Source: Eledone cirrhosa
Lineage: Eukaryota
DNA length: 64,000 bases
Assembly: GCA_964016885.1 (NCBI GenBank)
Contig: OZ024755.1
Span: 4,960,001 to 5,024,000, forward strand
Direction of reading: 5' to 3'
Shown here: in pieces, positions 1-64,000 of the stretch
Layout: the number at the start of each line of letters is the position of its first letter
How positions within the stretch are numbered: position 1 is the first letter of the stretch
Made by a program: the position numbers and the translations under genes
The notes under the pieces: generated by a model
What the model saw: only the letters and a program-made list of their open reading frames with translations
The model's database searches: none
Told to the model about the DNA's origin: nothing

Positions 1-2
1 CT

Positions 3-3000
3 CAAAAGAAGAAACTTGAACATCAACTCCAAGGCAAAACTGGAACCACAAGAAATTTAAAAAGATTTGAACGCAGAGAAGAAAAGGTTTGTAATTCACT
101 TTTAGCAGCCCCAACCAACCTTATTTTTCTACCAGTCCCAACCTTACTTTTTTACCAGCCCCACCTTACTTTTCTACCAACCCCACCTTACTTTTCTACC
201 AACCCCACCTTACTTTTCTACCAACCCCACCTTACTTTTCTACCAGCCTCACCTTACTTTTCTACCAGCCTCACCTTACTTTTCTACCGGCCTCACCTTA
301 CTTTTCTACCGGCCTCACCTTACTTTTCTACCGGCCTCACCTTACTTTTCTTTCTATTTCTAGCGCAAACACAAATACAATGAGAACAAGTTGAAGGCTT
401 TGAAAGCACGAAATGATTACCTGTTGTGTATAGAGTCTGCAAATGCTGCCATCAATAAATATTACTCTGATGATATCACAGACCTTATGGATGTAAGTAG
501 AATAAAACAATTTCACACTTATCACTGTTATCATTATCATTATTATGCAGGGTCAATAAAATAAAGTGCCAGTAATGTGCTGGGGTTGATTTAATCAACT
601 TCCACCTCACCAAAAAAATTGTTGGTTTTCTGTCTAAATCAGAAAGCATTATATTACTACTTCTTGACTTTGCCTTTCATCCTTATGGGGTCAATAAAAT
701 AAATTATGTTGTTATAATTCAATATGGTTGTTGTATTTCTTCTAATATTTTCCATGAACATTTATCCTAAAAATATTTCTACTTCTTTTTCTCCCTCCAA
801 CAGTGTATGAATTTTGGTTACCACAGTTGTGTAGCTCGAACTATGAAAATGTATCTTTCGTCCCATGAACAGTTACGTAGCTCTCACCAGAGAGCAATTG
901 ATCGATTGAACCAATGTATACAAGGTCTTGATGCTCGTGCAGACAAACAAAAGTTCCTTGAGTTACACAATCCTATGTTCATGTTACCGAAAAAGTTTGA
1001 GTATCAACCGTATAAAGGAGATGAGGTGAGTGATTATATTCTAGCAGTAAATTTATATAGCCATTATGTAGCTCTATCAACTTCTTCTCTCCTTCTTCTT
1101 CGCCTCTTCCTCCTCCGTCTTCTTATATATAATTAAAGTAAATGTTTGAGAAGCTGACCCTTTCCTCAATGTATTTTATAAACGAATGTTCAAATATTTA
1201 TCTGTGAACCTTGCAATAAAAATGCACTGATTGCCCGGTTAGTTATGACTCACTCTATATTTAATGTCTTGGCTATGAGGACTTCATGTTTTATTAAATA
1301 TTATTCTAAAATAAAATGGAACTGAAATTATTTAGTCTTGTTTTTAATGATCTTATATTAATATTTTTCTTTTTTTTTTCTTTTTCTATTTAGACCCGCT
1401 CTATCAACGCAGTTGTGGATGAAATGACCCACCGCTGTGAAACTTTAAAGGTCCGATTAGAAGGAGTACATTTAGAAAATGATGAAGTTAGTAAAGAGTT
1501 ATTATTTATCTTGTTTGTGTAAGATTTACTGCTGGTATTCACACTGCTATAGATTTGACAAGAAACCACTTCACCTCGCAGGGCTCTCACCTGCAGGCAG
1601 CCAACTCCACTCCGATAACAGGGAGCGGGGATGTGGTCTGGGGGGCCAAGAATACTGGAAGTCTCCACTGCGACAGACTCTATCACAAACCTATCACATG
1701 AGCAGGGATGTGGTCTGGGGACCAAGAATGCTGGAAGTCTCCACTGCTAGAGGCTCTACCAAAAACCTATCAGAGAGCAGCCAATACTTGGACAAAATAG
1801 CTTATAAAAATGACATAGGTGTTGATGTGTTTGTCTTCAATTTATATTTAAATTTCTTTCATCTTTTAATGACAGCTATGGAAAACCCTTGAGACTGCCG
1901 AAGACTCCCTTATGAAAATGATCTCTGTGAATGATCACGATGTGACACTTCTCTTCCTATCTGATAACCCTCCTCCACCAAAGTCTCCACATGAAGCTGC
2001 TAAACACAAAGCAGATCGCTTGGAGACAGAATCCTATTATCTTTCAGTAAGTTTTTGTTTTTTACTTGTTTCTTCCAAAATCTTTAATCCAGAATCTGTA
2101 TTCAGTTTAAATTAAACAGATTTCATGTGTTCTAACTCTTCAAAAATAATCCTATTTTTTTTCCTTGTCTTTTAGTTAATATTTATAAAAATCAATTTTG
2201 TTATTGATTTCAGTATGTCATATTTCATTTGGAAATGTAAAATTGTTTGACTAAATCTCTATAAAGATTATTATGATAAAATAGTTATTCTTAAAAACAG
2301 TTTTCTTAAAGTTGTCTTGAATAAGTTTAGTGAAATTATTATCATTTTTTTTTTTTACTTTATAGAAATATTTATTTTCCCCATGATAGAATCATGTTAG
2401 CCATTTAATGATATGTGTTTTTGTTTTAATTATAAGTGTTCTAAAATTGCATTTTTAATATATTATAGAAATTTAAAGAATACACGCTTAGCTGTAACCG
2501 CCTTGCTCGGTTACAATCAAAACACAGTGCTATACAGAAGGCTGCTGGTGAAGGCATAAATAATTCAGGAACCATAATGCGGTAAGATCTATTAGATATA
2601 AACTTCTTTATAGAATAAAGTCAAATAACTATTCCAGTCTTTATAAAAAGTGAAATCCACAATTTTATATATATATATGCAAACAAACAATAACTGTTCT
2701 TCCTTGCTAACAGGGAAAGTGGATATTAAACGACATTGTTATACATATACAATAACTGTGGACTGAGCGCTTTTTGTTGTGTCTCCTACACAACCACTTT
2801 ACAGTATGGACTGTGGTGTAGTCATTGTGCTGTTTTTTACATTTCAAGACTGTCTTACTAATGTGGTTTCATATGATACAGGAGATTAAGAGTTAATGTG
2901 ATGTAGTTATAGTGTTATAATAATCATCATCATCATCATCACCGTTTTACGTCCGTTCTTCCACGCTAGCATGGGTTAGACGGGTTGTCCTGTTGTGTGC

Positions 3001-6000
3001 AGTGTCTGGTCGGCTGACCATGCCTTGCTCATACAGGAACTGATCTGGCTTGATTTCTACAGCTGGATGCCCTTCCTAACACCAACCTCATTTACAGTGA
3101 GTGCTGGGTGCTTTTTCGTGGCGCCTACACGTCCACTTTACAGTGTGGGCTGGGTGCTTTTTTGCCGTGGCACCTCCACGACCACCTTGCGGTGGGGGGT
3201 GTGGGGGCATATTGTTTATATGCTTCAGCATATACCCATGGGAGGTCGGGTACTCTGTATTACTGCGTGACGCCAGAAGTTACGGTCGTGTGTCATTGTC
3301 TTTGAGAGGTGTAGTTGGGTAAGGTCAGGTTTTATCACCTCATCCCAGGTCATCTTGGGTCTCCCCACTCCGCGGTTACCATCAACTTCTAGTGCTCTGC
3401 ACCTTTTTATGCAGCTGTCATCCTTCATATGCATCACATGTCCATACCAGCGCAACCGCCTCTCCTGCACACAGCATTTGATTCATGATAATAATGAAAT
3501 TATTGTGTAAAGTGATCAGGTACACTACGTCAAAGGTGCATGTATAGTACATAGAATAATATACAAATGTCAGGGAAGTGAATAGTGTATGAGTCATGAT
3601 ATACATGTGTGTATGGAGGGGGAATATTAGGTGTAGTGTTGGCAAATCTCAGGAAGCATGGAGGTTTTAACTGATGCAGGTAGTTTGTTCCATGCTTCAG
3701 CAACTCTGAGCGTGAAAAAATGTTTCCGAAAGTCATGGGAACTGTGCTGTTTTCTGACTTTGTGGGCATGCCCACGTGTGTTAGACACATGGAAATTAAA
3801 AAGGTGTTCAGGATTGTTGTTGGCAAGATGGTTAATCATTTTTGTTTTGTTTTATACATATCAAGAATGACTTACTAATGTGGTTTCATATGGTACAAGA
3901 TGTTAAGAGTTAATGTGATGTAGTTATAGTGTTGTTTTATACATATCAAGAATGGCTTACTACTGTGGTTTTATGTGGTACAGGAGATAAAGAATTCAAT
4001 TTTTTCCTCTTTCTTTTTTTGTAATTTTAATTCAACTCTTCTTTATTAACAGACCTTTATCATTCCGAGCAAAACCTAAGAAGCGTCGTATTGGCCGTAC
4101 ACCACCTATAGGACAGCCAAAATTATTTGGAGGTAGTTTGGAAGAATACATTGATGTAAGATCTTTATCATTTGAATTGTTGTGAGATGTAGACTTAACT
4201 TTCTGGAATATAAAAATATTCTAAATAGAAGATGGAATTAGTTCACAGAAAATCTACCAAATAAAGGGTTGGAAGGACTCTTTAGTTTTTTCAAAGATGA
4301 GAACTTTCTTGGTGTTGATGATCTACATGATAAACACACCCAGTACACTCTGTAAAGTTCTTGGTGGTATGAAGAGATTCCAGTTGTACAAAAGCTGCCA
4401 AACAAGGGTTTAAGAGGACTTGTCATCTGTTTCAAAGACATGACAACCTCCCTAGTGCTGGTCTTAAAAATGTCTGTCTTGAACTCTGCGGTTCATCAGG
4501 CCAGTGCTTATTCCATTGTATAATGTAATCTTAGATATACTATGACAGGGTGGTCATGGCAGAAATTCCTTTGATCATAGCTTTTCTCTGTCAAAGCTAA
4601 TCTGAAGGTAGAAATTAATATTTCTACATGATTATAAATATCATACTTAAAATAATGCTAGTTAAAACAACTTTTAATATGTTTTTTTCTCTTTTATTTA
4701 CAGAATACAGGAGAAGAAATTCCTCTGATTATTCGTAGTTGCATACGTGTTATAAATCTTCACGGTAAGTCATATATAGTCTTAGTTATATTCTGTTATG
4801 TACAAGTATATTTTATTCACAGTTGTATAAATAACATTACAAATTGTTCACAATTCTTTCAGAATGAAAATATAAACACATATATAAACACATATAATAA
4901 ATACAATTAACTATTGCTTGGAACCTTACAAATACAACGGACCAAAATATATGATCAAAGTGAGACAGAGAAAAAAGGAAAACAAAAACGACCATCAATT
5001 CACCACCAAATGCAACAATCGACTGCACATATTCTGTTATATTCTGAAGTTGATAAATTAAGCACCAGTAATATGCTAGGGTCTTTTAGTTGATAATCTC
5101 TCTCCCCATTTAATTTGTGACCTTCTACTAATTGTACCTGCATCAGTTGTTAGCTGTCAGGACACTGCATCCTTCAAAACATCCATGCTCCCCAAAATTC
5201 GCCAACACTACACCTGATATTCCTCCTCCATATACACGCACACATGTGTCTGTGTATATCATGACTCATACACTGTTCACTTTCCTAACATTTGTACATT
5301 ATTCTATGTACTATACATGCATCTTTGATGAGTTGTACTGCACCCGAGCACTGTACACAATAACTTTTATTGTTACATATATTACATGTTTCATTTATAT
5401 TTTGTATTATCCAGGCATTCATCATCAGGGTATATTCAGGGTATCTGGCTCTCAAGTTGAAATCAACGAATTTAAAAGTAGTTTTGAAAAAGGTGAGATT
5501 TAATGGCATTTTTTCTTTTTCTTCTTCTCCACCACAATCATGTTGTTATTTTTTTCATCCATTTTTTTCAAAAATTGCATGGGTTGTTATTATTATTCTC
5601 TATTTTTCAATTGTTCAGGTGAAGATCCCCTGATAGATATGGTGGATGCTAGTGACATTAACTCTGTGGCTGGTGTGCTCAAACTGTATTTCAGAGAACT
5701 CCGCGAACCTCTTTTTCCATTGCATTTATTTGATGAACTGATTAATTGTACAAGTAAGTCACCTTTTTTTACCATTATTACTTTTCTGTTACCGTTTATA
5801 CTCAAATATAAGCTAAGGATTGTGTGACTATAATGGTCAATTGCTATAAATAATAGAGAAAATTTGGGGGGGGGGGGGGGGTGAAGAGAGATGCCTGCAA
5901 TGAATCCAACCTTACATCTCTGAGATGCCAGATCAGTATGTTACCCACTACACCAAAGAACTACTGACCACCAATTCCATCTTTTTAAGTCTCTAGATAA

Positions 6001-7833
6001 AAGTGCTAATAACTGGTTAACTTAAAAAGTAGATGTAAAAATACTGAAGATTATATTAACCCATTAGCATTTAAACTGGCCGTATGTGGCCAGAATTCTT
6101 TCAGCCCTTTCTGTTCAAACTGGCTGTAACCAGCTACTCATACTTATAATAGATAGTATCAAAATCTCGTAGATTCAATATTATGTGAGATAAAGCCGTT
6201 ACCATGAAAATACAAAAGTATATATACTTTTTGCCACAGCAAAAAAGCACCCAGCCGACACTGTAAAGTGGACGTGTAGGCGCCACGAAAAAGCACCCAG
6301 CACTCACTGTAAATGAGGTTGATGTTAGGAAGGGCATCCAGCTGTAGAAATCAAGCCAAATCAGTTCCTGTATGAGCAAGGCATGGTCAGCCGACCAGAC
6401 ACTGCCCACAACAGGACAACCCGTCTAACCCATGCTAGCGTGGAAGAACGGACGTAAAACGGTGATGATGATGATATAGAGTAATGTAAACACTAAAGGG
6501 TTAAATTACTTTATGACACTTTTGTTTTACTTTTGGTTAAATCTGAATTAATTGTTTTCTCTTTTCAGGAGTAGATGACACCAATACGCGTATTGAAAAG
6601 ATTAAAGAATTAATAGCCACCTTACCCCGATCCATCTTTATTGTAATGAGATATCTCTTTGCTTTCCTAAATCAGTAAGTAATAATAATCACCAGTGGAT
6701 TATTTTTTTTAAAGTTATTATTATAGTTTATGAATGGTTGTGCTCCATCATGGCCTCAGCCAGTCGGCTCGAACATGTAAAAAGATAGCAACTACATCCA
6801 TGAAAAGAGAGACCTTGAGGGTATCCTCCAATGAGGATATGATAGCCCAACGCCCTTCAGTATAACTAGTTCACAAACCTCACTATGTCTTCTCTATATC
6901 TCTTCTCTCACTGGTACTATGGTCTCCTCTTTATATGCAATGTTTTCACTTGAAATCCTTTTATCATAATTTTATTTAAGAAATTTTTTGTTAAGTAATG
7001 TTTTGAAAAACAATATAAAAAATACATAACGTTTCAAAGTAATTTCCCTCCTTAAAATGACTTTATTATCGTCTCCAGTCTGTCAGAATACAGTGATGAA
7101 AATATGATGGATCCTTACAACTTAGCCATCTGCTTTGGACCAACTCTTCTTCCTATCCCGCCTGACAGGGACCAAGTTAGTTATCAAAGCAATGTAAATG
7201 ATCTCATCAAAACTATTATCATCAACCAAGAAGAAATATTTCTCAATGATGGTGGGGAGGTTTATGAAAAATGGATTCTTGATAATCAGTAAGTAAACTT
7301 TTTATTTTTATTTTCTTCAAAGTTAAAAATAACACTCAATTTCAAAAGTAACTAGGTAATATTTTTCTTTTTTGTCAAATATAGTTACAAAGATCCTTTA
7401 AATATAGCTACAAATAACTTTTAAATATAGCTACAAAAATCCATTAAATATAGTTACAAATACCTTTTAAATATAGTTACAAAGATCCTTTAAATATAGT
7501 TACAAAGTCTAATCCATTCAAGATACATGTAATTCTAGAAATATACCATTTCAATATATCTAATATCATTTAGTGTTTATATTACATTTAGCACTAGTAG
7601 CTATATCTTTAAATCTATTATTTAGTATTTATGTTACATTTAGCTCAACTAAGAATACCTTTAAATGTTATGGTTTCTGAAATGTTTTGGTTTTAAAAAG
7701 AAAATTTTATATTCTAGGGATAACATAGATGGCAATGAAGAAGACGAAGTAGGTTCGTTACCGAGTGATGAAGAAGGTAATTTGTTTTGTCATTCAATTG
7801 CTTCTGTCTTCCAACTTTTCATATACACTCACC

Positions 7834-7874
<41 letters not shown>

Positions 7875-10800
7875 CATTTATCTACTTTTCTATGTATAAG
7901 TGTGTGTCTGTGTATCCAGTTTACAATAGGTACACCATATCCTTGTGTGCTGTAAGAAGCAACTAAAAGTGTTGGTGTCAAGAAAGGCATCCAGCTGTAA
8001 AACATTGCCTCAAAAACTCCCACCCAACCCATACCAGCATGACAAAGTTGACATAAAAACAATGATGTTGGTTGATATGTATCTGTCTGTCTGTCTATGC
8101 CTGTGTATTGTTATGTTGATAGTCTTGTGTACAAACCTCTCAGCATTTCCTGTTATTTTTTAAGCCAAAAAACAACAATCCCAGCTTCTTTCAGTTTTAC
8201 AGTTAACTAACATTTCCAGAAATCTAAAAGCCACTTTTTTTTTTATTTAATAAAAGACTAGCTTTTAAATTTAATTTGGAAATTTGATTGGCTCATTGCA
8301 CAGAAAACCTACAATATTTAGTGAGAGAGAATGGGTGGTGTAACTTTTTGAAACCCTACTGAAAGTTTACTATTTTCTCTCATTATTTTCTTATGTTTCA
8401 TTCTTTCTCTTTCGTGGCACTACTAATAGCAGCATGTATCTTGCAGTGTTGCTTCCACACTAAATATGGTTCTAGTCAGTGCTTCTGCTACTAAAACTGC
8501 TCTATTTATTTAATTCTATCTTTCCAACCCTTTGTCCTTGTTTCTCAAAGCTTTCCTCTAAAACAAACTTACCTATACAGCTTACCTATGCTATATAGCT
8601 GCCTATATTGCTTAATTCTCATTTCTATGTTCGTATTTTGTTGCTCAAAACCTGTCAACGCCAATTAACTTTTAACATTTTAATTACATTTGTTAATTTT
8701 AAGTTTTGACAAGTTTTTGTTTGTATTTATGAAAATATCCTTTTGGTTGTTTTATGAATAAATTTAATATAATTAACATAAAAAAGAACTTTATTCTTCA
8801 ATTCTAAAATGACAAATATTAATAGATCATATAAAAATCATCGCCAAATAAAAATGACCACATTAGGTTTACCCCTTTAGCATTTACATTACTCTATATT
8901 TATTATTGTATTTTCACAATAAAGGCTTTATCTCACATAATATCGAATCTATGAAATTTTGATATTATTTATTTTGAGAACAATACCTTAACATCAGTAT
9001 GAGAGGCTGGCTATGGCCGATTTGAACAGAAAGAAGTGAGAGAATTCTGGCCAGTTTAAATGCTAAAAAGTTAATGTATTTGGCTTACAATAGGGACACC
9101 ATATTCCTCAAAATTATAAGAGGTAACTAGAAAGGTTGGCATCAGGAAGGCCATCCAGCTGTAAAACATTATCTCAAAGGGGACCCTATAATAAATATGT
9201 AATTTGTCAAGGGATCTTATACTTTTTGACATTCTTTGATTTATTCAGTTTAGAATTATTCAAATATTTTTGTAAGAATTTTGTTTTACTCACATTGTCT
9301 GGAGAGGAGATGGACTCTGCCAGGTTTTAAATGCCCAAGAAACGCTGTATGTCACTTTGGTGCCTTTACAACTCCATCAATAGTTATGGGTGCCAAACAT
9401 ACAATTGTATGGTACATAAAACAACCAGATTGTTTCACATATTTCTACAATTTGGTTTGCTATAACTTCAATATCTACACTGAATTCAGTCTTTCTTATT
9501 TAACAATAGAGTTAGTAGTAATACTGTATTTCATTGAATAATTTTCATATATGAAATTAAATTTTAAATTGGATCTTTATTGCTCAGAAAATACAAAAAA
9601 TATTGTTAGAAATAAAATGGTTGACTTTTATAAAGGGAGTTAACTATAACTAATATCTGGGTTACTGGTTTTGGTTAGAGTGTGTTTTTGTATTACAAAC
9701 TTCAAATTTTCCGGCTTAAATAAATAGTTGATATATATTGATATAATATTCGTAATTTACTTCATTAGGAATTTATATAATTAGCTAAATAGGTTTCCTT
9801 GATCTATCTTTACTAACACATAGATGTTTCTATAAATAACCAGTTTCCTTTATTGCACGAGTTTGTTGTTTTTTAATTTGCATAATAAACAAATTAATGC
9901 TTTTCTTCTATGCCATTTACTTACTCCTCTAACATTTTGAATGATGATTATTTGCCTTTCTTGCAGCCTCCATCTGTGGTAAGCTGGAATCCCTTGGAAG
10001 CATCTTTATAATCCCTTTTTTCCCCAGCATGTGTCTACACCCGTTCTCCTCAATACAGCTTAATGCCAACCAGCCTTTCTGTGTTCATTGTTTCATTTTT
10101 ATATGTTTTAGGCAACTGAAAAGCTTTATTGCTCATAGGAAAATTATAAATATTTGTTTAAATCCTCTTTTTTTAATTTTATATAAGTCTGTGGTGTGTG
10201 TGCATGCAAGTGCACTTTACTTTACAAAAATACTATCATAGAAAGTTAAAATATATTATTATGTCCAAACAATATTTAAACTTATTAGTTTGGCTAACGT
10301 AATTCATATTTCACGAGATAGTGTTACATTATTAATGTCATTTGAAATATATTTCAAATAGCTCAGAACTGAAAAGTCCTGAATGAAATGAAAAATTTAA
10401 ACAACAGAATCTTGCAATATATCGATAATAGATTGAAACTTGACTATATCATATTTTTTCTGTGTGCATGCATGTACATTCCTCTATGTGTTTGTATGTA
10501 TGAGTGTTTAATAATGAATATGGTGAATCTAGATAGGAAGTTTAAATTCTGTTGTCATAACTTCACTATTCAGATAATAACTTTAAGATAAAATTAAAAT
10601 TTGGTTTTACGCTCTAACATAGCGGATATGTAAATTTTAATATTTGGCAAAGCCAGCCATAAAATCGCTTGGTATGCAAATTAGGCTAATCAGCCGATGT
10701 ATACTTTAGAGAATACTATATATTCTCAAGAGTTATAGTGAGTGACAGAAGAGAGATACACAATCTTGATAAAGGGCAATAACTCAGAAACAATATTGTC

Positions 10801-13800
10801 ATCGCTAGAACAAAAAGATGGCGATAGTCATCTAAAAATCATAGTGTAATGAGGCTGTTTGTTTGCAAACGACTTGAATATTATAATTATTTGATATAAA
10901 ACTCACAAATGCTACTTTAAGATAAACAAAATTGCTGCAATTACATTTCTCATCATTCACAGCTACAGCTTAGGTTTTCAGCTGCTTAAAAAGTCATTAT
11001 TACAAATTCTATTTTATATTTTATCTATTCAAAATATTTTGGTATAAATTAAATGGATCTGATCTATATATATTGTGAAAAAGAAAGTCAAATATATGAG
11101 ACCTGCCAGTTTTTTTTTTAATCTAACGTATATACTTGTATATAAGTACCCCCAGCTATAGGCGAACATTCAAACCCCATTTATATACCGAGGCAGCTAA
11201 CAAACACAGTGTTTAGATAGTGTATATAAGCTAACTTCCCATTTTATCATTGACTTTTTGGTCACATTATTCCTCATCTTATATTCGAGTATATACAATA
11301 TATCTCTGTAAGTTTTGTTTTAAAGCACAACATTTCTTTTCTCCTCAGTTAGAATATATTTTCTGTTTTATATTTCATTTTAAATCTGAACTTGATAGAA
11401 AACATGTTAATTAAATTTCAATTTCCTTTGATATATTGAATTAAAGAGACTCTTCAGTGTATCAAAGATATGGCCACCTCCCTAGTGTTGTTGATGGTCA
11501 AGATAAACGTATCTAGTTCACTCTGTAAAGTGGTTAGGGATAGGAAATACATCAAGCCATAGAAACCCTGCAAAATAAAAAGGGTTGGGACAGATGTTTC
11601 ACCTGTGTCCAACATGTAAAAACCTCCCTAGTGCTAGTGTCATGATAAAATGTATTTGGTACAACACCAGGTTATATGTAAGTGAGATGTAAACTTCCTG
11701 CCCGTCTGAGAGGTCAGTTGCCATGCTTGAGTACTGACTCGACATGTGGAAATCCATCCAACCATTACTCACAAGGAAAATGTATGTTAAATGATGATGA
11801 TGATGATGGTTGTTATTTTATTTATTTTTGCTAAATATAATTGACATGATGAATATAAAAGCTAAATTTTTCTTCTTTGATATGAAACTAAAGAAAGATA
11901 CTAATATACATTGCTACACCCCTTTTAGAAGTACCCCCTATTTAATTAATTATTTGTATGTACCCAGTTTAGAATATGTATACCATATCCCTGTGTAGTG
12001 TAAGAAGCAACTAAAAGCAACTAGTTAGGGCAGGGTATCTGGCTGTAAAACATTGCCTCAAAATATTGCCTCTCCAATTCAGGCCAACATGGAAAAGTGA
12101 ATGTAAAAACGATAATGATGATGATGGCTACAAATTTTCAAAACTATAAATCTATTTTTTTTAAAGCTAATTCTTTCTTTAGTTTGCCCACTTCGTGACT
12201 GAGTGATTTAGAAGTGTTTTGGTTTAGTACAGTACTAATTAAATCAAATATATACGTAACATTGTAGATATTAAAAAGTCTTTTGTTCTGTTATTTTATT
12301 TGGATGTTTTCATAAAGAATTTTATTTAAATATTTACTTATTTTCTTCTCTTATCGTGCTTTCATTTCCAGCCTTAGTTAACAGCCTGGTGCATGGCAGG
12401 CTTCACAAAGTTCACTTGCTCATGATACACTACATGGGTGGGGAAATCAATCATTTGTTAAATATTATTGATTTGTTTTCAAACAGACATATATAATCTT
12501 TTATTGTTTTACTAGATTTCAGTCATTGGACAAACAGGTGTGTTGGGACACCGCCTTTGAGGTCTTTAGTCAGTTAATGTGGTATTTTATTTATTGACCT
12601 CCAATTATCAATCAAATTAACTTCTAACATCCTGTAATGATTTATGCTGATACAGACCTGGGCTGGGCCACGCTTGAAATGCCCAAGAAATGCTGTATTC
12701 CACTATGGCACCCCTATGACTTCACCAGGAGTCACGGGACCTTACAAATGATTTAGCAGAAATATTTTTAGTGGTTTTGTTAATTTAAATGTCTTTAGTA
12801 TCTTTACTAGTGGACAGATTGTTGTGAAAATTTACAGTAAACTAAAGTAAAGATTTTAATATTTAATGTGAAACAGTCATAGTTCTGTTCAAGAATATCT
12901 TGCCAATGTGGTTCTGTTTGGTACAGGACATTGAGTTAATTTAGCTTTTTGATTTGGGGATGGTGCATGTGCTTTGTTCTATTGGCAATATTGGTAACAT
13001 AACCATCCCCAAATATAACTATATATATATATGTGTGTGTGTGTGGGTGTATCATCATTATTATCATCATTTTTGTGTCAACTTTTCCATACTGGCATGG
13101 ATTAGACAGGACATTTTCAGTTTGAGGCAATATTCTTACAACCGGATGTCCTTCCTGGCATTAACCTCTTTAGTTATTCCTTACAACACCCAGGTATACA
13201 TTGTACCTGTTCTAAACTGGATACATAATGTTATACATCATCAGCATCATCGTTTAACATCCAATTTTCCATGCTTGCATGGGTTAGACGGGATGTCACA
13301 TCTTGCTCATACAGATCTGTATTTTGGCTGGGTGTCCTTCCTAACACCAACCACTTTACAGTGTGGACTGGGTGCTTTTTATGGTAGCACCAAAATTACC
13401 ATCTAAGAGGATGAACTGGGTGGTTTTTGTTGTGACACCAGCACAATCATCTTACAGGGTGGACTGGGTAGTTTTTGACATGTCACCAGCAGAACCATCT
13501 TACAGGGTGGACTGGGTGGTTTTTGTGTCACCTGCACAACCACCTTACTGGGTAGTTTTTCACGTGTCACCAGCACAACCACCTTACTGGGTAGTTTTTC
13601 ACGTGTCAACAGCCCAACCACCTTACAGGGTGGACTGGGTAGTTTTTGTTGTGTCACCAGCACAACCACCTTACTGTACAACACATTTTCAAATATATTC
13701 ATCATAACAGTGGAAGAAGATATATTTCTGTGAAAAATTAAATAGGGGCTTTTCAGTTGCTACTGAGAAATTTATAGGCATGTGCTCACATCCCCCTATT

Positions 13801-14218
13801 TTTCATTCACACATTTTGTGTCAATAATTTGGTTCCACTCCACCCCTTCATTTATTTTTTCTTTTCTTTTTTGCTCTTTTGGACTGTTTTCCTGAGTTCT
13901 GCCTGTATTTATTTTTCCACTCTGGTATTATGTGTGTATTTCCATATACATGTGTATGTATACAAGCGTGTATGTGTGTATATATATATGTATGATGTTA
14001 CATGGCCTACTGATTTTGGTGCTGAACTCACAATTATTAAGTTGTGGGTTTTGTTCCTGGATGAGGTGGTGTGTTGTGATCTTGAACATGATACTTCATT
14101 TCACATTGCTCTACATGGTACAAGTGAGAACCCTATCATTAAAACCCTGAGAAACCACCTGTGAGTTGCAATCTCGTATGGGAACAGCTAAACCTGCATA
14201 CGTGTCAGCTTTTGTTTT

Positions 14219-14269
<51 letters not shown>

Positions 14270-16894
14270 ACATGACTATGTTCAAGTTTTAACATTATAA
14301 TCAGTTTTTTTAGTTTTTTTTTTATTACAATCCTATTTATAAAACACATCAGTCAAATGCAGCTTGTTCTTGTGTTAACATGCTTGTGGTTTGTTGTTGA
14401 TGTAAAGAGGGTTTTAGAGAGTATTTTCTAGTATATTATTAGTCTTAATTTATAGGTTTGGTGTAATAGTAGTTTTTGTGTTACATTTACGAGACTCTTC
14501 ATTATGTGTTTGTCTGGTCATATAGTTTATATGAATGATAGACTTCATGTGTAAAGGGTGTAATGTTGGAGCATATCTGTTGCCTTGTATTTCTGCCTAT
14601 ATTCATCTATGTCTTGCTCTGTTAGTCTGTTTTGATATCCATTGTTTCATCATTGTCTGCTTTAATCCATGGAGTTCTTTATCTGGTCTGTCATTTGTGG
14701 AAGTGAATCTAAATGTTCTTCAAAGTAGAGACTTTACCACCAATATTTTTACAGCTGTGGAGACATTTGCTGTGGGGATATTTATTGTCACCCTATAGCT
14801 GTAGGGATATTTATTGTCACCTTAAAGATGTGGGAACATTTATTGTCTCCCTATAGCTACAGGGACATTTGCTGTCAGCCTATGACTGCAAGGATTGTTC
14901 CCTATAGCTACAGGGATAGTTCCCTATAGCTGTCGAGACATTTGCTGTCTCCCTGTATGGGTGGGGATTATTTGTTTGTTTTTTTAAGTTATTAATATTT
15001 TTCAACATAAAATATGTACCAAACTTGATAAAATAAATAATCTGGATCAATATAATTGTATAAATCCTTTAAAGTTGGTGCCAGCATAACAACCATCTCA
15101 GTCCAGTGACTGAAACCAGTAGAATACAATAATATGTAACAGTTTCAATATTTATTTGCCATTTATCTCAGACAGACATTAAACTAATTTTTGATTTTTC
15201 TCCATTTTTTTAATTTTCAGATAATGATCTGTTTGAAGCAACGGCACTGTATGACTTTGAAGGACGGACGGAAAGGGAACTATCTTTCAAGAAAGGCAAT
15301 ACATTGGTGATATTCAAGCAAGTCTCCAGCGACTGGTGGGAAGGTTGCTTTAATGGCAAAGAAGGCCTCATACCCGATAAATATGTAACACTTAAAACCG
15401 GGTACGTGTATATTATGTGTGTAGAGTGTACATGTCTAAGTGTGTGTGTGTGTGTGTGTAAGGTATACTTGTCTTAGTGTGTGTGTGTCGGGTTTACCTG
15501 TCTTTGTGTATGTGTATAGAGTATACTTATCTTTGTGTGTATATATAACCCATGCCAACATGGGTTATATATACAAAAATGTATGTGTGTAAAGTATAGT
15601 TGTCTTTGTGTGAGTGTAGATGTGTGTAATCCAAGCCAGCTTAGAAAAATGTATGTGTAGAATATACTTGTCTTTGGTTTTGCCCATAAAATCTGTCCAG
15701 CAATTCTTTCCTGAGACATTCTAACCTCTGTAGCAGCAATCAAGCCAAGAAATGTTTACATTATTTTATTATTTATTTCCAAATATTCCAATGAATGTTT
15801 AGTGTTGTTTGTTGGTTTTTTAAAAAGAGGTTTAATGTATTTTTCTGTTTCTCTCCAGGCGTGAGGATAAAAGAAACCACAGTAGTAGCGGTGATGAAGA
15901 TAAACACAGCTCTACATATTCTTTGCCATTGAAACCTCCGATGAGACAACTTAGTGATGATAGTGCCACCAACCAACAGCTGGCGAAATGCATGTCTCAA
16001 CCAAATATTCTTATTCAACAAGAGAGACCAGCCAGCCCTAAAACGTCTGTACAATGTCCTTCATCGCCAAAAATGCACATGAAGCTTGAGGCCCCGCCTC
16101 TTCCAATGATTCGTGAAAGAGTTGTTAAAGAACACTCTACAAAAGAAGAAAAATCAGAGCCGCCCCAACCAACTAGTGTAACTGCCACCAGCACCACCTC
16201 AACAGCGACAACGACAACTGCAATATCAAGTTCTGTGAGCAGCGAAGAAGTGGCAGCTATTGAAGACGCACTTGCCAAGATGATGTCTGGCATAAAGTCT
16301 TTAGAAGTACAACAGAAAACTGATAAAAGGATGAGCTTGCCAGCCATGAAGAGTAAACCCACTCCAAAACATACACCTGATTTAGTTTTAGACCTTCCTG
16401 AAGGGTCAGACTCCCCACCCTCACAGGAGAATAGTGAGCCTGGTAGCCCCACTGTCATTAGTGGTGCTGATGCTTTTGCTAAGTCCAATCAAAGTACATT
16501 AAAAAAAGGAGGACATCCGTTATTGCGCACACCAATAGCAATCAATCGGCATAGTGCCCCTGAGGACACACAGCCACCAGGTGGACTTGTGCAGTCATCA
16601 GTATTAAAGAGAAACTTTAGCACACAAGTGCCTGGTGGCCGTATTTGTCCAAGCCCCATGCCTCCTGCAGGACTTGCAGAAGTTCCTAGTGAAGGGATTT
16701 GTTCTACAACCCCACCTCCAATACCAGAGAAGCCTAAAGTCTCTATGAAAGCTAAACCTCCTGTTATGCGCAAACCTACAAAGTCTCCGGATCCCCAACG
16801 TAAATTTAACCCATCCGATGAAATTGCTGCGATAGCAACATCTACGACTCCTCCGACAGTGGCAACTACAGCTGCTTCGTCAACCAAGCAATAA
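3..16894 (+). CDS. SRGAP: SLIT-ROBO Rho GTPase-activating protein (srGAP family: F-BAR/FX, RhoGAP, SH3, C-terminal tail); 5' end outside the window, multi-exon
   Basis: Hand-spliced GT-AG exons in one continuous frame: <1-86, 364-492, 804-1025, 1394-1486, 1876-2046, 2469-2581, 4053-4155, 4704-4764, 5415-5492, 5619-5753, 6569-6674, 7079-7288, 7718-7776, 15221-15401, 15859-16894 (TAA). F-BAR end: KYNENKLKALKARNDYLLCIESANAAINKYY. RhoGAP: KLFGGSLEEY, IPLIIRSCIRVIN, HQGIFRVSG (arginine finger), VAGVLKLYFREL, ENMMDPYNLAICFGPTL. SH3: ALYDFEGRTERELSFKKG...DWWEG...GLIP. Tail motif: TPDLVLDL. Confidence 0.95.
113..350. repeat. 22-bp intronic minisatellite (ccccaccttacttttctaccaa-type), ~10-11 copies
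   Basis: Period 22 visible (e.g. 181 and 203); fills most of intron 87-363. Confidence 0.9.
1585..1790 (-). mobile_element. degenerate RTE-type LINE 3' remnant with an internal tandem duplication
   Basis: GC-richer insert with duplicated 'gggatgtggtctggggg..ccaagaat.ctggaagtctccactgc'; resemblance to RTE 3' ends judged by eye only. Confidence 0.35.
2925..3172 (-). mobile_element. SINE-like repeat with (GAT)n tail
   Basis: (cat)n then 'ccacgctagcatgggttagacgg...ttctacagctggatgcccttcctaacaccaacc'; many related copies elsewhere in the window (~7915, 11960, 13050, 23890, 24240, 27540, 29480, 62335). Confidence 0.8.
3225..3470 (-). mobile_element. RTE-clade LINE ORF C-terminal fragment
   Basis: QERRLRWYGHVMHMKDDSCIKRCRALEVDGNRGVGRPKMTWDEVIKPDL matches the RLRWxGHV...GRP..TW pattern at the end of RTE reverse-transcriptase ORFs. 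Confidence 0.8.
3490..3840 (-). mobile_element. CR1/L2-type LINE 3' fragment
   Basis: TRGHAHKVRKQHSSHDFRKHFFTLRVAEAWNKLP matches the CR1-type TRGH...FF..RV...WN.LP C-terminus, followed by its 3' UTR. Confidence 0.8.
4053..7288 (+). CDS. SRGAP: srGAP RhoGAP-domain exons (6 exons)
   Basis: Exons 4053-4155, 4704-4764, 5415-5492, 5619-5753, 6569-6674 and 7079-7288 translate to a canonical RhoGAP domain containing GIFRVSG. Confidence 0.93.
5135..5372 (+). mobile_element. CR1/L2-type LINE 3' UTR fragment (same family as 3490-3840, opposite orientation)
   Basis: 'gccaacactacacctgatattcc...atcatgactcatacactgttcac...ctatgtactatacatgca' is the reverse complement of ~3490-3680. Confidence 0.75.
6060..6500. 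mobile_element. piggyBac-like MITE with TTAA target-site duplication and a nested SINE
   Basis: TTAA(6056-6059)|CCCATTAGCATTTA ... TAAACACTAAAGGG|TTAA(6501-6504); SINE inserted at 6232-6475; SINE-free relatives at ~8872-9070 (inverted) and ~31549-31752. Confidence 0.7.
6232..6475 (+). mobile_element. SINE-like repeat with (GAT)n tail; near-identical inverted copy of 2925-3172
   Basis: Reverse complement of 2925-3172 with few substitutions; ORF-track peptides 2995+ and 6134- are almost identical. Confidence 0.85.
7376..7506. repeat. short-period (~22-bp) AT-rich tandem repeat
   Basis: Recurrent 'ttaaatatag(t/c)tacaaa', ~6 copies. Confidence 0.7.
8872..9070. mobile_element. piggyBac-like MITE, inverted relative to 6060-6500
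   Basis: 'cccctttagcatttacattactctatat...gccagtttaaatgctaaaaag|ttaa'. Confidence 0.6.
9967..9978 (+). CDS. candidate 12-nt srGAP microexon (adds A-S-I-C before the SH3 domain)
   Basis: ttcttgcag|CCTCCATCTGTG|gtaagc; phase 1-1 and frame-preserving; CTAAC branch point at ~9929; long AG-free zone upstream. Confidence 0.55.
11128..11300. mobile_element. pogo/Tigger-like Tc1-mariner MITE remnant
   Basis: Degenerate TIRs 'gtatatacttgtatataag ... cttatattcgagtatatac'; relatives at ~27200-27378 and ~34225-34425 (plus the duplicated copies). Confidence 0.55.
13345..13680. repeat. tandem array built from a SINE sub-fragment (~33-45 bp units)
   Basis: Repeated 'accttacagggtggactgggtagtttt...gtgtcaccagcacaacc'; explains ORFs 13363+ and 13403-. 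Confidence 0.75.
14755..14960. repeat. degenerate ~30-bp tandem repeat
   Basis: Recurrent 'ctatagctgtagggatatttattgtcac' variants. Confidence 0.6.
15221..15401 (+). CDS. SRGAP: srGAP SH3-domain exon (missing from the ORF track)
   Basis: ttttcag|AT...CCGG|gtacgt; translates (D)NDLFEATALYDFEGRTERELSFKKGNTLVIFKQVSSDWWEGCFNGKEGLIPDKYVTLKTG. Confidence 0.95.
15859..16894 (+). CDS. SRGAP: srGAP terminal exon (Pro/Ser/Thr-rich tail)
   Basis: ctctccag|G acceptor in phase with the SH3 exon; open to TAA at 16894; contains the 323-aa ORF-track call. Confidence 0.9.
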
Positions 16895-18176
16895 AGATAA
16901 ACACAAACATTTAAAGAGATTTCTGATTTCTGTGAAGGAAAAAAATGAAAAAAAAATGTTATGAGAAATAGATACCATAAGAATGGTATGGAAGTAAAAA
17001 GTGTAAAACTCTAGTAATAAATAAACAAGACAGAAATAATATTTCTTCTTATCAACAGGCCAGAGTTATCTGTTGATAAAAAGGAAAGTGGATGTATCTG
17101 GAAAAAATGACTGTAGAAATTACTAGTGTAAGCTTTCTGGGCATTGCCATTTTTGATATCCATTGCAGAGCAAAGGATCTACAATAGCTTACATCACACT
17201 TCTTATCCCTTCCCCCCATATCTCCTCTCTGTCTTAATATTTTTGTTTTTTATAACTTAACCCTGTTTTGGATTCTTCTTCCCATAGGTCAGTTTGAAAT
17301 TGTGTTGTAAATGCTAAAAATGAACACATTTTTTTTTTTTTTTTTTTTGAGGGAGGGTGGGTGCATACATTACCAACATACTCATTCATGTTTACTCTCA
17401 AAAATCATTGCCAAATATAATTTTTTTTTTTTCCTGATACAGACTGATTATATTAATTAAACAGAAGATATTTCTAAGTTTGATTTTTTTTTTTACCTTT
17501 GTAAAAAAACAAACCATTAAAATCAGTTAGGTGTTTGTATATACCGATTGATTTGTTACAGTTAATTATTGATTATGGCCTAACTAATTCTTCAAAGGAC
17601 AATGCACAGAAGTACAGAACAGATGTAAAACTGAAAAAGAAATCCCCCTCTAATGTAAAATTGTTGTATTAGTTATTATTACGATACAAGGTATTGACTT
17701 CTTAATAAAATGTAGAAACAGACTATTGTTTCTTTGCTATGTAGAACTGTGTGTAAGAGATGAAGTAAAAACTGGGGAAAATACAGTCAGAAAAAGATGT
17801 TTGAAAAAAAAACAAAAGGAAATGTGCAAAATATTTTACATCACCTCATCAGTGATAATGTTTTTAGCTTTATTAAAAGGGAATATATAAAATGTATGCA
17901 TTTTATAAGTGTTGCTTGTTATGGAAGCTAAAAAGAATGATTTATTCTCTCTATACTTCATGTTTTAATAGTTCAAACTGGAAATACTCTCTTATTTTTA
18001 GTAAAATTTTGTTATTTAATGCAATCAAGAAAGCCATGTAGATTCAGCTTTTCAATACCCAACTTGATGTCTCTTATTTCTGGGGTCAGCTTTTTTTTCT
18101 TTTCTTCCTCCACAGGGATCAATAAAATAAGTATCAATAATTATCTTGGGTTAAATCAATCAAATATATTATGTTT

Positions 18177-18233
<57 letters not shown>

Positions 18234-19049
18234 GGTTGTTGTATTAAAGAAAGAATATGTTTCATGTAACCAACTGCAGGGCAAGCTTTTTAAGCAGCTT
18301 GTTTCATTTCTATCAATGAATGTGTATCTAGTACCACTAGTTGATCTAACAAAATTACTAGCAACACATGCTGAGCCCTTCACAACCAGTCTACCTTAGA
18401 AGCAACACATGCTGAGCCTGATCCCTTCACCTCTGTTGTCTACTTTTGAATAAACCCATGCTGAACCCCTCCATAATATCCTCTACACAACATCCTGCTT
18501 CAGCTGTGTTCTAACTACTGTAACCCCTTCCATCAACACCTACCTGTTGATTTCTTTCTCTCCTACTTCTGTTGTTAGAGCAGAAGCTTCAGCTTTTCCT
18601 CTCAAATCTCTTTTAGCCGTTTTGATACCAAACCACCTGTAAATACCTCTGGTTCTACAATACTAAGCTATATATTTTAATACCAAACCACCTGTGAACA
18701 CCTTTACAGAGCTAACTATCATATGGAAAATTTAAGTTTTTGCTTTAGTTTACTGAAACTTCTCACAAAAATCTGTCCACTAGTAAAGATACTATAAACA
18801 GTTGAATTGTTAAAGCCATTTTTAGATATTTTCTGCTAAATTATTACAGGAAGTTAATAATTGGACAATTTGGAGTTGAAATATTTATGTGTTACTCTTT
18901 CTTGTGGTAATCATATTCAGATGGTGTACAGGTATCATTAAGCTCCTACTAAAAGATAATTAGTACTAATGGTGGTGGTAATTAGAGTAATAAGAATGTT
19001 TATCATCAAATTTTGTTGTTAATTATTGTAAACACAGAGCCAATTATCT

Positions 19050-19200
19050 TAAGGATTCTGGAAAATTCTACAAGTTCAGTGATGCAACACCGATGGAAGA
19101 GTTTGTGGACTACAAGGGGGACTATGTTGAAAAATAAACCTCATTTTGGTCACATTCCATGAGTATCTTGGTCAGCCTGTGAAATTTTCAGCCAATACCT
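19050..19200 (+). mobile_element. mariner-like transposase 3' end remnant
   Basis: 'caccgatggaagagtttgtggactacaagggggactatgttgaaaaataa' resembles the mariner C-terminus RW.KC...GDYVEK*, with frameshifts. Confidence 0.6.
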
Positions 19201-20959
19201 GAAGACAAATTTCAACTACAATAACTGTTTTACACTAATGTTGGAAATATTTCTTACTAAATTCTAAACTATTTTATAATTAGCAGAAGACATTGCTAAA
19301 ATCAAAAGACATTTAAAAAAGTTACCAATATATAGACGTGGGAATTATATACTCTTTTATTGGTTTCAATCATCAGACTGCGGCCATGATGGGGCACTGC
19401 TTTAAAAGGATTTTTTATTGTTGTTATCAATAATTATATTGGCAACCAGTAGTTTGTTTTCAAGCCTGATGATAATTTTATTGATCCCTCTTAGTCAAAC
19501 TGCTAAGTTACAGGACATAAACGTAAACAGACTCACACACACATATACACACAGCAGGCTTCTGTAGTTTCCAGGTCTTCATGGATGGGAAGGTCAGGGT
19601 TGGATTTGGTAAGAAATGTTACTTCACAGATCATCTCTTGATGCTGCATGTTAGAAGGAGCTATATGAGAAAGGGTAGGTGTAGATTTCAGTGTGCCAAA
19701 TAGTAGCTGAAACACTACATACTATTCATATCTATATGCCATCACTACAGGTTCTAACTGAAGCTGTGGGAAATGTTATTAAACCCAAATATATATATAT
19801 ATATATATATCTGTGAACATAAACATCTTATTGGGTGTAGATTGTAAAAGGTGACCAGCTTGATCAGAGTTTTATTGTAGTAATGGCGGTGGTAGTAGTA
19901 GTAGCAGCAGTGTTACCACTGGAACGAAAGGATGGTCATCTCAAAACAGCGTAATGAGGCTGTGAGTGTCTGTATTTGTGTATGTATACCAAATGTCTGT
20001 ATTTGTATATAAGTGTGTGTGCTTGTATTTATGTGTACGTGAGTGCCAGGTGTACCTGTTTTTGTGTGTATGTGTGTGCCAGATGTGTCTGTGTGTGTGT
20101 TATTTTAAAGGGAGGAGGATATAAGATACATGTGACATAGAGGATAATTGGAAGTTTCTCTGGGACAACAGGCTTCATTCAGACTACTAAAGAAATCTGA
20201 CAGCTGGAAGAGAACTACTAGCCAGAGGAAAGGTGATTTTATGGTGGAACAGTATTGTGGATAGGACCAGTAAATCTAAGAGACAGGTGTGGAAAGATTG
20301 AGAAAAATGGTGGCAGTAAAGAGCAATAGCAAGTAGCTAAAAGAGAAGCTAGACTACGGGTTTATTTGGTTTGTAGAGAAACAGAAAGTAAGGGATTTGC
20401 CAACATTCTCTGGCGTGAAGGTCAGGGGCGTGAGGTGTTCAGCGTTGTGAAGCAAAGTCTGTGTGTGAATCAGGATGTCGTTGGAGGAAAAAGTGAGTTC
20501 AAAATTACTGGCACAATTAGCGTCACTGACACTCAGGAGAGACCAGGAACTGGTACTATGAGAGGTTGATGAAGGTAAAGAATGAGTAGAAGGAAGAGAG
20601 ACTACTCCCAGTAGACTCGAAGGACCAGCTATTGAAATAAACTTACCAAAAGGACCAGCTATTGAGATAGATTGAACAGAAGGGACCAGTTATCTAAAAA
20701 GACAATTATCGGGTCAACAAAGCAATGTGGCAGAAAGTTGTAAAGCTACTGGACCCCCAGAGATAGACCCTGAGGAGTCCACAAGTCACCTACATAATCA
20801 ATCAGGTCATACAAGATGATGTCATACCTAATTACAGCTGCAGTAATATATGGTGTCACACCTAATTACAGGTACAGTAATATAAGATGGTGTCATACCT
20901 AATTACAGGTACAGTAGTATAATCGTCCCCTCTAAAGATGTGCTCTTGATTAAAATATA

Positions 20960-21190
20960 TCCTACAATAGAATCAGAGTCACTCCAGATAGAGCTGCTAC
21001 TTCTCCGAATTGAGAGACAACTACGCTATTACGGGCAAAAACCAACCGGCAGGAGACCTAGAGCAAGATGGTTGGATAATATCCTTAAGCTCGGCTGGTC
21101 TCCCATGGGGATCCAGCTGGATCAGTTAGAGACGGTTGCTTGTGGCAGGACCCACAGGCAGGAGTGTTTGAGGACTCTGGCCCCATGAAT
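20960..21190 (+). mobile_element. RTE-clade LINE 3' fragment
   Basis: LLLRIERQLRYYG...PTGRRPRARWLDNILKLGWSPMGIQLDQLETVA is an RTE C-terminal pattern; minus-strand relatives at ~24660-24740 and ~25598-25790. Confidence 0.65.
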
Positions 21191-21559
21191 ATCTCAGGAA
21201 TAAGTGGGCGAAGAATAATACATTTGGTATGTTGCGACAATTTTACAGAAAAAAACCAACTTATCAAGATTCGCTCATAATTAAAATACAGGCTCTGCTG
21301 CAATTCGGGCCGAGGAGGGTAAACTCTCCAAATATCGGTCGATCTCCGACAGGATTGCGTGGGGTCCCCATTAGCTTATAATAGAAGAGAGACGGAGGCA
21401 GTGACTATACTAGCATTGCTAAAGTATTTTGTAGAGACAAAGATTATCCCCATATAGCTATCTATCTATGGTATTGTTTTTAATTACACTAAAAATAAAA
21501 ATAAGCCGAATCATGTTTATTTTCTTACATCTGACATGTTGCGACAAATTTACACTACA

Positions 21560-21702
21560 CAGAAATGTGACTTCCATATCCGGTGCACACAATGCGCATG
21601 TCGCTGTGAACGGAAGTGACGTATGACAGCTTTTCACTTTCATCCTGGTCTCTACTCATCCTGGTTCTTCTCGAAGCACCCGGACGAAAATAACAGCACA
21701 AG
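21560..21702 (+). promoter_or_regulatory. probable DMTF1 promoter and non-coding first exon
   Basis: Local CpG enrichment; NRF1-like TGCGCATG (21593); overlapping ETS/CRE-like CGGAAGTGACGT (21611-21622); donor-like CAAG|gttggt at 21702, matching the 5'-UTR acceptor at 24453. Confidence 0.5.
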
Positions 21703-22135
21703 GTTGGTTACACGTGGTTATGTCGACCGTCAGGTTATCATGTTGTTTTCTTGTTGCCATCCTCTATTGTTAGCAATGTCTTGTCACTTGTACATTGTTT
21801 TATATATAAATTATAAGACGATCAATATATAAGAGAGTGTTCATTACAAAATGGCGCTTGTGTAACTGTACAAGCACTGTTTGACGAAGGCGGAGACGTT
21901 GAAGTGTAGTAATGTTAAGTAATTTTAGTACTGCTACTAAGTCTGTTTGACTTCCAACGTCGGTCATTATATAGACACGGACATATATATATATACACTC
22001 ACACACACATATATTTATACATATGTATATATATACACAGGGTGCCCCCAAATGTGACCACACCTTGATTACCTGTACAGGCAATATTTATTACAATGTT
22101 ATTGAAGTGTGTATACACTCAAGCACATATATATG

Positions 22136-22320
22136 TACATTCCCGATGATGTCATACGAATGAAACAGTTCTAGTCCTGTAGAAGTCATTATATATATAT
22201 ATATATATAATAAAGATGCCTATACTCTACCAATGTATTGAGTACCTTTTTTAACTGTGATCACCTCTCGATCGACTCAACTCGGGAATCTAAATATTTG
22301 ATACCTCGTTCCTACTCAAT
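22136..22320 (+). mobile_element. Penelope-like terminal-repeat remnant with a degenerate hammerhead
   Basis: Homologous to 61545-61690: 'ttcccgatga..cgaatgaaacagttctagtcctgtagaag', then 'atactct...tgtattgagt.cctt...actgtg.t.acc'. Confidence 0.5.
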
Positions 22321-22327
22321 ATATACA

Positions 22328-22425
22328 CAGGGTGTCTCCCAGAAATGTAGATACACACTTCAGCATTCTAATTGATTGCCTGTACAGGTAATCAAAATTT
22401 GTATACATTATTGGGGGACACCCTG
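22328..22425. mobile_element. ~100-bp Tc1/mariner-type MITE
   Basis: TIRs CAGGGTGTCTCCC ... GGGGGACACCCTG; partial copy at ~22038-22085. Confidence 0.6.
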
Positions 22426-22504
22426 TCAATATATATATATACGTATTAAAGTTTCCGTTGAAAATTGAAAAAGTCAGAGGAATGAAGAGTGCTCTATGTA
22501 AGTT

Positions 22505-22581
22505 ACAGAGCTAAATATTTAATATATACACACACACACAACGTTTATGTATATATATATATATATATACACACACACAAC

Positions 22582-22638
<57 letters not shown>

Positions 22639-22640
22639 AC

Positions 22641-22683
<43 letters not shown>

Positions 22684-22722
22684 ACGTTTTTATATATATA
22701 TATATATACACACACAACGTTT
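22505..22722. repeat. compound (TA)n/(CA)n microsatellite with higher-order periodicity
   Basis: Five blocks of (TA)n-(CA)n-acgttt. Confidence 0.85.
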
Positions 22723-23089
22723 GATCAACCACAACTTCATTGATCGTGTCTATATTAACTAGTATAATTCGAATCATTATATCGATGAGATAAAAACTGA
22801 TTAACTTGTAGCATTTACTATGTTTTTGAAGTTGAGTTGGTTTTATTTATTCTGTAGTTGATATAAGTTAAACTTTACAAGGCGTCATGTCAACGTTATG
22901 GAAAGGGAGAAAAACGTTGGAATTCTAACGATGACATTTGTAATTTTATAGTCATATATTATATATTATAAAGAAGAGAGACGGTTATATATGTGTGTAC
23001 ACCTACTTATTATGTAGAGTTCTTTGCGTCTGTTTACTAAAAAAAAGTCGGTAGATTATCTGATCAACAATCTTTCCTAAATTGAATAT

Positions 23090-23433
<344 letters not shown>

Positions 23434-23572
23434 TAAGGTTTGTTGGTTCACCACTGGATAGAACTGGTCATTCCGTATGGTCAATCCTGGTGTAATATTG
23501 TGAAGAGTACTCAACGCAGTGCAGTTCACCCATCTTCGTTTGTGTAGTTGGTGGTGCGAATACGGAGTTAAT

Positions 23573-23754
23573 TATAAATGAAATAACAGGAGGTTGGACT
23601 GGTGTAAATCCTTGAAAGGTTTATTATACTATGATCATTTCAATGACAGGGTTCCATATGAATCCGGTGATATCATCAGGTATTGGAATATAACATAGTA
23701 TAATAAACCTTTCAAGGATTTACACCAGTCCAGCCTCCTGTTATTTCATTTATA
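23573..23754. mobile_element. ~180-bp hairpin element (~60-bp inverted arms); possibly a Penelope-like inverted terminal repeat
   Basis: tataaatgaaataacaggagg...tttattatactatg versus catagtataataaa...ttatttcatttata; the loop carries CTGATGA on the minus strand. Confidence 0.65.
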
Positions 23755-24522
23755 TATATATATATATATATGGAATAGAAATAACCAGGATTAAATTATT
23801 TAATTGCTTTACGAACCTTTCTATGAATACAGTAAAAAAAAATTCCATTTTTTCTCCTCTGTACTTTTATAGTCATATATATATATAATCATCGTTAACG
23901 TCCACTTTCCACGCTAGCATGGGTTAGACGGGTTGTCCCATTTGTGGCAAGTTGGGCCAAGTACAGAATTGTTTCTAGCTAGATTTCTACTGCTGGATGC
24001 CCTTCCAGTGTGTGCTGGCTGATTTTTGTCGTAACTCCTATATATATATATATATATATCAACAATCGTTTTTTAACCATTGATCTTTGGTAGAATTGCG
24101 GAAATATTAACTTTCTTTTTAACTATTTTCCTCTCATGTCTTTGAAGTGTTAGTCTAATTCCAATTGCTCCACCTTTGATTAATACAATGTAGTTTTAAA
24201 CTCCATTTCATTAAAAAAATATATTTTAATATTAGTCTTCATTGGTGCTATAAATGTGGTTAGTATTGGGAACAGCATCCAGCTGTAAAATAAAGCCAAA
24301 ATACAGTTCTGTTTGAGCAAGGTATAGCCAGCTGGCCAGACTTGTCTCATGATGTGAACGACCTGTCTAACCCATGCTAGCATGGAAAAAGAAGACGTTA
24401 ATGATGAAGATAAGTATTAAATTATTGTACTCTCATCTTCTTTTCTTTTTCAGTCATCTTAAACTCCAGTGAATGTTTATAAGACAATTTGTTTGAATGT
24501 GCTGATGTAAAGAATAGCCATT

Positions 24523-33740
<9,218 letters not shown>

Positions 33741-35616
33741 TCCTAGTACTTACAATAAAGTAGACTTAACTAAAGACAATTCAAAAACCAGACGACAGAT
33801 TAAGTCTACCACCCACATAGACTACGGTAAGATTAAACTCAGAATGCAAAGAGCTGAAACAAATATTTCAAGGCATCTCGTCCTACACTTTAACAATTCA
33901 GCCAATACGCTACTCAGAATTGTTACCTTATTAGAAAGAAGATAGTGTGTCTGTGTGAGGGAGAAAAACAGAAGAGTAATGATCTGTCTATGAAAAGAGA
34001 GGATTTTTTTCAAAAATCTCGGACGATTTAACGTATGTGCCTTAGAGCAAGGTCATTGTCGTCTGTTAAACAACGAAGACTGAACTAATGCATTATTTTC
34101 ATAATTTTTAACATTAATTACAGCTCTATTATATATAAAGTGGCTTTAATAAAGCAAAACAATGTTAAACTGGTGCAATCCAAAACTGAAGAAAGCCTGG
34201 GAAATAAAAGAGGAATTACTGTCTCTACTCAAATATAAGCCGACCCCACTATTTTATGTCCGACAAATGGGCAAAAATTCAAACTTTATTTACAGAGAAT
34301 TTGTAGTTGGTGAAAATTGTTAAAATATTGGCCCCGAATATAGGTGAACCCCCCCCTCCCCCCCTCACCATCTACCACTGACTTTTTGGTCACATATTCC
34401 TCAGCTTATATTTGAGTATATATATGGTATTATTACGAAATATATTATTTATCCTCAAGTTATAAATTAGGAAAATATTCCATTTTGGTAGTTTCAGTCG
34501 TTTGTTGAATTTATTCAATTTATTTTGTTGTTGTATATATGTAATTATTTACTGTATATATTATTTGTGTATATAAATGTATATATATATATAACTTATG
34601 AATAAAACATTTAAAATGTCATGTTGATCTTTAATAATTTGTCCTGCTTTCTTTAACACCAAAACATTGAAACAGAAATAGTCCCCATAAAATTAAAGTC
34701 TTTGGACAAACATTGCAGTTAGGTCCATTATCGTAGGACTCGTAGCAACCAAAATGCTCTGCCAACTCATGTACAACCTTGCGATGTTCTCAATTCATTG
34801 GTGAAAAGTAATGACTCCGATAGTTCTGTTTCATCTGAAGAAGACAGAAAAGGAAACCTTTGGAAGGTGTATTGAACAAAATGGGATATTTCTACATTGT
34901 AACTAGTGCCAAGTTGAATCAGCCTTTGTCTTTTGCTTGGACATCATATTGTTATACTTGGGGATGCCAGAAATAATAATAAAACACACTCACAGTTTGG
35001 TTTTCACTTCACTTAGAACAACATGACCCTCATCAAGTATAACAATATTTGTTTCAACATGATTTTATATCAAAAACCTTGCAAAACAAATATATATATA
35101 TATGTACACACCGTTACTTCACTGTGTTATAAGCTACATACAACTGACATAGAGTGCTTACACCATAGTTTATGGATTAAGATGGTACAAATAGACACAT
35201 AAATAAAGAAAGCAATATATATACATATTTGCCCATAACGCAGAAAATTCTTATATATATACCGAAACCTTTTAAGGAACTGGAAAAGGAGTTTGCTATG
35301 CTTGTGGATTTTTTGAAAGGGGAAAAAAAACAATACAATACATATGGTGATCGTCATGTGAAGGAGGAAAGATGGTAGTGTGATGGACTCCACGGACACT
35401 GATAAGGGTAGCTTGGATCAGGGTAGAAAGTTATCCCTGGTGAGTGAAAAGCCTAACCATTGTTTCAGCTACAGAGGCGGAGGAATTAAGATATGGTGGG
35501 TTTGAAGAAAACAGAGTTGGATGTTGTCGATGTAATGACTATATAGCTCAGAGGTGAATAAACTAGCAAAGATTTCAACATAGTTAACAAGTGAGTCGGG
35601 GGTGTTTCAGTGGAGG

Positions 35617-36183
35617 GCAGGGACTATAGAAGTAGAGGTAGACTAGGCAGAGAGGGAACAGCACATTCATGGGCTGGGGAGTGCCAGTGCGGAGCAGGGA
35701 CTATAGAAGTAGAGGTAGACTAGGCAGAGAGGGAACAGCACATTCATGGGCTGGGGAGTGTCAGTGCGGAGCAGGGACTATAGAAGTAGAGGTAGACTAG
35801 GCAGAGAGGGAACAGCACATTCATGGGCTGGGGAGTGCCAGTGCGGAGCAGGGACTATAGAAGTAGAGGTAGACTAGGCAGAGAGGGAACAGCACATTCA
35901 TGGGCTGGGGAGTGCCAGTGCGGAGCAGGGACTATAGAAGTAGAGGTAGACTAGGCAGAGAGGGAACAGCATATTCATGGGCTGGGGAGTGCCAGTGCGG
36001 AGTAGGGACTATAGAAGTAGAGGTAGACTAGGCAGAGAGGGAACAGCACATTCATGGGCTGGGGAGTGCCAGTGCGGAGTAGGGACTATAGAAGTAGAGG
36101 TAGACTAGGCAGAGAGGGAACAGCACATTCATGGGCTGGGGAGTGCGGAGTAGGGACTATAGAAGTAGAGGTAGACTAGGCAG
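35617..36183. repeat. 77-bp G-rich minisatellite, 7 units plus a partial
   Basis: Unit gcagggactatagaagtagaggtagactaggcagagagggaacagcacattcatgggctggggagtgccagtgcgga; starts at 35617, 35694 and so on. Confidence 0.95.
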
Positions 36184-38023
36184 GAGAAAGCATAATTGTA
36201 GATAAGAAGCTGTTGAATGTCAGCTGCCCATTTTTGCACTGTTGATAAAGCTGCAGTGCCATCCCCTAATGTAGCCACCTTGTCAGCATGAATGTCCTAG
36301 GTGCCTAAACCTTTTTTTCTACAAATACTTGATAACACCACGATGCAAAATTTTGCCCGTTTTCAAGAGAAGTCACAACTAGTTAGATTTAAAGTCTACT
36401 TTAAACAGATGTCAGTTTATTTGGAAAGAAACAATACAGTTATTAATAAAAAGAGTTGAGATTGATGCATGTAAGAGTTCACAGCTCAAGAATCAGTTTT
36501 TCATAGTCAGGGAACCTTCGTACTTCCGTTGGATCAAGCAGACGGGGGCTGGCTTCTTAAAGAAGGCCAAGCAACGATAATTACTAACATGACAATGATT
36601 TTAACGAGAATATACTACTTACTAGATATTCACACACAAGTGACATTAGAATTATATAGAAGAGCAGCCCATATATTTTAGAAATAGCAGCCAAATATTT
36701 ATCGTTCGCCACGTTTTAAAACAATGAAGGACACATTCGAAGATGTAGTTTTAGATACACATATTGGTCAATCTCATTGATTCTATATACATAAGTCGGT
36801 TTTCAGAGGACCTATTTAGGTTATGGGAACTGTTCTTTTGTTCAGATACCATTGACTTGACATGGGTCAACAACAATAGGCGAAGCGGTCCTATTTACTG
36901 CGAATCTACAAATATTATTGGAATTTTACATATTGATGATAAAACATTCTAAGCTTTTTTAAAATTAATAATTAAAAGTTTTTTACATTCTTAAATTCAA
37001 ATTTTAAACTAATTTTTCAAATAGAATTTGTCGTTTGTCTTCACTTCTTTGAAAACAAACCTCAGTGTTGCTACCACGGTTGTTATGTCTACCTCCTACT
37101 ACTCCTCTCACTCTTTATGTCTTGTCTTAGCGAAGACGACAAGTAAACAAATATGAAAATGTTATAAATAAATCGTTTTATGTCATTACAACTGGCTTTA
37201 TTTAATTTAACTTTGTCTTGTTTATAAACCCATGTATAACGTTTTTTATAATGTATAACTTTCTTTATAAACCCATGTATAACGTTTTATTAGCTTATTT
37301 CATCGTAAACATCGATTGTTTTTCTACCTTACTCGCTTACTCTTTCACTCTCTCACTCTTGTTGTTCCCCCTCTCTCTCTATAATATTTACCCCCCTTTT
37401 CTCTCTATATGTATTGCTTTTACTCTCTGTCACACACACACACACACACACACGTTGATATATAGGCATATATCAACGTATATAAACACACACATATACA
37501 CAAATATACAGACACATAAAACGTTAGAAATGGTGGCAAAATTCGCCGCAAATCACCACCTCTTGATTAGAAAATGCTAAACATAGCAACTAAACCTCCT
37601 TACGACCGTAGAACTCGCTAGAAATAGCAGCTGAAGTATTCCTCAAATTACACATCCGATGCCATGTAAAATGCTAGAAACACCAGTCAAATAACGTCTT
37701 CTAGCGACATTTCAAATAACAATGAAATTTCCTTCAAGTTATAACGGTAATGTGTTAGAAAATGCTAGAAAAAGCAGCCAAATCTACGCGTAAACATATA
37801 AACTGGTTGTGAAAATTCCCCATAAATATATATTTTAATAGCAACCAGGTAATCGTAATTTACATATTTTAATACGTATCTCTACAAAATTTCAATTAAA
37901 AACATGCAATATTAAGAAAGTTATTAAAAAAGAGAAAATAAGTGTGTTTATAGGGGGGGGGGGCAAAAATAATAATAAAAAGTTACAGTCAATGGGAAAT
38001 AACTCATAAAAAGATATTTGTAC

Positions 38024-38744
38024 GAGTTACTTGCCCTTGAATACGCTTTCACCAACCGCCCAACACGCCAGCTGGTTGTAATGGCGGCTGGCTGGCCTGT
38101 TGGGCGGTTGGCACATGGAACGTTCAACTACGCAGCCAGTACTAAAGTTCAACATGATAGCCAGTACATATACCGACCACCCTACTGGCCAGCCAGCCGT
38201 AAAGGTGGTTGGTTGGCCGGTTGGGTGGTTGGCATATGTACTGGCTATCATGTTGAACTTTAGCACTGACTGCGTAGTTGAACTTTCCCTATACCAACCG
38301 CCCAACCGGCCAGCCAACCGCCATTATGGTTGGTAGGCCGGTTGGGTGGTTGGCATATGTACTGGCTACCATGTTGAACTTTAGCACTGACTGCGTAATT
38401 GAACGTTCCATATGCCAACCGCCCAACCGGCCAGCAAACCACCATTACGGCTGGCTGGCCGGTTGGGTGGTTGGCATATGTACTGGCTATCATGTTGAAC
38501 TTTAGCACTGACTGCGTAGTTGAACGTTCCATGTGCCAACCGCCCAACCGGCCAGCCAATCGCCATTACGGCTGGTAGGCCGGTTGGGTGGTTGGTATAT
38601 GTACTGGCTACCATGTTGAACTTTAGCACTGACTGCGTAGTTGAACGTTCCATGTGCCAACCGCCCAACAGGCCAGCCAGCCGCCATTACAACCGGCTGG
38701 CCAGTGAGGCTGTTGGTGAAAGCGTTGTCAAGGGCAAGTAACTC
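38024..38744. repeat. GC-rich array of 121-bp hairpin units at the palindrome centre (also at ~48261-48981 and ~58437-59157)
   Basis: Period 121 (ORF ends 38260/38381/38502); hairpin ccaaccgcccaaccggccagccaaccg-ccatta-cggctggtaggccggttgggtggttgg alternating with a ~60-bp spacer; bounded by GAGTTACTTGCCCTTGA ... TCAAGGGCAAGTAACTC. Confidence 0.9.
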
Positions 38745-39253
38745 GATCAAATATCTTTTTATGAATTATTTCCCATTGACTGTAATATTTTTTATTATTT
38801 AATGCCCCCACCCCTTCCCCCCTTATTTTGTTTTCTTTAATAACTTTCTTAATATTGCATATTTTTAATTGAAATTTTGTAGAGATACGTATTAAAATAT
38901 GTAGATTACGATTATCTTTTTGATACTAAAATATAAATTCATGGGGAATTTTCACAACCAGTTTATATGTTTACGCGTAGATTTGGCTGCTTTTTCTAGC
39001 ATTTTCTAACACATTACCGTTATAACTTGAAGGAAATTTCGTTGTTATTTGAAATGTCGCTAGAAGACGTTATTTGACTGGTGTTTGAAGCATTTTACTT
39101 GGCATTGGATGTGTAATTTGAGGAATACTTTAGCTGCTATTTCTAGCAAGTTCTACGGTTGTAGGGAGGTTTAGCCTTTTCTAATCAAGAGGTGATGATT
39201 TGCGGGGAATTTTGCCACCATTTCTAACGTTTTATGTGTCTGTATATTTGTGT

Positions 39254-40715
39254 ATATGTGTGTGTTTATATACGTTGATATGTACCTATGTATCAACGTG
39301 TGTGTGTGTGTGTGTGTGACAGAGAGTAAAAGCAATACATATAGAGAGAAAAGGGGGGTAAATATTATAGAGAGAGAGGGGGAACAACAAGAGTGAGAGA
39401 GTGAAAGAGTAAGCGAGTAAGGTAGAAAAACAATCGATGTTTACGATGAAATAAGCTAATAAAACGTTATACATGGGTTTATAAAGAAAGTTATACATTA
39501 TAAAAAACGTTATACATGGGTTTATAAACAAGACAAAGTTAAATAAAATAAAGCCAGTTGTAAGGACATAAAACGATTTATTTATAACATTTTCATATTT
39601 GTTTACTTGTCGTCTTCGCTAAGTCAAGACATAAAGAGTGAGAGGAGTAGTAGGAGGTAGACATAACAACCGTGGTAGCAACACTGAGGTTTGTTTTCAA
39701 AGAAGTGAAGACAAACAACAAATTCTATTTGAAAAATTAGTTTAAAATTTGAATTTAAGAATGTTAAATACTTTTAATTATTAATTTTAAAAAAGCTTAG
39801 AATGTTTTATCATCAATATGTAAAATTCCAATAATATTTGTAAATTCGCAGTAAATAGGACCGCTTCGCCTATTGTTGTTTACCCATGTAAAGTCAATGG
39901 TATCTGAACAAAAGAACAGTTCCCATAACCTAAATAGGTCCTCTGAAAACCGACTTATGTATATAGAATCAATGAGATTGACCAATATGTGTGTGTTTAT
40001 ATACGTTGATATATACCTATATATCAACGTGTGTGTGTTTGCGTGTGTGACATTGAGTAAAAGCAATACATATAGGGAGAAAAGGGGGGTAAATATTATA
40101 GAGAGAGAGGGGGAACAACAAGAGTGAGAGAGTGAAAGAGTAAGCGAGTAAGGTAGAAAAACAATCGATGTTTACCATGAAATAAGCTAATAAAACGTTA
40201 TACATGGGTTTATAAAGAAAGTTATACATTATAAAAAACGTTATACATGGGTTTATAAACAAGACAAAGTTAAATTAAATAAAGCCAGTTGTAATGACAT
40301 AAAACGATTTATTTATAACATTTTCATATTTGTTTACTTGTCGTCTTCGCTAAGACAAGACATAAAGAGTGAGAGGAGTAGTAGGAGGTAGACATAACAA
40401 CCGTGGTAGCAACACTGAGGTTTGATTTCAAAGAAGTGAAGACAAACAACAAATTCTATTTGAAAAATTAGTTTAAAATTTGAATTTAAGAATGTTAAAT
40501 ACTTTTAATTATTAATTTTAAAAAAGCTTAGAATGTTTTATCATCAATATGTAAAATTCCAATAATATTTGTAGATTCGCAGTAAATAGGACCGCTTCGC
40601 CTATTGTTGTTGACCCATGTCAAAACAATTTTATCTGAACAAAAGAACAGTTCCCATAACCTAAATAGGTCCTCTGAAAACCGACTTATGTATATAGTAT
40701 CAATGAGATTGACCA
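39254..40715. repeat. 731-bp direct duplication in the right palindrome arm (units 1 and 2 only)
   Basis: Copies 39254-39984 and 39985-40715; 'atatgtgt' at 39254, 39985 and 40716. Confidence 0.9.
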
Positions 40716-41923
40716 ATATGTGTATCTAAAACTTCATCTTCGAATGTGTCCTTCATTGTTTTAAAACGTGGCGAACGATAAATATTTGGCTATTATTTCT
40801 AGCATATATGGGCTGCTCTTCTATATAATTCTAATGTCACTTGTGTGTGAATATCTAGTAAGTAGTATATTCTCGTTAAAATCATTGTCATGTTAGTAAT
40901 TATCGTTGCTTGGCCTTCTTTAAGAAGCCAGCCCCCGTCTGCTTGATCCAACGGAAGTACGAAGGTTCCCTGACTATGAAAAACTGATTCTTGAGCTGTG
41001 AACTCTTACATGCATCAATCTCAACTCTTTTTATTAATAACTGTATTGTTTCTTTCCAAATAAACTGACATCTGTTTAAAGTAGACTTCAAATCTAACTA
41101 GTTGTGACTTCTCTTGAAAACGGGCAAAATTTTGCATCGTGGTGTTATCAAGTATTTGTAGAAAAAAGGTTGCCAAGTCAATGGTATCTGGACAAAAGAA
41201 CAGTTCCCATAACCTAAATAGGTCCTCTGAAAACCGACTTTTGGGTACTATAACGCTATTAGCTGTCAGTCGAAGCAGGCGAAGGTGATGTCATTCGTCA
41301 AACATCGTTTATTTCCGTATTACTACCACGCGTAAGTGGAGTTACTTAAATTACATTTTTTTATTTTTTTATTTTTTTATTAAAGCATATAGATGTAAGT
41401 GGAGTTACTTAAATGAAAATATAGGTGGCCCTTAAAAGGGCCAAATTAGAAAACAAGTCATGGTTATCAAATAAATTGGATTTAATCATTTATATTTTCA
41501 TAGTCATGGTTATCAATGTAGAAAACAAGTCATTTTCACCAACAGTGGATAAACCCTTATTCTAGATACTATAACCCCGGAGCATCCTCCTCCCTTGCTA
41601 ATTTGATCACCTAGATATCAGAAGCTATCAACCACCTCTATAGATCCTACCAAACACTTCTATCAATTTTCCCTGAACATTTACTACATAGTTTAGTTTG
41701 TCTGCTATCCCACTGTACCCCTTGTATACCAAAGATCTGCATTGTGTACATTCTATAGAATTTATGCCAACTATATATATATAAATATATTCCTTCCATA
41801 TACTGTAACAATTGTGTTTTTTTCATGTTAGCCCTTTATGAGTTTTTTAACTAAAGTACTTGTAATTTTTATTGGAAATCCGGTGACAAAATGGTTAAAA
41901 CAAATTTCTCTTAATTGTTGCAG

Positions 41924-43718
41924 CTCTTGTAAATTATCTGAAAGTGACACATCTGAATGTTCAATTAAAGACACCTCTTAATAACAATGTTCGGGTAGCC
42001 AAAGTAGATTTACCACCTGGCAACAATGTCGTCAATCCAGAGAGTCCATTCTCCATATCTGTACCTGTTCAAGTGGCAGGTAACTGCAGTCCAATCAATT
42101 TTATTTTACTTTACCTTTCTTTTTATCTTCACCTCATTTGATACGAACCCAACTTAAACCAGCTTTGGTTCTATGAAATAAAACTACCCCAGGAACACAA
42201 TGTGCACAACCTGGTCAGGAATTGAATCCCTGACCCGTTGATTGTGAGTCAAACACCCTAACTAGTAGCTATGTACCCTTCACATCATAATGAAGGGGTT
42301 TAAAACAACAGTTTATTGGATTTATGGCAATATACTGTATTAGTCTAATAAAAAAAATGTTTATTTTATGGTTTCATTCTAAATATTTAAATTTAAGTCT
42401 TCACAGTTTCTTTCTAATGAAAATAAGAGTCACTTTTTAAAAAATATCTCATGCAATTTTCCAAAACTTAAAAGATTAAATGTTGAGTATTTTACATAAT
42501 CTTCAAAACCGTAAAAAAAAATTTGTATTTTTATATTATAAATGTAACTTTTCCTTTCTTATATAGCCAAGTCCTGAATCTAAAGTTACTGAAAATGTCA
42601 GTGTTCAAATTAACCCCCAACCTACAGATATAATTTCCTCTGAAGATGGCCCTGATACAGTGACTTCTCTTGGTATGTCTTGAAGATCATCTCAAGCAGA
42701 GACAGGTGAATTACTTGAATGACTAAAATGTTAGTAATATAACAAACTAATTAAATATATTGATTAATTGATTTACTTTGATCAGATAAAAATGTTCTGT
42801 GGCACTAAACTCAGTTTTGTGCCATTCTTCATCAATATTCTACTAGTTACCAAGCTTTATCACACATTAGACTGTGTTAGCTATCTTCATACTAATTAAC
42901 TAAAAACTATAATTACACTATTGAGAAGTTCTCTCACCTGGCATGTAGGGTCCCGTAACTCCTGAGGGAGTTGTAAGGGGCGCCATATTGACATACAGAT
43001 TTCTAGGGCATTTCTTAAACCTGGCGGAGCTCACCTCCTCCCCAGGTCTCAATACAGCAGATTTCTTCCAGAGAAGGATAGATAGCAAGTTAGAGGAAGA
43101 TATAGAGGAAGAATCGACCCCAGTACTTGACTGGTACTTTTTTTTATCAACCTTGTATGGGTGAAAGACAAAATTGAACTCGGTGGGATTTGAACTGAGA
43201 AAGTAGAAATGAATACCACAAAGCATTCTATTTGATGTGTTAACGACTCTGCCAATTCCCTTCTGTGTCATTTTAAACCATGCTAATTATGTTAATATTA
43301 TTTCTAGTATTGAGGTAGATGGAAGTTATCTTGTGTTTCTAACAGTGTTGTTACTGTTGGATGTTCTGCCTATCACTAATCTATAATCTGTACAAAAGAG
43401 TGAAGTGAATGTCTTTGTTTCCAGAACAACAGTTTTCTATTTCCTATTTATTTTATTTCAGAAAGTCCAATCTCCTTTTATTGTGATACATTTCTTCAGA
43501 TATTAAAAGAGGTGAAATGGATAAAGACAACAGAATATGAACTCAACACAGATCCAGTTGCTTTAGAAGTGGTTGCAGTAGATACTAATGGTCTTTTAAC
43601 ATTGTTAGTTAATAAGTTTATTTTAAAATTTGATTGTTTAGTGAGAGAGGGAAGTATAACAGCTTTCACCCCTTTTCAGGGACTGTGGGAGGAAGGTATC
43701 CTCAAACTGGAAACCTGA
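41924..43718 (+). pseudogene. duplicated DMTF1 3' exon fragments, copy 2 (41924-42079, 42567-42672, ~43462-43718)
   Basis: Near-identical to 30834-30989, 32589-32694 and 33484-33740 with splice sites intact; the equivalent of exon 31777-31937 is deleted; no promoter or 5' exons. Confidence 0.85.
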
Positions 43719-45614
43719 TCCTAGTACTTACAATAAAGTAGACTTAACTAAAGACAATTCAAAAACCAGGCGACAGATTAAGTCTACCACCCACATAGAC
43801 TACGGTAAGATTAAACTCAGAATGCAAAGAGCTGAAACAAATATTTCAAGGCATCTCGTCCTACACTTTAACAATTCAGCCAATACGCTACTCAGAATTG
43901 TTACCTTATTAGAAAGAAGATAGTGTGTCTGTGTGAGGGAGAAAAACAGAAGAGTAATGATCTGTCTATGAAAAGAGAGGATTTTTTTCAAAAATCTCGG
44001 ACGATTTAACGTATGTGCCTTAGAGCAAGGTCATTGTCGTCTGTTAAACAACGAAGACTGAACTAATGCATTATTTTCATAATTTTTAACATTAATTACA
44101 GCTCTATTATATATAAAGTGGCTTTAATAAAGCAAAACAATGTTAAACTGGTGCAATCCAAAACTGAAGAAAGCCTGGGAAATAAAAGAGGAATTACTGT
44201 CTCTACTCAAATATAAGCCGACCCCACTATTTTATGTCCGACAAATGGGCAAAAATTCAAACTTTATTTACAGAGAATTTGTAGTTGGTGAAAATTGTTA
44301 AAATATTGGCCCCGAATATAGGTGAAACCCCCCCCCCCCCCCCTCACCATCTACCACTGACTTTTTGGTCACATATTCCTCAGCTTATATTTGAGTATAT
44401 ATATGGTATTATTACGAAATATATTATTTATCCTCAAGTTATAAATTAGGAAAATATTCCATTTTGGTAGTTTCAGTCGTTTGTTGAATTTATTCAATTT
44501 ATTTTGTTGTTGTATATATGTAATTATTTACTGTATATATTATTTGTGTATATAAATGTATATATATATATAACTTATGAATAAAACATTTAAAATGTCA
44601 TGTTGATCTTTAATACTTGGTTGTTGATCTTTAATAATTTGTCCTGCTTTCTTTAACACCAAAACATTGAAACAGAAATAGTCCCCATAAAATTAAAGTC
44701 TTTGGACAAACATTGCAGTTAGGTCCATTATCGTAGGACTCGTAGCAACCAAAATGCTCTGCCAACTCATGTACAACCTTGCGATGTTCTCAATTCATTG
44801 GTGAAAAGTAATGACTCCGATAGTTCTGTTTCATCTAAAGAAGACAGAAAAGGAAACCTTTGGAAGGTGTATTGAACAAAATGGGATATTTCTACATTGT
44901 AACTAGTGCCAAGTTGAATCAGCCTTTGTCTTTTGCTTGGACATCATATTGTTATACTTGGGGATGCCAGAAATAATAATAAAACACACTCACAGTTTGG
45001 TTTTCACTTCACTTAGAACAACATGACCCTCATCAAGTATAACAATATTTGTTTCAACATGATTTTATATCAAAAACCTTGCAAAACAAATATATATATA
45101 TATGTACACACCGTTACTTCACTGTGTTATAAGCTACATACAACTGACATAGAGTGCTTACACCATAGTTTATGGATTAAGATGGTACAAATAGACACAT
45201 AAATAAAGAAAGCAATATATATACATATTTGCCCATAACGCAGAAAATTCATATATATACCGAAACCTTTTAAGGAACTGGAAAAGGAGTTTGCTATGCT
45301 TGTGGATTTTTTGAAAGGGGAAAAAAAACAATACAATACATATGGTGATCGTCATGTGAAGGAGGAAAGATGGTAGTGTGATGGACTCCACGGACACTGA
45401 TAAGGGTAGCTTGGATCAGGGTAGAAAGTTATCCCTGGTGAGTGAAAAGCCTAACCATTGTTTCAGCTACAGAGGCGGAGGAATTAAGATATGGTGGGTT
45501 TGAAGAAAACAGAGTTGGATGTTGTCGATGTAATGACTATATAGCTCAGAGGTGAATAAACTAGCAAAGATTTCAACATAGTTAACAAGTGAGTCGGGGG
45601 TGTTTCAGTGGAGG

Positions 45615-46412
45615 GCAGGGACTATAGAAGTAGAGGTAGACTAGGCAGAGAGGGAACAGCACATTCATGGGCTGGGGAGTGCCAGTGCGGAGTAAGAACT
45701 ATAGAAGTAGAGGTAGACTAGGCAGAGAGGGAACAGCACATTCATGGGCTGGGGAGTGCCAGTGCGGAGCAGGGACTATAGAAGTAGAGGTAGACTAGGC
45801 AGAGAGGGAACAGCACATTCATGGGCTGGGGAGTGCCAGTGCGGAGCAGGGACTATAGAAGTAGAGGTAGACTAGGCAGAGAGGGAACAGCACGTTCATG
45901 GGCTGGGGAGTGCCAGTGCGGAGCAGGGACTATAGAAGTAGAGGTAGACTAGGCAGAGAGGGAACAGCACATTCATGGGCTGGGGAGTGCCAGTGCGGAG
46001 CAGGGACTATAGAAGTAGAGGTAGACTAGGCAGAGAGGGAACAGCACATTCATGGGCTGGGGAGTGCCAGTGCGGAGCAGGGACTATAGAAGTAGAGGTA
46101 AACTAGGCAGAGAGGGAACAGCACATTCATGGGCTGGGGAGTGCCAGTGCGGAGCAGGGACTATAGAAGTAGAGGTAGACTAGGCAGAGAGGGAACAGCA
46201 TATTCATGGGCTGGGGAGTGCCAGTGCGGAGTAGGGACTATAGAAGTAGAGGTAGACTAGGCAGAGAGGGAACAGCACATTCATGGGCTGGGGAGTGCCA
46301 GTGCGGAGTAGGGACTATAGAAGTAGAGGTAGACTAGGCAGAGAGGGAACAGCACATTCATGGGCTGGGGAGTGCGGAGTAGGGACTATAGAAGTAGAGG
46401 TAGACTAGGCAG
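45615..46412. repeat. 77-bp minisatellite, 10 units plus a partial
   Basis: Offset to unit 1 grows by 231 bp (3 x 77) across the array. Confidence 0.93.
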
Positions 46413-46536
46413 GAGAAAGCATAATTGTAGATAAGAAGCTGTTGAATGTCAGCTGCCCATTTTTGCACTGTTGATAAAGCTGCAGTGCCATCCCCTAATG
46501 TAGCCACCTTGTCAGCATGAATGTCCTAGGTGCCTA

Positions 46537-47658
46537 AACCTTTTTTTCTACAAATACTTGATAACACCACGATGCAAAATTTTGCCCGTTTTCAAGAGAA
46601 GTCACAACTAGTTAGATTTAAAGTCTACTTTAAACAGATGTCAGTTTATTTGGAAAGAAACAATACAGTTATTAATAAAAAGAGTTGAGATTGATGCATG
46701 TAAGAGTTCACAGCTCAAGAATCAGTTTTTCATAGTCAGGGAACCTTCGTACTTCCGTTGGATCAAGCAGACGGGGGCTGGCTTCTTAAAGAAGGCCAAG
46801 CAACGATAATTACTAACATGACAATGATTTTAACGAGAATATACTACTTACTAGATATTCACACACAAGTGACATTAGAATTATGTAGAAGAGCAGCCCA
46901 TATATTTTAGAAATAGCAGCCAAATATTTATCGTTCGCCACGTTTTAAAACAATGAAGGACACATTCGAAGATGTAGTTTTAGATACACATATTGGTCAA
47001 TCTCATTGATTCTATATACATAAGTCGGTTTTCAGAGGACCTATTTAGGTTATGGGAACTGTTCTTTTGTTCAGATACCATTGACTTGACATGGGTCAAC
47101 AACAATAGGCGAAGCGGTCCTATTTACTGCGAATCTACAAATATTATTGGAATTTTACATATTGATGATAAAACATTCTAAGCTTTTTTAAAATTAATAA
47201 TTAAAAGTTTTTTACATTCTTAAATTCAAATTTTAAACTAATTTTTCAAATAGAATTTGTCGTTTGTCTTCACTTCTTTGAAAACAAACCTCAGTGTTGC
47301 TACCACGGTTGTTATGTCTACCTCCTACTACTCCTCTCACTCTTTATGTCTTGTCTTAGCGAAGACGACAAGTAAACAAATATGAAAATGTTATAAATAA
47401 ATCGTTTTATGTCATTACAACTGGCTTTATTTAATTTAACTTTGTCTTGTTTATAAACCCATGTATAACGTTTTTTATAATGTATAACTTTCTTTATAAA
47501 CCCATGTATAACGTTTTATTAGCTTATTTCATCGTAAACATCGATTGTTTTTCTACCTTACTCGCTTACTCTTTCACTCTCTCACTCTTGTTGTTCCCCC
47601 TCTCTCTCTATAATATTTACCCCCCTTTTCTCTCTATATGTATTGCTTTTACTCTCTG

Positions 47659-47693
<35 letters not shown>

Positions 47694-50600
47694 GATATAT
47701 AGGCATATATCAACGTATATAAACACACACATATACACAAATATACAGACACATAAAACGTTAGAAATGGTGGCAAAATTCGCCGCAAATCACCACCTCT
47801 TGATTAGAAAATGCTAAACATAGCAACTAAACCTCCTTACGACCGTAGAACTCGCTAGAAATAGCAGCTGAAGTATTCCTCAAATTACACATCCGATGCC
47901 ATGTAAAATGCTAGAAACGCCAGTCAAATAACGTCTTCTAGCGACATTTCAAATAACAATGAAATTTCCTTCAAGTTATAACGGTAATGTGTTAGAAAAT
48001 GCTAGAAAAAGCAGCCAAATCTACGCGTAAACATATAAACTGGTTGTGAAAATTCCCCATAAATATATATTTTAATAGCAACCAGGTAATCGTAATTTAC
48101 ATATTTTAATACGTATCTCTACAAAATTTCAATTAAAAACATGCAATATTAAGAAAGTTATTAAAAAAGAGAAAATAAGTGTGTTTATAGGGGGGGGGGG
48201 CAAAAATAATAATAAAAAGTTACAGTCAATGGGAAATAACTCATAAAAAGATATTTGTACGAGTTACTTGCCCTTGAATACGCTTTCACCAACCGCCCAA
48301 CACGCCAGCTGGTTGTAATGGCGGCTGGCTGGCCTGTTGGGCGGTTGGCACATGGAACGTTCAACTACGCAGCCAGTACTAAAGTTCAACATGATAGCCA
48401 GTACATATACCGACCACCCTACTGGCCAGCCAGCCGTAAAGGTGGTTGGTTGGCCGGTTGGGTGGTTGGCATATGTACTGGCTATCATGTTGAACTTTAG
48501 CACTGACTGCGTAGTTGAACTTTCCCTATACCAACCGCCCAACCGGCCAGCCAACCGCCATTATGGTTGGTAGGCCGGTTGGGTGGTTGGCATATGTACT
48601 GGCTACCATGTTGAACTTTAGCACTGACTGCGTAATTGAACGTTCCATATGCCAACCGCCCAACCGGCCAGCAAACCACCATTACGGCTGGCTGGCCGGT
48701 TGGGTGGTTGGCATATGTACTGGCTATCATGTTGAACTTTAGCACTGACTGCGTAGTTGAACGTTCCATGTGCCAACCGCCCAACCGGCCAGCCAATCGC
48801 CATTACGGCTGGTAGGCCGGTTGGGTGGTTGGTATATGTACTGGCTACCATGTTGAACTTTAGCACTGACTGCGTAGTTGAACGTTCCATGTGCCAACCG
48901 CCCAACAGGCCAGCCAGCCGCCATTACAACCGGCTGGCCAGTGAGGCTGTTGGTGAAAGCGTTGTCAAGGGCAAGTAACTCGATCAAATATCTTTTTATG
49001 AATTATTTCCCATTGACTGTAATATTTTTTATTATTTAATGCCCCCACCCCCTCCCCCCTTATTTTGTTTTCTTTAATAACTTTCTTAATATTGCATATT
49101 TTTAATTGAAATTTTGTAGAGATACGTATTAAAATATGTAGATTACGATTATCTTTTTGATACTAAAATATAAATTCATGGGGAATTTTCACAACCAGTT
49201 TATATGTTTACGCGTAGATTTGGCTGCTTTTTCTAGCATTTTCTAACACATTACCGTTATAACTTGAAGGAAATTTCGTTGTTATTTGAAATGTCGCTAG
49301 AAGACGTTATTTGACTGGTGTTGGAAGCATTTTACTTGGCATTGGATGTGTAATTTGAGGAATACTTTAGCTGCTATTTCTAGCAAGTTCTACGGTTGTA
49401 GGGAGGTTTAGCCTTTTCTAATCAAGAGGTGATGATTTGCGGGGAATTTTGCCACCATTTCTAACGTTTTATGTGTCTGTATATTTGTGTATATGTGTGT
49501 GTTTATATACGTTGATATGTACCTATGTATCAACGTGTGTGTGTGTGTGTGTGTGACAGAGAGTAAAAGCAATACATATAGAGAGAAAAGGGGGGTAAAT
49601 ATTATAGAGAGAGAGGGGGAACAACAAGAGTGAGAGAGTGAAAGAGTAAGCGAGTAAGGTAGAAAAACAATCGATGTTTACGATGAAATAAGCTAATAAA
49701 ACGTTATACATGGGTTTATAAAGAAAGTTATACATTATAAAAAACGTTATACATGGGTTTATAAACAAGACAAAGTTAAATAAAATAAAGCCAGTTGTAA
49801 TGACATAAAACGATTTATTTATAACATTTTCATATTTGTTTACTTGTCGTCTTCGCTAAGACAAGACATAAAGAGTGAGAGGAGTAGTAGGAGGTAGACA
49901 TAACAACCGTGGTAGCAACACTGAGGTTTGTTTTCAAAGAAGTGAAGACAAACAACAAATTCTATTTGAAAAATTAGTTTAAAATTTGAATTTAAGAATG
50001 TTAAATACTTTTAATTATTAATTTTAAAAAAGCTTAGAATGTTTTATCATCAATATGTAAAATTCCAATAATATTTGTAAATTCGCAGTAAATAGGACCG
50101 CTTCGCCTATTGTTGTTTACCCATGTAAAGTCAATGGTATCTGAACAAAAGAACAGTTCCCATAACCTAAATAGGTCCTCTGAAAACCGACTTATGTATA
50201 TAGAATCAATGAGATTGACCAATATGTGTGTGTTTATATACGTTGATATATACCTATATATCAACGTGTGTGTGTTTGCGTGTGTGACATTGAGTAAAAG
50301 CAATACATATAGGGAGAAAAGGGGGGTAAATATTATAGAGAGAGAGGGGGAACAACAAGAGTGAGAGAGTGAAAGAGTAAGCGAGTAAGGTAGAAAAACA
50401 ATCGATGTTTACCATGAAATAAGCTAATAAAACGTTATACATGGGTTTATAAAGAAAGTTATACATTATAAAAAACGTTATACATGGGTTTATAAACAAG
50501 ACAAAGTTAAATTAAATAAAGCCAGTTGTAATGACATAAAACGATTTATTTATAACATTTTCATATTTGTTTACTTGTCGTCTTCGCTAAGACAAGACAT

Positions 50601-51408
50601 AAAGAGTGAGAGGAGTAGTAGGAGGTAGACATAACAACCGTGGTAGCAACACTGAGGTTTGATTTCAAAGAAGTGAAGACAAACAACAAATTCTATTTGA
50701 AAAATTAGTTTAAAATTTGAATTTAAGAATGTTAAATACTTTTAATTATTAATTTTAAAAAAGCTTAGAATGTTTTATCATCAATATGTAAAATTCCAAT
50801 AATATTTGTAGATTCGCAGTAAATAGGACCGCTTCGCCTATTGTTGTTGACCCATGTCAAAACAATTTTATCTGAACAAAAGAACAGTTCCCATAACCTA
50901 AATAGGTCCTCTGAAAACCGACTTATGTATATAGTATCAATGAGATTGACCAATATGTGTATCTAAAACTGCATCTTCGAATGTGTCCTTCATTGTTTTA
51001 AAACGTGGCGAACGATAAATATTTGGCTATTATTTCTAGCATATATGGGCTGCTCTTCTATATAATTCTAATGTCACTTGTGTGTGAATATCTAGTAAGT
51101 AGTATATTCTCGTTAAAATCATTGTCATGTTAGTAATTATCGTTGCTTGGCCTTCTTTAAGAAGCCAGCCCCCGTCTGCTTGATCCAACGGAAGTACGAA
51201 GGTTCCCTGACTATGAAAAACTGATTCTTGAGCTGTGAACTCTTACATGCATCAATCTCAACTCTTTTTATTAATAACTGTATTGTTTCTTTCCAAATAA
51301 ACTGACATCTGTTTAAAGTAGACTTCAAATCTAACTAGTTGTGACTTCTCTTGAAAACGGGCAAAATTTTGCATCGTGGTGTTATCAAGTATTTGTAGAA
51401 AAAAGGTT
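46537..51408. repeat. palindrome (foldback structure), copy 2
   Basis: Same termini and internal layout as copy 1. Confidence 0.95.
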
Positions 51409-52160
51409 GCCAAGTCAATGGTATCTGGACAAAAGAACAGTTCCCATAACCTAAATAGGTCCTCTGAAAACCGACTTTTGGGTACTATAACGCTATTAGC
51501 TGTCAGTCGAAGCAGGCGAAGGTGATGTCATTCGTCAAACATCGTTTATTTCCGTATTACTACCACGCGTAAGTGGAGTTACTTAAATTACATTTTTTTA
51601 TTTTTTTATTTTTTTATTAAAGCATATAGATGTAAGTGGAGTTACTTAAATGAAAATATAGGTGGCCCTTAAAAGGGCCAAATTAGAAAACAAGTCATGG
51701 TTATCAAATAAATTGGATTTAATCATTTATATTTTCATAGTCATGGTTATCAATGTAGAAAACAAGTCATTTTCACCAACAGTGGATAAACCCTTATTCT
51801 AGATACTATAACCCCGGAGCATCCTCCTCCCTTGCTAATTTGATCACCTAGATATCAGAAGCTATCAACCACCTCTATAGATCCTACCAAACACTTCTAT
51901 CAATTTTCCCTGAACATTTACTACATAGTTTAGTTTGTCTGCTATCCCACTGTACCCCTTGTATACCAAAGATCTGCATTGTGTACATTCTATAGAATTT
52001 ATGCCAACTATATATATATAAATATATTCCTTCCATATACTGTAACAATTGTGTTTTTTTCATGTTAGCCCTTTATGAGTTTTTTAACTAAAGTACTTGT
52101 AATTTTTATTGGAAATCCGGTGACAAAATGGTTAAAACAAATTTCTCTTAATTGTTGCAG

Positions 52161-53955
52161 CTCTTGTAAATTATCTGAAAGTGACACATCTGAATGTTCA
52201 ATTAAAGACACCTCTTAATAACAATGTTCGGGTAGCCAAAGTAGATTTACCACCTGGCAACAATGTCGTCAATCCAGAGAGTCCATTCTCCATATCTGTA
52301 CCTGTTCAAGTGGCAGGTAACTGCAGTCCAATCAATTTTATTTTACTTTACCTTTCTTTTTATCTTCACCTCATTTGATACGAACCCAACTTAAACCAGC
52401 TTTGGTTCTATGAAATAAAACTACCCCAGGAACACAATGTGCACAACCTGGTCAGGAATTGAATCCCTGACCCGTTGATTGTGAGTCAAACACCCTAACT
52501 AGTAGCTATGTACCCTTCACATCATAATGAAGGGGTTTAAAACAACAGTTTATTGGATTTATGGCAATATACTGTATTAGTCTAATAAAAAAAATGTTTA
52601 TTTTATGGTTTCATTCTAAATATTTAAATTTAAGTCTTCACAGTTTCTTTCTAATGAAAATAAGAGTCACTTTTTAAAAAATATCTCATGCAATTTTCCA
52701 AAACTTAAAAGATTAAATGTTGAGTATTTTACATAATCTTCAAAACCGTAAAAAAAAATTTGTATTTTTATATTATAAATGTAACTTTTCCTTTCTTATA
52801 TAGCCAAGTCCTGAATCTAAAGTTACTGAAAATGTCAGTGTTCAAATTAACCCCCAACCTACAGATATAATTTCCTCTGAAGATGGCCCTGATACAGTGA
52901 CTTCTCTTGGTATGTCTTGAAGATCATCTCAAGCAGAGACAGGTGAATTACTTGAATGACTAAAATGTTAGTAATATAACAAACTAATTAAATATATTGA
53001 TTAATTGATTTACTTTGATCAGATAAAAATGTTCTGTGGCACTAAACTCAGTTTTGTGCCATTCTTCATCAATATTCTACTAGTTACCAAGCTTTATCAC
53101 ACATTAGACTGTGTTAGCTATCTTCATACTAATTAACTAAAAACTATAATTACACTATTGAGAAGTTCTCTCACCTGGCATGTAGGGTCCCGTAACTCCT
53201 GAGGGAGTTGTAAGGGGCGCCATATTGACATACAGATTTCTAGGGCATTTCTTAAACCTGGCGGAGCTCACCTCCTCCCCAGGTCTCAATACAGCAGATT
53301 TCTTCCAGAGAAGGATAGATAGCAAGTTAGAGGAAGATATAGAGGAAGAATCGACCCCAGTACTTGACTGGTACTTTTTTTTATCAACCTTGTATGGGTG
53401 AAAGACAAAATTGAACTCGGTGGGATTTGAACTGAGAAAGTAGAAATGAATACCACAAAGCATTCTATTTGATGTGTTAACGACTCTGCCAATTCCCTTC
53501 TGTGTCATTTTAAACCATGCTAATTATGTTAATATTATTTCTAGTATTGAGGTAGATGGAAGTTATCTTGTGTTTCTAACAGTGTTGTTACTGTTGGATG
53601 TTCTGCCTATCACTAATCTATAATCTGTACAAAAGAGTGAAGTGAATGTCTTTGTTTCCAGAACAACAGTTTTCTATTTCCTATTTATTTTATTTCAGAA
53701 AGTCCAATCTCCTTTTATTGTGATACATTTCTTCAGATATTAAAAGAGGTGAAATGGATAAAGACAACAGAATATGAACTCAACACAGATCCAGTTGCTT
53801 TAGAAGTGGTTGCAGTAGATACTAATGGTCTTTTAACATTGTTAGTTAATAAGTTTATTTTAAAATTTGATTGTTTAGTGAGAGAGGGAAGTATAACAGC
53901 TTTCACCCCTTTTCAGGGACTGTGGGAGGAAGGTATCCTCAAACTGGAAACCTGA
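52161..53955 (+). pseudogene. duplicated DMTF1 3' exon fragments, copy 3 (52161-52316, 52804-52909, ~53699-53955)
   Basis: As copy 2, offset +10237. Confidence 0.85.
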
Positions 53956-55850
53956 TCCTAGTACTTACAATAAAGTAGACTTAACTAAAGACAATTCAAA
54001 AACCAGGCGACAGATTAAGTCTACCACCCACATAGACTACGGTAAGATTAAACTCAGAATGCAAAGAGCTGAAACAAATATTTCAAGGCATCTCGTCCTA
54101 CACTTTAACAATTCAGCCAATACGCTACTCAGAATTGTTACCTTATTAGAAAGAAGATAGTGTGTCTGTGTGAGGGAGAAAAACAGAAGAGTAATGATCT
54201 GTCTATGAAAAGAGAGGATTTTTTTCAAAAATCTCGGACGATTTAACGTATGTGCCTTAGAGCAAGGTCATTGTCGTCTGTTAAACAACGAAGACTGAAC
54301 TAATGCATTATTTTCATAATTTTTAACATTAATTACAGCTCTATTATATATAAAGTGGCTTTAATAAAGCAAAACAATGTTAAACTGGTGCAATCCAAAA
54401 CTGAAGAAAGCCTGGGAAATAAAAGAGGAATTACTGTCTCTACTCAAATATAAGCCGACCCCACTATTTTATGTCCGACAAATGGGCAAAAATTCAAACT
54501 TTATTTACAGAGAATTTGTAGTTGGTGAAAATTGTTAAAATATTGGCCCCGAATATAGGTGAAACCCCCCCCCCCCCCCTCACCATCTACCACTGACTTT
54601 TTGGTCACATATTCCTCAGCTTATATTTGAGTATATATATGGTATTATTACGAAATATATTATTTATCCTCAAGTTATAAATTAGGAAAATATTCCATTT
54701 TGGTAGTTTCAGTCGTTTGTTGAATTTATTCAATTTATTTTGTTGTTGTATATATGTAATTATTTACTGTATATATTATTTGTGTATATAAATGTATATA
54801 TATATATAACTTATGAATAAAACATTTAAAATGTCATGTTGATCTTTAATACTTGGTTGTTGATCTTTAATAATTTGTCCTGCTTTCTTTAACACCAAAA
54901 CATTGAAACAGAAATAGTCCCCATAAAATTAAAGTCTTTGGACAAACATTGCAGTTAGGTCCATTATCGTAGGACTCGTAGCAACCAAAATGCTCTGCCA
55001 ACTCATGTACAACCTTGCGATGTTCTCAATTCATTGGTGAAAAGTAATGACTCCGATAGTTCTGTTTCATCTGAAGAAGACAGAAAAGGAAACCTTTGGA
55101 AGGTGTATTGAACAAAATGGGATATTTCTACATTGTAACTAGTGCCAAGTTGAATCAGCCTTTGTCTTTTGCTTGGACATCATATTGTTATACTTGGGGA
55201 TGCCAGAAATAATAATAAAACACACTCACAGTTTGGTTTTCACTTCACTTAGAACAACATGACCCTCATCAAGTATAACAATATTTGTTTCAACATGATT
55301 TTATATCAAAAACCTTGCAAAACAAATATATATATATATGTACACACCGTTACTTCACTGTGTTATAAGCTACATACAACTGACATAGAGTGCTTACACC
55401 ATAGTTTATGGATTAAGATGGTACAAATAGACACATAAATAAAGAAAGCAATATATATACATATTTGCCCATAACGCAGAAAATTCATATATATACCGAA
55501 ACCTTTTAAGGAACTGGAAAAGGAGTTTGCTATGCTTGTGGATTTTTTGAAAGGGGAAAAAAAACAATACAATACATATGGTGATCGTCATGTGAAGGAG
55601 GAAAGATGGTAGTGTGATGGACTCCACGGACACTGATAAGGGTAGCTTGGATCAGGGTAGAAAGTTATCCCTGGTGAGTGAAAAGCCTAACCATTGTTTC
55701 AGCTACAGAGGCGGAGGAATTAAGATATGGTGGGTTTGAAGAAAACAGAGTTGGATGTTGTCGATGTAATGACTATATAGCTCAGAGGTGAATAAACTAG
55801 CAAAGATTTCAACATAGTTAACAAGTGAGTCGGGGGTGTTTCAGTGGAGG

Positions 55851-56571
55851 GCAGGGACTATAGAAGTAGAGGTAGACTAGGCAGAGAGGGAACAGCACGT
55901 TCATGGGCTGGGGAGTGCCAGTGCGGAGCAGGGACTATAGAAGTAGAGGTAGACTAGGCAGAGAGGGAACAGCACATTCATGGGCTGGGGAGTGCCAGTG
56001 CGGAGCAGGGACTATAGAAGTAGAGGTAGACTAGGCAGAGAGGGAACAGCACGTTCATGGGCTGGGGAGTGCCAGTGCGGAGCAGGGACTATAGAAGTAG
56101 AGGTAGACTAGGCAGAGAGGGAACAGCACATTCATGGGCTGGGGAGTGTCAGTGCGGAGCAGGGACTATAGAAGTAGAGGTAGACTAGGCAGAGAGGGAA
56201 CAGCACATTCATGGGCTGGGGAGTGCCAGTGCGGAGCAGGGACTATAGAAGTAGAGGTAGACTAGGCAGAGAGGGAACAGCACATTCATGGGCTGGGGAG
56301 TGCCAGTGCGGAGCAGGGACTATAGAAGTAGAGGTAGACTAGGCAGAGAGGGAACAGCATATTCATGGGCTGGGGAGTGCCAGTGCGGAGTAGGGACTAT
56401 AGAAGTAGAGGTAGACTAGGCAGAGAGGGAACAGCACATTCATGGGCTGGGGAGTGCCAGTGCGGAGTAGGGACTATAGAAGTAGAGGTAGACTAGGCAG
56501 AGAGGGAACAGCACATTCATGGGCTGGGGAGTGCGGAGTAGGGACTATAGAAGTAGAGGTAGACTAGGCAG
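55851..56571. repeat. 77-bp minisatellite, 9 units plus a partial
   Basis: Offset to unit 2 shrinks by 77 bp across the array. Confidence 0.93.
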
Positions 56572-56695
56572 GAGAAAGCATAATTGTAGATAAGAAGCTG
56601 TTGAATGTCAGCTGCCCATTTTTGCACTGTTGATAAAGCTGCAGTGCCATCCCCTAATGTAGCCACCTTGTCAGCATGAATGTCCTAGGTGCCTA

Positions 56696-57817
56696 AACCT
56701 TTTTTTCTACAAATACTTGATAACACCACGATGCAAAATTTTGCCCGTTTTCAAGAGAAGTCACAACTAGTTAGATTTAAAGTCTACTTTAAACAGATGT
56801 CAGTTTATTTGGAAAGAAACAATACAGTTATTAATAAAAAGAGTTGAGATTGATGCATGTAAGAGTTCACAGCTCAAGAATCAGTTTTTCATAGTCAGGG
56901 AACCTTCGTACTTCCGTTGGATCAAGCAGACGGGGGCTGGCTTCTTAAAGAAGGCCAAGCAACGATAATTACTAACATGACAATGATTTTAACGAGAATA
57001 TACTACTTACTAGATATTCACACACAAGTGACATTAGAATTATGTAGAAGAGCAGCCCATATATTTTAGAAATAGCAGCCAAATATTTATCGTTCGCCAC
57101 GTTTTAAAACAATGAAGGACACATTCGAAGATGTAGTTTTAGATACACATATTGGTCAATCTCATTGATTCTATATACATAAGTCGGTTTTCAGAGGACC
57201 TATTTAGGTTATGGGAACTGTTCTTTTGTTCAGATACCATTGACTTGACATGGGTCAACAACAATAGGCGAAGCGGTCCTATTTACTGCGAATCTACAAA
57301 TATTATTGGAATTTTACATATTGATGATAAAACATTCTAAGCTTTTTTAAAATTAATAATTAAAAGTTTTTTACATTCTTAAATTCAAATTTTAAACTAA
57401 TTTTTCAAATAGAATTTGTCGTTTGTCTTCACTTCTTTGAAAACAAACCTCAGTGTTGCTACCACGGTTGTTATGTCTACCTCCTACTACTCCTCTCACT
57501 CTTTATGTCTTGTCTTAGCGAAGACGACAAGTAAACAAATATGAAAATGTTATAAATAAATCGTTTTATGTCATTACAACTGGCTTTATTTAATTTAACT
57601 TTGTCTTGTTTATAAACCCATGTATAACGTTTTTTATAATGTATAACTTTCTTTATAAACCCATGTATAACGTTTTATTAGCTTATTTCATCGTAAACAT
57701 CGATTGTTTTTCTACCTTACTCGCTTACTCTTTCACTCTCTCACTCTTGTTGTTCCCCCTCTCTCTCTATAATATTTACCCCCCTTTTCTCTCTATATGT
57801 ATTGCTTTTACTCTCTG

Positions 57818-57868
<51 letters not shown>

Positions 57869-60853
57869 GATATATAGGCATATATCAACGTATATAAACA
57901 CACACATATACACAAATATACAGACACATAAAACGTTAGAAATGGTGGCAAAATTCGCCGCAAATCACCACCTCTTGATTAGAAAATGCTAAACATAGCA
58001 ACTAAACCTCCTTACGACCGTAGAACTCGCTAGAAATAGCAGCTGAAGTATTCCTCAAATTACACATCCGATGCCATGTAAAATGCTAGAAACACCAGTC
58101 AAATAACGTCTTCTAGCGACATTTCAAATAACAATGAAATTTCCTTCAAGTTATAACGGTAATGTGTTAGAAAATGCTAGAAAAAGCAGCCAAATCTACG
58201 CGTAAACATATAAACTGGTTGTGAAAATTCCCCATAAATATATATTTTAATAGCAACCAGGTAATCGTAATTTACATATTTTAATACGTATCTCTACAAA
58301 ATTTCAATTAAAAACATGCAATATTAAGAAAGTTATTAAAAAAGAGAAAATAAGTGTGTTTATAGGGGGGGGGGGGCAAAAATAATAATAAAAAGTTACA
58401 GTCAATGGGAAATAACTCATAAAAAGATATTTGTACGAGTTACTTGCCCTTGAATACGCTTTCACCAACCGCCCAACACGCCAGCTGGTTGTAATGGCGG
58501 CTGGCCGGCCTGTTGGGCGGTTGGCACATGGAACGTTCAACTACGCAGCCAGTACTAAAGTTCAACATGATAGCCAGTACATATACCGACCACCCTACTG
58601 GCCAGCCAGCCGTAAAGGTGGTTGGTTGGCCGGTTGGGTGGTTGGCATATGTACTGGCTATCATGTTGAACTTTAGCACTGACTGCGTAGTTGAACTTTC
58701 CCTATACCAACCGCCCAACCGGCCAGCCAACCGCCATTATGGTTGGTAGGCCGGTTGGGTGGTTGGCATATGTACTGGCTACCATGTTGAACTTTAGCAC
58801 TGACTGCGTAATTGAACGTTCCATATGCCAACCGCCCAACCGGCCAGCAAACCACCATTACGGCTGGCTGGCCGGTTGGGTGGTTGGCATATGTACTGGC
58901 TATCATGTTGAACTTTAGCACTGACTGCGTAGTTGAACGTTCCATGTGCCAACCGCCCAACCGGCCAGCCAATCGCCATTACGGCTGGTAGGCCGGTTGG
59001 GTGGTTGGTATATGTACTGGCTACCATGTTGAACTTTAGCACTGACTGCGTAGTTGAACGTTCCATGTGCCAACCGCCCAACAGGCCAGCCAGCCGCCAT
59101 TACAACCGGCTGGCCAGTGAGGCTGTTGGTGAAAGCGTTGTCAAGGGCAAGTAACTCGATCAAATATCTTTTTATGAATTATTTCCCATTGACTGTAATA
59201 TTTTTTATTATTTAATGCCCCCACCCCCTCCCCCCTTATTTTGTTTTCTTTAATAACTTTCTTAATATTGCATATTTTTAATTGAAATTTTGTAGAGATA
59301 CGTATTAAAATATGTAGATTACGATTATCTTTTTGATACTAAAATATAAATTCATGGGGAATTTTCACAACCAGTTTATATGTTTACGCGTAGATTTGGC
59401 TGCTTTTTCTAGCATTTTCTAACACATTACCGTTATAACTTGAAGGAAATTTCGTTGTTATTTGAAATGTCGCTAGAAGACGTTATTTGACTGGTGTTTG
59501 AAGCATTTTACTTGGCATTGGATGTGTAATTTGAGGAATACTTTAGCTGCTATTTCTAGCAAGTTCTACGGTTGTAGGGAGGTTTAGCCTTTTCTAATCA
59601 AGAGGTGATGATTTGCGGGGAATTTTGCCACCATTTCTAACGTTTTATGTGTCTGTATATTTGTGTATATGTGTGTGTTTATATACGTTGATATGTACCT
59701 ATGTATCAACGTGTGTGTGTGTGTGTGTGTGACAGAGAGTAAAAGCAATACATATAGAGAGAAAAGGGGGGTAAATATTATAGAGAGAGAGGGGGAACAA
59801 CAAGAGTGAGAGAGTGAAAGAGTAAGCGAGTAAGGTAGAAAAACAATCGATGTTTACGATGAAATAAGCTAATAAAACGTTATACATGGGTTTATAAAGA
59901 AAGTTATACATTATAAAAAACGTTATACATGGGTTTATAAACAAGACAAAGTTAAATAAAATAAAGCCAGTTGTAATGACATAAAACGATTTATTTATAA
60001 CATTTTCATATTTGTTTACTTGTCGTCTTCGCTAAGACAAGACATAAAGAGTGAGAGGAGTAGTAGGAGGTAGACATAACAACCGTGGTAGCAACACTGA
60101 GGTTTGTTTTCAAAGAAGTGAAGACAAACAACAAATTCTATTTGAAAAATTAGTTTAAAATTTGAATTTAAGAATGTTAAATACTTTTAATTATTAATTT
60201 TAAAAAAGCTTAGAATGTTTTATCATCAATATGTAAAATTCCAATAATATTTGTAAATTCGCAGTAAATAGGACCGCTTCGCCTATTGTTGTTTACCCAT
60301 GTAAAGTCAATGGTATCTGAACAAAAGAACAGTTCCCATAACCTAAATAGGTCCTCTGAAAACCGACTTATGTATATAGTATCAATGAGATTGACCAATA
60401 TGTGTATCTAAAACTACATCTTCGAATGTGTCCTTCATTGTTTTAAAACGTGGCGAACGATAAATATTTGGCTGCTATTTCTAGCATATATGGGCTGCTC
60501 TTCTATATAATTCTAATGTCACTTGTGTGTGAATATCTAGTAAGTAGTATATTCTCGTTAAAATCATTGTCATGTTAGTAATTATCGTTGCTTGGCCTTC
60601 TTTAAGAAGCCAGCCCCCGTCTGCTTGATCCAACGGAAGTACGAAGGTTCCCTGACTATGAAAAACTGATTCTTGAGCTATGAACTCTTACATGCATCAA
60701 TCTCAACTCTTTTTATTAATAACTGTATTGTTTCTTTCCAAATAAACTGACATCTGTTTAAAGTAGACTTCAAATCTAACTAGTTGTGACTTCTCTTGAA
60801 AACGGGCAAAATTTTGCATCGTGGTGTTATCAAGTATTTGTAGAAAAAAGGTT
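56696..60853. repeat. palindrome (foldback structure), copy 3 (4.16 kb, no 731-bp duplication)
   Basis: Same termini; single copy of the right-arm segment. Confidence 0.95.
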
Positions 60854-61548
60854 GCCAAGTCAATGGTATCTGGACAAAAGAACAGTTCCCATAACCTAAA
60901 TAGGTCCTCTGAAAACCGACTTTGGGGTACTATAACGCTATTAGCTGTCAGTCGAAGCAGGCGAAGGTGATGTCATTCGTCAAACATCGTTTATTTCCGT
61001 ATTACTACCACGCGTAAGTGGAGTTACTTAAATTACATTTTTTTATTTTTTTATTAAAGCATATAGATGTAAGTGGAGTTACTTAAATGAAAATATAGGT
61101 GGCCCTTAAAAGGGCCAAATTAGAAAACAAATTTAAGTTAATTAGAAAACAAGTCATGGTTATCAAATAAATTGGATTTAATCATTTATATTTTCATAGT
61201 CATGGTTATCAATGCAGAAAACAAGTCATTTTCACCAACAGTGGATAAACCCTTATTCTAGATACTATAACCCCGGAACATCCTCCTCCCTTGCTAATTT
61301 GATCACCTAGATATCGGAAGCCATCAACCACCTCTATAGATCCTACCAAACACTTCTATCAATTTTCCCTGAACATTTACTACATAGTTTAGTTTGTCTG
61401 CTATCCCACTGTACCCCTTGTATACCAAAGATCTGCATTGTGTACATTCTATAGAGTTTATGCCAACTATATATATATAAACTAATATATCCCTTCCATA
61501 TACTGTAACAATTGTGTTGTTATTTCTGTTTACCTTTTATATATATAT

Positions 61549-61599
61549 GGCTTCCTGATGATTTCTCCCGAATGAAACAGTTCTAATCCTGTAGAAGCC
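61549..61599 (+). ncRNA. type I hammerhead ribozyme motif (Penelope-associated type)
   Basis: Stem I GGCTTC/GAAGCC; core CTGATGA (61555-61561); short stem II TTC-tccc-GAA; GAAA (61574-61577); stem III CAG/CTG; cleavage triplet GUA, with the cut predicted after 61593. Confidence 0.75.
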
Positions 61600-61831
61600 T
61601 TTTCTATATTAAATATTTATACTCTGCTTTGTATTGAGTTCCTTACTTACTGTGGTTACCCCCGATTAAATCCGGGATAAACTTATCTCTCTCTCTATAT
61701 ATATGTATATATAAATCAGAGATCCCTCGCTCTGTGTGAGCAGTTTTACCTCCCATTTTAAAATTAGAAGAAAAAAACAAATTCAAAAATAAAATTTGTA
61801 AAATGAACATTTATTTATTTTCATTGGTGAA

Positions 61832-63254
61832 TCATAATTTGGAAAGAATTATTTGAAGAGAACTGATGAGTTTGTCTGTTACTATCCATCTTTGACCTTT
61901 GGCTGATGGTTGCATACATTCGTTGATGAGATCACCTAGGAACCAGTCCTGCTCAATATTCCAAGGTATGTGGTGTAAGAGACCATATGTTGTAGCACCA
62001 GAGTAAGCATACTTGGACAGCAAGCTACGACAAACACCGTAATAATTGTGGTCTGCATCTAGATGTAAACATAATTCCTTGTCAGAGAAGCTAATACAGT
62101 CTGAGTTGCAGTCATCATAGATACTTTCTGATGGTTGGTTCCATCCTGGTGGTTTCACTGGAATGATAGAAATAACAACACTGAGTATTTGAGGAGGTGT
62201 TATTAGTTTTAAATATGAGGGACAACAAAGGTTTTTGACATAAGTCTCGGCAGCGGTTGTGAGAGATGACCTTAAATTGTTAAGAGTGGCAGAGGAGATT
62301 ATAAAGAAACATGGCAAGTAGCGAGATGTCATTCCGAGAAGGACCCATCCAACCAATACAAGCATGGAAAAACCGGATGTAAAAATGATGATGATGATAT
62401 TATTAGGTTTATATATGAGGGTCAACAAAGGATTTGATATAAGTATTATTGGTTTTAAATATTAGTGTCAGCAAAAAGGACCCTCTTTATCTATTATATA
62501 CATGAAATTCTGGAACTTACATTCAGCCAGTTCAAGTCTGTCAACTACAATAATATTCTCGGCATCCACAATCTTTACTTGACCGTTTGAGTTGACAACT
62601 AAATTGTCCATTTTTATATCTGTCCAATAAAGTGACCAACCATCAGAACTGTTGGACAGTTTCACAGCCATCATTAGAATTTGTAATGTTAAATTAGCCT
62701 GTAACAAATATAGAAATATATATATATATATTAGCCTGTAGAAGAGGTGTAACAACATTGAAATATAGAAATGTTTATAAATTAGCCTGAGACAAATATG
62801 AAGAAGTGAATTTTTTTATTTTTGAAAGATGTTTATACAAAACCAAAACACTATTTAAGGGAACGAAAAAGAAAGAAAAGAGAGGGGGAGTGACAAACAC
62901 TACATAGCAGTCTGAGCATTGCTCCGCAGACAAAATGACAAAGGCATTATTGTGGAGAACAGCCAGAAACAGCCACAGCACCCCCAACAAGGCTCTTTAT
63001 GGAAATATATATATATTCAAAATGACGTACTTGTAGGTAATTTTGCAATAAAATCTATTTCTTTGTTACAAATCTTCATTTTGTTAACAGTTCTGTTACT
63101 TAATAACATATAGAAATTATTAGTGACTTACTCTATGGTACCATGGTACATTAACTAAATGTAACAATGGTGTTCCTTCATTGCTCATGGCAGCCAACCA
63201 ACCACATGATCCATAATATTTTGGGAAAGCCCAGCCATTAGAAGATGGGAACAT
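61832..63254 (-). CDS. DIPK2A: divergent protein kinase domain 2A (DIA1/C3orf58) homolog, last three exons; 5' part lies beyond the window
   Basis: Minus-strand in-frame exons 63132-63254 (MFPSSNGWAFPKYYGSCGWLAAMSNEGTPLLHLVNVPWYHR), 62521-62698 (ANLTLQILMMAVKLSNSSDGWSLYWTDIKMDNLVVNSNGQVKIVDAENIIVVDR) and 61832-62157 (KPPGWNQ...DDCNSDCISFSDKELC...DHNYYGVCRSLLS...GLLH...LINEC...stop); these match the DIPK2A motifs GWPFAKYLGACG, IVDAEN and DHNYYAVC. Confidence 0.9.
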
Positions 63255-63343
63255 CTGAAATGGAAAACAACTGCTATAATGATACAGTTGATGTGAAACT
63301 GGGAATGATTTTTTAATCATGTTCGTTAAATATTAGAAATGAG

Positions 63344-64000
63344 GAATTAGATACAGTTGGTGTGAAACTGGGGGGGGGGTATTCTAATTATGTTTGTTAA
63401 ATATTAGGAATTAGATACAGTTGGTGTGAAACTGGGGGGTATTCTAATTATGTTTGTTAAATATTAAGAATTAGATACAGTTGGTGTGAAACTGGGGGGT
63501 ATTCTAATTATGTTTGTTAAATATTAGGAATTAGATACAGTTGGTGTAAAACTGGGGGGTATTCTAATTATGTTTGTTAAATATTAGGAATTAGATACAG
63601 TTGGTGTGAAACTGGAGGGTATTCTAATTATGTTTGTTAAATATTAGGAATTAGGTACAGTTGGTGTGAAACTGGGGGGTATTCTAATTATGTTTGTTAA
63701 ATATTAGGAATTAGATACAGTTGGTGTGAAACTGGGGGGTATTCTAATTATGTTTGTTAAATATTAGGAATTAGGTACAGTTGGTGTGAAACTGGGGGGT
63801 ATTCTAATTATGTTTGTTAAATATTAGGAATTAGGTACAGTTGGTGTGAAACTGGGGGGTATTCTAATTATGTTTGTTAAATATTAGGAATTAGATACAG
63901 TTGGTGTGAAACTGGGGGGGTATTCTAATTATGTTTGTTAAATATTAAGAATTAGATACAGTTGGTGTGAAACTGGGGGGTATTCTAATTATGTTTGTTA
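63344..64000. repeat. 60-bp intronic minisatellite (~11 copies, runs off the window)
   Basis: ttggtgtgaaactggggggtattctaattatgtttgttaaatattaggaattagatacag repeats line after line; diverged progenitor-like copy at ~63281-63340. Confidence 0.95.

What the first reader, a model, noticed from the sequence alone, without database searches (positions are those of the whole stretch)
36308..41171. Multi-kb non-coding palindrome folded around a hairpin array, present three times between convergent gene ends
Seen: the ~1.9-kb left arm (36308 to ~38200) is reverse-complemented by the right arm (to 41171), which carries three extra 121-bp units and a 731-bp duplication. There is no unique spacer, because the axis is itself a hairpin. 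I see no transposase ORF and no clear TSD (gtgccta|AACC ... GGTT|gccaag). The arms differ by scattered substitutions and small indels, so this is not a simple read fold-back artefact. Established: spacerless palindromes this long are unstable (cruciform extrusion, hairpin-capped breaks) and promote amplification; long hairpin RNAs feed Dicer/endo-siRNA pathways and ADAR, and A-to-I editing is exceptionally extensive in coleoid cephalopods. Inference: this is either an undescribed foldback-type mobile element or an inverted duplication seeded by the central hairpin. Sitting ~1.7 kb past the likely DMTF1 poly(A) region (AATAAA at 34601), read-through could yield a ~1.9-kb dsRNA stem.
Basis: partly seen in the sequence, partly recalled or inferred. 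Interest (0 to 1): 0.75.

Follow-up and report, generated by a model that had tools for sequence, protein, structure and literature searches.

The report
Local fold-back duplication at hairpin satellite
This 4.9-kb mirror-image stretch behind an octopus gene is real but lacks the ends of a jumping gene: it is a local duplication of old repeat DNA that likely formed when a strand folded back at a hairpin-shaped satellite unit, was likely re-copied and lengthened later, and now lies three times in a row together with the end of the gene.

Summary
The palindrome is real, and short-read contigs carry right-arm alleles. It is not a foldback transposon. Its left end cuts through a mariner remnant inside a dispersed mosaic repeat that runs on past 36308. 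It has no convincing TSD, and its right junction occurs only in the three tandem copies.

The axis is the hairpin of a 121-bp satellite unit that forms a 44-kb array elsewhere on the contig. The arms show two ages: inner ~8% diverged, outer 1.3-2.7%. A 69-bp piece beyond the right end keeps an ancestral base that all three long outer copies have lost. Likely history: fold-back at the hairpin, then arm-to-arm re-copying with a 731-bp stutter, then tandem duplication of ~10 kb with DMTF1 3' exons. Copy 2 is a hybrid of copies 3 and 1.

The hairpin-RNA idea is untested; arm mismatches show no G-U bias. The scan earlier noted a related palindrome-prone family on other DNA (e1-9521618). This is a new member of a known kind, of modest interest.

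The parts
36308..38197 (+). Left arm: the native, uninterrupted continuation of the upstream mosaic repeat (modules X and Y plus one reversed satellite unit)
38166..38240 (.). Axis: hairpin B of the 121-bp satellite unit (loop about 38198-38207)
38208..38715 (+). Four forward 121-bp units (loop part A plus hairpin B); the last unit is the closest to the left-arm unit (3 differences in 86)
38716..39253 (-). Inner right arm, 8.0% diverged from the left (43 of 538): the old stage
39254..40723 (-). Two direct copies of a 731-bp arm segment (39254-39992, 39985-40723), joined at an ATATGTGT microhomology; 1.6% and 2.2% from the left arm, 2.7% from each other
40724..41171 (-). Outermost right arm, 1.8% from the left arm
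41172..41240 (-). 69-bp piece matching 36794-36862; keeps the outgroup C where the left arm and both 731-bp copies have T; inferred tip of the older right arm
41244..41549 (+). Left half of a high-copy Merlin-like MITE (GG termini; 8-bp TSD at 7-8 of 8 in 4 of 9 distinct two-ended copies checked)
36220..36510 (-). 5' remnant of a dispersed mariner element (transposase N-terminus broken by stops and a frameshift), cut by the palindrome's left end
34709..36854 (+). Module X: mosaic repeat shared at 71-88% with dispersed copies on C22, C23 and C25; includes the 77-bp VNTR at 35617-36183
36845..38050 (+). Module Y: dispersed old repeat (68-87% to copies on C15, C11, C12, C22, C23, C28); also precedes the 44-kb satellite array at C15:7.44 Mb
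30720..41810 (+). Tandem copy 1 (original DMTF1 3' exons plus the palindrome)
41811..52047 (+). Tandem copy 2 (palindrome 46537-51408); like copy 3 in its 5' part and like copy 1 in its 3' part; lacks the 1119-bp stretch with the exon at 31779-31937
52048..61540 (+). Tandem copy 3 (palindrome 56696-60853, without the 731-bp duplication)
24523..32696 (+). DMTF1 coding exons (the Myb exon 29251-29409 is 100% identical to Octopus DMTF1 proteins)
61832..62815 (-). 3' exons of a FAM69/DIPK-family kinase gene (Pfam PIP49_C), convergent with DMTF1

Best explanation
The palindrome is a locus-specific inverted duplication of old repeat DNA, centred on the hairpin of a 121-bp satellite unit, that likely arose by fold-back priming at that hairpin and was likely re-copied and lengthened later by template switching between its arms. 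Stage 1 (inferred; arms now ~8% apart): a broken or stalled strand folded back at hairpin B and copied the left flank in reverse, at least as far as 36794. A Merlin-like MITE half now abuts that old end. Stage 2 (inferred; 1.3-2.7%): the outer right arm was rebuilt from the left arm, starting at the (CA)n tract near 37430-37455. The copying slipped back once (the 731-bp duplication, 8-bp microhomology), ran on to 36308, and rejoined the old arm, leaving its 69-bp tip behind. Stage 3 (shown by alignment; ~0.3%): a ~10-kb block with DMTF1 3' exons was duplicated in tandem at a TGTT microhomology, and the duplicate lost one exon. Stage 4 (inferred): unequal crossover between 39624 and 39901 made the hybrid copy 2, and copy 3 lost the 731-bp repeat. 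No function is implied. The inner mismatches and the 363-bp offset would blunt cruciform formation and likely let it persist.
For: The ends are not element ends: homology to dispersed copies crosses 36308 in 8 of 9 non-C15 regions compared and the end lies inside a mariner remnant. The right junction occurs 3 times in 3.0 Gb, all in this cluster. No match outside the window spans the X-Y join (40 of 50 candidates scored). The axis is an ordinary satellite hairpin: 361 reversed units plus 1 forward at C15:7443652-7487889. That array also flips at hairpin B at its right end, followed by an 83-bp inverted match (97.6%) to its own left flank. The two inner arms are closer to each other (8.0%) than to the nearest paralogue (10.6-11.7%). 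Three long outer copies are about equidistant (1.4-2.7%), as a single multi-switch event would give. The 69-bp piece has the outgroup allele. Substitutions single out copy 1 up to 38815 and copy 3 from 40734 on. Short-read contigs carry right-arm alleles (36677, 36678, 36984, 37032) and the copy-2/3 deletion joint. Fold-back priming near natural inverted repeats is documented in yeast (PMC10622511, abstract; PMC7999016, passages).
Against: The 'fossil tip' rests on one informative base. There is no forward third copy, which the ODIRA inverted-triplication model would predict (PMC10766186, section 5 part 1). Higher identity in the outer arms could also come from gradual gene conversion rather than one re-copying event. 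The second flip at hairpin B (C15:7487889) could be an unrelated Penelope-like insertion, since the rest of that flank matches at only 84%. No listed contig or read spans the palindrome. Contig depths in the repeated block are only about 2-2.5 times single-copy depth, so the third copy may be haplotype-specific or over-assembled; these depths are not true copy numbers. Genome searches scored only ~40 candidates each.
Confidence: 0.7

Rival explanations
1. An undescribed foldback (TIR) transposon with 1.9-kb arms and internal tandem repeats.
For: The architecture of long arms around tandem repeats without an ORF resembles Tetris and Galileo (PMC4079207, PMC3573991, passages). Arm sequence occurs as inverted pairs elsewhere. 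GCCTA/GCCAA matches 4 of 5.
Against: The left end is internal to a mariner remnant and to module X. The right junction is confined to this cluster. The 7 C23 inverted pairs examined have 7 different outer ends, different centres and no exact TSD (one end abuts an assembly gap).
Confidence: 0.05
2. Stage 1 was a retro-insertion whose cDNA snapped back at hairpin B, as in Penelope-type inverted inserts, rather than a chromosomal fold-back.
For: Module Y homologues start next to (TA)n tracts in 6 of 7 loci shown. Penelope-like pieces flank the C15 satellite array (family recalled, no Pfam hit). The A-B-A piece rides in ~5.9-kb tandem units that carry an RT remnant.
Against: No hammerhead-like core was found in 34601-38720 on either strand. 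The old right arm includes inverted module-X sequence from beyond Y's end, which points to a genomic template. There is no tail or TSD.
Confidence: 0.1
3. The inner palindrome was made by bringing two separate Y-plus-satellite copies head to head (ectopic recombination at the self-complementary hairpin), and only the outer arms were copied locally.
For: The inner arms are 8% apart, not far below the 10.6-12.2% to the C15 paralogues. The first right unit shares variants with the big array.
Against: No paralogue closer to either arm was among the 40 of 205 candidates scored. The terminal units mirror each other best (3 differences in 86).
Confidence: 0.08
4. The structure is kept because DMTF1 or DIPK read-through makes a long hairpin RNA for ADAR or Dicer (not exclusive of the origin above).
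For: It lies between convergent gene ends, 1.7 kb past an AATAAA and ~1 kb past the DIPK-like 3' end. Outer arms of 98-99% identity would pair if transcribed.
Against: Of 51 arm mismatches, 12 keep a G-U pair on the + transcript, 12 break it and 27 are transversions, so there is no sign of selection on a stem. The arms are decayed repeats. Rfam gave only sub-threshold miRNA-like hits in the units.
Confidence: 0.05
5. The palindrome is an assembly or read fold-back artefact.
For: No listed record spans it. Some C23 palindromes are 99.9-100% identical and one abuts a gap. Adapter-centred artefacts were noted elsewhere in this genome (e1-9538151).
Against: The arms differ by 1.3-8% with indels, the axis is a satellite unit, and right-arm alleles appear in short-read contigs whose outer-arm depth (31-43) is about twice that of the repeated block (16-22). 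Those runs are one sample, possibly the assembly's own.
Confidence: 0.02

Closest known systems
Foldback inversions primed at short inverted repeats (yeast; PMC10622511 abstract, PMC7999016 passages)
   Same: A short natural inverted repeat sits at the axis of a much longer inverted duplication of the adjacent flank.
   Different: Here it is interstitial, only ~2 kb, old and fixed in a germline assembly, with a second round of re-copying; no dicentric or telomere-capture step is visible.
ODIRA and DUP-TRP/INV-DUP inverted CNVs (PMC10766186, abstract and section 5 part 1 of 2)
   Same: One palindromic junction at an inverted repeat, other junctions with little or no microhomology, and later erosion of the palindrome.
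   Different: No forward third copy or second fold-back junction remains; the scale is kb rather than tens to thousands of kb.
Foldback transposons Tetris and Galileo (PMC4079207, PMC3573991; passages)
   Same: Long inverted arms, internal tandem repeats that also form a satellite array, no ORF; Galileo TIRs are proposed to lengthen by arm-to-arm repair.
   Different: No shared termini among copies and no TSD; here the arms extend outward into flanking DNA, whereas Galileo recruits internal sequence.
Satellite macro-dyad symmetries of Tribolium (PMC13081366; abstract and passages)
   Same: A satellite whose unit is itself a dyad, with array orientation flipping at a defined site.
   Different: Only five units at this locus, most of the arm is non-satellite flank, and there is no evidence for a centromeric setting.

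Membership tests
Foldback-type TIR transposon | Long inverted arms, often with internal tandem repeats | tested here: met
Foldback-type TIR transposon | Target-site duplication at the ends (7 bp for Galileo, 8-10 bp for Tetris) | tested here: not met
   no exact match at lengths 2-12; best 4 of 5
Foldback-type TIR transposon | Dispersed copies sharing the same termini | tested here: not met
Foldback-type TIR transposon | Autonomous partner with the same ends | not tested
   No termini to search with; the only transposase trace is an unrelated mariner remnant
Inverted-repeat-seeded foldback inversion | Pre-existing short inverted repeat at the axis | tested here: met
   Hairpin B exists in 362 array units and in dispersed copies elsewhere
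Inverted-repeat-seeded foldback inversion | One arm continuous with its flank, the other ending at a novel, locus-specific junction | tested here: met
Inverted-repeat-seeded foldback inversion | Initiating break or stalled fork and the enzymes involved | not testable with these tools
   Inferred only
ODIRA inverted triplication | Two fold-back junctions and three copies with the middle one inverted | tested here: not met
   after the inverted arm come 69 bp in the same inverted orientation, then a MITE half
Penelope/retrozyme inverted insert | Hammerhead ribozyme motif in the repeat | tested here: not met
   (recalled core patterns) and Rfam
Penelope/retrozyme inverted insert | Insertion in a microsatellite with a tail | tested here: inconclusive
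   Y homologues start at (TA)n tracts, but the window copy starts at module X
Endo-siRNA or ADAR hairpin RNA locus | Transcription across both arms, ~21-nt reads or A-to-G clusters | not testable with these tools
Merlin non-autonomous element (flanking MITE only) | Terminal GG and 8-9-bp TSD (PMC8101967, passage) | tested here: met
   17 loci, 11 with both ends (9 distinct elements), 4 of those 9 with 7-8 of 8 TSD matches; the window holds only the left half; no transposase tested

The most novel reading that the evidence does not exclude
The 121-bp hairpin satellite, like the ~500-bp inverted core of the related C23 repeat family, is a recurrent fold-back switch in the octopus germline. Palindromes nucleate on it and then grow outward by repeated arm-to-arm copying, leaving datable layers and fossil tips. 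This would make octopus a natural record of palindrome growth and extend satellite macro-dyad symmetry beyond Tribolium.
Probability: 0.25. Interest if true: 0.55.

Novelty: new member of a known kind. Interest (0 to 1): 0.27.

Why it matters
It removes a candidate new transposon and shows how such look-alikes arise without a transposase. The locus preserves an unusually readable, layered history of fold-back, re-copying, tandem duplication and unequal crossover, and it has multiplied DMTF1's 3' exons. If hairpin-seeded palindrome growth proves recurrent across this genome, it would give a germline system for measuring how long palindromes form, lengthen and become stable in an animal.

Tried and rejected
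TIR/TSD search at both candidate right ends: no exact TSD. Rfam on 30000-43000: only sub-threshold miRNA-like hits, plus a Histone3 stem-loop at the gathering score (41403-41447) that lies inside the high-copy MITE arm, read as incidental. ARAGORN on 16 related loci: 0 tRNAs. Hammerhead scans: none in the arms or units. I first took the fold-back arrays beside Y homologues on C11, C12 and C23 as signs of a Y-driven mechanism. I dropped this because those arrays have unrelated units and the two scanned (C12 and C23:12.3 Mb) carry hammerhead-like cores, so they look like separate retrozyme or Penelope inserts. A giant common foldback element for the C23 palindromes was rejected because all 7 outer ends differ; these 7 were picked because they showed inverted hits, so they do not give a frequency. 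No open frame of a host gene was evident in the C23 arms, only LINE remnants. Sequencing runs: no RNA holder listed. The RAD-seq run X4 barely covers the arms. Pfam did not confirm the Penelope-like or CRE-like labels (RVT_1 at E 0.025 only), so these labels are recalled. Paper searches with octopus or cephalopod plus palindrome terms listed no paper on cephalopod palindromes; most subscription journals, Repbase and Dfam were not searchable, and no supplements were read. Look-ups of earlier findings near this place and by sequence were empty.
Full report
Observation. The window is G000:C15:4960001-5024000 in a 3.0-Gb genome. A DMTF1 exon at 29251-29409 is 100% identical to Octopus proteins, so the organism is an octopus or close relative. 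Self-comparison confirms the palindrome: left arm 36308-38197, right arm 38208-41171, with four forward 121-bp units against one reversed unit and a 731-bp direct duplication on the right. The axis is a hairpin with an 8-10-nt loop. The structure occurs three times because a ~10-kb block (30720-61540) is triplicated in tandem at 99.1-99.6% identity. The block holds DMTF1 3' exons; copies 2 and 3 lack the exon at 31779-31937. A FAM69/DIPK-family gene ends on the minus strand at about 61832. Copy 3 has no 731-bp duplication.

Is it real? Contigs of three runs from one sample (library not on record, possibly the assembly's own sample) carry right-arm alleles at 36677, 36678, 36984 and 37032 (against the arm differences). 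They also carry the joint 31420-32540 with its 8-base filler, found only in copies 2 and 3. Contig depth is 5-12 in unique DMTF1 sequence, 16-22 in the repeated block and 31-43 in the outer arms. The tool warns that such depths are not copy numbers. Read loosely they fit two arms per unit and about two units per haplotype on average, so the third copy may be haplotype-specific or over-assembled. No listed record spans the palindrome.

The ends are not transposon ends. The first 550 bp of the arm match dozens of places on C22, C23 and C25 at 75-81% (40 of 2247 candidates scored). That homology runs on through 36308 into the upstream flank in 8 of 9 non-C15 regions compared, back to 34709. Position 36308 lies inside the 5' remnant of a dispersed mariner element (36220-36510); a longer copy of that element hits Pfam Transposase_1. 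No exact TSD exists at either candidate right end; the best is 4 of 5. A 37-base pattern across the right junction matches 3 places in the genome with up to 2 mismatches, all in this cluster. No outside match spans the join between the two modules of the arm, X (34709-36854) and Y (36845-38050). Foldback transposons such as Tetris and Galileo are recognised by shared termini and TSDs (PMC4079207, PMC3573991; passages), so this is not a member.

The axis is a satellite hairpin. The 121-bp unit is a ~72-bp hairpin (B) plus a ~49-bp part (A). It forms an array of 361 reversed units and 1 forward unit at C15:7443652-7487889, preceded and once interrupted by homologues of the inner arm at 87-89%. 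At the array's right end the orientation flips at hairpin B, followed by an 83-bp inverted match (97.6%) to the array's own left flank; the rest of that flank matches at only 84%, so this second flip is suggestive only. A 177-bp A-B-A piece is listed at 35 further places, many near contig ends, inside ~5.9-kb tandem units with an RT remnant.

The arms have two ages. The inner arms differ at 43 of 538 bases (8.0%) and are each 10.6-12.2% from the C15 paralogues. The outer copies differ by 1.3-2.7%, and the left arm and the two 731-bp copies are about equidistant. The step lies at the (CA)n tract near 37430-37455. The 731-bp joint has an ATATGTGT microhomology. Beyond the right end lie 69 bp matching 36794-36862. 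At one site this piece has the C of two outgroup loci, while the left arm and both 731-bp copies have T. I read it as the tip of an older, shorter right arm; this rests on one base. It is followed by the left half of an abundant MITE with GG ends and 8-bp TSDs in 4 of 9 distinct two-ended copies, which fits Merlin's features (PMC8101967, passage).

Mechanism. Shown: the anatomy, the junctions, the two divergence layers and the copy relationships. Inferred: stage 1, fold-back priming at hairpin B copying the left flank in reverse, as shown experimentally for breaks near natural inverted repeats in yeast (PMC10622511, abstract; PMC7999016, passages). Stage 2, a later repair of the right arm from the left arm, with one slip back and overshoot to 36308. 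Stage 3, tandem duplication at a TGTT microhomology, ~0.3% old. Stage 4, unequal crossover: substitutions single out copy 1 up to 38815 and copy 3 from 40734 on, with copy 2 matching copy 3 through 39624 and copy 1 from 39901. An assembler's extra pass through a duplication could mimic stage 4, though copy 2 has 4 private substitutions and its own 77-bp VNTR count. Copy 3's single 731-bp segment matches the inner copy (0.1-0.4%) but has the outer allele at its far end, consistent with loss by recombination. There is no forward third copy, so a clean ODIRA triplication (PMC10766186, section 5 part 1) is not met. Mismatched, offset centres lower palindrome fragility (PMC7999016, passage), which would explain persistence.

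The RNA idea. It could not be tested. Of 51 arm mismatches, 12 would keep a G-U pair on the DMTF1 strand, 12 would break it and 27 are transversions, so nothing suggests selection on a stem. Rfam gave no family at threshold inside the palindrome, and no hammerhead core was found there.

Context. Copies of module X on C23 sit in larger palindromes. In 7 of 7 regions picked for inverted hits, arms run 1.5-21 kb at about 92-100%; they are centred on a conserved ~450-650-bp inverted core beside 88-bp arrays, and all outer ends differ. An earlier unchecked note reached a similar reading for what appears to be this family (e1-9521618); my tests agree for the regions I examined. A paper on Tribolium says satellite macro-dyad symmetries were documented only in that genus (PMC13081366, passage). 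Searches listed no paper on cephalopod palindromes, but the library is partial.

Verdict. This is a new instance of a known rearrangement type with an unusually legible history. Interest 0.27.

Noticed in passing
G000:C23 regions A-G (L031-L044, L161-L180): A family of large palindromes (arms 1.5-21 kb, about 92-100%) centred on a conserved ~450-650-bp inverted core, with 88-bp arrays that flip orientation there; outer ends all differ and one abuts an assembly gap.
   Followed up: partly
G000:C15:7443652-7487889 (L149-L153, L244): A 44-kb array of the 121-bp hairpin satellite (361 reversed units plus 1 forward), flanked by Penelope-like RT/endonuclease remnants (family recalled).
   Followed up: partly
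L074:1501-1677 and 34 other listed places (C1-C21, many near contig ends): A 177-bp A-B-A piece of the satellite sits downstream of the ORF remnants in ~5.9-kb tandem non-LTR retroelement units whose C-terminal motif resembles a CRE-type restriction-like endonuclease (recalled; no Pfam hit).
   Followed up: partly
window:41811-52047 and 52048-61540: Duplicated DMTF1 3' exons (aa ~422-477 and ~543-577) without the middle exon; the deletion joint is present in short-read contigs. They could supply alternative 3' ends.
   Followed up: partly
window:41244-41549; L184-L200: An abundant Merlin-like MITE of ~0.8-1.1 kb whose arm contains a stem-loop scoring at Rfam's Histone3 gathering threshold (41403-41447, minus strand).
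   Followed up: partly
L154:2015-4381 (C11) and L155:7613-8916 (C12): Arrays of a ~422-bp unit that fold back head to head; the C12 units carry a hammerhead-like core, retrozyme-like.
   Followed up: no
L157-L158 (C28:125956001-125976000): Tandem 1584-bp units, each with a ~1.07-kb palindrome, interleaved with module-Y homologues.
   Followed up: no
window:35617-36183, 45615-46412, 55851-56571: A 77-bp VNTR with 7.4, 10.4 and 9.4 units in the three copies; relatives elsewhere have fewer, more diverged units.
   Followed up: no
window:771-16894: Exons of a further gene on the + strand upstream of DMTF1; the translations look like an F-BAR/RhoGAP (srGAP-like) protein (recalled, not tested).
   Followed up: no
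window:63342-64000: A 60-bp tandem repeat (10.9 copies within the window, 97%) in an intron of the DIPK-like gene.
   Followed up: no
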